From: Escherichia coli
GTDB taxonomy: Bacteria; Pseudomonadota; Gammaproteobacteria; Enterobacterales; Enterobacteriaceae
Reading direction: 5' to 3' (one strand)
Assembly: GCF_003991155.1 (NCBI RefSeq)
Contig: NZ_CP031293.1
Length of the DNA: 64,000 nucleotides
The position numbers were made by a program, and so were the translations under genes. The notes beneath the pieces are model-generated. The model searched no databases. It saw only the letters and a program-made list of their open reading frames with translations, and was not told the DNA's origin. This document shows positions 1-64,000 of the stretch, in pieces. Numbering within the stretch: position 1 is the first letter of the stretch; every line of letters begins with the position of its first letter.

Positions 1-1548
1 GAGACTAAGCAGCCCATCACCAATACGCGTTTTACTGCCGATCTCAATTGTATCGTTGGTGGAGGGTTTTAACCCAAAGTTCATACCGCTTTGTCCATCA
101 GCACGATAAGACAGCTCATTAATCGTCGGCGTTTCAAAACCTCGCCCGGCTGCCAGATAGATATTCCAGGCATCGGTCATTGCATATTTTAACGAACCGG
201 CAGGTAGCCATTTGTGATAACTGGCATCACCGCTGTCATCGCCGTTACCCGGAGTAACGTAATGGTCGTTGGAATCAAACCACACGGAGCTGTAGCGCAC
301 GCCAGCATCCAGCGACAGTTTTTCGCTCAGCTGCCACTGCGTCTGTAAATAGGGATCGACGTTCCACATCAGATTGCGTTCGTCGCGGCGCAACTCACCT
401 TTTTGCCCGTATTCCGGCACGCCGCTATTCAGGCGGAAGTTATTGTAGCCCTTGCGGTTTTCACTCATGTTTTCGTAGTTCAGGCCGGTAGTGAACGTGA
501 GCGGAACGCCCAGTTCACCACGGTGTGTCCAGCGGCTGTCTATCCCCTGGTAATGGCGTTGCAGAGTAATCACGCCGCCCGCATGTGACGGGTTAAGTTG
601 TGGTGCCATGGGTATTGACTGGTACTGGGTCGTTTCTCGCTCTCCGGCATACATCATCACACTCATCTCATCCCGCGAACTCAGGCTACGCTCATAGCGC
701 AACCCAGCCTGAGTTTGCTTGATGGTTTTTCGCGTGTCGTACTGTTCTGCACGAGGCGCTTGTTGTGGATTCGCCTTCCATTCTGCTTTGGTTAGCCCAC
801 CTGGGTCATCTGCTTTGATATCCACACTATTGAAAATCAGGCTTAATTTGCTGGCTTCATCAATGCGAACGCCCAGTTTGGCATTGGCTAAATTTTTCTG
901 TGCGCCACTATGGTCACGATAGCCGTGGGTCGTAAAACGCGTGGTTGAGACGGTGTAATCGACATCGCCAGGCTGTGTGCCGTCGCCCGTTGCGCCTGTT
1001 GCTTTCAGCCCATAGCGCCAGCTGCCAAAACTGCCGTAGTAACTACTGGCTTCAATGGTTGGTGGCTGTTGTCCGGTCTGGGTGATGACATTCATTACAC
1101 CGCCAGACGCGTTGCCATACAGAGCAGAGAAGGGGCCACGCAGCACTTCCACATTTTGCACACTGCTTAAATCGATGTTGGATGTTTGCCCTTGCCCGTC
1201 GGGCATGGTGGCGGGAATACCGTCCACATACAGGCGAATACCGCGAATTCCGTAAGTGGAGCGGGAGCCAAATCCGCGAATCGACAGCTGTAAATCTTGC
1301 GCATAGTTCTGCCGGTTTTGTACCTGCAAACCAGGCACGCCAGTCAGTGATTCAGACAAGTTAATGCGCGGTGTTGCCAGGCGCATCTCCTCGCCATCCA
1401 CCACGCTTACTGCTGCTGGCGTATCCAGTTCTGAAACCACCTGCGGCGCGGCACTGACAATCATGGTCTGTTCATCAGCGGCAAAAACAACGGGGGAAAG
1501 GACAAGCAGTGCGGGCAAAACGGTCTGTCGGACGGAAAAAATCTTCAT
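1..1548 (-). CDS. yncD: TonB-dependent outer-membrane receptor, 3-prime end truncated by window start
   Basis: Minus-strand frame open from ATG at 1546-1548 (MKIFSVRQTVLPALLV..., signal peptide) to position 1; window-edge codons translate to ...TNDTIEIGSKTRIGDGLLSL, typical receptor plug/barrel sequence. Absent from ORF track because no stop lies inside the window. Confidence 0.85.
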   Translation of the reverse strand, partial: MKIFSVRQTVLPALLVLSPVVFAADEQTMIVSAAPQVVSELDTPAAVSVVDGEEMRLATPRINLSESLTGVPGLQVQNRQNYAQDLQLSIRGFGSRSTYGIRGIRLYVDGIPATMPDGQGQTSNIDLSSVQNVEVLRGPFSALYGNASGGVMNVITQTGQQPPTIEASSYYGSFGSWRYGLKATGATGDGTQPGDVDYTVSTTRFTTHGYRDHSGAQKNLANAKLGVRIDEASKLSLIFNSVDIKADDPGGLTKAEWKANPQQAPRAEQYDTRKTIKQTQAGLRYERSLSSRDEMSVMMYAGERETTQYQSIPMAPQLNPSHAGGVITLQRHYQGIDSRWTHRGELGVPLTFTTGLNYENMSENRKGYNNFRLNSGVPEYGQKGELRRDERNLMWNVDPYLQTQWQLSEKLSLDAGVRYSSVWFDSNDHYVTPGNGDDSGDASYHKWLPAGSLKYAMTDAWNIYLAAGRGFETPTINELSYRADGQSGMNFGLKPSTNDTIEIGSKTRIGDGLLSL

Positions 1549-1789
1549 GAAAAAAGCCAGGTTAAGAATGGGAAAACGCCGCTATGGTAATAAAATTGTA
1601 AATTTATGGAAAACGAAACGGCACGATACGTTAAGTAATTGAGAAAATTGTAGTCGTAACGGCAAGAAATGCTCCACATTTGAGAAAATAATGATTACCA
1701 TTCCCATTTATAACAAGGGCGTAACGATGATTACGCTTAGCGAAGCATTGTGAAGCAGCAAAAATATCGGTTCATCAAAGGGAGTCGTC

Positions 1790-2851
1790 ATGCATTTACG
1801 TCATCTGTTTTCATCGCGCCTGCGTGGTTCATTACTGTTAGGTTCATTGCTTGTTGCTTCATCATTCAGTACGCAGGCCGCAGAAGAAATGCTGCGTAAA
1901 GCGGTAGGTAAAGGTGCCTACGAAATGGCTTATAGCCAGCAAGAAAACGCGCTGTGGCTCGCCACTTCGCAAAGCCGCAAACTGGATAAAGGCGGCGTGG
2001 TTTATCGTCTTGATCCGGTTACTCTGGAAGTGACGCAGGCGATCCATAACGATCTCAAGCCGTTTGGTGCCACCATCAATAACACGACTCAGACGTTGTG
2101 GTTTGGTAACACTGTAAACAGCGCGGTCACGGCGATAGATGCCAAAACGGGCGAAGTGAAAGGACGTCTGGTGCTTGATGAGCGTAAACGTACCGAAGAA
2201 GTGCGCCCGCTGCAACCGCGTGAGCTGGTAGCTGATGATGCCACGAACACCGTTTACATCAGTGGTATTGGTAAAGAGAGCGTGATTTGGGTCGTTGATG
2301 GCGAGAATATCAAACTGAAAACCGCCATCCAGAACACCGGTAAAATGAGTACCGGTTTAGCGCTGGATAGCAAAGGCAAACGTCTTTACACCACTAACGC
2401 TGACGGCGAATTGATTACCATCGACACCGCCGACAATAAAATCCTCAGCCGTAAAAAGCTGCTGGATGACGGCAAAGAGCACTTCTTTATCAACATCAGC
2501 CTTGATACCACCAATCAGCGTGCATTTATCACCGATTCTAAAGCGGCAGAAGTGTTAGTGGTTGATACCCGTAATGGCAATATTCTTGCGAAGGTTGCGG
2601 CACCGGAATCACTGGCTGTGCTGTTTAACCCAGCGCGTAATGAAGCCTACGTGACGCATCGTCAGGCAGGTAAAGTCAGTGTGATTGACGCGAAAAGCTA
2701 TAAAGTGGTGAAAACGTTCGATACGCCGACTCATCCGAACAGCCTGGCGCTGTCTGCAGATGGCAAAACGCTGTATGTCAGTGTGAAACAAAAATCCACT
2801 AAACAGCAGGAAGCTACCCAGCCGGACGATGTGATTCGTATTGCGCTGTAA
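1790..2851 (+). CDS. yncE: secreted beta-propeller repeat protein
   Basis: 353-aa ORF with N-terminal signal peptide (LLLGSLLVASSFSTQA), RBS AGGGAG upstream; recalled identity to YncE; divergent from yncD. Confidence 0.85.
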   Translation: MHLRHLFSSRLRGSLLLGSLLVASSFSTQAAEEMLRKAVGKGAYEMAYSQQENALWLATSQSRKLDKGGVVYRLDPVTLEVTQAIHNDLKPFGATINNTTQTLWFGNTVNSAVTAIDAKTGEVKGRLVLDERKRTEEVRPLQPRELVADDATNTVYISGIGKESVIWVVDGENIKLKTAIQNTGKMSTGLALDSKGKRLYTTNADGELITIDTADNKILSRKKLLDDGKEHFFINISLDTTNQRAFITDSKAAEVLVVDTRNGNILAKVAAPESLAVLFNPARNEAYVTHRQAGKVSVIDAKSYKVVKTFDTPTHPNSLALSADGKTLYVSVKQKSTKQQEATQPDDVIRIAL

Positions 2852-2934
2852 TAGATATGGCGAGGGTGAAAACGGAGAGACTTGCCTGACTTTTATCACG
2901 CCGTATCCGGCACCTTCTTCAGTAATTTGAATTT

Positions 2935-2959
2935 GCCCGGCACGCAGCCGGGCAATTTT
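2935..2959 (+). terminator. putative intrinsic terminator after yncE
   Basis: GC hairpin GCCCGGCACGCAGCCGGGC (2935-2953) followed by AATTTTG; lies between convergent yncE and ansP. Confidence 0.35.
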
Positions 2960-2963
2960 GCAA

Positions 2964-4463
2964 TTAACTCGCCGTTTCAGGTTTAAACACAATTTCCTGT
3001 TTTTCTTCATCTTCCTCGACGACTGGCGCAGTGCTGTGAATTTCAGCAACGCGTTTGCGCACACCAAACCAGCCTATAACCAGCAGAATACCGATAATCG
3101 GCAGCGCCGCGATAGTATAAGTCCCGTTCGGGTAATCGAACGCCATCAGCACCAGGACACTCAGTAAAAACAGTAATGTCAGCCAGGAAGTGAAGGGCGC
3201 GCCAGGCAGTTTAAAACTGACATCCGCTGCTTTGCCTTCTTTAATCGCTTTACGCAGGCGCATCTGGCACACGATGATAAACGCCCATGAAGCGATGATT
3301 CCCAGCGACGCGAAGTTCAACACAATCTCAAATACGCGCGACGGCACCAGATAGTTGAGGAATACGCCGACGACATACACAACCAGTGTCGCCAGAATCC
3401 CGGCATACGGCACATGCTGACGACTCATTTTCGCCATAAAACTCGGTGCGGAACCGCCCATCGCCATCGAGCGCAGAATACGTCCGGTGCAGTACAGACC
3501 TGAGTTCAGGCTGGAGAGGGCAGCGGTCAGCACCACAATGTTCATAATGCTGCCGATATATGGCACACCCAGTTTAGAGAAAAACGTCACGAACGGACTT
3601 TGCCCCGCCTGATACGCGCTCCACGGCAATAACATAACCAGCAACACCACGGAGCCGACGTAAAACAGACCAATACGCCAAATCACACTGTTAATCGCTT
3701 TAGGCACCATGGTCTGCGGATCTTTACATTCTCCGGCCGCTGTACCCACCATTTCAATGGAGGCAAAAGCAAACACTACGCCCTGAATCAACACCAGCGC
3801 AGGCAGCAAACCGTGGGGGAAAAAGCCGCCGTTATCGGTAATTAAATGAAAGCCAGTGGCGTTGCCATCCAGCGGCTGACCACTACCGAGGAACACTGTA
3901 CCCACGACCAAAAAGGTTACAATGGCGAGCACTTTAATAAGTGCAAACCAGAACTCCATCTCCGCAAACCATTTCACACCGATCATATTCATGGTGCCAA
4001 CGATGGTCAGTGCAGCGAGCGCAAAGACCCACTGCGGCACGCCGCCAAACGCGCCCCAGTAATGCATATACAGAGCGACGGCGGTAATATCAACAATCCC
4101 CGTCATCGCCCAGTTGATGAAGTACATCCAGCCTGCAACGTAAGCGGCTTTCTCTCCTAAAAACTCACGGGCATAAGAGACAAAACTGCCACTGGAAGGG
4201 CGGTGTAACACCAGCTCACCCAATGCACGCAGAATAAAAAACGAAAACAGGCCGCAGATCAAATAGACCAGTGCCAGTGCTGGCCCCGCCATTTGCAGTC
4301 GGGCTCCTGCACCTAAAAACAAGCCGGTGCCAATCGCGCCGCCAATGGCGATCATCTGTACCTGGCGATTGCCCATCGCTTTGTGATACCCCTCTTCGTG
4401 GGCATTAAGCCAGCGGCGTTTCGCGGCGTGCTGATCTGAAGTGTCGGTGTCGTGTTTACTCAT
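2964..4463 (-). CDS. ansP: L-asparagine permease (APC family)
   Basis: 516-aa ORF with 12-TM amino-acid permease sequence; start placed at internal ATG 4461-4463 (MSKHDTD...) which has a GGAGAG RBS; longer ORF start rejected. Confidence 0.85.
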   Translation of the reverse strand: MSKHDTDTSDQHAAKRRWLNAHEEGYHKAMGNRQVQMIAIGGAIGTGLFLGAGARLQMAGPALALVYLICGLFSFFILRALGELVLHRPSSGSFVSYAREFLGEKAAYVAGWMYFINWAMTGIVDITAVALYMHYWGAFGGVPQWVFALAALTIVGTMNMIGVKWFAEMEFWFALIKVLAIVTFLVVGTVFLGSGQPLDGNATGFHLITDNGGFFPHGLLPALVLIQGVVFAFASIEMVGTAAGECKDPQTMVPKAINSVIWRIGLFYVGSVVLLVMLLPWSAYQAGQSPFVTFFSKLGVPYIGSIMNIVVLTAALSSLNSGLYCTGRILRSMAMGGSAPSFMAKMSRQHVPYAGILATLVVYVVGVFLNYLVPSRVFEIVLNFASLGIIASWAFIIVCQMRLRKAIKEGKAADVSFKLPGAPFTSWLTLLFLLSVLVLMAFDYPNGTYTIAALPIIGILLVIGWFGVRKRVAEIHSTAPVVEEDEEKQEIVFKPETAS

Positions 4464-4729
4464 TGCTCTCCCTGATTGCTTTAATGAAAAAGTCATATAA
4501 GTTGCCATGAACAATGTTTATTCATCCTGGCGATGATAGTTATCACCATTATTCTTTATGGGTATAAAACTATCGGCGCAGCATCCTACCCGTTATCGAT
4601 AAACGATGCAAAACATCCCCTTACAATCCTGAAGGGGAATAATACAACTGACGAAAAAATGACAAATCCTTTTGCTGGTTAACCTGTGTACTGTCCTACA
4701 CTTAATCTTTAAAAGATTGTGAGGGGCAT

Positions 4730-5347
4730 ATGATTAAGGTGTATGGCGTACCCGGCTGGGGCTCTACAATCAGTGAGCTGATGCTAACACTGGCTGATAT
4801 TCCTTATCAGTTCGTTGATGTCAGTGGTTTTGACCGCGAGGGAACTTCACGCGAGTTATTGAAAACCCTGAACCCGTTGTGTCAGATTCCGACACTGGCG
4901 CTGGAAAATGACGAGATTATGACGGAGACAGCGGCGATTGCATTGATGGTTCTCGATCGTCGCCCGGACCTTGCGCCACCGCTTGGGCGCGCCGAACGTC
5001 AGCAGTTTCAACAGTTATTGGTCTGGCTGGTTGCTAATGTCTATCCAACGTTCACTTTCGCCGATTACCCTGAGCGTTGGGCATCTGACGCACCTGAACA
5101 GTTAAAGAAGAATGTAATTGAATATCGCAAATCACTTTATATCTGGCTGAATTCACAATTGACCGCTGAACCTTATGCCTTTGGTGAGCAACTAACGCTG
5201 GTGGACTGTTATCTCTGCACCATGCGCACATGGGGACCGGGACACGAATGGTTTCAGGATAATGCCCCGAACATCAATGCGATTGCTGATGCTGTATGTC
5301 AGATACCAAAGCTAAAAGGGATACTAAAGAGGAATGGAATCATTTAA
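4730..5347 (+). CDS. yncG: glutathione S-transferase-like protein
   Basis: 205-aa ORF, GST N- and C-domain features, RBS GAGGGG upstream. Confidence 0.8.
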   Translation: MIKVYGVPGWGSTISELMLTLADIPYQFVDVSGFDREGTSRELLKTLNPLCQIPTLALENDEIMTETAAIALMVLDRRPDLAPPLGRAERQQFQQLLVWLVANVYPTFTFADYPERWASDAPEQLKKNVIEYRKSLYIWLNSQLTAEPYAFGEQLTLVDCYLCTMRTWGPGHEWFQDNAPNINAIADAVCQIPKLKGILKRNGII

Positions 5348-6397
5348 TTATTTTTCCCATCGATTTCGCCCACTTTCTTTCGCCCGGTATAACGCAGCGT
5401 CGGCATCTGAAATAATTTGTTCAGCCGTTTTTGCGGGAGCAGAACAGGTAATCCCCTGACTAACCGTAACGAATGCATTAACAGCAGATGCCTGATGCGG
5501 GATAGCTGCCAGTTTAAGTTCTTGCTTCACTCTGGCTGCTACCGTCTCTGCTTCCGGCAATGTTGCATTAAAAAGTATGATGACAAACTCTTCGCCACCA
5601 TAACGGACAACAACATCCTCCGACTGGCGAGTTGAACGCTGTAGAGCGTCGGCAACTTGTATTAGACAACGATCCCCAGCAGGATGCCCGTAAGTGTCGT
5701 TGTAACGTTTAAAAAAATCGACATCCAGCATAATAAGAGCAAATGACCCGCCGTTATCTATCGCGTCGTGTAAGATACTGTTCATTGCACGTCGGTTTGC
5801 TATCCCAGTTAAAGGATCACGATGTGCTAATGCATCAAGGCGATTAATTAACTGGTTGTTATAACTGTTTTGTACCCATGCTTCTTCAAACCAACGTAAC
5901 AAAATGAGTCGCCCACCATATAGCGCCAGTGAAAAAATACACCATACAACAGCAAAATGAATATTGATCTGTTGATTAAGCATAAGACTCGCTATTGGAG
6001 TGGTGAACCATAAGGGAATGACAAATGCGAGCAATGATGGGGTATGGAAATAAAGTGCGATAACGCCACTAAGCATTAATAATACACATAGTGGATAAGC
6101 AAACTGCAGCGTCCAGTACGCAATAAAGTGATAACTACACCATGACCATAGCAGGCTCAGGGCAACTAATAGCACCTGGATAGGTAATGTTTTTTGCCGA
6201 GGGATGAGTAGTAAACCACTGCAAATCAGCAGAATACCCGTTGCAGATATATCAATAGAATGTATAAGGCTTTTTTCATTTAACCAGGGTGGAGTAAGGT
6301 CATTAAACAGAACACGGCGCAGCAAAATTATCAATGCAAAACTGACATTGATAAAAGCAAACCATGGCAAACTAATCGTCATGCCGCGAATAACCAT
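5348..6397 (-). CDS. membrane-anchored GGDEF diguanylate cyclase
   Basis: 349-aa ORF: N-terminal half is multi-pass hydrophobic, C-terminal half carries RYGGEEF active-site motif and DVDFFKRYND; start codon uncertain (6397 or 6382). Confidence 0.75.
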   Translation of the reverse strand: MVIRGMTISLPWFAFINVSFALIILLRRVLFNDLTPPWLNEKSLIHSIDISATGILLICSGLLLIPRQKTLPIQVLLVALSLLWSWCSYHFIAYWTLQFAYPLCVLLMLSGVIALYFHTPSLLAFVIPLWFTTPIASLMLNQQINIHFAVVWCIFSLALYGGRLILLRWFEEAWVQNSYNNQLINRLDALAHRDPLTGIANRRAMNSILHDAIDNGGSFALIMLDVDFFKRYNDTYGHPAGDRCLIQVADALQRSTRQSEDVVVRYGGEEFVIILFNATLPEAETVAARVKQELKLAAIPHQASAVNAFVTVSQGITCSAPAKTAEQIISDADAALYRAKESGRNRWEK

Positions 6398-6491
6398 ATC
6401 GCGGCGGGTTTTCCATGAGTGATGCGTTTTTCTTCGTTCAGCCCTTTTTTAACCAAAAAAGGGCAGGATACCTGCCCGGTATGCAGTAAAT

Positions 6492-8468
6492 TTATGGTGT
6501 CACTATATTGAACCAAAATTCAAAATTATCCATATAACCTAACAGCTCGTTGAGTTTTTCCGCATTGCCAGTAATTTTGACATCTTCTTTGGCCGTGGCT
6601 TCTTTCAGCGTCTCTTCTTTCAGTACAATTTTGTTCAATACATCACGAGACAGAGTGATAGTGGCATCAGCATCCGAAGCCTCTACACCAGCGGTATGAT
6701 TGAGAACACCATTTTCAAGCTCCACTTTATAGGTGCCGCCATCTTCACCAAAATCGAAATTCAACACGGTTTTGGCATCTGCCGCTTTCTCACCATTAAT
6801 ATGGACGGCAAGATAATCAAAGAACATCTCCGGCGTCATCGCACGCACGGTGTCTGGGCTGGCAGTATTTGGTGTTGGTAATTTTTGTACGCCATTACGC
6901 AATTCCTGTGCGCCAGTGAGATAGAAATTACGCCACGGCCCAGATTCAGCCTGATAGCCTAACTGCTCAAGCGCATCAGCTTCCAGATTTCTCGCTGCCT
7001 GGTTGTTTGGATCGGCAAACACCACCTTACTAACAACTTGGGCAACCCAGCGGAAATTACCCTGGTCATAATCCTGTTTGGCTTTCTGTAAAATGGCATC
7101 AGCACCGCCCATATACTCGACGAATTTTTTTGCGCCTTCTTCTGGCGGCAGTTCATCAAGCGTCGCGGGGTTACCATCAAACCAGCCGAGATAAAGCACG
7201 TAAGTTGCTTTCACGTCATGACTTACCGAACCGTAATAGCCGCGATTCGCCCAGGTATTAGCCAGTGAAGAGGGCAGTTTAAAGTTTGCGGCAATTTCAT
7301 CACGGGTCATCCCTTGATTTGCCATACGCAGAGTTTGATCATTGATGTAACGATACAAATCACGCTGGCTTTTAAGCAGTTTGACCACGTTATCGTTGCC
7401 CCAGGTTGGCCAGTGATGTTGAGCGAGAATAATCTCGGCTTTATCTCCCCATAAATTGAGAGCTTCGTTAATATATTTTGACCACGGCAGCGGTTGGCGA
7501 ATTTTAGCCCCACGCAGCGAATAGGTGTTATGAAGGGTGTGCGTGACATCTTCAGCGGTTTCGATCAGTTTCTTTTCTTCAATAAACCACAGCATTTCAG
7601 AAGGCGCTTCAGAGCCTGGCGCCATCAAGAAATCATAGGTCAACCCGTCAATAGTTTCTTTTTGTCCGGTTTTAGTGATGTAGTTAGTAGGAGCAATCAA
7701 CGTGACCGTTCCTGCTGAAGTGGTTGTTCCCAGTCCCGCGCCAACCTGGCCTTTAACATCAGGTTTCAATAAGTTGCCATACATATAACTGGCTCGTCGG
7801 CTCATCACATTGCCAGCCATAATATTTTCGGAAACGGCTTCCTCCAAAAATCCGGCTGGCGCGTAGATTTTAACTTTGCCTGATTTAACGTCAGCTTCAT
7901 CAATTACGCCGCGAACACCACCGTAGTGATCGACATGACTGTGTGTGTAGATAACCGCTACTACCGGTTTTTTGTCGCGATTTTTGTAATAGAGATCCAT
8001 ACCCACTTTGGCTGTTTCTGCTGAAACAAGGGGATCAACGATGGTAATACCCTCTTTACCTTCAATGATGGTCATATTTGATAGATCGAGATTGCGAATC
8101 TGATAGACACCTTCAGTTACTTCGAATAACCCGCTGATATTTATCAGTTGCGCCTGACGCCATAAACTTGGATTCACCGTATCAGGGGCTTTATCACCTT
8201 CTTTAATAAAAGCGTATTGTTGTGGATCCCAGATAACATTTCCTTTTTCGCCCTTAATCACGTCTTGAGGGATAGGGGCAACAAAACCTTTATGGGCATC
8301 AGTAAAGTCAGTGTTATCAGAAAACGGCAACTGGTTGTAGAGTAAATTGTTTGCTTGTTGCGTGGCTGCGGTGGCGTCTTTAGGGGCTTCCGCCGCGAGG
8401 AGTGGCAAAGAACTGGTGGTGAACAATCCCGTTATTAGCAGACTTTTAACAATATGATTAAGCTGCAT
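6492..8468 (-). CDS. alkyl/aryl-sulfatase, metallo-beta-lactamase fold (YjcS/SdsA1-like), secreted
   Basis: 658-aa ORF with signal peptide (LPLLAAEA) and MBL zinc motif THSHVDHYGG. Confidence 0.75.
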   Translation of the reverse strand: MQLNHIVKSLLITGLFTTSSLPLLAAEAPKDATAATQQANNLLYNQLPFSDNTDFTDAHKGFVAPIPQDVIKGEKGNVIWDPQQYAFIKEGDKAPDTVNPSLWRQAQLINISGLFEVTEGVYQIRNLDLSNMTIIEGKEGITIVDPLVSAETAKVGMDLYYKNRDKKPVVAVIYTHSHVDHYGGVRGVIDEADVKSGKVKIYAPAGFLEEAVSENIMAGNVMSRRASYMYGNLLKPDVKGQVGAGLGTTTSAGTVTLIAPTNYITKTGQKETIDGLTYDFLMAPGSEAPSEMLWFIEEKKLIETAEDVTHTLHNTYSLRGAKIRQPLPWSKYINEALNLWGDKAEIILAQHHWPTWGNDNVVKLLKSQRDLYRYINDQTLRMANQGMTRDEIAANFKLPSSLANTWANRGYYGSVSHDVKATYVLYLGWFDGNPATLDELPPEEGAKKFVEYMGGADAILQKAKQDYDQGNFRWVAQVVSKVVFADPNNQAARNLEADALEQLGYQAESGPWRNFYLTGAQELRNGVQKLPTPNTASPDTVRAMTPEMFFDYLAVHINGEKAADAKTVLNFDFGEDGGTYKVELENGVLNHTAGVEASDADATITLSRDVLNKIVLKEETLKEATAKEDVKITGNAEKLNELLGYMDNFEFWFNIVTP

Positions 8469-8772
8469 CTTAAGCGTCTCCAGAATGGACTTTTATTGGG
8501 GGTAATTACGGATGAAAATTTTTGTGAGGGCAAGAATAACTATAATGGGCGTTAATAAATTGGCAAGCCGGGAACTTGATGTTTTCTTAATGGCATGTTG
8601 GCGAAGAATATATTCTGCAAGTTGACGTTTTTGTTGGCGCTTTATTTAAAAGGGTGTAGTACAAACCTGTACAAATTCAAGTAGGCATTATTGCCGTAAA
8701 AAAGCATCACCGGACACATAACATTCACAACGTGTGTTAATTTTACTGACATCTTTCAAAAGGAGCACAATC

Positions 8773-9000
8773 ATGCCGCACATAGACATTAAATGTTTTC
8801 CACGTGAACTGGACGAACAACAAAAAGCAGCACTTGCTGCAGATATTACCGACGTTATTATTCGCCATCTGAACAGTAAAGACAGTTCGATAAGCATTGC
8901 TCTACAGCAGATTCAACCAGAATCATGGCAAGCTATCTGGGACGCCGAAATTGCGCCCCAAATGGAGACGCTGATAAAGAAACCTGGTTACAGCATGTAA
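8773..9000 (+). CDS. pptA: 4-oxalocrotonate tautomerase-family enzyme
   Basis: Track ORF 8734..9000 trimmed to ATG 8773 ([13 protein letters not shown]..., catalytic Pro2) preceded by AAAAGGAG RBS. Confidence 0.85.
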
Positions 9001-9003
9001 TGC

Positions 9004-9573
9004 TTAACCTGCCGTAACACGCTTCCCGCTGGTAACAAACGTGCCAGCACCTAAATGATGTAGTGTATTGAGCTTATCATCATCAAACTGCCAGCGGCCT
9101 TCGACAAATACCCGTGCGTCTGCCGCTGCTGATACCACTTCGCCAAACAGCGTGTCGTATTTTTCTTGCGCAGAAGTCGCAGGTAGCAGGCGACACTCCA
9201 TCCACGCCAGACATTTTTCCTCGACCAGCGGCAAACCAAGCACCGGACCTTTCACAACCGGAATACCATAGCAGTTAAACTTATCTTCATCACGCCCCGA
9301 CACACTTCCCACCGCCCACGTCCAGTCAGTCGCCGCAACGCCTGGGATAACGATGCCAAATTTACCGTTACGTTCAATCAACTCCCTGGTCCATGTCGAT
9401 TTATCTACCACAATCGCCACGCGTGGCGGTTCAAACTCTACGGGCATAGACCAGGCTGCTGCCATAATGTTACGCCGCTGGGATTGCTCATCGAAACTGG
9501 TGATCATGACAGTTGGGCCATGATTTAACAGACGGCTGGCATGGTGTAATTCGACGGGAATGAATTGGCTCAC
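9004..9573 (-). CDS. yddH: flavin reductase-like domain protein
   Basis: 189-aa ORF, flavin-reductase-like fold sequence; convergent with pptA. Confidence 0.8.
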   Translation of the reverse strand: MSQFIPVELHHASRLLNHGPTVMITSFDEQSQRRNIMAAAWSMPVEFEPPRVAIVVDKSTWTRELIERNGKFGIVIPGVAATDWTWAVGSVSGRDEDKFNCYGIPVVKGPVLGLPLVEEKCLAWMECRLLPATSAQEKYDTLFGEVVSAAADARVFVEGRWQFDDDKLNTLHHLGAGTFVTSGKRVTAG

Positions 9574-9747
9574 GATATCGCCTCGCTATGAAGGGTGTTT
9601 TAAAAGCGTAGCTCGTAACGCAATAAGTAACGAAATTAACGGGATTGGCGATTTGCGAACGTGATGCATGTCCGCGATCGCACAAAATAGCCAGTGCGGC
9701 GTCTATTCCAGGTTATAAGTTGAGAAAACCACTAAGGGAAACGCCTG

Positions 9748-10593
9748 ATGACGCCCATTCTGAATCACTATTTTGCCCGTATTAACTGGTTGGGAGCTGC
9801 TGCGGCCAATATTGATACGCTGCGTGCATTGCACCTGAAACACAATTGCACCATTCCGTTTGAAAATCTCGACGTTTTGCTGCCGAGGGAAATACAGCTT
9901 GATGATCAATCGCTGGAAGAGAAACTGGTGATAGCCCGTCGTGGCGGTTACTGTTTTGAGCAGAATGGCGTGTTTGAGCGTGTGTTACGCGAGCTGGGGT
10001 TTAACGTTCGCAGCTTGTTAGGGCGCGTAGTGTTATCAAATCCGCCAGCATTACCGCCGCGCACCCATCGTTTGCTGTTGGTGGAACTGGAAGGGGAAAA
10101 ATGGATTGCTGATGTCGGTTTCGGTGGGCAGACGCTAACCGCGCCGATTCGTTTAATGCCGGATATCATGCAAACCACGCCACACGGAGAGTATCGGTTG
10201 TTGCAAGAGGGTGATGATTGGGTGTTGCAGTTTAATCATCATCAGCACTGGCAGTCGATGTACCGTTTTGATCTCTGCGAGCAGCAACAAAGCGATTATG
10301 TGATGGGCAATTTCTGGTCGGCGCATTGGCCGCAGTCGCATTTTCGCCATCATTTGCTGATGTGTCGCCATTTGCCGGACGGTGGCAAGCTAACACTGAC
10401 CAATTTTCATTTTACCCATTATGAAAATGGGCACGCGGTGGAGCAGCGAAATCTACCAGATGTGGCGTCGTTATATGCCGTGATGCAGGAACAGTTTGGT
10501 CTGGGCGTAGATGATGCGAAACATGGCTTTACTGTGGATGAGTTAGCGCTGGTGATGGCGGCGTTTGATACGCACCCGGAGGCGGGGAAATAG
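9748..10593 (+). CDS. nhoA: N-hydroxyarylamine O-acetyltransferase
   Basis: 281-aa ORF with arylamine N-acetyltransferase catalytic Cys context (RGGYCFEQN). Confidence 0.9.
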   Translation: MTPILNHYFARINWLGAAAANIDTLRALHLKHNCTIPFENLDVLLPREIQLDDQSLEEKLVIARRGGYCFEQNGVFERVLRELGFNVRSLLGRVVLSNPPALPPRTHRLLLVELEGEKWIADVGFGGQTLTAPIRLMPDIMQTTPHGEYRLLQEGDDWVLQFNHHQHWQSMYRFDLCEQQQSDYVMGNFWSAHWPQSHFRHHLLMCRHLPDGGKLTLTNFHFTHYENGHAVEQRNLPDVASLYAVMQEQFGLGVDDAKHGFTVDELALVMAAFDTHPEAGK

Positions 10594-10606
10594 TTTATGT
10601 CAGGGG

Positions 10607-11831
<1,225 letters not shown>

Positions 11832-11860
11832 CAACAGCGCCTGACGGCGCTGTGTCTGGC

Positions 11861-11960
<100 letters not shown>

Positions 11961-11967
11961 AAAGGTT

Positions 11968-12861
11968 TCAGAGTTCAATTTCCCATTCGGCATGGAAAAG
12001 AATCACCGCTGTGCCAGAAATGGTGACTTTCTCCGGTTGGTTATCTCGAATTGTCACCGTCACATCAATTACACCATCACGCCCCAATGCGCGCCCCTGA
12101 TGGCCTTTAACACGCAACACGTTGCCATCGTGTGGCAATACGTTGTGATGTACTAACCATGCACCCATCGGGCCATTGGCATTGCCAGTCACCGGATCTT
12201 CCACAATACCAATCGCAGGCGAGAACATGCGACCATCGGTTTCGTTTTTGCCTGGGCGGATCTGGAACGGGAAGAAACCATTGCAGCCAATCTGTTTGCT
12301 GATTGTGGTCAGCGCAGCAAGGTCAGGCGAAAGGGCGTCGATATCCACTTCCGGCTTCAGTGGAATCATCACTTTTGAGTGTCCTGTGGTAGCCACCTGG
12401 ATTGGCAAGCCTTGCAAAATATCGTCTTCAGTGAGATGAAGCGCGTTGATAATCGCTGCACGTGTTTCACCTTTCAGCGGTGGCTCAAAGCCTGGAGTAC
12501 CTTGTTCCAGCGAAATACGATAATCATCATTTTGCTTTTCGATAGTCACACGATGTTTTCCTGCCAGCGACGTTTGCCAGACGGTGCAATTTCCTAAACC
12601 TAACACCTTTGCACGTACATAGTGCGCAGCTACTGTCGCGTGACCACAAATCGGAACTTCAACCGTTGGCGTAAAGTAGCGGATGCGCACATCGCTGTCG
12701 TCGCTGTGCAGCAGAAAAGCAGTTTCCGAATGACCTAACTCGCGGGCGATAAGCTGCATTTGCGCTTCGCTAAGATTATCGGCGGGGAAAACAACACCGG
12801 CAGAATTGCCGCGAAACGGTTGAGAGGTAAAAGCATCGACGTGGTAAACCTGCGGTTTCAT
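11968..12861 (-). CDS. yddE: PhzF-family isomerase-like protein
   Basis: 297-aa ORF, PhzF/DapF-fold sequence. Confidence 0.85.
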   Translation of the reverse strand: MKPQVYHVDAFTSQPFRGNSAGVVFPADNLSEAQMQLIARELGHSETAFLLHSDDSDVRIRYFTPTVEVPICGHATVAAHYVRAKVLGLGNCTVWQTSLAGKHRVTIEKQNDDYRISLEQGTPGFEPPLKGETRAAIINALHLTEDDILQGLPIQVATTGHSKVMIPLKPEVDIDALSPDLAALTTISKQIGCNGFFPFQIRPGKNETDGRMFSPAIGIVEDPVTGNANGPMGAWLVHHNVLPHDGNVLRVKGHQGRALGRDGVIDVTVTIRDNQPEKVTISGTAVILFHAEWEIEL

Positions 12862-12940
12862 TAATGTTCTCCTGTGGCTGGAGAACTATCATAGCCTGCA
12901 AGTGGCCGGAGAGCGAAGAGCTATCCGGCCCGCGAGAGAA

Positions 12941-13621
12941 TTAACGCCGCGAACGCACAATCTGATACCGACGAGTAAAGTACTCAAACGGCGCGCTCCA
13001 GACATGCACCAGTCGGGTGAACGGGAAGAGCAGAAAGATGGTCATTCCAAGCACCAGATGAATGCGGAATATAAAGGCGACACCATCAAGATGCGTAGAT
13101 GCACCGCCCTGGAAAGTGACAATGCTTTGCGCCCAGCCCACCAGCTTCATCATTTCACTGCCGTCCGGATGTTGTGCTGAAAAAGGAATGGTGGTTAACC
13201 CAAGAATGCACTGAATTAACAAAATGGCGAGGATCAGGATATCCGCACCAGAAGACGTCGCCCTGATACGCGGATTTGTTAAACGACGCACCAGTAGCCC
13301 CGCACCGCCAATCAGCGTCAATACCCCGCATATTCCGCCGAGGATCATCGCCATTAGTTGTTTCGCTGCCACTGGCAAAAACCACGCGTACATCCAGTGC
13401 GGCGTTAACATGCCGAACAGGTGCCCGAAGAAAATCCCCAAAATGCCGATATGGAACAGATTCGACCACAGCACCATACCACGTTTATCCAGCATCTGGC
13501 TGGAGGCGGCGCGCCAGGTATACTGCCCGTAATCGTAGCGCAGCCAGCTTCCAAGGATAAAAACCGTGCCACACAAGTACGGGTAGATATCGTAAAAAAA
13601 GACGTTCAGATACTGAATCAT
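12941..13621 (-). CDS. narV: respiratory nitrate reductase Z gamma subunit (cytochrome b)
   Basis: 226-aa membrane protein; narZYWV gene order. Confidence 0.9.
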
Positions 13622-14313
13622 TTCCCACCTCCCGCACTGATGTCGACATACTGCGGCGCGACATCCTGGCTAAAGCGTCGCTGATATTGATTAAGCGGCG
13701 AGCTGTCACACGCCGTGGCGTTATCTTCAATAAACTTCACCTGTTCTTCTTCCCACACCGCATCCAGCGCCTGGCGGGTGTCGTCACGCTCTTCACTGCG
13801 AATCTGTTTTGTGACGCTGTCACTTGACAGAGGGCTTCCTGCCAGTTGCAACAGGGTGTCAAATAACGCGTACCACGGTGCCTCGCGTTGTTTTAAGCGT
13901 CCGCCAAGCAGGGCGAGGATCGGCGCAACGTTGAGCAAGCCTTCTTTCGCCTGATCGTCCGGCAGTACGCTTAAGTACTCCAGATACAGCGGCAGATAAT
14001 CGGGCAGTTCTCGACAATCCAACTGCAGACCGACCTTTTCATACTCCGCCAGCAGGTCCACCATTGCCTGGCCGCGATCGCGGGACTCGGCATGAACATG
14101 TTCGAACAGCAGCAGCGATGTGGTACGTCCACGGTCAAACACTTCGCACCATTCGGCCTGTTTATCCAGCAGCGGCGCGTTAAGCAGGTTGCGGGTAAAA
14201 TCCGTAAGCATCGGTGCGTCGCGGCGGATCAACGCCAGCGCGTCCTCCTTACATTCCCACAACAGCTCGTCCGGATACTCCATCAACAGGCCGATCACTT
14301 TGAGGATCTGCAT
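13618..14313 (-). CDS. narW: nitrate reductase Z assembly chaperone (NarJ family)
   Basis: 231-aa ORF; 4-bp overlap with narV. Confidence 0.9.
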
Positions 14314-15857
14314 TATTCGCCCTCCGCTTTGTCGCGCACTTCGGTGATGTTGATGGCATCGATACGGCTACTGTTGAACAGGTTGAATTTGCTGTCCGAG
14401 CCGTGGCAACCGTCGCCAAAGGTAAAACCGCAGCCGTTGCGTTCTGCGAAGGCATCGCCCGCCATTTCCCGATGGCTTGTCGGGATGACAAAACGGTCTT
14501 CATAGTTGGCAATGGCGAGGTAACGATACATCTCTTCGACCTGGGCGACGCTCAGACCTACTTCGTCGATGGCACGAGTATCAGTAACGCCTTCCACGGT
14601 TTGTGAACGCATATAGTGGCGCATCGCCATCATCCGTTTCAGCGCCCGCAGTACCGGACCGGTATCACCGGCACTCAACATATTGGCGAGATATTGCACC
14701 GGAATACGCAGGCTTTCGATGGCGGGCAGCACGCCTTCGCTTTTCGGCAAACCTCCCGCATCAGCGTAGGACTGAATCGGTGACAGCGGCGGAACGTACC
14801 AGACCATCGGCAGGGTGCGGTATTCAGGGTGCAGCGGTAGCGCCAGTTTCCAGTCCATTGCCATTTTGTAGACTGGCGAACGCTGGGCAGCGTCAATCAC
14901 GTTTTGTGGAATACCTTGTTTCAGGGCTTCCTCGATCACCGAGGGATCGTGCGGATCGAGGAACACTTCGCACTGGCGTTCATAGAGGTCAACTTCGCGC
15001 TCGGTGCTCGCCGCTTCCTCGATGCGGTCGGCGTCGTAAAGCAGCACGCCCAGATATCGGATGCGACCCACGCAGGTTTCTGAGCACACGGTGGGTTGGC
15101 CTGACTCAATTCGTGGGTAACAGAAGATACATTTTTCTGACTTGCCGCTTTTCCAGTTGAAGTAGATTTTTTTGTACGGACAACCGCTAATGCACAAACG
15201 CCAGCCACGGCATTTATCCTGATCGATCAGCACAATGCCGTCTTCTTCGCGTTTGTAGATAGCGCCGCTTGGGCAGGTCGCCACGCAACTGGGATTGAGA
15301 CAGTGTTCGCACAAGCGCGGCAGGTACATCATGAAGGTGTTTTCAAACTGCCCGTACATCTCCTTTTGCATGGCCTCGAAGTTGCGGTCACGGGCGCGTT
15401 TTTCGAATTCGCCGCCCAACAATTCTTCCCAGTTTGGCCCCCAGATCACTTTGTCCATCCGTTTGCCGTCAATCAGTGAACGCGGGCGAGCAGTAGGGAT
15501 ATGTTTGCCTTCCGGTGCGCTATGCAAATGTTCGTAGTCGAAGGTGAAAGGTTCGTAGTAATCATCAATCTGCGGCACCACCGGGTTGGCGAAGATTTTG
15601 GTTATTACGCCCATCTTGCTGCCCAGACGCGGGCGGATCTTGCCATTCACATCACGCACCCAGCCGCCTTGCCACTCTTCCTGATCTTCCCAGTTTTTCG
15701 GATAACCAATGCCCGGTTTGGTTTCGACGTTGTTAAACCATGCGTACTCCATGCCTTCGCGTCCGGTCCAGACGTTTTTACAGGTCACCGAACAGGTATG
15801 GCAGCCAATACATTTATCGAGGTTAAGCACCATGCCGACTTGCGAACGTATTTTCAT
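14313..15857 (-). CDS. narY: nitrate reductase Z beta subunit (Fe-S)
   Basis: 514-aa ORF with multiple CxxCxxCxxxC ferredoxin clusters. Confidence 0.9.
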   Translation of the reverse strand: MKIRSQVGMVLNLDKCIGCHTCSVTCKNVWTGREGMEYAWFNNVETKPGIGYPKNWEDQEEWQGGWVRDVNGKIRPRLGSKMGVITKIFANPVVPQIDDYYEPFTFDYEHLHSAPEGKHIPTARPRSLIDGKRMDKVIWGPNWEELLGGEFEKRARDRNFEAMQKEMYGQFENTFMMYLPRLCEHCLNPSCVATCPSGAIYKREEDGIVLIDQDKCRGWRLCISGCPYKKIYFNWKSGKSEKCIFCYPRIESGQPTVCSETCVGRIRYLGVLLYDADRIEEAASTEREVDLYERQCEVFLDPHDPSVIEEALKQGIPQNVIDAAQRSPVYKMAMDWKLALPLHPEYRTLPMVWYVPPLSPIQSYADAGGLPKSEGVLPAIESLRIPVQYLANMLSAGDTGPVLRALKRMMAMRHYMRSQTVEGVTDTRAIDEVGLSVAQVEEMYRYLAIANYEDRFVIPTSHREMAGDAFAERNGCGFTFGDGCHGSDSKFNLFNSSRIDAINITEVRDKAEGE

Positions 15858-18800
15858 TTTTTCGCCTCCTGAACCTGATCGCGACCTTCATCATCCAGCC
15901 AGTTAACGTTCTTCATCTTGCGGATCATGATGAATTCGTCGCGGTTCGAGCCGACGGTGCCGTAGTAGTTAAAGCCCCAGGCCAGCTGCGCGTAACCGCC
16001 AATCATATGCGTTGGTTTCGGACAAACGCGGGTGACCGAGTTATGAATGCCGCCGCGCATGCCAGTTACTTCCGAACCAGGAATATTCATAATGCGTTCC
16101 TGGGCGTGATACATCATGGTCATGCCCGGCGGTACACGCTGGCTGACCACCGCGCGGGCCGTCAGCGCGCCATTGGCGTTAAACACTTCCACCCAGTCGT
16201 TATCGACAATGGTCAGTTCACGGGCATCGGTTTCGCTGATCCAGACAATCGGTCCACCGCGAGAGAGCGTCAGCATTAGCAGGTTTTCACTGTAGGTTGA
16301 GTGAATGCCCCATTTCTGATGCGGTGTCAGGAAGTTAAGGGCTTTCTCCGGGAAGCCGTTTGGCGGTATCTGGCGCATTTCACTGACGCTACGGGTGTCG
16401 ATAGGCGGGCGATAAGCCACCAGACTTTCACCAAAAGCACGCATCCACGGATGATCCTGATAGAGTTGCTGGCGTCCCGACAGCGTGCGCCACGGAATTA
16501 ACTCATGAACGTTGGTGTATCCCGCGTTATAGGAGACGTGATCGCTTTCCAGACCAGACCATGTGGGGCTGGAGATAATTTTACGTGGCTGCGCCTGAAT
16601 ATCGCGAAAGCGAATCTTCTCGTCCTCTTTGTGCAGCGCCAGATGGGTATGTTCGCGTCCGGTGATCTCGCCCAGCGCCTGCCACGCTTTGACTGCAACA
16701 TGACCGTTGGTTTCCGGTGCCAGCGCCAGAATCACTTCTGATGCGTCAATGGCGGTGTCAATCAGCGGACGCCCCTGTGCCGGGCCTTCACGTTTGGTGT
16801 AGTTGAGTTTGCCGAGGAAATCGATTTCATCCTGGGTATTCCACGAAATCCCTTTACCGCCGTTGCCAAGTTTGTCCATCAATGGCCCGAGCGAGGTAAA
16901 GCGTTCATAGGTAGCAGGGTAGTCGCGTTCCACCGCCACAATATTGGGCGCGGTTTTACCTGGAATCAGATCGCATTCGCCTTTGCGCCAGTCGAGCACT
17001 TCACACGGCTGGGAGAGTTCTGCCGGAGAGTCATGTAGCAGTGGTTGTAATACCACGTCGGTTTCTTTGCCAAGATGACCCACGCACAGTTGCGAAAATG
17101 CTTTGGCGATACCTTTGTAGATTTCCCAGTCGCTGCGTGATTCCCACGCCGGATCGACCGCCGCAGAAAGCGGATGAATAAACGGATGCATATCCGAGGT
17201 GTTCATATCGTCTTTTTCGTACCAGGTGGCGGTGGGCAGAACGATATCGGAGAACAGGCAGGTACTGGACATACGGAAGTCGAGCGTCACCAGCAGGTCG
17301 AGCTTGCCTTCAATCGCCGCAGTTTGCCACTCGACTTCTTCTGGTTTGATCCCGTCGCTGGCACCGAGTTCCTGACCCTGAATCCCACTTTCGGTTCCCA
17401 GCAGATACTTCTGCATATACTCGTGACCTTTGCCGGAGGAGCCAAGCAGGTTAGAACGCCAGACAAACAAATTACGCGGATGATTGCTGCCGCTATCTGG
17501 TTGTTCGCAGGCCATACGTAAATCGCCCGATTTCAGCGCCTGGGCGGTGAATTCTGTGGGAGATAATCCGGCCTTGTCGGCTTCAGCTTTAATCCCGAGC
17601 GGATTACGCCCCAACTGCGGCGCAGAAGGTAGCCAGCCCATACGTTCGGCGCGAACGTTGAAATCAATCAGATGACCGCTGTACTTACTGGCATCGGCAA
17701 GCGGTGAAAGTAACTCCTGAGCAGAGACTTTTTCATAGCGCCATTGGCTGGAATGATTGTAGAAAAACGAGGTGCTGTTCATCTGGCGCGGTGGTCGGTT
17801 CCAGTCGAGCGCAAAAGCCAGAGGCAGCCAGCCGGTTTGCGGGCGCAGTTTTTCCTGACCGACATAGTGTGCCCAGCCGCCACCGCTTTGCCCGACACAA
17901 CCGCAGAAGATCAGCATATTGATCATCCCGCGGTAGTTCATGTCCATGTGATACCAATGGTTGACGCCAGCACCGAGAATAATCATCGAACGCCCATGCG
18001 TTTTATGGGCGGTATCGGCAAATTCACGGGCGATGGTTTCAATATACTGGCGCGGCACGCCGGTAATTTGCTCACCCCAGGCTGGGGTGTACGGTTTGAT
18101 TTCAGCGTAATCTTTCGCGCTGTTTTCATCTTCCAGCCCGCGATCGAGGCCATAATTCGCCAGTACCAAATCATAAACGCTGACGACCGGACAGGTGTTG
18201 CCATCGGCTAATGTCAGGTTTTTAACGGGCAATTGGCGCACCAGGACCGGATTGTGTTTTACGCGGCGAAAATGCGGATTTTCAATGCCGCCAAAGTAGG
18301 GGAAGGCCACGCCTGCAACGGCATCATGTTGACCGAGCAGAGTTAACGACAATTCGTTTTCCGTACCGGCGGCAATGGATTCCAGATTCCATTTGCCTTT
18401 TTCTCCCCAGCGAAAACCAATCGAACCGTTCGGCACCACCAGTTCACCTGCGGTATTAACTGCCACGGTTTTCCACTGCGGATTATTGCTTTCGCCCAGT
18501 CCATCTACCAGGTCAGACGCGCGGACCATGCGCCCGGGAACGTAGCTGCCGTCGTCGCGAGGTTCCAGCATTACCAGCATCGGCATGTCGCTGTAGCGGC
18601 GGCAGTAGTTGATAAAGTAGTCGCTGGGATTATCGAGATGAAACTCTTTTAAAATGACATGGCCCATTGCCATTGCCAGGGCACTATCAGTGCCTTGTTT
18701 CGGTGCCAGCCACTGGTCGCACAATTTGGCCACTTCAGAGTAGTCAGGGGTAATGGCGATGGTTTTAGTGCCTTTGTAGCGTACTTCGGTAAAGAAATGG

Positions 18801-19594
18801 GCGTCCGGCGTACGTGTCTGCGGTACGTTAGACCCCCAGGCGATGATGTAACTGGAGTTATACCAGTCGGCAGATTCCGGTACGTCGGTTTGCTCGCCCC
18901 AGGTCATCGGCGAGGCGGGCGGCAGGTCGCAATACCAGTCGTAGAAGCTTAAACAGGTGCCACCTAACAGCGACAGATAACGTGTTCCGGCGGCGTAAGA
19001 AACCATCGACATCGCCGGGATCGGCGAGAAACCGGCAACGCGATCCGGGCCGTAAGTTTTGATGGTCCAGACGTTAGCAGCGGCAATCAGCTGGTTTAGC
19101 TCCTGCCAGTTGGAGCGGATAAAGCCGCCGCGTCCACGTACTTGTTTGTAGCTCAGGCACTTTTGCGGATCGTTCATAATTGATGCCCACGCCAGTACCG
19201 GATCGCTGTGTTGCTTGAGGGCTTCGCGCCACAGTTCAATCAGTCGTTTACGAATGAGCGGGTATTTCAGGCGGTTAGCGCTGTAGAGATACCAGGAGTA
19301 ACTTGCGCCACGCGGGCAGCCGCGAGGTTCGTGATTTGGCAGGTCAGGGCGAGTGCGCGGGTAGTCGGTCTGTTGGATTTCCCAGGTCACCAGACCATTT
19401 TTAACGTATATTTTCCAGCTACAGGAGCCTGTACAGTTAACACCGTGGGTGGAACGCACGATTTTGTCGAACTGCCTACGCTGGCGATAGCTGTCCTCCC
19501 AGTCGCGGTTGCTATGCATCACCTGTCCGTGACCATCGGCAAAGGTTTCGCCCTTTTGTTTGAAGTAGCGAAAGCGATCCAAAAGTTTACTCAT
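15854..19594 (-). CDS. narZ: nitrate reductase Z alpha subunit (molybdopterin)
   Basis: Track ORF 1287 aa trimmed to ATG 19592-19594 (MSKLLDRFRYFKQKGETF..., 1246 aa), the conserved NarG-type N-terminus. Confidence 0.9.
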   Translation of the reverse strand: MSKLLDRFRYFKQKGETFADGHGQVMHSNRDWEDSYRQRRQFDKIVRSTHGVNCTGSCSWKIYVKNGLVTWEIQQTDYPRTRPDLPNHEPRGCPRGASYSWYLYSANRLKYPLIRKRLIELWREALKQHSDPVLAWASIMNDPQKCLSYKQVRGRGGFIRSNWQELNQLIAAANVWTIKTYGPDRVAGFSPIPAMSMVSYAAGTRYLSLLGGTCLSFYDWYCDLPPASPMTWGEQTDVPESADWYNSSYIIAWGSNVPQTRTPDAHFFTEVRYKGTKTIAITPDYSEVAKLCDQWLAPKQGTDSALAMAMGHVILKEFHLDNPSDYFINYCRRYSDMPMLVMLEPRDDGSYVPGRMVRASDLVDGLGESNNPQWKTVAVNTAGELVVPNGSIGFRWGEKGKWNLESIAAGTENELSLTLLGQHDAVAGVAFPYFGGIENPHFRRVKHNPVLVRQLPVKNLTLADGNTCPVVSVYDLVLANYGLDRGLEDENSAKDYAEIKPYTPAWGEQITGVPRQYIETIAREFADTAHKTHGRSMIILGAGVNHWYHMDMNYRGMINMLIFCGCVGQSGGGWAHYVGQEKLRPQTGWLPLAFALDWNRPPRQMNSTSFFYNHSSQWRYEKVSAQELLSPLADASKYSGHLIDFNVRAERMGWLPSAPQLGRNPLGIKAEADKAGLSPTEFTAQALKSGDLRMACEQPDSGSNHPRNLFVWRSNLLGSSGKGHEYMQKYLLGTESGIQGQELGASDGIKPEEVEWQTAAIEGKLDLLVTLDFRMSSTCLFSDIVLPTATWYEKDDMNTSDMHPFIHPLSAAVDPAWESRSDWEIYKGIAKAFSQLCVGHLGKETDVVLQPLLHDSPAELSQPCEVLDWRKGECDLIPGKTAPNIVAVERDYPATYERFTSLGPLMDKLGNGGKGISWNTQDEIDFLGKLNYTKREGPAQGRPLIDTAIDASEVILALAPETNGHVAVKAWQALGEITGREHTHLALHKEDEKIRFRDIQAQPRKIISSPTWSGLESDHVSYNAGYTNVHELIPWRTLSGRQQLYQDHPWMRAFGESLVAYRPPIDTRSVSEMRQIPPNGFPEKALNFLTPHQKWGIHSTYSENLLMLTLSRGGPIVWISETDARELTIVDNDWVEVFNANGALTARAVVSQRVPPGMTMMYHAQERIMNIPGSEVTGMRGGIHNSVTRVCPKPTHMIGGYAQLAWGFNYYGTVGSNRDEFIMIRKMKNVNWLDDEGRDQVQEAKK

Positions 19595-19626
19595 GACATA
19601 ACTCCTGCTCCAGGAATGAATTGGGA

Positions 19627-19683
19627 TCTGATGCCTTGTCGGACGCGACACGGTTGTAGCCTGATAAGACGTGTCAGGCATCG
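19627..19683. repeat. REP-like palindromic units between narZ and narU
   Basis: GTAGCCTGATAAGACGTGTCAGGCATC resembles an inverted REP consensus. Confidence 0.4.
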
Positions 19684-19688
19684 ATCTC

Positions 19689-21077
19689 TTATTTTTGGCT
19701 GAACTTCCGCCGACCATAAACCAGCCAGGTCAGTAGCACGCAAACGATGTAGAAGATTAAAAACACTTTCATCGCGCCCACCGGAGAGCCGGTCATATTG
19801 AGCGACATGCCAAACGCCTGCGGAATAAAAAAGCCGCCCACTGCGCCAATGGCTGAGATAAAGCCCAGAGCGGCTGCCGTTTCGGTGACGGCTTCTCTTT
19901 GAGCTTGCTCATCACTACCGCCTTTCATCTTCACCCGATAAATGGTTATCTGGCGAAAGATGACGGCGATCATCTGGAAAGTAGAACCACTTCCCAGACC
20001 CGCGGTCAGAAACAGCCCCATAAATACGGCGTAAAATGCGATGAAATTACCGGAGCCTGTGCCCGGTAAGGTAAGGAACAGCAGGGCGCTGAAAATCGCC
20101 ATAAAAATGAAGTTGATCAACGTCACCCGCACGCCGCCGAATTTATCGGAAATAGCACCACCAAGCGATCGCGCGATGGCACCGATAAATGGGCCAAAGA
20201 ACGCCAGGCGCAGAATATTCACATCCGGGAACTGAGTTTTCGCCAGCATGGCAAAACCCGCAGAAAAACCGATAAACGAACCGAAGGTGGCAAGGTAAAG
20301 CAGGCTCAGCAGCCAGAGATGCAGGCGTTGTAACACTGGCAGCTGGTCGGCAATTGACGCGCGTGAACTGGCGATATCATTCATCCCTGACCAGGCGGCG
20401 ATCGTGGCAATCGCCAGTAATGGCACCCAAATCCATGCGGCATTCGCCAGCGACATTACCGAACCGTCGGCCTGCGGTACGCCATTGACGCCGAGAAAGG
20501 CAAATACGGGTACAAAAATGACCAGCGGTGCAACCAGCTGCATCACACTTACACCTAAGTTTCCTAATCCGCCATTAATCCCAAGTGCGCTCCCTTGTTT
20601 GGCTTTTGGGAAGAAGAAACTGATATTGCCCATGCTCGAAGCAAAGTTCGCACCTGCAAAACCGCATAGCAAAGCGATAACGATAAATATCCCAAAAGGA
20701 GTATTCGGATTCTGCACGGCAATTCCGAGCCAGACGCAAGGAATAATCAGGATTGCAGTACTAAAAACCGTCCATCGGCGTCCACCGAATATAGGCACCA
20801 TAAAGGAGTAGGGGACACGCAATAATGCGCCAGAAACGGAGGGTAATGCGGTTAATAAAAAGAGTTGATCGGTAGTGAAATTAAAACCGATTTTATTGAG
20901 ATTAACAGTAACTGCGCTAAATAGCATCCAGACACAGAAGGCAAGAAGTAGACAACTGACTGATATCCAGAGGTTTCTTCGTGCAATATGTTTTCCTTTA
21001 TTTTCCCAGAAGGCCGGATTTTCTGGTTTCCAGTCGCGTAAAAGATAACGACTATTTTTCTCATTTTGCAGTGCCAT
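19689..21077 (-). CDS. narU: nitrate/nitrite transporter (MFS)
   Basis: Track ORF trimmed to ATG 21075-21077 (MALQNEKNSRYLLRDW..., 462 aa). Confidence 0.9.
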   Translation of the reverse strand: MALQNEKNSRYLLRDWKPENPAFWENKGKHIARRNLWISVSCLLLAFCVWMLFSAVTVNLNKIGFNFTTDQLFLLTALPSVSGALLRVPYSFMVPIFGGRRWTVFSTAILIIPCVWLGIAVQNPNTPFGIFIVIALLCGFAGANFASSMGNISFFFPKAKQGSALGINGGLGNLGVSVMQLVAPLVIFVPVFAFLGVNGVPQADGSVMSLANAAWIWVPLLAIATIAAWSGMNDIASSRASIADQLPVLQRLHLWLLSLLYLATFGSFIGFSAGFAMLAKTQFPDVNILRLAFFGPFIGAIARSLGGAISDKFGGVRVTLINFIFMAIFSALLFLTLPGTGSGNFIAFYAVFMGLFLTAGLGSGSTFQMIAVIFRQITIYRVKMKGGSDEQAQREAVTETAAALGFISAIGAVGGFFIPQAFGMSLNMTGSPVGAMKVFLIFYIVCVLLTWLVYGRRKFSQK

Positions 21078-21386
21078 ATTGTTCCTCACATGCACACATT
21101 GGTAATGAAAAAAAGACAAAACAGGAGGTAAGGCGCAATAGCCAGTTATTAGAATTAAGGATGAATCAGGTGAAGTGCTGATTAGAAGAATAGATAAGAA
21201 AGCGTAACTGCGGGGGCAGAATGTGGATTAAACAGACAGATATGTGTTACTAAATGTAACCATTAAACGGGGGTTAATCTTTGAACGTATGTCATGTTTC
21301 AACCCTTCAGATCGTGAATCTAAAGGGTTGCATATTAACTATATTCTCAACAAGACCAGACACTTATAGAATTAGTGATGATTTAT

Positions 21387-22643
21387 TCACTGAAAAGGCC
21401 ATGAGCTGGAGGAAAACGATCTGTCCAGAAAGTCTATCGGTTCCTCTCTTATCGCCTCATTGTAATAATCGTTATTACAGTAAGTATTGTTTATTTCATC
21501 TAATGTCATATTTTTAATTTTTATATTCATCTGATTTACAACTTCTTCTGTTTTATAAGTGTGTATATTATATGGGGTATATGCTTCTTTAATAGTATAG
21601 TGAAACAATTCGTTATCCACATCTACTCCGTCAGAGTGAACTTCAAATGCACCAGGCGAAAGAATTGCCAGGCCAGTATTAAGCTTAAGTGCTGGGGAAA
21701 ATAAATTAAATAACATGAGCTGCATAGTAGGGCAATTGTTCTTCCCAGAAACATTTAAAAAATTTAAGTTTTTGCTCTGTTTTATTATGGGGAATAAAGT
21801 TCCAATATCGGATGTATTCTTAGTGTCAATGCGGGTTATTTTATTATTGTCCAGCCTTAAACTTTTGATAGATGAAAGATAAGTCAGGAAATGAAGGTTT
21901 ATTTTTTCCAACTGATTGTTCGCAGCGTTTAATGTCTGAACATTGCAGAAGTTGCTAAAGAATATTTTAATTTCAGAAAGCAAGTTGTTGTTGATAAGTA
22001 ACGTATTCAAGTTGGGGAATAAGGCATTATGTAAACTTGTTAGTTTATTATGGGATAGATCCAGCAGTAAAAGTTCATCTTTATTTCCTGCCACAATATC
22101 AGTTAATTGATTGTGGCTGAGATTCAGGTACTGCAGCCTTTCGCAACATTCTAATTGCACAAACTCTAGTTGATTATGTGCCGCACTAAAATAAGTAATT
22201 GATGAAAGCCGATCTATATCAATATTTCTGAGAGAATTATTATTCATAGATATATGTGTAATGCTTACATTTCTACCTTGAGGAAAATTTATTGACTCAA
22301 GAGCATTACTATTCAGACTAAGCTTTACGAGTCTATCGTAGGTGGTTGTATCAAAATGTGTGAGTTGGTTATTATCAAGATTGATAGAGGTGAAGTTTTG
22401 CAGCCCTGGTGGTTGGGTAGTTAAATTAAGTCCTGATAAATCAATATCATTCTGTTTCGACAAAAAAGCACAATTTATCCTTTTAGCGGCTTCGTTTCGG
22501 CATTCCGGACGATGGATTTCACCTGTAAGTATGCGTTCTGCTTTCCATTGATTTAATTCGAGCATCCAGTTAAGTTCATTTTTTTCTGGATGTTGCTGTA
22601 TGGATTGTGGATTTATTTTATTAAATATTGAAGGGAATTTCAT
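21387..22643 (-). CDS. leucine-rich-repeat protein (YddK/IpaH-N-terminal-like), no NEL domain
   Basis: 418 aa with ~20-residue LRR units (LxxLxLxxNxLxxI); AT-rich; no signal peptide. Confidence 0.7.
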   Translation of the reverse strand: MKFPSIFNKINPQSIQQHPEKNELNWMLELNQWKAERILTGEIHRPECRNEAAKRINCAFLSKQNDIDLSGLNLTTQPPGLQNFTSINLDNNQLTHFDTTTYDRLVKLSLNSNALESINFPQGRNVSITHISMNNNSLRNIDIDRLSSITYFSAAHNQLEFVQLECCERLQYLNLSHNQLTDIVAGNKDELLLLDLSHNKLTSLHNALFPNLNTLLINNNLLSEIKIFFSNFCNVQTLNAANNQLEKINLHFLTYLSSIKSLRLDNNKITRIDTKNTSDIGTLFPIIKQSKNLNFLNVSGKNNCPTMQLMLFNLFSPALKLNTGLAILSPGAFEVHSDGVDVDNELFHYTIKEAYTPYNIHTYKTEEVVNQMNIKIKNMTLDEINNTYCNNDYYNEAIREEPIDFLDRSFSSSSWPFQ

Positions 22644-22705
22644 AACTGCTCCGTAGTAATGCTTTATTTTAATGATTTATTACCCTTGATAAATCAGGAT
22701 GTGTT

Positions 22706-33138: not shown

Positions 33139-34836
33139 TTAGATGGAGGTACGGCGGTAGTCGCGGTATTCGGCTTGCCAGAAATTATCATCAATGGCCT
33201 GTTGCAGAGCTTCGGCGGAGGTTTTCACCGCCACGCCTTGCTGCTGCGCCATTTTGCCAACCGCAAACGCAATTGCGCGGGATACTTTCTGAATATCTTT
33301 CAGTTCCGGCAGTACCAGACCTTCGCCGTTCAGGACCAGCGGCGAATACTGAGCAAGCGTTTCACTTGCCGACATCAGCATTTCATCGGTGATACGTGAC
33401 GCGCCGGAAGCAATAACACCCAGCCCGATGCCCGGGAAAATAAAGGCGTTATTACACTGGGCGATAGGGTAGATTTTATCTTTCCATACCACTGGATTAA
33501 ATGGACTGCCAGTGGCGACCAGCGCGTTACCTTCGGTCCAGGCGATAATGTCCTGCGGTGTGGCTTCCACGCGTGACGTCGGGTTAGACAGCGGCATCAC
33601 GATCGGACGCGGACAGTGTTTGTGCATCTCACGGATGATCTCTTCCGTAAACAGCCCGGTCTGTCCTGAGACGCCAATCAGAATATCTGGTTTTACATTG
33701 CGCACCACATCCAGCAGTGACAGCACATCGCTGTCGGTATCCCAGTCGCTGAGGTTTTCGCGTTTCTGCACCAGTTTGGTCTGGAAAGGCAGCAGGTTCG
33801 GCATCTTGTCGGTCAGCAGGCCAAAGCGATCGACCATAAAGACTTTCTGCCGCGCCGCTTCCTCGCTTAATCCTTCGCGCTGGGTCTGGGCGATGATCAT
33901 TTCGGCAATCCCGCACCCCGCAGAGCCTGCGCCGAGGAAGACAATCTTTTTCTCGCTCAGTTGACCACCCGCCGCGCGGCTGGCTGCGATCAGTGTGCCG
34001 ACCGTTACCGCCGCGGTGCCCTGAATGTCATCGTTAAAAGAACAAATTTCATTGCGATAGCGGTTAAGTAACGGCATCGCATTTTTTTGTGCGAAGTCTT
34101 CAAACTGCAACAGTACGTCCGGCCAGCGTTGTTTCACAGCCTGGATAAATTCATCAACGAATTCATAGTATTCGTCGTCAGTGATACGCGGATTACGCCA
34201 GCCCATATACAGCGGATCGTTAAGCAGCTGTTGGTTGTTCGTCCCGACATCCAGCACCACCGGAAGGGTATACGCTGGGCTGATGCCGCCACATGCGGTA
34301 TAGAGTGACAGTTTACCGATCGGAATGCCCATCCCGCCGATGCCCTGGTCACCAAGCCCCAGAATACGTTCGCCGTCAGTCACCACAATCACTTTGATAT
34401 TATGGTTTGGTACGTTTTGCAGAATATCGTCCATATTGTGGCGGTTCTGGTAAGAGATAAACACACCGCGTGAACGGCGGTAGATCTCAGAAAAACGCTC
34501 ACAGGCTGCGCCGACGGTTGGGGTGTAAATGACTGGCATCATCTCATCAAGATGATTGTTTACCAGACGGTAGAAGAGGGTTTCGTTAGTGTCCTGGATG
34601 TTACGCAGGTAGATGTGTTTGTCGATTTCGGTTTTGAATCCCTGATACTGGATCCATGCTCGTTCCGCTTGTTCTTCGATGGTTTCGACCACTTCCGGCA
34701 GTAACCCCAGCAGGTTGAAGTTACGGCGTTCTTCCATGCTGAAGGCGCTGCCTTTATTCAACAACGGAAATTCCAGCAATACAGGGCCAGCGTAAGGGAT
34801 ATAAAGCGAACGCTGTTTTTTTGTTTTTGGTTCCAT
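33139..34836 (-). CDS. maeA: NAD-dependent malic enzyme
   Basis: Track ORF trimmed to ATG 34834-34836 ([18 protein letters not shown]..., 565 aa). Confidence 0.9.
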
Positions 34837-34992
34837 GTCACTCACTCTTTTTTGAATATCCATCCCTGGCACGCTTTTATCGTCTTTGCTTTACCGCCAG
34901 GGCGTCGGCCCCAAGTATAAAGCAGATAAAAACAAAAACACCATTGCGCAGGCAATGGTGTTTAATCGTCATTGAGGACTGATTGTTAAAGA

Positions 34993-35130
34993 TTACTTTT
35001 CAGCGGGGCGTTTTCTGCCGGTTGGGTTATTTACCACGCTGGATTTGTCACCTTCGGTAACTATTTTGCGCTGGTTAGAAATTTTATGGTCCAGTCCAAG
35101 AATATGACGTGCCTGACGGTTCGATTTCAT
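34993..35130 (-). CDS. sra: stationary-phase ribosome-associated protein (45 aa)
   Basis: Not in ORF track (<60 aa). ATG 35128-35130 to TAA 34993-34995 encodes [45 protein letters not shown]; RBS GGAG upstream. Confidence 0.8.
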
Positions 35131-35231
35131 TTTAACTCCTCAATCCTGTTGCTAGTTTTAAGGACAACATCGCCGTAGCGAAGAAACACGTGCTAAACCC
35201 CTAAATTAGGTTGCCGATCAAGCATAGCACC

Positions 35232-35447
35232 TTAAAGCGTAGGGTGCTGGCCACTGACCACATAATTGATCGTTTGCTGGTAGATATCACTGAGGATGTC
35301 GTTATCAGAAGCTTCCACCCATTTGGTCAGCTCCATGAGAATGTCATCTTCAGTGACAACACCGTGCTCTGCCCGAAGGCCTTGCTCAATGGCATTAACC
35401 AGAGCGGGTTCTGCTGTTGAATTTTCTGCCTGATAATAAGTAAACAT
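35232..35447 (-). CDS. bdm: biofilm-dependent modulation protein
   Basis: Track ORF trimmed to ATG 35445-35447 (MFTYYQAENSTAEPALV..., 71 aa). Confidence 0.8.
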   Translation of the reverse strand: MFTYYQAENSTAEPALVNAIEQGLRAEHGVVTEDDILMELTKWVEASDNDILSDIYQQTINYVVSGQHPTL

Positions 35448-35791
35448 AGTGATTCTCCGTGTCTGTGTATTTATGGTGTCTGCTACGGATCGCAGATTTA
35501 TAAAGCACATTCAGCATGGCAAATATTTGCCGCTTCGTTGTTAAGATTAGTCCTGGTTGATAATTTTTATATTTTAACCCCATGATATTGATAGGTATTA
35601 TTATTGTGGTGAGTTGAATGATATTGATGCAATATCTCTTGATATATATATTCCCGGTAATCTATTGTGGGAATTTAATTTAAGTGCAGAAGTAATATTT
35701 TCGCCGGATTTTATTCGGAATAACCTGCTTATCCTCGTGCGGTTTCTCACGTAGTCTATAATTTCCTTTTTAAGCCCACAGGAGAGCAACA

Positions 35792-36223
35792 ATGACAATC
35801 CATAAGAAAGGTCAGGCACACTGGGAAGGCGATATCAAACGCGGGAAGGGAACTGTATCCACCGAGAGCGGCGTGCTGAACCAACAGCCGTATGGATTTA
35901 ACACGCGTTTTGAAGGCGAAAAAGGAACCAACCCTGAAGAACTGATTGGCGCAGCGCATGCCGCATGTTTCTCAATGGCGCTTTCATTAATGCTGGGGGA
36001 AGCGGGATTCACGCCAACATCGATTGATACCACCGCCGATGTGTCGCTGGATAAAGTGGATGCCGGTTTTGCGATTACTAAAATCGCACTGAAGAGCGAA
36101 GTTGCGGTGCCGGGTATTGATGCCTCTACTTTTGACGGCATTATCCAGAAAGCAAAAGCAGGATGCCCGGTTTCTCAGGTACTGAAAGCTGAAATTACGC
36201 TTGATTACCAGTTGAAATCATAA
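35792..36223 (+). CDS. osmC: osmotically inducible peroxiredoxin
   Basis: 143 aa OsmC/Ohr-fold protein; divergent from bdm with a ~340-bp AT-rich promoter region. Confidence 0.9.
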   Translation: MTIHKKGQAHWEGDIKRGKGTVSTESGVLNQQPYGFNTRFEGEKGTNPEELIGAAHAACFSMALSLMLGEAGFTPTSIDTTADVSLDKVDAGFAITKIALKSEVAVPGIDASTFDGIIQKAKAGCPVSQVLKAEITLDYQLKS

Positions 36224-36228
36224 AGCGT

Positions 36229-36278
36229 TGCCGTATGACGCGTCAGGCGCGTGATTGCCTGATGCGTTGTTAGCGTCT
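36229..36278. repeat. REP-like palindromic sequence between osmC and ddpF
   Basis: GACGCGTCAGGCGCG...TTGCCTGATGCG resembles REP units; imperfect. Confidence 0.35.
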
Positions 36279-37205
36279 CTACAGCGCCCGCCAGCACCGG
36301 ATCTCACGTCCGTCCTCCCTTATTGTTAATGATTGCCGGACTTCACACCCGTGGGTTGCCAGAGGGCAACGTTCGCGGAAAAAACAGCCTTGTGGCAACG
36401 TGCGGTTTCCTGGTAGATCCGTTTTACGTAATGCCCATTCTTCCTCCAGCGGTTTATCAATGGCGGGGAGGGAATCCAGCAATAATCGGGTGTAGGGATG
36501 TGCCGGAGCTGTCAGCACCTGTTGCGCGTCTCCTAATTCCATAATCTGTCCGAGATACATCACCGCCACCCGATCGCTCATATGACGTATCACCGAGACA
36601 TTGTGTGAAATCAGCACATAAGTCAGCTCGCGATTTTCCTGTAGCGTTACCAGTAAATTGAGGATCTGCGCCTGCACGGAGATATCCAGCGCCGAGGTTG
36701 GTTCATCAAGCACAATCACGTCAGGCTGCGAAGAGAGTGCTCTGGCAATGGCGATACGTTGCCGCTGCCCGCCGGAGAACGCATGAGGCAAGCGGTCGAG
36801 ATACTCCGGACGAATACCCACCTGCACAGCCAGCTCCTCTGCCAACGCTCGCCGCTGTTGTTCACTACTACGCTTAGCAATCCAGAGCGGTTCCGTGATG
36901 ATGCGCCACACCGGTAAGCGCGGATTAAGCGAAGAGAGCGGGTCCTGAAACACCATCTGCATAATGCGTTGTGATCCTGAACGGATGTACTGCCCGTGGC
37001 TCGGTTGCAGCATACCCATTAAAAGCTGTGCGAGGGTGCTTTTGCCGCAACCTGACTCACCGACGATCCCTAAGGTTTCACCACGACGGATCTGTAAATC
37101 AATACCATTGATGGCATGAACATGTTCCGTAGTTTTACCAAGCCAGTTTTTTCGGGCCGGGAAATTGATATGGACGTCGCGTAACGTTAATAACGTGTCA
37201 GACAC
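36279..37205 (-). CDS. ddpF: D,D-dipeptide ABC transporter ATP-binding protein
   Basis: GTG start at 37203-37205 (xSDTLLTLRDV...) preceded by AGGAGG; Walker A GESGCGKST; 8-nt overlap with ddpD stop. Confidence 0.85.
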   Translation of the reverse strand: MSDTLLTLRDVHINFPARKNWLGKTTEHVHAINGIDLQIRRGETLGIVGESGCGKSTLAQLLMGMLQPSHGQYIRSGSQRIMQMVFQDPLSSLNPRLPVWRIITEPLWIAKRSSEQQRRALAEELAVQVGIRPEYLDRLPHAFSGGQRQRIAIARALSSQPDVIVLDEPTSALDISVQAQILNLLVTLQENRELTYVLISHNVSVIRHMSDRVAVMYLGQIMELGDAQQVLTAPAHPYTRLLLDSLPAIDKPLEEEWALRKTDLPGNRTLPQGCFFRERCPLATHGCEVRQSLTIREDGREIRCWRAL

Positions 37206-38184
37206 TAATGACCTCCTGCTGAGGATACCAACAGGCGCAGCGGTGGTTGTTGTCACCACACGCTGTTAGCGCCGGGACGTTTTCACACTGCGCACCTGCC
37301 GCATAGCAACGATCGCGAAAAGCGCAGCCGTCAGGCAAATGGGTGAGGTTTGGTACCGTCCCTGGAATGGCGGGTAATGGCTGGCGCGGTATTCCATGTT
37401 CCGGTGCGCATTGCAGCAAACCAATGGTATACGGATGCCGGGGATGATGGATAACGTCTGCCGTCACGCCGCTTTCAATCACGCTTCCGGCATACATCAC
37501 GTAAACGCTATCGCACAGTTGCGACACCACGGCCATATCATGGCTGATGAACAGTACCGCAGTTCCACTGGCGCGGGCTTTATGTTTAAGCAGACGCAGT
37601 ACCTGCAACTGTACCGTGACGTCCAGCGCCGTAGTCGGTTCGTCGGCAATAATCAATTGCGGCTCGCAGGAGAATGCCAGCGCAATCATTACCCGCTGGC
37701 GCATACCACCTGAAAGCTCAAACGGATAGCGCGACATAACTTCCACGGCATCCGGGATTTGCATCTCTTCCAGCAGGGCAATCGCTTTAGCTCTGGCTTC
37801 CCGACGACTTATTGGTTGATGATGGCGGATCACGTCCATCATCTGAAGACCTATTCGACGTGTCGGATTGAGGGCGGTCATCGGTTCCTGAAAGATCATC
37901 GCCACTCGTGCGCCGCGCCACTGACGAAGCTGCTTTTCCCGAGCGTTAAGAACATCTTCTCCCAGCAGTGAAATATGTCCCCGATGTACGCAATAACTGC
38001 CCGTCGGTAGCAGACGCATAATCAACATTGCAGTGACTGATTTACCCGAGCCGGATTCTCCCACCAGACCGACAATTTCACCGCGGTTGATTTTCAATGA
38101 CACATTGTTGAGCGCGTGAACGTCGCCGTTAAAACCGGGGAAACTCAAATGCAGTTGTTGAATGTCCAGAACGGGTTGGGTCAT
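37198..38184 (-). CDS. ddpD: D,D-dipeptide ABC transporter ATP-binding protein
   Basis: 328 aa, Walker A GESGSGKS, ABC signature LSGGMRQR. Confidence 0.85.
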   Translation of the reverse strand: MTQPVLDIQQLHLSFPGFNGDVHALNNVSLKINRGEIVGLVGESGSGKSVTAMLIMRLLPTGSYCVHRGHISLLGEDVLNAREKQLRQWRGARVAMIFQEPMTALNPTRRIGLQMMDVIRHHQPISRREARAKAIALLEEMQIPDAVEVMSRYPFELSGGMRQRVMIALAFSCEPQLIIADEPTTALDVTVQLQVLRLLKHKARASGTAVLFISHDMAVVSQLCDSVYVMYAGSVIESGVTADVIHHPRHPYTIGLLQCAPEHGIPRQPLPAIPGTVPNLTHLPDGCAFRDRCYAAGAQCENVPALTACGDNNHRCACWYPQQEVISV

Positions 38185-39077
38185 GACTGCTTTCCTCCTG
38201 CTTTCGGGTCAAGCAGATCGCGAATACCATCGCCAAAGAGATTAAACCCGACGGCGGTAAGCAAAATCGCTGCCCCCGGAAATGCGCAATACCACCATTG
38301 ATCGAGCACATAGTTGCGACCATTCGCCACCATCGCCCCCCATTCAGCACTCGGTTGTTGAGCACCAAGGCCAATAAATCCCAACGTGGCGGCCATTAAA
38401 ATCGCGCTACCGATATCCAGCGATGCCTGCACAATCAGCGGCGGCAGGGAGTTACGTAAAATATGCCAGTTGATCAGATGCCAACGCGACGCACCAAAGG
38501 TTTTCGCCGCCTGAACGAAAGTGTACTGGCGGACAACTAATGTTTGCCCCCGCGCCAGGCGCACATAAAACGGGATTCGCACGATAGCAATCGCCAGCAT
38601 GGCGTTAAACAAACTCGGCCCGAGAGCGGCTGCCAGTGCCATTGTCAGCACCAGCGAAGGAATCGACAGCATAATGTCCATGATGCGCATGATGATCGCG
38701 TCTGCGCGTCCGCCAAGCACACCGGATAGACACCCGAGTAGCGACCCCATCATACCTGCAATGGCGACCACCACTAATCCGGCGAGAATTGATTGCTGAC
38801 TGCCGACCAGTACGCGGCTAAACAGATCGCGTCCCACTTCATCGGTGCCAAACCAGTGCGCTGCAGAAGGCGGCAAAAGGCGGGCGGTTAAATCAATGGC
38901 GTTGGGATCATGCGTCGCCAGCCACGGTGAAAAAATCATCATCAATAGCATTAATACAATGATGACTGCGCCGGTCACGGTGAGCGGGCTGCCTTTCAGC
39001 ATCCATACCAGTTTTGCACCGTTAAATCGCGTTTGTTTTTGTGGGCGTACGGCGGACGTTTCCTCGCTTAGCATCAT
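38181..39077 (-). CDS. ddpC: D,D-dipeptide ABC transporter permease
   Basis: 298-aa multi-TM permease; 4-bp overlaps with both neighbours. Confidence 0.85.
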   Translation of the reverse strand: MMLSEETSAVRPQKQTRFNGAKLVWMLKGSPLTVTGAVIIVLMLLMMIFSPWLATHDPNAIDLTARLLPPSAAHWFGTDEVGRDLFSRVLVGSQQSILAGLVVVAIAGMMGSLLGCLSGVLGGRADAIIMRIMDIMLSIPSLVLTMALAAALGPSLFNAMLAIAIVRIPFYVRLARGQTLVVRQYTFVQAAKTFGASRWHLINWHILRNSLPPLIVQASLDIGSAILMAATLGFIGLGAQQPSAEWGAMVANGRNYVLDQWWYCAFPGAAILLTAVGFNLFGDGIRDLLDPKAGGKQS

Positions 39078-40096
39078 TCACCACCTCCACGTCCGATACG
39101 CGGATCAATCCACAAATAGAGCAAATCCACCACCAGGTTCACCAGCACATAAGCAAACGAAACCACGACGGCAAAGCCCATCACTGCCGGGAAGTCGAGC
39201 GCCTGTATTGATGTTACTACCCATGCACCCATTCCGGGCCAGGCAAAAACGGTTTCGGTGAGCACTGCGCCATACAACAAATCGCCCAGCGCCAGTCCCA
39301 ATACGGTAATCGAGGGGATCAACGCATTGGGTAGCGCATAACATAAAACGATATACCAGCCGGGCAAGCCGCTGGCCCGGGCGGTACGAATGTAATCTTC
39401 ACTCAATTGTTCCAGCATAGCTGAGCGGATCTGGCGGGCGACAATCCCCAGGTGAACGAACGCCAGCGTTAATGCCGGTAAGATAAGATGTTGCAACGCA
39501 TTGAAGAAGACCTCACCGTTGCCTTCAAGCAGCGCATCGAGCAGATAAAAGCCGGTAACGTGCGTTGGTGGATCCAGCCAGTCATCAAGCCTTCCGCCGC
39601 CGGGAAGAATTTGCAGATGACCATAAAACAGCACAATGACGCCCAGCCCAAGCCAGAACGCAGGTGTGGAGATTCCGGTAATGGCCATTATTCGCACCAG
39701 ATGATCCAGCCAGCGATTTCGCCAGACTGCAGAGAGTATGCCCAGCGGGATGCCAATCAGAAGTGCCAGCAGCAGGGCACAAAAAGCCAGTTCCAGCGTC
39801 GCCGGGAAAAATATACGCAACTCTTCCAGCACCGGACGCCCGGTACGAATGGATGTTCCCAGGTCACCCTGAAACAGGTCGCTGACGTAGCGGTAAAACT
39901 GTACATACAGTGGCTGGTCCAGTCCCAGTTGCTGGCGAATATTTTCCACGATGGCATCGCTGGCGCGGTCGCCAGCCAGCAACCGCGCCGGATCGCCGGG
40001 GATAAGATGCGAGATAATAAACGTAATTACGCAGACGCCCGCCACCACGAGCACCAGCCCCCAGCAGCGTTGGCGTAAAATGCTCCAGAAGGTCAC
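39074..40096 (-). CDS. ddpB: D,D-dipeptide ABC transporter permease
   Basis: 340-aa DppB-like permease. Confidence 0.85.
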   Translation of the reverse strand: MTFWSILRQRCWGLVLVVAGVCVITFIISHLIPGDPARLLAGDRASDAIVENIRQQLGLDQPLYVQFYRYVSDLFQGDLGTSIRTGRPVLEELRIFFPATLELAFCALLLALLIGIPLGILSAVWRNRWLDHLVRIMAITGISTPAFWLGLGVIVLFYGHLQILPGGGRLDDWLDPPTHVTGFYLLDALLEGNGEVFFNALQHLILPALTLAFVHLGIVARQIRSAMLEQLSEDYIRTARASGLPGWYIVLCYALPNALIPSITVLGLALGDLLYGAVLTETVFAWPGMGAWVVTSIQALDFPAVMGFAVVVSFAYVLVNLVVDLLYLWIDPRIGRGGGE

Positions 40097-40097
40097 G

Positions 40098-41648
40098 TTA
40101 TTTACTCATAGTATTGATATTGAAGACCTGTTCCAGCATGGGATTGAACACAAAGCCTTTCACCTCTTTGTTCATCGCCAGTTGATAGTTTTTCTGGAAC
40201 AGGTACACATAAGCAGCGTCATCAATGACGATTTTCTGTGCCTGCTGGTAGTCCCGGGTACGCTGCGTCTGGTCGGTGGTCGCTAGCGCATTGCGCAGTA
40301 ACTTATCGACCTCACTGTTTTCATAGAACGAGCGGTTACCCGGCAGACCTTTTTTGTCGGACTCAAACCAGTAATTCATAAACATATACGGGTCGGCAAA
40401 ATCCGGACTCCAGTTGCCAATCGCGATGTCGTAATCACCTTTACCCACTCTGTCGCGCATGGTGGCGTTCGCCAGCTTTTCCAGCTTCACATTGATGCCC
40501 AGCTTGTTGAGACTGGATTGTGTCGCCAGAGCAATAGGCTCCCAGTTCGGATCATTATCAGAATAGAGAAACGTCAGGCTGGTGGGTTTGCTCGTCACTT
40601 TATCCCATTCGGCTTTGGCTTTCGTTTCGTCATGGTTGTATTGCATTGCCGTCGCATCGTATCCCCACATGCCTTCCGGAATCGGGCCGCGCATTTGTTT
40701 TCCGTTACCACTCAGAATGCCGTTAACCATGCCCTGATAATCGGTAGACCAGGAGATAGCCCGCCGCAAATCCACCTGATTAAGTGGCGCTTTGCTGTTA
40801 TTCAGATACAGATAGGTGACGCGCAGTGACGGATACTCTGCCACATTGACTTTGTTTTCCTGCTTCAGTGCGTTGAGTTGATCCACCGGCAGCGCATCGG
40901 CAATGTCAATGTCGCCACGGGAGAGCTGCAGGCGACGGGAAGCACTTTCACCGATAATTTTTACCGATACCCGTTTGAAATTCGGTTTATTGCCGGGGTA
41001 ATGCGGATTTGGCACCAGAACTAATTGCTGACCTTTTTGCCAGCTTTTCAGCATAAACGGTCCGGAGCCAGCGGTATTTTGCGCGAGGAAACCACGGGCA
41101 TCATCCGCCGCATGCTCCTTTAAGACCGCCGGATTGATAATGGATGCACCGTCATTCGCCAGCGTGTAGAGGAACGGTGCGAATGGCTGGCTAAGGGTAA
41201 ACCTCACTGTATGTTCGTCGGGAGCATCAATCTTTAAATCTTTGGGAAATGCTTCTGCTGGCCCCTGGCCGATTTTTAGTAACCGCTCAAAAGAGAGTTT
41301 TACTGCTTCGGCAGTGACAGGTGTGCCATCGGCAAATTTAGCATTGTCCTTCAGGGTGAACGTCCACTCTTTTTGATCGTCAGACGCTTTCCAGCTACTT
41401 GCCAGATCGCCTTCAACGTCGGTTGAGCCTTTATCACCGTCCGTTTTGTACTGAACCAGTCGCTGATAAGACGGGTAGGTCACTGTCCAGTCGTTATTAT
41501 CAATTGTCACCGCTGGGTCGAGGGTTTGTGGGTCGGCAGCTTTACCGATCACCAGCATATCTTTCGGTACGGCGGCGTGCGCAACCGGCATTGTTGTGGC
41601 AAGGACGATCGCGAGCAATGTAGGACGAAACAAAATCGATCTCTTCAT
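40098..41648 (-). CDS. ddpA: D,D-dipeptide periplasmic binding protein
   Basis: Track ORF trimmed to ATG 41646-41648 (MKRSILFRPTLLAIVLATTMPVAHA signal peptide, 516 aa). Confidence 0.85.
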   Translation of the reverse strand: MKRSILFRPTLLAIVLATTMPVAHAAVPKDMLVIGKAADPQTLDPAVTIDNNDWTVTYPSYQRLVQYKTDGDKGSTDVEGDLASSWKASDDQKEWTFTLKDNAKFADGTPVTAEAVKLSFERLLKIGQGPAEAFPKDLKIDAPDEHTVRFTLSQPFAPFLYTLANDGASIINPAVLKEHAADDARGFLAQNTAGSGPFMLKSWQKGQQLVLVPNPHYPGNKPNFKRVSVKIIGESASRRLQLSRGDIDIADALPVDQLNALKQENKVNVAEYPSLRVTYLYLNNSKAPLNQVDLRRAISWSTDYQGMVNGILSGNGKQMRGPIPEGMWGYDATAMQYNHDETKAKAEWDKVTSKPTSLTFLYSDNDPNWEPIALATQSSLNKLGINVKLEKLANATMRDRVGKGDYDIAIGNWSPDFADPYMFMNYWFESDKKGLPGNRSFYENSEVDKLLRNALATTDQTQRTRDYQQAQKIVIDDAAYVYLFQKNYQLAMNKEVKGFVFNPMLEQVFNINTMSK

Positions 41649-41661
41649 GACAGTTTCCTGA

Positions 41662-42243
41662 TTAACTGGCGTGCTGTGTGCCAGGGGATATAAAACAGGT
41701 GAATTGATCAGCGAGTAGTGGGTAACTCGCGGCCTGGGGTAATTCGAAGTGCCACCATTCGCTCGGGATACCGACAAAGCCACCGCCAGTCATAATCGCA
41801 TTCAGCAACAGCCGATTGCGCTGAGCGGCTGGCGGGACGGAAGGGTGATAAGCATGGGAACGTTCGTGCATTTCATCGAACTCTGCACCCATATCCAGTA
41901 TGTTCCCGTGCTCATCACGAAGCGTCAGGTCGATCGCCGTGCCACGGCTGTGATTAGAACCGACCGCCACATCAACAACATATTGCGGGTCTGGGCAGGC
42001 TTGCCACAACATCGCCTGTGCTTGTTGTGGGCGATACGCATCGTAAATCACCAGTTGTAAGCCTGACAGCTGGGCGATACTGATACTTTTCGCCAGCGCG
42101 GTAATCGCATCCTTGTGTAACAGACAACGCGCTTGCTGATAAATAGCTTTACCTGTGATGTTATCAGCGCAGGCGTATTTCAGTTCGATCTCCAGATCAG
42201 GGAAGATCACGGCTAAATCAACCAGTTCGGTGGTATCCGACAT
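41662..42243 (-). CDS. ddpX: D-Ala-D-Ala dipeptidase (VanX-like)
   Basis: 193 aa with VanX-family zinc-binding residues (SEWWHFE). Confidence 0.85.
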   Translation of the reverse strand: MSDTTELVDLAVIFPDLEIELKYACADNITGKAIYQQARCLLHKDAITALAKSISIAQLSGLQLVIYDAYRPQQAQAMLWQACPDPQYVVDVAVGSNHSRGTAIDLTLRDEHGNILDMGAEFDEMHERSHAYHPSVPPAAQRNRLLLNAIMTGGGFVGIPSEWWHFELPQAASYPLLADQFTCFISPGTQHAS

Positions 42244-42461
42244 AAACGGTTCCTGTATAAGACAAAAATTGCTGCGCTTTCCGCTTATGCAGATCTCATG
42301 CCATGCCGGGATAAGCGCCAGAATGCTGGCTTAAAGTTATATTTTTTAACCTTTGATCAACATTTGTGCAGCGTAGTGCAGTTTTGGTGCAAGAGGGGAA
42401 GTTAAGGAAGGAATCTCCCGGAATCGTAGCTGAAATCACAGTATTTAAGTGACAGTGTCAC

Positions 42462-42487
42462 GTTAAAGGAAAACCCGCGAGTGCGGG
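42462..42487 (-). terminator. intrinsic terminator after dosP
   Basis: Hairpin CCCGC-GAGT-GCGGG (42474-42487), followed on the minus strand by TTTTCCTTTAA. Confidence 0.5.
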
Positions 42488-42500
42488 CGAGAGGAATTTG

Positions 42501-44900
42501 TCAGATTTTCAGCGGTAACACACTGCTCATCCAGCCTGGAATTTCTTCGGCGGGTAGGGGGCGGGAAAAGAAATATCCCTGAATAACGCGACAGTGGATC
42601 TTGCGTAGCATCTCAAATTGCTCTTTGGTTTCGACGCCTTCCGCCACGACGGTTAAATTAAGGCTTTGCCCAATGCTGGTAATGGCTTCAAGTAAGGCAA
42701 GGATGCGTTTTTCCGTCAGACAACGATCGACAAAACTTTTGTCAATTTTGATTTCCGTTACCGGAAGACTGACTAAGCGGGATAATCCGGAAAAGCCCGT
42801 GCCAAAATCATCTACCGATAAGCCCACGCCCATATCGCGCAGGATCTGAATGCGCTTAAAGATTTCGGTATCGTGTTCCATCATCATGCTTTCCGTGATT
42901 TCTACCGTCAGCTGGTGGCCGTCAATACCCCAGGCTTGCATTGCATCAGACACCTGATTAGGCAGCTGATTACTGCGAAAGTGCAGCGCCGACAAGTTCA
43001 CGGATAACGCCGGGATATGAATATTCTGGCTACGCCATTCTGCTAACTGACGACAAGCTTCCGCGATGACCCAGCGTCCAATATTTTCTATTTCACCGAT
43101 CTCTTCTGCGAGAGGAATAAACCGTGAAGGGGGCACATGACCATGCAGGGGATCGTGCCAGCGAGCAAGGGCTTCGATGCCGTACAGTTCACCCGTTTCT
43201 GCGAAGATTTGTGGCTGGTAAACCAGTTTCAGTTGGTTATTGCTAATTGCTTCTTTCAGCGCCGCGCCTAAAACCAAACGCTCTTTTACCATTTCGTTCA
43301 TCGCCGGGCTGAAGAACTGCCAGCCGTTACCGCCATTTTTGCGAATAAAATCCATTGCATTGTGAGCAGTGGAGAGCAGGTAATCGCGGTTTTTACCCAC
43401 GTCGTAGCTGATGCCAATGCTCAAGGTGAGCGGGAATGGTTTATCGTCAATCATTATCGGCTTGCTGACCACATTCCGTAGCTCATCGGCGATCTGCGTA
43501 ATGTTACTGACGTCGTTTTCGAGGCTCACGAGGACAAACTGCGTACCTTCGATACGACAGAGATATTGATCCGGTTTGAGTTTTTCACGAAAGCGATTGA
43601 CCACTTCCAGCAATGCCTGATCGGCCCACGCATAGCCAAGGCTATCAATCACATCCTGAATATGGTCAACACCGATGAGATACACCACCGGAGAGACGGC
43701 TTTGTCGACCAGGTCATCGAGGTAATTGTGCAGGTTATTGCGATTTGGCAGACCGGTCATCGGATCAAATTGGATGAGTTGTTCAATATGCTGACGGCTT
43801 TTTTCCTGTTCCAGCGCCAGCGCGGCCATATGCTGGCTAATATCTGCCACGCGTTCGATAAAGGCGCTGGTTTCTGCTCCTGACGAGGTTTTAATTTGCA
43901 GGATCCCCGCCGGCGCACCATCACGCTGACGAATGGTCGCTGACCAGCTTTGCGCATTTTGAACTTCTGCACCGTGCGAAGATGACGCCCAGTGTATCGG
44001 CATCCCGTTGCGCAGCGCGAACAGCGAAACATGCGATTCGTTGAGTACAGATTCGATGTTACGACAAATGATTTCCCCCATTTCATGAAATGGCGGGCTG
44101 CTGCACATGGCGGCGAGAATATTGCCTTCAAGCTGGCGGATTTGCCGTTCTTCGGTGATATCCGAGAAGGTCATTACCAGGTTCTGCAGATGCGCGAGCA
44201 CGTCATAAACCGGGCTGATAGAGGCTTTAATCCAGATTTTTTCACCGGTGCGCGTCAACAGCAGAAATTCATCCTGATCGCGGGCGGTTTTCCATAGCAA
44301 CTGTTGTAAACGAATGCGGTTATCGGCAGGGAATTCAGGAATGTTAAGGAGTGAATCGGGCTGCATACCGCTGGCTTCGCTAATGCAGTAACCAAACATT
44401 TCGGTAAATGCGCGATTGCACTGCACAATATGGCGTTCCGGATCGAGGACAATCACCGGTCGGTCGAGATGGTCAACGGCAATAATCAATTGTCGGGTCT
44501 GTTCTTTTTGCGCCATTTCTACGCTGGCATCCCGTACCAGCGCCAGGTAATAAACTTTCCCCTCGGCGCTCACTTTCGATAGCGCAAAACGGGTCCAGAT
44601 TTTACTGCCGTCTTTTTTCTCCAGCTGCAGCTCCCGACTCATCCCCTCGACGCGCGCTTTACCGCCTTCACGGTTGTGACGGATATATTCAGGATGCGCA
44701 GGACGCAAATCCCGCGGAATCAGCATATCAATGTTATTGCCAATGACTTCTTCACGTTTGTATCCCCAGAGCTTCTCTGCGGCGGGGTTGAAAAACATCA
44801 CTTCATCATTTTCGTTAATTAACACCGCGCCCATCATATTTTGCTCAAGGGCGGGGAAAAAAATGCCATCGGCGGCATTATCCGCATCGGTTAGCTTCAT
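42501..44900 (-). CDS. dosP: oxygen-sensing c-di-GMP phosphodiesterase (haem-PAS, GGDEF-EAL)
   Basis: Track ORF trimmed to ATG 44898-44900 (MKLTDADNAADGIFFP..., 799 aa). Confidence 0.9.
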   Translation of the reverse strand: MKLTDADNAADGIFFPALEQNMMGAVLINENDEVMFFNPAAEKLWGYKREEVIGNNIDMLIPRDLRPAHPEYIRHNREGGKARVEGMSRELQLEKKDGSKIWTRFALSKVSAEGKVYYLALVRDASVEMAQKEQTRQLIIAVDHLDRPVIVLDPERHIVQCNRAFTEMFGYCISEASGMQPDSLLNIPEFPADNRIRLQQLLWKTARDQDEFLLLTRTGEKIWIKASISPVYDVLAHLQNLVMTFSDITEERQIRQLEGNILAAMCSSPPFHEMGEIICRNIESVLNESHVSLFALRNGMPIHWASSSHGAEVQNAQSWSATIRQRDGAPAGILQIKTSSGAETSAFIERVADISQHMAALALEQEKSRQHIEQLIQFDPMTGLPNRNNLHNYLDDLVDKAVSPVVYLIGVDHIQDVIDSLGYAWADQALLEVVNRFREKLKPDQYLCRIEGTQFVLVSLENDVSNITQIADELRNVVSKPIMIDDKPFPLTLSIGISYDVGKNRDYLLSTAHNAMDFIRKNGGNGWQFFSPAMNEMVKERLVLGAALKEAISNNQLKLVYQPQIFAETGELYGIEALARWHDPLHGHVPPSRFIPLAEEIGEIENIGRWVIAEACRQLAEWRSQNIHIPALSVNLSALHFRSNQLPNQVSDAMQAWGIDGHQLTVEITESMMMEHDTEIFKRIQILRDMGVGLSVDDFGTGFSGLSRLVSLPVTEIKIDKSFVDRCLTEKRILALLEAITSIGQSLNLTVVAEGVETKEQFEMLRKIHCRVIQGYFFSRPLPAEEIPGWMSSVLPLKI

Positions 44901-44924
44901 AATTACCTCTGCATCCTGACGCAT

Positions 44925-46307
44925 CTAAAGACTGGCTTTCCAGAGTTCAACACGGTTTCTACCTCGTCTTTTGGCGATATACAGAGCTTCATCGGCTATT
45001 TGAATGAGGCGCTCATAGTCAGGATGACCATTAAACATGGCGGCACCGATGGAAAGTGAGAGGGCAATATCTTCGCCGTTTGCGGCTTTCAGTTTGGTTT
45101 TCTCCACCCGACTGCGAATACGTTCTGCGGTACGTAACGTTTCGTTTTCCGAAGCTTCAGTCAAAACAATGATAAATTCATCGCCACCGTAGCGGAAAAC
45201 ATAATCACTACTGCGGACGTTGTCATAAAAGGCCTGAGAGACTTTACGCAGAATTTCATCGCCAGTGTTATGGCCCCACGTATCGTTAATCTCTTTGAAT
45301 TTATCAACGTCAATAATCAGCACTGACAGCGGTGTACCGGTCCGGTTGGCATGGGCAATTTCGCGTTTGAAGATAGTCGGCAGGAAACGGCGGTTAAGTA
45401 ATTTCGTCAGGACATCCATACCGACTTCGTGGCGCGATACTTCTTCAAACAATTCACGCAACAAGGTAATAATTTGCGATACGGTATTTCTTATCTGTAA
45501 TAAAAATTTCACCCGTAAACTTCTGTTATTCAAATTCCTGGTGTTACGCATGGTTTGATTGAAAATACCGTCGAAATCCTGAATCAGACGGGAGATATGG
45601 CCCACTTCGGCTATGCCGCTAAAATAATGTCGACCTTTATGGTTAAACCACAGGCCAAAATCAGCCTGGCTTAAAGGCAAACTACTGCCTAAATCAGAAT
45701 CCAGCAGGACTTTATAGATAATATCTATTTCCCATGAAAGTATTGAGGCTATTTGCCGTTCTTTTTCTTCTTCGGCATTTTCCAGTAACGAGAAGATACG
45801 ATAGTTTTCATCTTCCTTTGAGGCACTACTGTCACTAAAGGTAAACGCGCGGGTCATCACTTCCATAGCGATATCAATACTGTTAATCGAGAAATGGTAG
45901 ACCTGAAGTTTTTCTGCGGCGGAATAATCCGAAGAGAAGATTACCGGATAGAGGATTTTTTTCAGCACCCGAAACCCCATCTCGACAATTTCTACCGGAA
46001 TTCCTATGCGGGCATGCACTTCCGCGACGGTATGCTGGATTTGTATTAGCCTTTCGACATCGTCAACCTGGGCAGAAAGCACGTTAATAATCCAGCGTTC
46101 CATCGCACTTTTCAACTGCCGCTCAACTTGTTCATTACTCAAGAATTCTTCGGCATGCGGGTCGATGCGGACAATTCGATAAAACTCAATACTCAGATAA
46201 TGAGCATGCGCAACGGCAATTTCCGCGGCTTTAGCACGAATGAGCGGATCTGCTTGTTCGACAAGCCCGGTCCACTCATCTTTCATTCTTTTAAAATACA
46301 TCTCCAT
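44925..46307 (-). CDS. dosC: globin-coupled diguanylate cyclase
   Basis: 460 aa, C-terminal GGDEF domain with RYGGDEF; co-oriented 24 bp upstream of dosP. Confidence 0.9.
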   Translation of the reverse strand: MEMYFKRMKDEWTGLVEQADPLIRAKAAEIAVAHAHYLSIEFYRIVRIDPHAEEFLSNEQVERQLKSAMERWIINVLSAQVDDVERLIQIQHTVAEVHARIGIPVEIVEMGFRVLKKILYPVIFSSDYSAAEKLQVYHFSINSIDIAMEVMTRAFTFSDSSASKEDENYRIFSLLENAEEEKERQIASILSWEIDIIYKVLLDSDLGSSLPLSQADFGLWFNHKGRHYFSGIAEVGHISRLIQDFDGIFNQTMRNTRNLNNRSLRVKFLLQIRNTVSQIITLLRELFEEVSRHEVGMDVLTKLLNRRFLPTIFKREIAHANRTGTPLSVLIIDVDKFKEINDTWGHNTGDEILRKVSQAFYDNVRSSDYVFRYGGDEFIIVLTEASENETLRTAERIRSRVEKTKLKAANGEDIALSLSIGAAMFNGHPDYERLIQIADEALYIAKRRGRNRVELWKASL

Positions 46308-46633
46308 AATTCACACCCTTATAAGGCTGGGAAAGCAGACGGAATCAAAACGAAACGCAACGTGCGAGATCGACTAACTGCACCATACTCTCCTGAAATA
46401 TGAAGATATACTGAAAACAAATAAGCGACTTAGGACAGTTTCAATCTACGCTACTGTTCTTCAGAAGAGTATAGCCCATCGTAATTATTTTTCGGTGACA
46501 GCGAATATCGTATGTTTTTTCATGTTCATACATTTTTATTAGGGGATTTATGACTGTTTAACTAAGTGTGGTTAATTGCGTAGTTAATTTGACTTAAGTA
46601 AGCATGATTACTAGTGGGATATTTCAAGAGAGT

Positions 46634-46663
46634 AACAAGCCGGGGGGAAAGCACCGGCTTGTT
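46634..46663 (-). terminator. putative terminator hairpin after yddW
   Basis: AACAAGCCGG-(10-nt loop)-CCGGCTTGTT perfect 10-bp stem, 20 nt past the yddW stop; weak U-tract. Confidence 0.35.
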
Positions 46664-46682
46664 ACAAAGTAAGAATGGGAGT

Positions 46683-48002
46683 TTAACTGCCCCAACGACT
46701 TTGCAGATAGCTGACCGCTTGTTGAGTCTGTGGCTTATTCAGATAGTCCTCACGGAACAAGATTGTGCCGCTAATTTCTGGCACGGCATCGTTAAGATCG
46801 AGCTGCTTTTTCAGTTCCGGTACGCCGCCGTTAATCATCCAGTCTGGCTCTATCTTTGAAGGTTCTCCTACTTTATAGAAGGCGATACCGATATACAGGC
46901 GGGTCCTGGTCGGTTTAACGACATCCGCCCACCATTTTGCCAACACGTCATAACGCGCGGCACTCCGTGAGAATGGCCAGTAAATTTGGGGAGCAATGTA
47001 ATCCAGCAACCCTTGTTCCACCCATCGACGGGTATCAGCGTAGGATTCGTCATAGGCTGCCGCGCCTCGGGTATCGGAACCGAGCGGATCGTGTGATCGG
47101 TTACGCCACACGCCTGCCGGGCTAACGCCAAATTCGACTTCCGGCTTAATGCTTTTAATGGTGTGCGATACCTTCGCAATTAACTGCTGAGTATTGTTGC
47201 GCCGCCAGTCTGCTTTTGACGCAAATGCGCCGCCGTATTTGCGGTACGTTTCGTTATCATTTAGCCGTGAAGCTGGTGACTCAGTATAGAAATAGTCGTC
47301 AAACTGCACGCCATCTACCGGATAGCGGGAAACCACTTCCGCAACTATTGATGTGATCCAGTCCTGAACTTCAGGGATGCCCGGGTCGAGGACAAAGCGA
47401 TCGCCGGACGTTCTGATCCAGTCGCGGTGTTGCACATAGACGCTCGCCGGTTGTTGAGACAGAGTGCTATTCAGTTCCCTGATAGTACCGGGCTTCGTAT
47501 TAACCGATACGCGATAGGGGTTAAACCAGGCGTGAACTTTCATCCCTCGCTTGTGGGCTTCGTCGAGCATGAATTGCAGCGGATCGTAACCCGGATTTTC
47601 ACCAATCTTACCGGTCATAAGATCGGACCACGGCAAAATTTTCGATGGCCACAGGGCGGTACCGTCTGGCTTGACCTGGAAAAAGACCGTGTTTATGCCG
47701 AGACGTTGCAGATGCTCCAGTTTGTCAATCATCGCTTGTTGTTGTACACGGGCCCGGCTGGTGGGGTTACTAATGTTAACCGAGGAAACCGGTGGCCAGT
47801 CGAGGCGAGACACCGTGGCCAGCCAGATGCCACGCATCGGTTGTGACGATTGTTGCGTCGTGGCTGGTGGCTTTGAACCCGCTGGTGGTGTCACCATTGA
47901 CTCTGGGGGCGTGCTTTTACAACTACACAGTAAAAGTGCCAGTGCAACCAGTATCGCTGGTCTTCTAATCGCTAATTTCTCGTTTCGGGAGCAGATATCC
48001 AT
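46683..48002 (-). CDS. yddW: lipoprotein, glycoside-hydrolase-like
   Basis: 439 aa with lipobox LLLCSC. Confidence 0.85.
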   Translation of the reverse strand: MDICSRNEKLAIRRPAILVALALLLCSCKSTPPESMVTPPAGSKPPATTQQSSQPMRGIWLATVSRLDWPPVSSVNISNPTSRARVQQQAMIDKLEHLQRLGINTVFFQVKPDGTALWPSKILPWSDLMTGKIGENPGYDPLQFMLDEAHKRGMKVHAWFNPYRVSVNTKPGTIRELNSTLSQQPASVYVQHRDWIRTSGDRFVLDPGIPEVQDWITSIVAEVVSRYPVDGVQFDDYFYTESPASRLNDNETYRKYGGAFASKADWRRNNTQQLIAKVSHTIKSIKPEVEFGVSPAGVWRNRSHDPLGSDTRGAAAYDESYADTRRWVEQGLLDYIAPQIYWPFSRSAARYDVLAKWWADVVKPTRTRLYIGIAFYKVGEPSKIEPDWMINGGVPELKKQLDLNDAVPEISGTILFREDYLNKPQTQQAVSYLQSRWGS

Positions 48003-48077
48003 ATGTGCTGGTTTCCGGTAAACAGATGTGCGCTCATTCTCGTACTTATCCCAGTTAAGTCAATACGACAGCAAGCA

Positions 48078-48108
48078 CGAAAAAGGGAGCGATGAATTAT
48101 CGCTCCCT
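48078..48108 (-). terminator. intrinsic terminator after gadC
   Basis: Hairpin GGGAGCGAT-AATTCA-ATCGCTCCC (48085-48108) followed on the minus strand by TTTTT. Confidence 0.55.
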
Positions 48109-48132
48109 TATCTTATAACCATTCAGACATGG

Positions 48133-49668
48133 TTAGTGTTTCTTGTCATTCATCACAATATAGTGTGGTGAACGTGCACGCGGGTGCAGGAAGAAGTGAC
48201 CTTTTGGTGCGTTCTGACTGTTGATTGGCTCCAGAGTGACGCCGGTATTCCCTTTGCCTTTACGATCATGAACAGCATAGAGAATAAAGGGCAGGGCAAG
48301 TACCACCAGGAAACTCACGACCAGTAATTCAACATACATATCAGTAGAGTCACCCTGGATGTTATCCGGCGGCAGGAAGGAAACAATAAACGCCATAATT
48401 GAAGTCAGCAGACCGACAATAGCCACGACCAGTTTCACCCCTTTACCACCAGGGATATTAAATGTGCGTTTTAAGTCAGGATGTTTGAGAACCAACACAA
48501 TGTAGCCAATAAACAGCATGAAATAAGCACACAGATAAATCACCACCGTCAGCGCCAGTGCGATCAGGAAGGACATGTTGTTACCGCCACCGGTATTGGT
48601 GAGGATGATCAACGCGATAGAAGTAATCACCAACTGCGAAATGACCAGCGTTACCGGTACGCCATTTTTGTTCATTTTAGCGAATGCCGCTGGCAGCAGG
48701 TTTTTCTGCGCTGTGACATACATCCCGCGAGAAGGACCAACAATCCAGGAAGCGATTTCCGCCAGAACACCCAGCAACAGCAGTGCGGAGATCACGCGAA
48801 CCGTCCACTCAATTTCCGGTGCCACATGTGACATCAGAACGGTAAAGGTTTGCATTACCCCTGCGGAGAGGTTGATTTCATTACCCGGAATGACCATCGC
48901 AATAGACAAACCGCCAACAGAGCTTAAGCAGATTGCCGCCACCATCAGCAGTAACATAGCCAGTGGATAGTCGCGCCCGGGGTTGCTCATTTCATTGACG
49001 TGGGTTGCGGAAGCTTCAACGCCCATATAACTCAAAATGAAGGCAACAAATACAACCAGGGTGCCCACTTTAGAGAAGTCAGGGAAGAAGGTCTTCGCAT
49101 CCATTTCGATTGCAACGGGGGCACCGGAGTGCAGATAAATAGCCGCTAATGCGATCAAAATAAATGCAGGTAACAGGATACCGGCGAAGAAGCCAACTTT
49201 AGCAATTCGCGCCGTGTATTTCGTGCCACCAAACTGCGTTAATGCCAGCGCCCAAAGAATGATGAGTGCTGCAATAGTTTTGGTAATGGGGTCTTCATTC
49301 AGAGCTGGCCATTTCAGGATGTAGGAGAGTGCCCCTAACACGAAATAGAGCATCGGAATAAAACCAATGGCGATTTGCAGATAGCCAAATGAGATCGCTG
49401 CAAATCCCCATCTCGGCCCCAGAGTATTTGATACCCAGGCGAAGACGCCACCTTCTTCCCAGCCGTCGACGGTAGCCATTTCCGCAGCACAAAGTCCCAC
49501 GGGAATAAACCATAAAATCCCGCCTAATAGCAGGAAGAAGACTAATGAAAAGCCCGATGTTGCGAAGGTAGGGTATTCATAAACAGCCATTACCATCGAT
49601 GCCGTTATGGCAAAAAATCCGAGTAATGTGAGCTGCTTAGCTTTACCTGTCTGTACTGATGTAGCCAT
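48133..49668 (-). CDS. gadC: glutamate:GABA antiporter
   Basis: 511-aa APC-family transporter immediately downstream of gadB. Confidence 0.9.
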
Positions 49669-49823
49669 ATTATCCCCCTAAAACGGTATTCCTGTCGGAA
49701 CCGCACCTGTTTTGTTCTGAAGCGTATTCAGAACAATATTTTCCGTTGCTAATGCCAGTGAACAGACTTTGGAAATTGTCCCGAAACGGCTTCGTTTCGG
49801 GACAGCGTTACCGTTAAACGTTA

Positions 49824-51224
49824 TCAGGTGTGTTTAAAGCTGTTCTGCTGGGCAATACCCTGCAGTTTCGGGTGGTCGCTGAGATATTTCAGGGAGGCTT
49901 TGTAGTCTTCCAGCAACAGTTCAGCAAAGTCCATTTCGAAGCCGCGACGACACATAATGCGCATCACCACGATGTCGGTGGCTTCACCGCCGAGAGTGAA
50001 GGCCGGAACCTGCCAGCCGCGCAGACGCAGACGTTCAGAGAGGTCGTACAGGGTGTATCCCGGATCTTCACCATCTTTCAGTTTGAAGCAAACCGCCGGG
50101 ATGCCTTCGTCCGGGCGACCGGTACAGATGAACTCATACGGCCCCAGTTTGGCGATTTCATCCGCCAGATAAGCGGCAACCTGGTAGGAAGCGTTCTGTA
50201 CTTTGGTATAGCCTTCACGACCGAGGCGCAGGAATTCATAGTACTGTGCAATCACCTGACCCGCCGGGCGGGAGAAGTTGATGGCGAAAGTCCCAATCTG
50301 ACCACCGAGATAGTCAACGTTGAACACCAGTTCCTGCGGCAGCGCTTCTTCATCACGCCAGATAACCCAGCCGCAGCCTAGCGGAGCCAGACCGAATTTA
50401 TGGCCTGAAGCACTGATCGATTTCACACGCGGCAGGCGGAAGTCCCAGACGATATCCGGGGCGACGAACGGTGCCAGGAAGCCACCGCTGGCAGCGTCGA
50501 TGTGCATGTCGATGTCGATACCGGTGTCGGCCTGGAATTTATCCAGCGCATCGTGCAGCGGCTGCGGGAACTCATAGTTACCGGTGTAGGTCACGCCAAA
50601 AGTCGGCACCACGCCGATGGTGTTTTCGTCGCAGGCTTCAATCATGCGTTTCGGGTCCATAAACAACTGACCGGGGCGCATAGGGATCTCACGCAACTCC
50701 ACATCCCAGTAGCGGGCGAATTTATGCCAGCAGATTTGTACCGGACCGCACACCAGGTTTGGTTTATCCGTTGGTTTGCCTGCAGCTTCCATACGCTTGC
50801 GCCAACGCCATTTCATCGCCATCCCGCCAAGCATACAGGCCTCGGAAGAACCAATGGTGTTGGTGCCAACGGCCTGACCATTTTTCGGTGCAGGCGCATG
50901 CCACAGATCGGCAACCATGTTTACGCAACGCAGGTCGATGGCCGCAGATTGCGGATATTCTTCTTTGTCGATCCAGTTTTTGTTAATGGATAAATCCATC
51001 AACTTGTGGACATTTTCGTCGTCCCAGGTCTGGCAGAAAGTGGCCAGGTTCTGACGAGCGTTGCCATCAAGATATAATTCGTCATTGATAATCTGAAATG
51101 CGACATCGTCGCGCATTTCGTGCAGCGGAAAACGTTTTGATTCTGCGATAGTGGAAATAGACTTTGCACCAAAACGTGAATCGAGTAGTTCCGACCTTAA
51201 ATCCGTTACTTGCTTCTTATCCAT
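49824..51224 (-). CDS. gadB: glutamate decarboxylase (PLP-dependent)
   Basis: Track ORF trimmed to ATG 51222-51224 ([19 protein letters not shown]..., 466 aa); PLP-lysine motif SGHKFG. Called gadB by linkage to gadC. Confidence 0.9.
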
Positions 51225-51585
51225 TTTAAACTCCTTAAAATGATTGGATCGCATTAAAAAAGTAGGATTTATCGATAAAGTAAGCAAGTGCAAAGGACTC
51301 GTGTTTAAATAACAAAATCCTAATGTTATTTATCGCGAGATATTATGCGAATTATATTTTATCATTGAAAATCAATATATTATTGAATTCTTGGGTGGTG
51401 GCAAGGTGTTTTATGCTGTTATTTTTATGCACTTTCTACGCCTCCTGAATTATCACATAAAAATCAGACCTTAAAATATCACTATTAGCACTCGGCTATT
51501 ATTTTGAACGCATTTATAAAATTATTACATAAAAATGGCGAATATTGCTAAAATCCCCGCCAACGAGGTGTTGACGGGGCTGTTA
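51225..51585 (-). promoter_or_regulatory. AT-rich gadB upstream regulatory region
   Basis: ~360 bp strongly AT-rich intergenic region upstream of gadB; expected location of acid-resistance regulator binding sites, not mapped here. Confidence 0.4.
51555..51580 (-). terminator. putative terminator after pqqL
   Basis: Minus-strand hairpin CCCCGTCAAC-ACCTC-GTTGGCGGGG followed by ATTTTAG. Confidence 0.35.
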
Positions 51586-54381
51586 TTATTTTGGCAATAA
51601 TACTCCGGTATAGGTATTCACCGGATGAGAAAGATATTGTTTAACGGCAGTGTTAACATTCTCTACCGTCATTTGTTTCAATAATTGCTCCTGCTCAGTC
51701 CATGCTGCAGGATCGTCATATTGAATAAGACTATTTACAATGGTGTTCGCTAATTGTTGAACGCTACGCTGTTGGATATCGAGGCTGCGCTGAACGTTTT
51801 GCTGGTATTCATTCAGTTCTTGCTCACTGATCCCTTTAGCCAGACGCTTAACCATCACTTCATTCGCTAACGTTAACAGTTCATCATGTCGTTCTGGTTG
51901 ACAAGTAAAAGCCAGCAAATGACTGATATCTTTGGCCTGAGGATCAACCGAGAGACGAGAAGAAACGCTGTATGCTCCAGATGCCTGTTCACGAATATTA
52001 ACGCGTAGATCTTTTGCCAGTGCGACGTTAAAAGCATCGAGCGCCATACGCGTCGCCAGATTTACAGGTGTTCGGGAATCATAACGCTTCCACTGTGAAA
52101 TCTGTGCCACAGGTTCATTTTGTTCTTTTACAGTAACCGATGCGTTGTCCGTCGCGCGAGTTAATGGTTTACCTGCGGCTAATGACGAATCAGAGTGTTT
52201 GATTGATCCTAAGTAACGCGTAATTAACGCCACGAGTTTGTCTTCTGCGACATTACCGACAATGACAAACGTGATATCCGCAGGAGATGAAAACAACTGG
52301 CGATCGGCAGCCAGCGCATCTGCGGCAGTAAACTGTGCAATCTGATTTTCTTGCAGTAATTTCGTGCGGTCATCAGCATAGCGCGTCTCATACATCTGCT
52401 GGGCGAATTTCTCCGCTGGACGCTGGTCGAGCGTTTTCAACGTCTGAATTTGAGCATTTTGCAGCGATGCCCAAATATTGTCGTTAATCGTGCTGTGGGT
52501 GATTCGCTGGTTAATCAACTGGAAACCAGGTTCAGGGTTATTAGTCCGCGCGCTAACGGAGAGCAACGTATTCATGCCACTGACTTTACTGCTCATGGTT
52601 ACCGAGTTTTCCGCACTCCAGCGTTTCAGGCTGGAAGAGGAGAGTTCACCAACGCCGCTTCCGCTTACTGCTTTATTTGCCAGCGCGATAAGTGATTTTT
52701 GCTGCGCAGGGAAACTTAAATCGCCTTTATTAGATACGGCAGTAATTTGTAGCTTTTGCTCTTCACCCGCGGATTTTGCCAGAATAACCCTGGCACCATT
52801 GGAAAGTGTTAATGATGTCAGATTCTCAGCCAGCGTTTCTTTGCTGCTAATTTCCGCCTGTGGGTCAGCGTCTACTGTTAACGATAAATTTCTGCCTGGG
52901 AAGATGTAAGCCGCCAGCTTTTTGTTGGCGTACTCTTTTTCCAGCGCCAGGATAGCCGCAGGAGACAATGCTTTTTTGGCGGCAACCTCATTGTTTACCA
53001 TTTGCTCCCAAAATGCGTCCTGGTTCTTTCTTAACTGCTGCCATTTTTCCGCCAGACTTTGCACGGTAATTTGCTGCCACAGACGTTTCGAAAGTTGATA
53101 TGTCTCTTCCGGCGACAAGAACGGCGTATTATTTAATGAGCTGGATGCCAGGCGACTGGTCAGCATACGTAAATCACGTTCAGCTTGCTGATCAACCGCA
53201 TTTTTCAGCCAGGTGAGGCGGGTAGATTTGACATCATCGAGTTCTTCAGCGGAAAAACCATGCTGATCAATAGTTGCCAACTCTGCCATTAATGCATTCG
53301 CAGCATCCTGCATATTATCGTCTCGTGCATTTACACGGAAAAACAGCGACTGATAATCGGGTGCAATTCTAACGCTGCGCGCAGTGCCGCCAGAAATAGT
53401 CTTCAACTCGCCCGACTGTATACGTTCCTGCAGACGTTGATTGAACAGCTGAACTAACATGCTCCATTCAGCTTGTTCGATAAAGCTTTGCTCATCGCTC
53501 ACTTGCACCATTGGCAGGCGATAATAGAGTGCGATGCCGTTCACCCGGTTTTCTTTATCATTGATGATATTAAAGCGCAGGTGGTTTTCGGCTTTTGTCG
53601 GCCAGACGCGATTTTCAGCTGCTTTGTTAGCCGGAAGCTTACTTAAATTATCCTTTATCAGCGCCAGCGCTTCTTTACTGTCGATATCGCCGACCACAAT
53701 AAAGGTCATATTATTTGGTTGATACCAGCGTTGATAAAATTGGCGCAATTGTGCCGGTGTGACCGTGGCGACGGTATCCATCAGGCCGATAGGTTCACGG
53801 TCTAAATTACGGGTATTTGCCAGCAGGAAAGGGCGGCGCGCCTGAGAGGTGCGCCATTTTGCATCCTGATGGGCACGCCATTCCTCAGTAATTACGCCAC
53901 GTTCAGCGTCTACTTCGAGTTTTTCAAAGGTTGCGGCATTACTCCATTCACTGAAGATTGCCATCACTTGTTGCAGATTTTGTTTCTGCGTAGTCGGCAA
54001 ACTCACCTGATACACTGTTTCGTCATAGCTGGTATAGGCATTAACATCGCGACCAAAACGCAGGCCCATTGACTCAAATGTTTCGATGACTTTATTACCC
54101 GGCCATGTTTTTGTGCCGTTAAACATCATATGTTCTACAAAATGAGCCACGCCGCGCTCATTGTCCTCTTCCTGCAATGAACCGGTATGAATTTGCAGCC
54201 ATAAATTTACCTGATCCTTTGGTTGAGCATGCGGATAAATCATATATCGCAAGCCATTGTCCAGTTGCCCGGTAATTAACTTTTCATCCTGCGGTAAGGC
54301 GGCGGCAATCAGCCGCCCGGGGAGCAACAGAGTTGCCACTAACGTCAGTAAGAAACAGAGGTTTCTCATAATTATCTCCAT
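51586..54381 (-). CDS. pqqL: M16-family zinc metallopeptidase, secreted
   Basis: 931 aa with signal peptide and inverted zinc motif HFVEH...E. Confidence 0.9.
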   Translation of the reverse strand: MEIIMRNLCFLLTLVATLLLPGRLIAAALPQDEKLITGQLDNGLRYMIYPHAQPKDQVNLWLQIHTGSLQEEDNERGVAHFVEHMMFNGTKTWPGNKVIETFESMGLRFGRDVNAYTSYDETVYQVSLPTTQKQNLQQVMAIFSEWSNAATFEKLEVDAERGVITEEWRAHQDAKWRTSQARRPFLLANTRNLDREPIGLMDTVATVTPAQLRQFYQRWYQPNNMTFIVVGDIDSKEALALIKDNLSKLPANKAAENRVWPTKAENHLRFNIINDKENRVNGIALYYRLPMVQVSDEQSFIEQAEWSMLVQLFNQRLQERIQSGELKTISGGTARSVRIAPDYQSLFFRVNARDDNMQDAANALMAELATIDQHGFSAEELDDVKSTRLTWLKNAVDQQAERDLRMLTSRLASSSLNNTPFLSPEETYQLSKRLWQQITVQSLAEKWQQLRKNQDAFWEQMVNNEVAAKKALSPAAILALEKEYANKKLAAYIFPGRNLSLTVDADPQAEISSKETLAENLTSLTLSNGARVILAKSAGEEQKLQITAVSNKGDLSFPAQQKSLIALANKAVSGSGVGELSSSSLKRWSAENSVTMSSKVSGMNTLLSVSARTNNPEPGFQLINQRITHSTINDNIWASLQNAQIQTLKTLDQRPAEKFAQQMYETRYADDRTKLLQENQIAQFTAADALAADRQLFSSPADITFVIVGNVAEDKLVALITRYLGSIKHSDSSLAAGKPLTRATDNASVTVKEQNEPVAQISQWKRYDSRTPVNLATRMALDAFNVALAKDLRVNIREQASGAYSVSSRLSVDPQAKDISHLLAFTCQPERHDELLTLANEVMVKRLAKGISEQELNEYQQNVQRSLDIQQRSVQQLANTIVNSLIQYDDPAAWTEQEQLLKQMTVENVNTAVKQYLSHPVNTYTGVLLPK

Positions 54382-54425
54382 GCGAAAACCGGGCGAATTT
54401 ACCCGGTTAAGTAAAATCCGAACTA

Positions 54426-64000: not shown

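Follow-up and report, generated by a model that had tools for sequence, protein, structure and literature searches.

A MASE5-GGDEF cyclase gene and an alkyl-sulfatase gene between yncG and pptA of Escherichia coli, probably ancestral and lost in most strains

The closest studied relative of the cyclase described here is STM4551 of S. Typhimurium (353 aa), a proven diguanylate cyclase that is inactivated by a GGEEF-to-GGAEF mutation (PMC3229569). STM4551 restrains invasion and motility, and some of its effects are independent of catalysis (PMC3229569, PMC9275015). In P. aeruginosa, ImcA (PA1851), known from the cryo-EM structure 8wcn, places a six-transmembrane-helix region before a GGDEF domain; ImcA requires its membrane region for activity and binds the partner protein IsmP (PMC10904736). 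The type III alkyl-sulfatases, including SdsA1, SdsAP, Pisa1 and YjcS, hydrolyze SDS and other alkyl sulfates (PMC6107682). In K-12, the chromosomal slot between yncG and pptA is occupied by the rhsE / H-repeat (ISAs1) locus. A second diguanylate cyclase of E. coli that is foreign to K-12, DgcY, was reportedly described by Povolotsky & Hengge and by Hengge et al., both in 2016, and our search of the literature found no functional work on it.

Here, we analyzed a stretch of 64,000 nucleotides of an E. coli chromosome (NZ_CP031293.1), referred to as the window, in which the interval between yncG and pptA is filled by two minus-strand open reading frames:

4730–5347, plus strand: yncG, glutathione S-transferase family, left flank (ORF list, Pfam, annotation)
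5348–6397, minus strand: MASE5-GGDEF diguanylate cyclase, coding sequence of 349 aa, WP_000236738.1 (ORF, Pfam, NCBIfam, RefSeq)
6492–8468, minus strand: type III (metallo-beta-lactamase fold) alkyl/aryl-sulfatase, coding sequence of 658 aa, WP_001176574.1 (ORF, Pfam, RefSeq, PDB matches)
8773–9000, plus strand: pptA, tautomerase, right flank (Pfam, annotation)
42501–44900, minus strand: dosP (annotation of the matching record)
44925–46307, minus strand: dosC (annotation of the matching record)

The stop codons of yncG and the cyclase abut with a gap of 0 bp, and no Rfam match to a regulatory RNA is found in 4400–9800 at E ≤ 1. Both genes are ordinary and already annotated, and both are of kinds already known. 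The first-pass annotation had counted three c-di-GMP enzymes in the 64 kb, and dosC and dosP are indeed annotated alongside the MASE5-GGDEF cyclase; their co-location has no demonstrated meaning, dosCP being core genome and lying ~36 kb away.

Analysis of the cyclase reveals a membrane domain followed by a GGDEF domain, with the following features:

5828–6373, minus strand: MASE5 membrane domain, aa 9–190 (Pfam PF17178, E 4.7e-44; AlphaFold2; hydropathy)
5360–5827, minus strand: GGDEF catalytic domain, aa 191–346 (Pfam PF00990, E 1.2e-48; TIGR00254; PDB matches)
5615–5629, minus strand: R257-Q-S-E-D261 at the I-site position (sequence, homologue alignment)
5585–5599, minus strand: GGEEF active-site motif, aa 267–271 (sequence; invariant in 84 homologues)

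PF17178 matches with 151 bits (cut-off 25.2) over profile positions 2–192 of 192, PF00990 with 165.4 bits (cut-off 23.8) over positions 1–161 of 161, and TIGR00254 with 158 bits (cut-off 37.4). The protein is thus a membrane-anchored GGDEF cyclase with a whole RYGGEEF, as initially proposed. Its N-terminal domain, described at first as uncharacterised, is named by the domain search as MASE5, which is widespread in Enterobacterales and is also matched in cyclase homologues from Salmonella and others; we know of no signal for it. The GGDEF domain has matches in both sequence and fold to ImcA, WspR, PleD and SiaD in the PDB. The metal- and GTP-binding residues of such enzymes have roles established from PleD and WspR, and in the window cyclase D225, N233, D242, R265, the GGEEF motif, K340 and R344 are invariant across the 84 homologues. 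A canonical RxxD I-site is not present, since the position of the required arginine is Gln258; the homologue family keeps RxxxD in its place. In the canonical arrangement, RxxD ends five residues before GG(D/E)EF (PMC4287979). A terminator-like match at 5576–5602, inside the GGEEF coding sequence, is taken as chance.

Two AlphaFold2 models (mean pLDDT 86 and 84) predict six MASE5 helices at approximately 3–30, 42–64, 70–95, 100–115, 119–141 and 146–191, in agreement with hydropathy, with almost no periplasmic loops and with a long last helix that extends unbroken into the GGDEF domain. In the PDB, the full model matches ImcA (8wcn) best (Foldseek E 1.9e-15, 366 columns). The MASE5 model alone has no significant fold match in the PDB (best E 0.6); its highest TM-score is to ImcA (0.46–0.48, rmsd 5.5), a match that is itself not significant (E 1.5, 13% identity). 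Unlike ImcA, the window cyclase has no gene for an IsmP-like partner nearby. The architecture of STM4551 is the same, with ~50% identity over the full length; the Salmonella protein in our comparison, P0101, was equated with STM4551 by elimination among five S. Typhimurium GGDEF-only proteins, the published E267 standing against E273 in P0101.

By analogy with STM4551, we infer a catalytically competent enzyme that would form dimers in the inner membrane and convert GTP to c-di-GMP, its six-helix membrane domain being coupled to the GGDEF domain via the one continuous helix. Such an enzyme would be free of canonical RxxD product inhibition, and its output may feed the usual E. coli targets, that is, the motility brake, cellulose, curli and PGA. 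Like DgcY, it is an accessory GGDEF cyclase without a K-12 counterpart. Pfam MASE5 was presumably created for the membrane domain of DgcY, and, with DgcX excluded, we take the window cyclase to be a candidate DgcY. DgcX was rejected for its MASE4-type eight-helix domain, its canonical I-site and its location beside prophage DNA at attB. Paralogy with K-12 DgcF (YneF) was likewise rejected, since DgcF lacks MASE5 and its alignment is confined to the GGDEF domains (27% identity).

The second gene of the interval carries these features:

7926–7943, minus strand: HSHVDH (HxHxDH) metal-binding motif, aa 176–181 (sequence; identical in the 7tl5 alignment)
8391–8468, minus strand: probable Sec signal peptide, approximately aa 1–26 (sequence, extent of homologue alignments)
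8539–8566, minus strand: sigma-70-like promoter match, TTGCCA-16-TATAGT, 10 of 12, the best upstream of the sulfatase (consensus match only)

Three Pfam domains, PF00753 (Lactamase_B), PF14863 (Alkyl_sulf_dimr, 211 bits) and PF14864 (Alkyl_sulf_C, 151 bits), together with a weak additional SCP2 match, and the HSHVDH form of the binuclear-zinc motif bear out the earlier identification of an alkyl-sulfatase of the metallo-beta-lactamase fold; the PGSEAP, AEDVTH and AQHHWP motifs are also identical in the alignment to 7tl5. The N-terminus is hydrophobic (MQLNHIVKSLLITGLFTTSSLPLLAAEA) and is skipped by the solved homologues, which align only from approximately residue 26–29 onward, consistent with a cleaved export signal such as the signal peptide first proposed. 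Its three-domain build and HxHxDH motif are shared by 7tl5, SdsA1, SdsAP, Pisa1 (2yhe, of the same type III group) and YjcS. Its PDB matches include 7tl5 (1185 bits), SdsAP (4nur, 1038), YjcS (4pdx, 707) and SdsA1 (2cfu, 625), the latter three matching over the full mature length. YjcS, a core enzyme of E. coli, is a paralogue and not the same protein. By homology, the sulfatase would be an exported, zinc-dependent type III enzyme acting in the periplasm, and its substrates are most likely primary alkyl sulfate esters (SDS-like surfactants, natural sulfated lipids or alcohols), which would be converted to alcohol and sulfate.

The pair is present in 438 of 5426 complete E. coli genomes (~8%) and absent from ~92%, including K-12. 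In the K-12-type slot, both genes are absent, and yncH, an rhsE remnant (RHS pseudogene), ydcD, yncO and two ISAs1 transposase genes are found between yncG and pptA. The first-pass annotation had placed an Rhs region at this position in K-12, and had named the same two genes there as the finding that would contradict it; neither is there, so the placement was right. In contrast to the K-12 locus, that of the window strain is free of Rhs, vgrG, yncH and ISAs1 sequence. Homology to K-12 stops at 5345 and resumes at 8684, which lies 11 bp from the end of the K-12 ISAs1 (ydcC) coding sequence. Two further segments mark this boundary:

8399–8468, no strand assigned: 70-bp 5' end of the sulfatase, surviving as a scar beside ISAs1 in non-carriers (e.g., FUJ80154)
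8469–8683, no strand assigned: sulfatase upstream region, also absent from K-12 (K-12 comparison)

In FUJ80154, both genes are gone and the 70 bp of the sulfatase stand directly beside an ISAs1 copy. A megablast search with the 70-bp query (28-base exact word) matched 184 genomes, a count that is too low, and an evenly spaced sample gives a very rough estimate of ~70 scar-bearing genomes. The sulfatase of GF3-3 is a pseudogene. Rhs and the pair are not alternative occupants: about 350 E. coli genomes, among them 13P477T with its Rhs island, have both. The direct yncG–cyclase junction seen in the window is found in 86 genomes only.

The gene order in outgroups was read from contigs located by exact protein matches; a scan of contigs was dominated by generic GGDEF patterns and gave only 7 full-length relatives. 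The order pptA-sulfatase-cyclase is found in E. whittamii and in the Escherichia-like contigs L007, L094 and L096. E. albertii has pptA-sulfatase followed by Rhs fragments, Citrobacter sedlakii has nhoA-yddH-sulfatase-yncG-ansP, and a Citrobacter-like contig has yddH-cyclase-yncG, so that the former two carry the sulfatase only and the latter the cyclase only. Divergence of the sulfatase tracks that of its flanks, the C. sedlakii sulfatase, for example, being 92% identical against 81–93% for the flanking genes. Values of dN/dS between species (0.03–0.07 for the sulfatase, 0.15–0.25 for the cyclase) indicate purifying selection on both genes, and divergence among Escherichia cyclase alleles is quicker in the sensor half than in the catalytic one. 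GC3 of the E. coli genes is 0.37 for the cyclase and 0.43 for the sulfatase against 0.51–0.56 for the neighbors, whereas the Citrobacter-type orthologues of both genes match theirs. The low GC3 fits low expression or relaxed selection or, less probably, a transfer that reached Escherichia long ago through recombination.

We therefore favor, at a probability of roughly 80%, the reading that these are two independent, ordinary chromosomal genes belonging to the ancestral content of the yncG–pptA/yddH interval in Escherichia and Citrobacter, and that they were lost in most E. coli. Because outgroup synteny points to the pair as ancestral content, the K-12 state appears to be a derived deletion adjoining ISAs1/Rhs, the direction being loss and not gain. 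In this scenario, a toxin island of the vgrG/Rhs type, bearing copies of ISAs1 (H-repeat), would have entered between ansP/yncG and the cyclase in Escherichia, and ISAs1-adjacent deletions would then have taken out both genes in most lineages, including that of K-12. The window strain would be in a rare Rhs-free, undeleted condition and represent the locus as it was before the island came in and the deletions followed. The earlier description of a strain-variable slot consequently holds as far as the 438 carriers among 5426 genomes go, but the pair seems to be ancestral by outgroup synteny and not extra cargo.

Two further elements of the minus strand lie between the genes:

6398–6445, minus strand: what is left, in frame, of the N-terminal extension (16 codons) that marks a 365-aa long form, AERRKTHHSWKTRRD (sequence, carrier comparison)
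6451–6477, minus strand: intrinsic-terminator-like hairpin GGGCAGG-TAT-CCTGCCC with a T6 run, 14 nt past the sulfatase stop (sequence; conserved in relatives)

E. whittamii, L007, L094 and L096 have kept the hairpin. The N-terminal extension, with its W..TR motif, is kept across genera, and its start codon (6443–6445), ATG in most other carriers, is AGG in the window strain. The exact 61-mer around this lost start is common to only 32 of 435 carriers, and an alternative hairpin, overlapping the terminator, is extended by the T-to-G change at 6444. The motif described at the outset as intact is whole, but the cyclase lacks both the long-form ATG and a canonical RxxD I-site. Between the terminator and the ATG at 6397, neither a Shine-Dalgarno sequence nor a promoter can be recognised, and the cyclase may therefore be weakly made in this strain. 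RefSeq annotates the 349-aa form even in carriers with an upstream ATG, so that translation may in fact begin at Met1 (6397).

The pair could instead be an islet that reached a minority of E. coli strains by horizontal gain at a hot spot of recombination. Its presence in only 8% of complete genomes, the AT-richness of both genes relative to their neighbors (low GC3 being the one island-like feature), the fact that Rhs/vgrG islands are known to land in this slot and the unusually polymorphic yncG adjoining it would all agree with such a gain. We consider it very improbable, and the idea largely refuted here, since the same interval is filled in E. whittamii, E. albertii, C. sedlakii and similar contigs with divergence that tracks the flanks, and sulfatase deletion scars lie beside ISAs1 in non-carriers. 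The boundaries between yncG and pptA in the window carry neither mobility genes nor repeats, and PLSDB holds no true plasmid with the pair, its single match being a 4.9-Mb chromosome mislabelled as a plasmid. A different proposal joins the two genes in a surfactant-response module, in which the periplasmic sulfatase acts on alkyl sulfates and the amphiphilic substrate or its alcohol product enters the inner membrane and is sensed by MASE5, with c-di-GMP then promoting aggregation or biofilm. The proposed analogue is the SDS-induced, SiaD-dependent aggregation of P. aeruginosa, reportedly described by Klebensberger et al. in 2007 and 2009. The genes are co-directional neighbors, kept in several Escherichia lineages with a gap of ~50–100 bp, and the near absence of periplasmic loops in the MASE5 models makes an intramembrane ligand plausible; the T-to-G change at 6444 might then tune terminator readthrough via the longer alternative hairpin. 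This proposal, too, is very unlikely in our judgment, as a strong conserved terminator separates the genes, their selective constraint is very different, and their adjacency, kept within Escherichia, does not hold in Citrobacter-type genomes or in E. albertii, where one gene or the other stands alone in the same slot. Moreover, no sulfatase gene accompanies the MASE5-GGDEF genes of Enterobacter, Hafnia, Mangrovibacter and Aeromonas, and no conserved partner gene is common to the MASE5 cyclase loci of six genera. The conserved terminator and the separate occurrence and loss of each gene suggest that sulfatase and cyclase are probably independent and not one functional unit.

A third alternative concerns the window strain itself, in which the cyclase could be decaying, that is, poorly translated or silent, with an intact-looking frame heading for loss. 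The ATG-to-AGG change at the long-form start, seen in at most 32 of 435 carriers, the lack of a recognisable ribosome-binding site or promoter downstream of the terminator, the GC3 of 0.37, the repeated loss of the gene across Escherichia and a dN/dS of 0.67 between two E. coli alleles (from very few substitutions) lend themselves to this interpretation. We nevertheless regard it as possible but doubtful, because the frame is full length with all catalytic residues in place, Met1 at 6397 may be the start given the RefSeq annotation of the 349-aa form, and the between-species dN/dS of 0.15–0.25 reflects long-term constraint.

In sum, with the pair read as ancestral, K-12 would be the derived state at the yncG–pptA locus, a point whose importance beyond bookkeeping is small. 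Should the surfactant module prove true, it would provide the first ligand class for MASE5, and the Escherichia alleles offer natural variation of use to MASE5 studies. The sulfatase would be a second alkyl-sulfatase of E. coli, closer to a Pseudomonas SDS hydrolase than to the species' own YjcS. The cyclase is an accessory enzyme of ~8% of complete E. coli genomes, and its closest studied relative affects invasion and motility in Salmonella. The set of c-di-GMP enzymes in E. coli would have shrunk by IS/Rhs-associated deletion, besides having expanded through gains such as that of the prophage-borne DgcX.

The window is 100% identical to E. coli 2016C-3878 (NZ_CP029747.1). As the first-pass annotation had described, a GGDEF cyclase and an alkyl-sulfatase lie between yncG and pptA, and Pfam and RefSeq agree on both genes; dosC and dosP, which it had placed in the same window, are annotated there as well.

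5347: end of yncG, its stop codon touching that of the cyclase
5348-6397, minus strand: cyclase, 349 aa (RefSeq 'GGDEF domain-containing protein')
6492-8468, minus strand: sulfatase, 658 aa (RefSeq 'alkyl/aryl-sulfatase')
8773: start of pptA
42501-44900: dosP
44925-46307: dosC

The cyclase comprises a whole-model MASE5 domain (Pfam, residues 9-190, E = 4.7e-44) and a GGDEF domain (residues 191-346, E = 1.2e-48). The motif reported as intact is indeed so: the set of residues needed by GGDEF enzymes is complete, and D225, N233, D242, R265, GGEEF (267-271), K340 and R344 are invariant in 84 homologues. The canonical I-site RxxD (PMC4287979) is missing, with Gln at 258 where Arg is needed, and the family keeps R257 and D261 in its place. 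In the AlphaFold2 model (mean pLDDT 86), short loops connect six predicted membrane helices, and helix six (about 146-191) is predicted to continue unbroken into the GGDEF domain. Its best solved match over the full length, ImcA/PA1851, has the same layout of six helices and GGDEF, and its own membrane part is required for activity and partner binding; the MASE5 domain alone returned no significant solved homologue. Full-length relatives, at ~50% identity, are frequent in Enterobacter, Lelliottia, Leclercia, Hafnia, Pantoea and Salmonella. By elimination, the Salmonella Typhimurium relative is STM4551, a demonstrated cyclase that limits invasion and motility. DgcX was ruled out as the identity of the slot cyclase, which is probably the accessory cyclase named DgcY, and K-12 DgcF, which has no MASE5 domain, was ruled out as a paralogue.

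The sulfatase consists of Lactamase_B, Alkyl_sulf_dimr and Alkyl_sulf_C domains and retains the conserved active-site stretches, HSHVDH among them. Of its solved relatives, 7tl5 (1185 bits) and SdsAP, an SDS hydrolase from Pseudomonas (1038 bits), are nearest, ahead of E. coli YjcS (707 bits), then Pisa1 and SdsA1; this enzyme group hydrolyses SDS and other alkyl sulfates (PMC6107682). The signal peptide proposed earlier fits a hydrophobic N-terminus and homology that begins only at about residue 26-29, a pattern that would agree with periplasmic export. A second, mechanistically unrelated sulfatase system, ydeN (Cys-type sulfatase) with ydeM (anaerobic sulfatase maturase), occupies 58813-61704.

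The first-pass annotation was right that K-12 carries different, Rhs-related content here. In a K-12-type genome the slot reads yncG, yncH, RHS pseudogene, ydcD, yncO, two ISAs1 transposase genes and pptA, and neither the cyclase nor the sulfatase is there. The slot is strain-variable, as proposed: of 5426 complete E. coli genomes, 438 possess 80% or more of the 3.4-kb pair segment. Only 86 genomes have the window's direct yncG-cyclase junction. The remaining ~350 carriers resemble strain 13P477T, in which a 10.6-kb island (vgrG, DcrB-like, RHS, immunity, SymE, partial ISAs1) replaces yncG and is followed by cyclase, sulfatase and pptA; since these genomes hold both, Rhs content and the pair are not alternatives. 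The island junctions of 13P477T and E. whittamii are identical (window 4613 and 5356), around unlike contents: 10.6 kb of vgrG-Rhs in the former, and 2.8 kb with two ORFs lacking a Pfam match in the latter. For a core gene, yncG (4730-5347) is unusually polymorphic (93% amino-acid and about 95% nucleotide identity to K-12; only 84-86% against many E. coli over its last 150 bp), which suggests old haplotypes or recombination beside the island site.

Exact-protein look-ups located the orthologous interval in relatives. It reads nhoA-yddH-sulfatase-yncG-ansP in Citrobacter sedlakii, yddH-cyclase-yncG without sulfatase in a Citrobacter-like contig, pptA-sulfatase-cyclase and then a small island in E. 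whittamii, and pptA-sulfatase and then Rhs fragments in E. albertii, where the cyclase is missing from exactly window 6447; two Escherichia-like contigs (L094, L096) and a genome (L007) have sulfatase-cyclase. Sulfatase identity tracks that of the flanking genes (C. sedlakii, 92% against 81-93%; E. albertii, 94% against 84-98%; E. whittamii, 98% against 96-99%).

Scars remain in non-carrier E. coli. Homology restarts in FUJ80154 at 8399, a point 70 bp into the sulfatase gene with an ISAs1 pseudogene 10 bp away, and in K-12 at 8684, 11 bp from ISAs1; GF3-3 has an internal stop in the sulfatase. The pair is on no true plasmid in PLSDB (the 4.9-Mb E. coli 'plasmid' NZ_CP134663.1 is evidently a chromosome). 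In the parsimonious reading, the pair would have long resided in the slot, an Rhs island of T6SS type, together with copies of ISAs1, would have inserted beside it, and ISAs1-adjacent deletions would then have removed genes. The pair is ancestral content lost by K-12 and most E. coli, rather than gained, and the window strain represents a rare state, Rhs-free and undeleted. The counter-signal to old residence is low GC3 (cyclase 0.37, sulfatase 0.43, against 0.51-0.56 in yddH and nhoA), which we read as probable drift under weak expression; Citrobacter-type orthologues have the composition of their neighbours.

That the two genes form a surfactant-sensing module is unlikely. A strong hairpin with a T-run (GGGCAGGTATCCTGCCC-TTTTTT, 6477-6451), conserved across Escherichia, follows the sulfatase stop codon and separates it from the cyclase, each gene is found without the other in the same slot elsewhere, and MASE5 cyclase loci in other genera lack a sulfatase and share no neighbouring gene. 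We therefore treat the genes as probably independent.

In comparisons between species the cyclase has a dN/dS of 0.15-0.25, several-fold above the 0.03-0.07 of the sulfatase. Four of the five between-species comparisons show more divergence in the MASE5 half than in the GGDEF half, the exception being E. whittamii. The cyclase of L096 is a mosaic allele: compared with the window, dS is 0.18 in the sulfatase and 0.29 in the GGDEF half, but reaches 0.89 in the MASE5 half (73% amino-acid identity), which points to recombination swapping divergent sensor-domain alleles within Escherichia. The two allele groups within E. coli, represented by the window and 13P477T, are close in the cyclase (dS 0.010) and far more distant in the adjacent sulfatase (dS 0.089), implying that a recombination breakpoint lies somewhere in or between these genes.

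The description of the cyclase as intact holds for its catalytic residues and fails for its longer start. In most homologues the N-terminus is extended by 16-23 residues that include a conserved W..TR motif; the extension begins at an ATG 16 codons upstream (365-aa form) in E. whittamii, in L007 and in other E. coli. The window has AGG instead (base 6444), with the remaining extension readable in frame; its exact 61-mer is common to only 32 of 435 carriers. Any translation of the cyclase in this strain must start at 6397 or later, and the stretch from the terminator to the ATG at 6397 shows no evident Shine-Dalgarno sequence or promoter. The same T-to-G change also extends an alternative hairpin (6442-6466, minus strand; CCCUUUUUU-GGUU-AAAAAAGGG), which overlaps the conserved terminator in its 3' arm and U-tract and could alter readthrough into the cyclase.

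Elsewhere in the window, an IS621 (IS110-family) transposase gene (10831-11811, plus strand) lies between nhoA and yddE, a spot where K-12-type and 13P477T genomes lack it. At about 21.4-23.4 kb (record 2118371-2120358), between yddG and narU, a gene for a leucine-rich-repeat protein and a truncated LRR pseudogene adjoin an ompC-annotated porin gene.

In sum, the finding of the first-pass annotation is real and rightly described, and concerns genes of known kinds already annotated in hundreds of genomes. What is added beyond these known genes is the polarity of the variation, loss, and, as a second addition, the strain-specific change of the cyclase start codon.

Follow-up and report, generated by a model that had tools for sequence, protein, structure and literature searches.

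The 138-nt open reading frame (ORF) lying between maeA and bdm in the 64,000-nucleotide stretch of Escherichia coli DNA that we analysed (hereafter, the window) is the known E. coli gene sra, which encodes the ribosome-associated protein Sra, and nothing counts against this identity. The finding is correct, ordinary and already known; the identity of the gene, its anatomy, its conservation and the selection on its coding sequence were all observed in the analysis of the window. Taken as a whole, the explanation that we favour is an sra cistron equipped with the expression signals described below and coding for an accessory of ribosome hibernation. We consider this explanation nearly certain, and we infer its mechanistic part. 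The gene and its two neighbours are located as follows.

34993..35130, minus strand: sra, with an ATG start, 45 sense codons and a TAA stop (ORF listing, family models and RefSeq CDS)
33139..34836, minus strand: maeA, the downstream neighbour of sra
35232..35447, minus strand: bdm, the upstream neighbour of sra on the same strand (RefSeq annotation)

A preliminary description of this DNA had reported a complete 46-codon ORF in the maeA-bdm gap. This was borne out, since 45 amino acid codons plus TAA make up the 138 nt at 34993..35130 within a gap of 395 bp, and the peptide quoted there agrees in every letter with the translation of the ORF. The only thing omitted was the strand of the ORF, which is minus. 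The peptide had further been recognised as Sra, and comparison with K-12 MG1655 supported this, as the K-12 protein (b1480, NP_415997.1) is identical at 45 of 45 residues and the peptide passes both family models described below. At the DNA level, 137 of the 138 nt are the same as in K-12, the single difference being synonymous (codon 32, GTG here and GTA in K-12), and the gene order adhP-maeA-sra-bdm-osmC is that of K-12. The K-12 gene product, also called RpsV, S22 or protein D, is the same protein, encoded at the same position and with the same strand arrangement relative to bdm and maeA, and there is no functional difference between the two; the window itself comes from a non-K-12 strain. 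It has 2 differences in 64,000 bases from strain 2016C-3878 (NZ_CP029747.1), whose RefSeq sra CDS (WP_000841554.1) maps precisely to window positions 34993..35130. In addition, a 901-bp query around sra had matches in 5412 of 5426 complete E. coli genomes, and the top matches were annotated as bdm, sra and maeA.

The family models gave the same answer. In the Pfam scan, the peptide matched a sole family, PF08136 ("Ribosome hibernation factor SRA", SRA_like), with 108.2 bits against a gathering cut-off of 25 (E = 2.6e-31), and residues 1-44 of the peptide were aligned with positions 1-46 of the 46 in the profile. The NCBIfam equivalog NF007473 was matched with 74.5 bits against a cut-off of 35 (E = 6.6e-21); note that NCBI assumes the same function for proteins above an equivalog cut-off. 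Sra has a mass of 5096 Da (5.1 kDa), a calculated pI of 11.0, and 11 Lys and Arg residues versus 4 Asp and Glu. It is thus small (~45 aa) and strongly basic and carries the conserved N-terminal ...SNQ block, and in every respect in which membership can be judged from sequence the window ORF is the known E. coli gene sra.

We also searched the 45-aa sequence against 5.8 billion proteins, a check that the preliminary description had proposed. The search returned 66 relatives, all but one with PF08136, and the names on them were Sra/S22 or the generic "hypothetical protein" throughout; the organisms named were Escherichia, Shigella, Salmonella, Citrobacter and Intestinirhabdus. In an alignment of 15 homologs, residues 1-7, 9, 11, 12, 18-20, 22 and 41 were invariant, which gives a near-invariant N-terminal block (M1-A7, H9, L11, G12, S18-Q20 and K22), and there is a conserved G-R-K-R motif near the C-terminus and a variable tail. 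Four orthologous loci were compared with the window, namely those of Salmonella, Citrobacter and Intestinirhabdus and an enterobacterial JGI metagenome contig. In all four, sra and maeA share a strand and are immediate neighbours, with sra upstream; bdm lies ahead of sra in Salmonella and Intestinirhabdus and is absent from the Citrobacter locus. Over the first 35 sra codons, the differences from E. coli at codon positions 1, 2 and 3 were 3, 3 and 12 in Salmonella, 1, 2 and 13 in Citrobacter, and 4, 1 and 14 in Intestinirhabdus. This bias towards the third position points to purifying selection on the Sra protein. According to a 2025 preprint, Sra arose within Enterobacteriaceae, probably as a de novo gene, and evolves fast.

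These substitution patterns bear on the alternative that the space between bdm and maeA is non-coding, being for instance the 3' UTR of bdm or a small RNA, and that the ORF in it is a chance frame that is not translated. The abundance of short ORFs would favour such a reading, because the window holds 330 ORFs of at least 45 aa, 121 of them of 45-59 aa, and 92 ORFs of at least 20 aa lie within 5 kb; a length of 45 aa is therefore not significant by itself. On the other hand, the ORF matches curated family models, its substitutions are biased to the third codon position, it has a strong and conserved Shine-Dalgarno sequence, and the Rfam search of the sra locus was negative. Furthermore, mass spectrometry and ribosome profiling detect the protein (PMC10502375, PMC8407246, PMC9959377). 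The preliminary description had named ribosome profiling as a check, and the ~15,800 Sra copies per cell that a review tabulates from such profiling (PMC10502375) indicate that the ORF is translated. An untranslated chance frame is refuted by the published proteomic detection of the identical protein, and we put its probability at practically nil.

Translation and transcription signals were then assigned around the sra coding sequence at the following positions.

35136..35141, minus strand: Shine-Dalgarno sequence GAGGAG, 5 nt upstream of the sra ATG (read from the sequence)
35220..35228, minus strand: candidate sigma-S-type extended -10 element GCTATGCTT, a KCTAYRCTT match directly after the bdm stop codon
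34926..34963, minus strand: intrinsic terminator (terminator scan), which starts 30 nt past the sra stop codon

The coding strand just before the sra start reads ...AACAGGATTGAGGAGTTAAA-ATG, so that the preliminary description was right to ascribe a ribosome-binding site to the ORF; GAGGAG occupies 35141..35136 and lies 5 nt ahead of the ATG. The site is conserved: Salmonella, Citrobacter, Intestinirhabdus and the metagenomic contig carry GAGGAG or AAGGAG. When the 121 ORFs of 45-59 aa were screened for an ATG start together with a Shine-Dalgarno core of at least 5 nt at a distance of 3-10 nt, sra alone was retained.

Transcription of sra would start, at least in part, within the 101-bp bdm-sra spacer. 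The sigma-S extended -10 consensus is KCTAYRCTT, and the Salmonella, Intestinirhabdus and JGI contig loci retain the candidate element in the form GCTATGCT or GCTAAGCT. Note that the KCTAYRCTT motif occurs 2 times in the window on both strands versus ~4 estimated by chance; since it is not enriched, the weight of GCTATGCTT lies in its position and its cross-genus conservation only. We suggest that GCTATGCTT is the -10 element of sra's own promoter, the position being deduced from the sequence. This assignment is consistent with the published own promoter of sra and with its dependence on RpoS and ppGpp. A scan for sigma-70 promoters gave no hit on the minus strand upstream of sra, which is consistent with a sigma-S-type promoter having no good -35 element and is uninformative by itself. 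Transcription of sra from its own promoter and from the bdm promoter, with bdm-sra co-transcription, has been reported (PMC10746276). In the Citrobacter locus (2342..3144), sra comes directly after osmC, bdm is missing, and the upstream spacer has no GCTATGCT element, so that the promoter arrangement of sra differs between genera.

The terminator hairpin (34963..34936) has a stem of 12 bp and a loop of 4 nt, and a T-rich tail, TTGTTTTTAT, comes after it. The consensus fold keeps this hairpin in five genera, and one pair shows a compensatory change, U-A being replaced by C-G on both sides in two sequences.

The published data on Sra concern the identical K-12 protein. Sra binds the 30S subunit tightly and was initially counted among the ribosomal proteins, as S22 (rpsV); sra is under the control of ppGpp and RpoS, and the amount of Sra goes up in stationary phase as well as in persister cells (PMC10502375). 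The copy numbers per cell obtained by mass spectrometry are 1,835 in exponential versus 5,851 in stationary phase (PMC10502375), and the ratio of Sra to ribosomes rises from ~1:10 in growth to ~4:10 in stationary phase (PMC8407246). In addition, survival is lower, in both HipA-induced and spontaneous persistence, when sra is deleted (PMC8407246). Ribosomes carry Sra early in stationary phase and then lose it along with RMF; from this joint loss a functional link between the two was proposed (PMC9959377), and Sra has been proposed to support RMF (PMC10502375, PMC9959377). Reviews describe the function of Sra as unknown or obscure (PMC10502375, PMC10746276). Binding to 30S and the rise in stationary phase are thus documented for the identical K-12 protein (PMC10502375, PMC8407246, PMC9959377), and the placement of Sra in the class of hibernation factors is based on its occurring together with RMF, HPF and RaiA and on the persistence phenotype.

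Tight 30S binding and the original name S22/rpsV (PMC10502375) are also what the historical view draws on, according to which Sra belongs to the ribosome as a genuine structural protein and is not an accessory or hibernation factor induced by stress. Some database entries still read "30S ribosomal subunit S22", whereas Pfam and some NCBI entries now use the hibernation factor name. Against a structural role, Sra is sub-stoichiometric, with ~0.1 copies per ribosome in growth and ~0.4 in stationary phase (PMC8407246), its deletion was at first described as causing no phenotype (PMC10502375), and it leaves both the ribosome and the proteome in prolonged stationary phase (PMC9959377). Sra is moreover restricted to Enterobacteriaceae and evolves fast. 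We therefore regard a structural role as very improbable and retain the reading of Sra as a hibernation accessory.

Two other proteins are useful for comparison. RMF, a 55-aa E. coli hibernation factor, resembles Sra in being small, basic, induced in stationary phase and 30S-binding, and the two vanish together from ribosomes and the proteome in prolonged stationary phase. They belong to unrelated families, however, and RMF has a defined role in 100S dimers, whereas Sra was reported to have no effect on the distribution of ribosome states. The label S22 is also shared by bS22 of mycobacteria and other non-enteric bacteria, which we take to be a small basic peptide of the small subunit. The likeness between mycobacterial bS22 and Sra is a coincidence of name only, the Sra family being confined to Enterobacteriaceae. 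Specifically, no chain in the PDB matched either the Sra sequence (E<=1) or the profile of the 15-sequence family (E<=10), and bS22 is set apart from Sra because no ribosome chain there matches Sra or its profile. No structural study of Sra was found in the literature searched. An AlphaFold model built from the 15-sequence alignment was of low confidence (mean pLDDT 65, pTM 0.29) and showed only residues 4-11 in a short helix and residues 22-33 in a weak hairpin.

The sra gene is a complete minus-strand cistron that can be transcribed from two promoters, that of bdm and a stationary-phase promoter of its own within the bdm-sra spacer; it is translated from the strong Shine-Dalgarno sequence, and the intrinsic terminator ends transcription before maeA. 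In the mechanism that we propose, the free Sra peptide would probably be disordered. The nearly invariant N-terminal 20 residues and the G-R-K-R motif would then dock it on the 16S rRNA of idle 30S or 70S ribosomes, where docked Sra may act together with RMF, in an accessory role, to stabilise or protect ribosomes in hibernation. This accessory action would aid survival in stasis and antibiotic persistence.

The preliminary description had ascribed the absence of sra from the ORF track to the length cut-off and had cautioned that other small proteins may have been missed in the same way. Both points proved right. The track had a floor of 60 aa, and sra was listed once the minimum was lowered to 20 aa. 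Two further genes below 60 aa were missed as well.

46345..46386, minus strand: yddY, 13 aa, intact, with an AGGAG Shine-Dalgarno sequence (K-12 annotation b4746)
58722..58847, plus strand: yneP-like gene, 41 aa (PGAP hypothetical protein WP_122083086.1)

yddY lies upstream of dosC and has no PGAP annotation in the near-identical strain. The yneP-like ORF overlaps the end of ydeM, which is on the opposite strand; the ATG that starts the K-12 gene is AAG here, and the start shifts one codon upstream to an adjacent ATG. With sra, yddY and the yneP-like gene in one window, this region provides a calibration point, in that a 60-aa cut-off hides small-protein genes that are real and abundantly expressed, and the pairing of ATG with a strong Shine-Dalgarno sequence is what singles out sra from the 121 ORFs of similar length.

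Other parts of the window differ from K-12 as well. An IS110-like IS621 family transposase gene (10831..11811, plus strand) is located between yddE and nhoA, a site without the insertion in K-12. Bridge-RNA-guided recombination has reportedly been described in the IS621 element. A RelE/ParE-family toxin gene (31531..31809, minus strand) adjoins yddM (31247..31531, minus strand), here a HigA-family antitoxin gene; between fdnI and adhP in K-12, yddM alone is annotated, and its toxin partner appears to be missing or unannotated. At 5348..8468, genes for an alkyl/aryl-sulfatase and a GGDEF-domain protein stand in place of rhsE, ydcD, yncO, yncI and ydcC of K-12, and 21387..25235 holds a full-length ompC-like porin gene and leucine-rich-repeat genes, where K-12 has yddL, yddK and the pseudogene yddJ. 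The Rfam search found a selenocysteine insertion element, SECIS_3, at 27188..27246 (plus strand; 84.3 bits versus a gathering cut-off of 63) inside fdnG (26606..29653), as expected since formate dehydrogenase N is a selenoprotein.

Sra is biologically interesting for its mechanism on the ribosome, and in that respect the window adds nothing past published and annotated knowledge. A separate point concerns the 5' leader of sra, in which folding predicts the following element.

35137..35164, minus strand: predicted leader hairpin (minimum-free-energy fold and consensus fold of five genera)

In the predicted hairpin, UCCUUAA (35164..35158) would pair with UUGAGGA (35143..35137) and thereby mask most of the Shine-Dalgarno sequence. 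The consensus fold keeps all 7 of the outer pairs in all 5 sequences, the Citrobacter leader retaining the pairing through two one-sided changes. No compensatory change was seen in this hairpin among the five genera, and the folding energy of the whole leader was no more stable than that of shuffled sequences (z = -0.25); on account of these two results, we treat the masking hairpin as hypothetical. The 33-nt leader core, TTGTCCTTAAAACTAGCAACAGGATTGAGGAGT, has no difference in Salmonella and 1 each in the JGI contig and Intestinirhabdus. Compared with the same species' 12-14 differences at 35 third codon positions, the 0-1 differences in 33 nt indicate that the sra leader is more conserved than the silent sites of the sra coding region.

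Two GGA motifs in the leader presumably resemble CsrA binding sites. A direct effect of CsrA was absent in published sra leader fusions. CsrA represses sra indirectly during growth (PMC10746276), and a similar leader structure had already been noted by authors studying how polyamines affect the translation of sra (PMC10917681). We raise as a possibility, a rather doubtful one, that the leader may be a conserved translational switch that masks the Shine-Dalgarno sequence. Such a switch would refine a known gene and would not be a new kind of element. If it is real, synthesis of Sra would be gated post-transcriptionally, for example by polyamines, by temperature, or by a protein or sRNA partner.

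Follow-up and report, generated by a model that had tools for sequence, protein, structure and literature searches.

An intact, K-12-like dosCP (dgcO-pdeO, yddV-yddU) operon in an Escherichia coli chromosome

The window is a 64,000-nt stretch of Escherichia coli DNA (NZ_CP031293.1). Positions 42501..46307 are filled exactly by two adjoining open reading frames on the minus strand, one at 44925..46307 (460 aa) and the other at 42501..44924 (807 aa when read from the first ATG). The identity and domain architecture of the two genes, intact catalytic residues and haem ligands, an operon-like arrangement and the synteny were all observed directly. The region is almost certainly an intact E. coli dosCP operon of the K-12 type, and no observation speaks against this assignment. 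Positions 22001..64000 have no mismatch to the chromosome of E. coli 2016C-3878 (NZ_CP029747.1); for positions 1..22000, identity to the reference record comes from individual checks at matching coordinates. Several complete E. coli chromosomes, annotated with dosP, dosC, digH and ddpX, match the 5-kb dosCP region at 100% identity. The locus was found in 5,407 of 5,426 complete E. coli genomes. All features are listed in Table 1.

Table 1. Features of the dosCP region and of other parts of the window, in order of position.
Feature	Position	Strand	Description	Basis
MASE5-GGDEF gene (accessory)	5348..6397	-	predicted diguanylate cyclase, 349 aa	Pfam MASE5 9-190, GGDEF 191-346
Terminator-like hairpin	42473..42488	-	hairpin and U-run directly after the dosP stop codon	consensus scan; fold -10.9 kcal/mol, z = -3.4
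dosP (pdeO, yddU)	42501..44900	-	haem-PAS c-di-GMP phosphodiesterase, 799 aa	NCBIfam equivalog; K-12 identity
dosC-dosP junction	44901..44924	-	24 nt, including GAGG as ribosome-binding site for dosP	conserved in Escherichia and Citrobacter loci
dosC (dgcO, yddV)	44925..46307	-	globin-coupled diguanylate cyclase, 460 aa	ORF; Pfam; K-12 identity
digH-dosC intergenic region	46308..46682	-	375 nt, putative dosC promoter and leader	sequence; RpoS-dependent expression from PMC5635695
yddY	46345..46386	-	upstream ORF, 13 codons, 37 nt before dosC	K-12 annotation b4746; ORF read from sequence
Strong hairpin after digH	46632..46665	-	parts digH from the dosCP unit	-20 kcal/mol, z = -7.1
digH (yddW)	46683..48002	-	glycosyl hydrolase-like 10 family	Pfam GHL10, E = 3e-134; annotation
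gadC	48133..49668	-	glutamate:GABA antiporter	Pfam AA_permease_2; annotation
gadB	49824..51224	-	glutamate decarboxylase	Pfam Pyridoxal_deC; annotation
ydeO	62106..62867	-	acid-stress regulator	annotation of identical record
safA	62942..63139	-	two-component connector	annotation of identical record

DosC consists of an N-terminal Protoglobin domain (residues 26-155; 41.4 bits against a Pfam cut-off of 25), a middle domain (DosC_2nd, 180-289; 167 bits, cut-off 31) and a GGDEF domain (297-452; 173 bits). The distal tyrosine (Y43) and the proximal histidine (H98) are in place. The GGDEF active site at residues 374-378 is intact, and an RSSD I-site is found five residues upstream. There are near-exact matches to the solved DosC domain structures (PDB 4zva to 4zvh), with the globin domain corresponding to 4zva/4zvb and the middle domain to 4zvc. 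The protein is identical to K-12 DosC at 458 of 460 positions (99.6%), and neither of the two substitutions (P22L and I200V) affects a known functional residue. Given this identity to a characterised protein and the literature on it, DosC is predicted to bind haem and to have O2-dependent cyclase activity. Groups disagree about the direction of the O2 control. Other groups, reportedly including Kitanishi et al. (2010), take the O2-bound protein as the active form. The unliganded protein is the active form according to PMC11543664.

Globin-coupled diguanylate cyclases of other genera (e.g., BpeGReg from Bordetella, named in PMC5549716) share with DosC the order globin-middle-GGDEF as well as the proximal histidine and distal tyrosine. 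Unlike dosC, their genes lack an adjoining partner that codes for a haem-PAS EAL protein. In Enterobacter and Kluyvera, most of the DosC-like genes that were detected are likewise devoid of an adjacent dosP.

DosP has two PAS domains, followed by a GGDEF domain and an EAL domain (235.6 bits). It matches the NCBIfam DosP equivalog (NF008467) from end to end with 1643.4 bits (cut-off 857). In the numbering of the 807-aa form, both axial haem ligands (H77 and M95) and R97 are present in the haem-PAS domain, the GGDEF site is degenerate (EGTQF), and the EAL motif (at 584) is accompanied by DDFGTG and EGVE motifs. Structure matches cover the full-length protein (PDB 9cdr, 9bgv), the haem-PAS domain (1v9y, 1s66) and the EAL domain (4hu3). 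There are five substitutions relative to K-12 DosP (794 of 799 residues identical, 99%), none of them at a known functional residue (T183S, I313V, L501V, Y518F and H655Q, in 799-aa numbering).

The "historical" 807-aa form of DosP starts at the ATG at 44924, while the annotated start at 44900 results in 799 aa. The upstream ATG is replaced by ATT in one of the compared loci (L009) and is missing in Citrobacter. At the start of the 799-aa form, GAGG followed by ATGAAGCTA is conserved in the Escherichia and Citrobacter loci. The comparative data thus support the shorter form as the probable one.

A sequence-only reading of this DNA had named a globin-coupled cyclase and a haem-PAS phosphodiesterase as known biology, and it had proposed domain searches and a comparison with K-12. 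Both assignments are confirmed by the Pfam searches, which returned the architectures expected for DosC and DosP, by 99% identity to the K-12 proteins, by the DosP equivalog and by the solved structures. The system is indeed well known.

The layout is that of the dosCP operon of K-12 (b1490-b1489; DgcO/PdeO, YddV/YddU), with the same gene order and strand, the same 24-nt junction and proteins of equal length (460 and 799 aa). K-12 also shares the upstream ORF yddY and the neighbours ddpX, digH, gadC and gadB. When the 24-nt junction was folded and compared with shuffled sequences, no stable structure was found (z = 0.09). Terminator-like hairpins occur only outside the gene pair and not between the two genes; the one beyond digH was not equalled in any of 200 shuffles. 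The adjacency of dosC and dosP is retained in Escherichia, Citrobacter, Phytobacter and two Trabulsiella loci. The operon and its control by O2 are described in PMC11543664. Its operon status is also reported in PMC5635695, together with an induction in stationary phase that is in line with earlier-reported control by RpoS. The co-transcription that had been claimed for the two genes is thus backed by the literature.

Compared with K-12, the intergenic region between digH and dosC has an insertion of 12 nt. A scan for the sigma-70 consensus gave no match in this region, and overall there were fewer matches than in shuffled sequence. That the dosC promoter cannot be located by a sigma-70 scan fits the reported RpoS dependence. 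No RNA family was detected in or around dosCP when Rfam was searched with the whole window at the gathering threshold and with positions 42000..47000 at E<=1. Apart from the fdnG SECIS element, these searches gave only a chance match to a eukaryotic lncRNA. The yddY peptide is 13 codons long in the window, as in K-12, but only 3-4 codons are left in E. albertii, E. whittamii and divergent E. coli lineages, so that a conserved leader peptide was rejected. The ribosome-binding site and ATG of yddY are kept across Escherichia lineages, while the peptide is not. The ORF might act as a position-dependent leader that sets dosCP translation or transcript stability, but we consider this unlikely.

Not all strains have both genes. 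In approximately 1,150 of the 5,426 genomes, the match to dosCP extends over less than 80% of its length, and about 21% of E. coli genomes lack dosC. One dosC-deleted genome was examined, that of ATCC 25922, which has a dos locus of the phylogroup B2 type. As in the window, this genome has dosP, digH and gadC in collinear order. In contrast to the intact cyclase gene in the window, only the last 165 nt of dosC are left, and the ddp operon is missing. The deletion starts at the end of the yddY ORF, and the dosC promoter region is retained up to yddY. In this strain, dosP may be left to be expressed alone from the dosC promoter.

The sequence-only reading had described dosCP as followed by yddW-gadC-gadB and, farther on, by ydeO-safA. 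The positions agree with the annotation of the identical record, but "followed by" holds only in plus-strand coordinates; in the order of transcription, gadB, gadC and digH are upstream of dosC. It might be argued that dosCP, digH, gadBC and safA-ydeO belong to a single functional stress island, with a mechanistic link between O2-dependent c-di-GMP signalling and glutamate-dependent acid resistance. The genes are all on one strand within 21 kb, and gadBC is induced in stationary phase and by RpoS. The same applies to dosCP (PMC5635695), which also speaks for an island. However, digH is parted from dosC by the strong hairpin and by the 375-nt intergenic region. In a synteny comparison across genera, the adjacency of gadBC, digH and dosCP was found only in Escherichia loci and thus provides no evidence of a functional link. 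In Citrobacter, digH is located ca. 1.8 kb upstream of dosCP in three of four loci (the fourth has no digH match), and gadBC is found in none of the four. Neither digH nor gadBC is nearby in the loci from Enterobacter, Kluyvera, Phytobacter and Trabulsiella. Where dosC has been lost, as in about one in five E. coli genomes, the neighbours may stay: ATCC 25922, the sole case examined, keeps digH and gadC beside dosP. A regulatory link between dos and gad is not mentioned in the dosCP literature examined. A functional island was therefore rejected on synteny, and we regard it as extremely improbable. The genes digH-gadC-gadB and safA-ydeO are instead ordinary chromosomal neighbours of dosCP in Escherichia.

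The window codes for a further GGDEF protein, as had been noted, on the minus strand at 5348..6397. It has a GGEEF motif at 267 and is devoid of an RxxD I-site. This gene was found in 443 of the 5,426 complete genomes (about 8%). In K-12 MG1655, there is no ortholog at the same site, which is occupied by yncH-rhsE-ydcD-yncI-ydcC between yncG and pptA. The comparison with K-12, which succeeded for dosCP and its neighbours, thus could not identify this gene. The protein shows 27% sequence identity to DgcF from this strain, restricted to the GGDEF domain. It may be the membrane-associated "DgcY" of Povolotsky and Hengge (2016), which is our presumption. A literature search on DgcY and MASE5 returned nothing relevant to this gene. 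An assignment as DgcX was rejected, because DgcX has an eight-helix N-terminal domain of ~270 aa and an intact I-site (PMC4287979).

It had also been suggested that this accessory cyclase may feed the same second-messenger pool, so that it would work with DosCP by supplying c-di-GMP that DosP degrades. The protein is predicted to be an active cyclase, as its GGEEF site is intact and the conserved residues of the GGDEF domain are present, and c-di-GMP is diffusible in principle. However, the gene is ~36 kb away from dosCP, in an accessory segment of its own that is missing from K-12 and ~92% of complete E. coli genomes. As most strains lack it, dosCP functions there without this gene. Furthermore, PMC5635695 portrays DosC and DosP as partners that bind RNase E and PNPase and act locally instead of contributing to a shared pool, and it regards c-di-GMP signalling in E. 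coli as largely local. A joint action with DosCP is thus unlikely.

On this identification, DosC and DosP would act as an oxygen-tuned source-and-sink pair. DosC would convert GTP to c-di-GMP as a globin-coupled diguanylate cyclase. DosP would hydrolyze c-di-GMP to pGpG via its EAL domain and would be turned on when O2 binds to the haem of its PAS domain. A promoter upstream of dosC, active in stationary phase and dependent on RpoS, would drive the joint transcription of both genes. PNPase, within the RNase E degradosome, is the reported local target of the pair (PMC5635695). Co-transcription, O2 regulation and degradosome association are taken from the literature (PMC11543664, PMC5635695).

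The dosCP operon is already known, with characterised biochemistry and solved structures, and the allele found here is the standard intact one. While it contributes little as a discovery, the analysis is of value for annotation hygiene with respect to the intact pair, the 799-aa start of DosP and the accessory GGDEF gene. The second GGDEF gene of the window represents an uncharacterised accessory cyclase outside the K-12 repertoire. Unlike approximately one fifth of E. coli genomes, in which dosC has been lost, this strain carries an intact cyclase and phosphodiesterase pair that is predicted to be functional.

The span 42501..46307 is occupied exactly by two adjoining minus-strand ORFs, one of 460 aa (44925..46307) and one of 807 aa if read from its first ATG (42501..44924). 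When 42001..47000 was compared by megablast with complete E. coli genomes, 5,413 of 5,426 gave at least some match, and 100% identical matches were annotated as dosP, dosC, digH and ddpX. Gene coordinates in the window were read from the annotation of NZ_CP029747.1 (E. coli 2016C-3878), which has 0 mismatches to window positions 22001..64000 (record position = 2141745-w, where w is the window position). Because ORFs, megablast matches and this annotation agree, the sequence-only reading of the region as dosCP is correct. The system is already known and has been thoroughly characterised, and the window carries its standard form.

Features of the dosCP region and of the accessory GGDEF segment (window coordinates)
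Feature	Coordinates	Strand	Remarks
MASE5-GGDEF gene	5348..6397	-	349 aa; MASE5 membrane sensor domain and GGDEF domain
alkyl/aryl-sulfatase gene	6492..8468	-	
hairpin after dosP	42473..42488		terminator-like, with U-run
dosP	42501..44900	-	NZ_CP029747.1 annotation
dosC	44925..46307	-	NZ_CP029747.1 annotation
yddY	46345..46386		13-codon ORF 37 nt upstream of dosC, as in K-12
hairpin after digH	46632..46665		strong; -20 kcal/mol, z = -7.1
digH (yddW)	46683..48002	-	NZ_CP029747.1 annotation
gadC	48133..49668	-	NZ_CP029747.1 annotation
gadB	49824..51224	-	NZ_CP029747.1 annotation
ydeO	62106..62867	-	NZ_CP029747.1 annotation
safA	62942..63139	-	NZ_CP029747.1 annotation

The pair had been read as a globin-coupled cyclase and a haem-PAS phosphodiesterase, and domain searches and comparison with K-12 confirm both identities. 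DosC has a Protoglobin, a DosC middle and a GGDEF domain (Pfam), is identical to K-12 DosC at 458 of 460 positions and nearly exactly matches the solved domain structures 4zva to 4zvh. Tyr43 (distal) and His98 (proximal) are retained, as are the GGDEF active site (374-378) and an RSSD inhibitory site. DosP has two PAS domains, a GGDEF and an EAL domain (Pfam), shares 794 of 799 residues with K-12 DosP and reaches 1643 bits with the NCBIfam equivalog model for DosP (cut-off 857). Its near-exact structural matches are 9cdr and 9bgv over the full length, 4hu3 for the EAL domain, and 1v9y and 1s66 for the haem-PAS domain. His77, Met95, Arg97, the EAL motif at 584 and DDFGTG are present (historical 807-aa numbering), and the GGDEF site is degenerate, reading EGTQF.

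Hairpins follow both digH and dosP, and the dosC-dosP pair is therefore bracketed as one unit. For co-transcription and enzyme activity the analysis relies on the literature (PMC11543664, PMC5635695). DgcO (DosC) and PdeO (DosP) are operon-encoded and induced in stationary phase, consistent with earlier-reported RpoS control; both bind RNase E and, within a specialised degradosome, act on PNPase (PMC5635695). The 24 nt that separate the stop codon of dosC from the annotated start of dosP contain a GAGG ribosome-binding site and have no stable structure (z = 0.09). Directly after the dosC stop codon, the 807-aa ORF starts with MRQDAEVI, the eight additional residues of the historical numbering mentioned in PMC11543664. 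The upstream ATG is ATT in a divergent Escherichia locus (L009) and missing in Citrobacter, while both keep the GAGG site together with the ATGAAGCTA start. For this reason, the 799-aa start at 44900 is better supported than the 807-aa start. The outer coordinates 42501..46307 are unaffected by this choice.

The yddY ORF has a strong AGGAG ribosome-binding site. This site and the ATG are retained in E. albertii, E. whittamii and divergent E. coli lineages, where the ORF stops after 3-4 codons, so that the peptide itself is not conserved. In an alignment of the digH-dosC intergenic region (46308..46682), a 12-nt indel, AATTAAC(T/C)ACGC (columns 114-125), is present in the window and ATCC 25922 and absent from K-12. 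In the dosCP region, Rfam identified no RNA families.

Only two corrections to the sequence-only reading are needed. The first concerns the neighbours: yddW-gadC-gadB follow dosCP in plus-strand coordinates only, whereas in transcription order gadB, gadC and digH precede dosC. The placement of ydeO and safA farther along holds. Related loci were collected by searching species-representative genomes once with DosC and then running tblastn with the neighbouring proteins. dosP directly follows dosC in Escherichia, Citrobacter sedlakii, C. amalonaticus, Phytobacter and two Trabulsiella loci. No DosP adjoins the DosC-like genes of Enterobacter, Kluyvera and more distant bacteria. Only in Escherichia loci are gadC and digH immediately upstream of dosC, with gadB beyond where the contig extends that far. 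In Citrobacter, a digH homologue lies some 1.8 kb upstream of dosC at three of the four loci, and tblastn found gadBC at none of the four. Since the gad-digH-dosC adjacency is limited to Escherichia loci, the proximity is a feature of the Escherichia chromosome and no evidence of a functional module.

The second correction concerns the separate GGDEF gene, which is indeed present on the minus strand at the position proposed and is accessory rather than a K-12 gene. It shares a 3.4-kb segment (5348..8770) between yncG and pptA with the sulfatase gene, where K-12 instead has yncH-rhsE-ydcD-yncI-ydcC, and it is confined to 443 of 5,426 complete E. coli genomes. The protein has a GGEEF active site and lacks an RxxD I-site at the usual position. 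Possibly, it corresponds to the 'DgcY' of Povolotsky & Hengge 2016. Identity with DgcX was rejected, as was close paralogy to this strain's DgcF, and no characterisation was found in the literature searched. That this putative cyclase might feed the same c-di-GMP pool as DosCP, as the sequence-only reading suggested, conflicts with the local-signalling view of DosCP (PMC5635695).

Other elements were seen in the window. Within fdnG, a SECIS_3 selenocysteine insertion element (27188..27246, 84 bits) is expected for formate dehydrogenase-N. Between fdnI and adhP (31247..31809), a HigA-family antitoxin gene (yddM) and a RelE/ParE-family toxin gene are annotated with a 1-base overlap. An IS621 (IS110-family) transposase gene (10831..11811) lies between yddE and nhoA, an insertion site common to only 51 complete genomes; in the matching genome, a 1.7-kb query around it matches at 8 places. 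The non-coding end of IS621 encodes a 'bridge RNA' that guides recombination.

In the E. albertii type strain NBRC 107761 (L015, 6001..8080), an internal deletion fuses dosC codon ~352 out of frame to dosP codon ~453. With the reading frame closing after 356 aa, short of the GGDEF motif, both genes are inactivated.

Intact dosCP is not universal in E. coli. The 3.8-kb pair is covered to at least 80% in only 4,254 of the 5,426 complete genomes and to less than 80% in about 1,150. That DosC is often missing has been noted before (PMC5635171, which cites Povolotsky & Hengge 2016). The window, like K-12, has the intact state, unlike ATCC 25922, where the ddp operon is missing and dosC is reduced to its last 165 nt (L005, 4925..5089), with dosP left intact. 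As the deletion sets in where the yddY ORF ends and spares dosP, the dosC promoter may drive expression of dosP alone in ATCC 25922.
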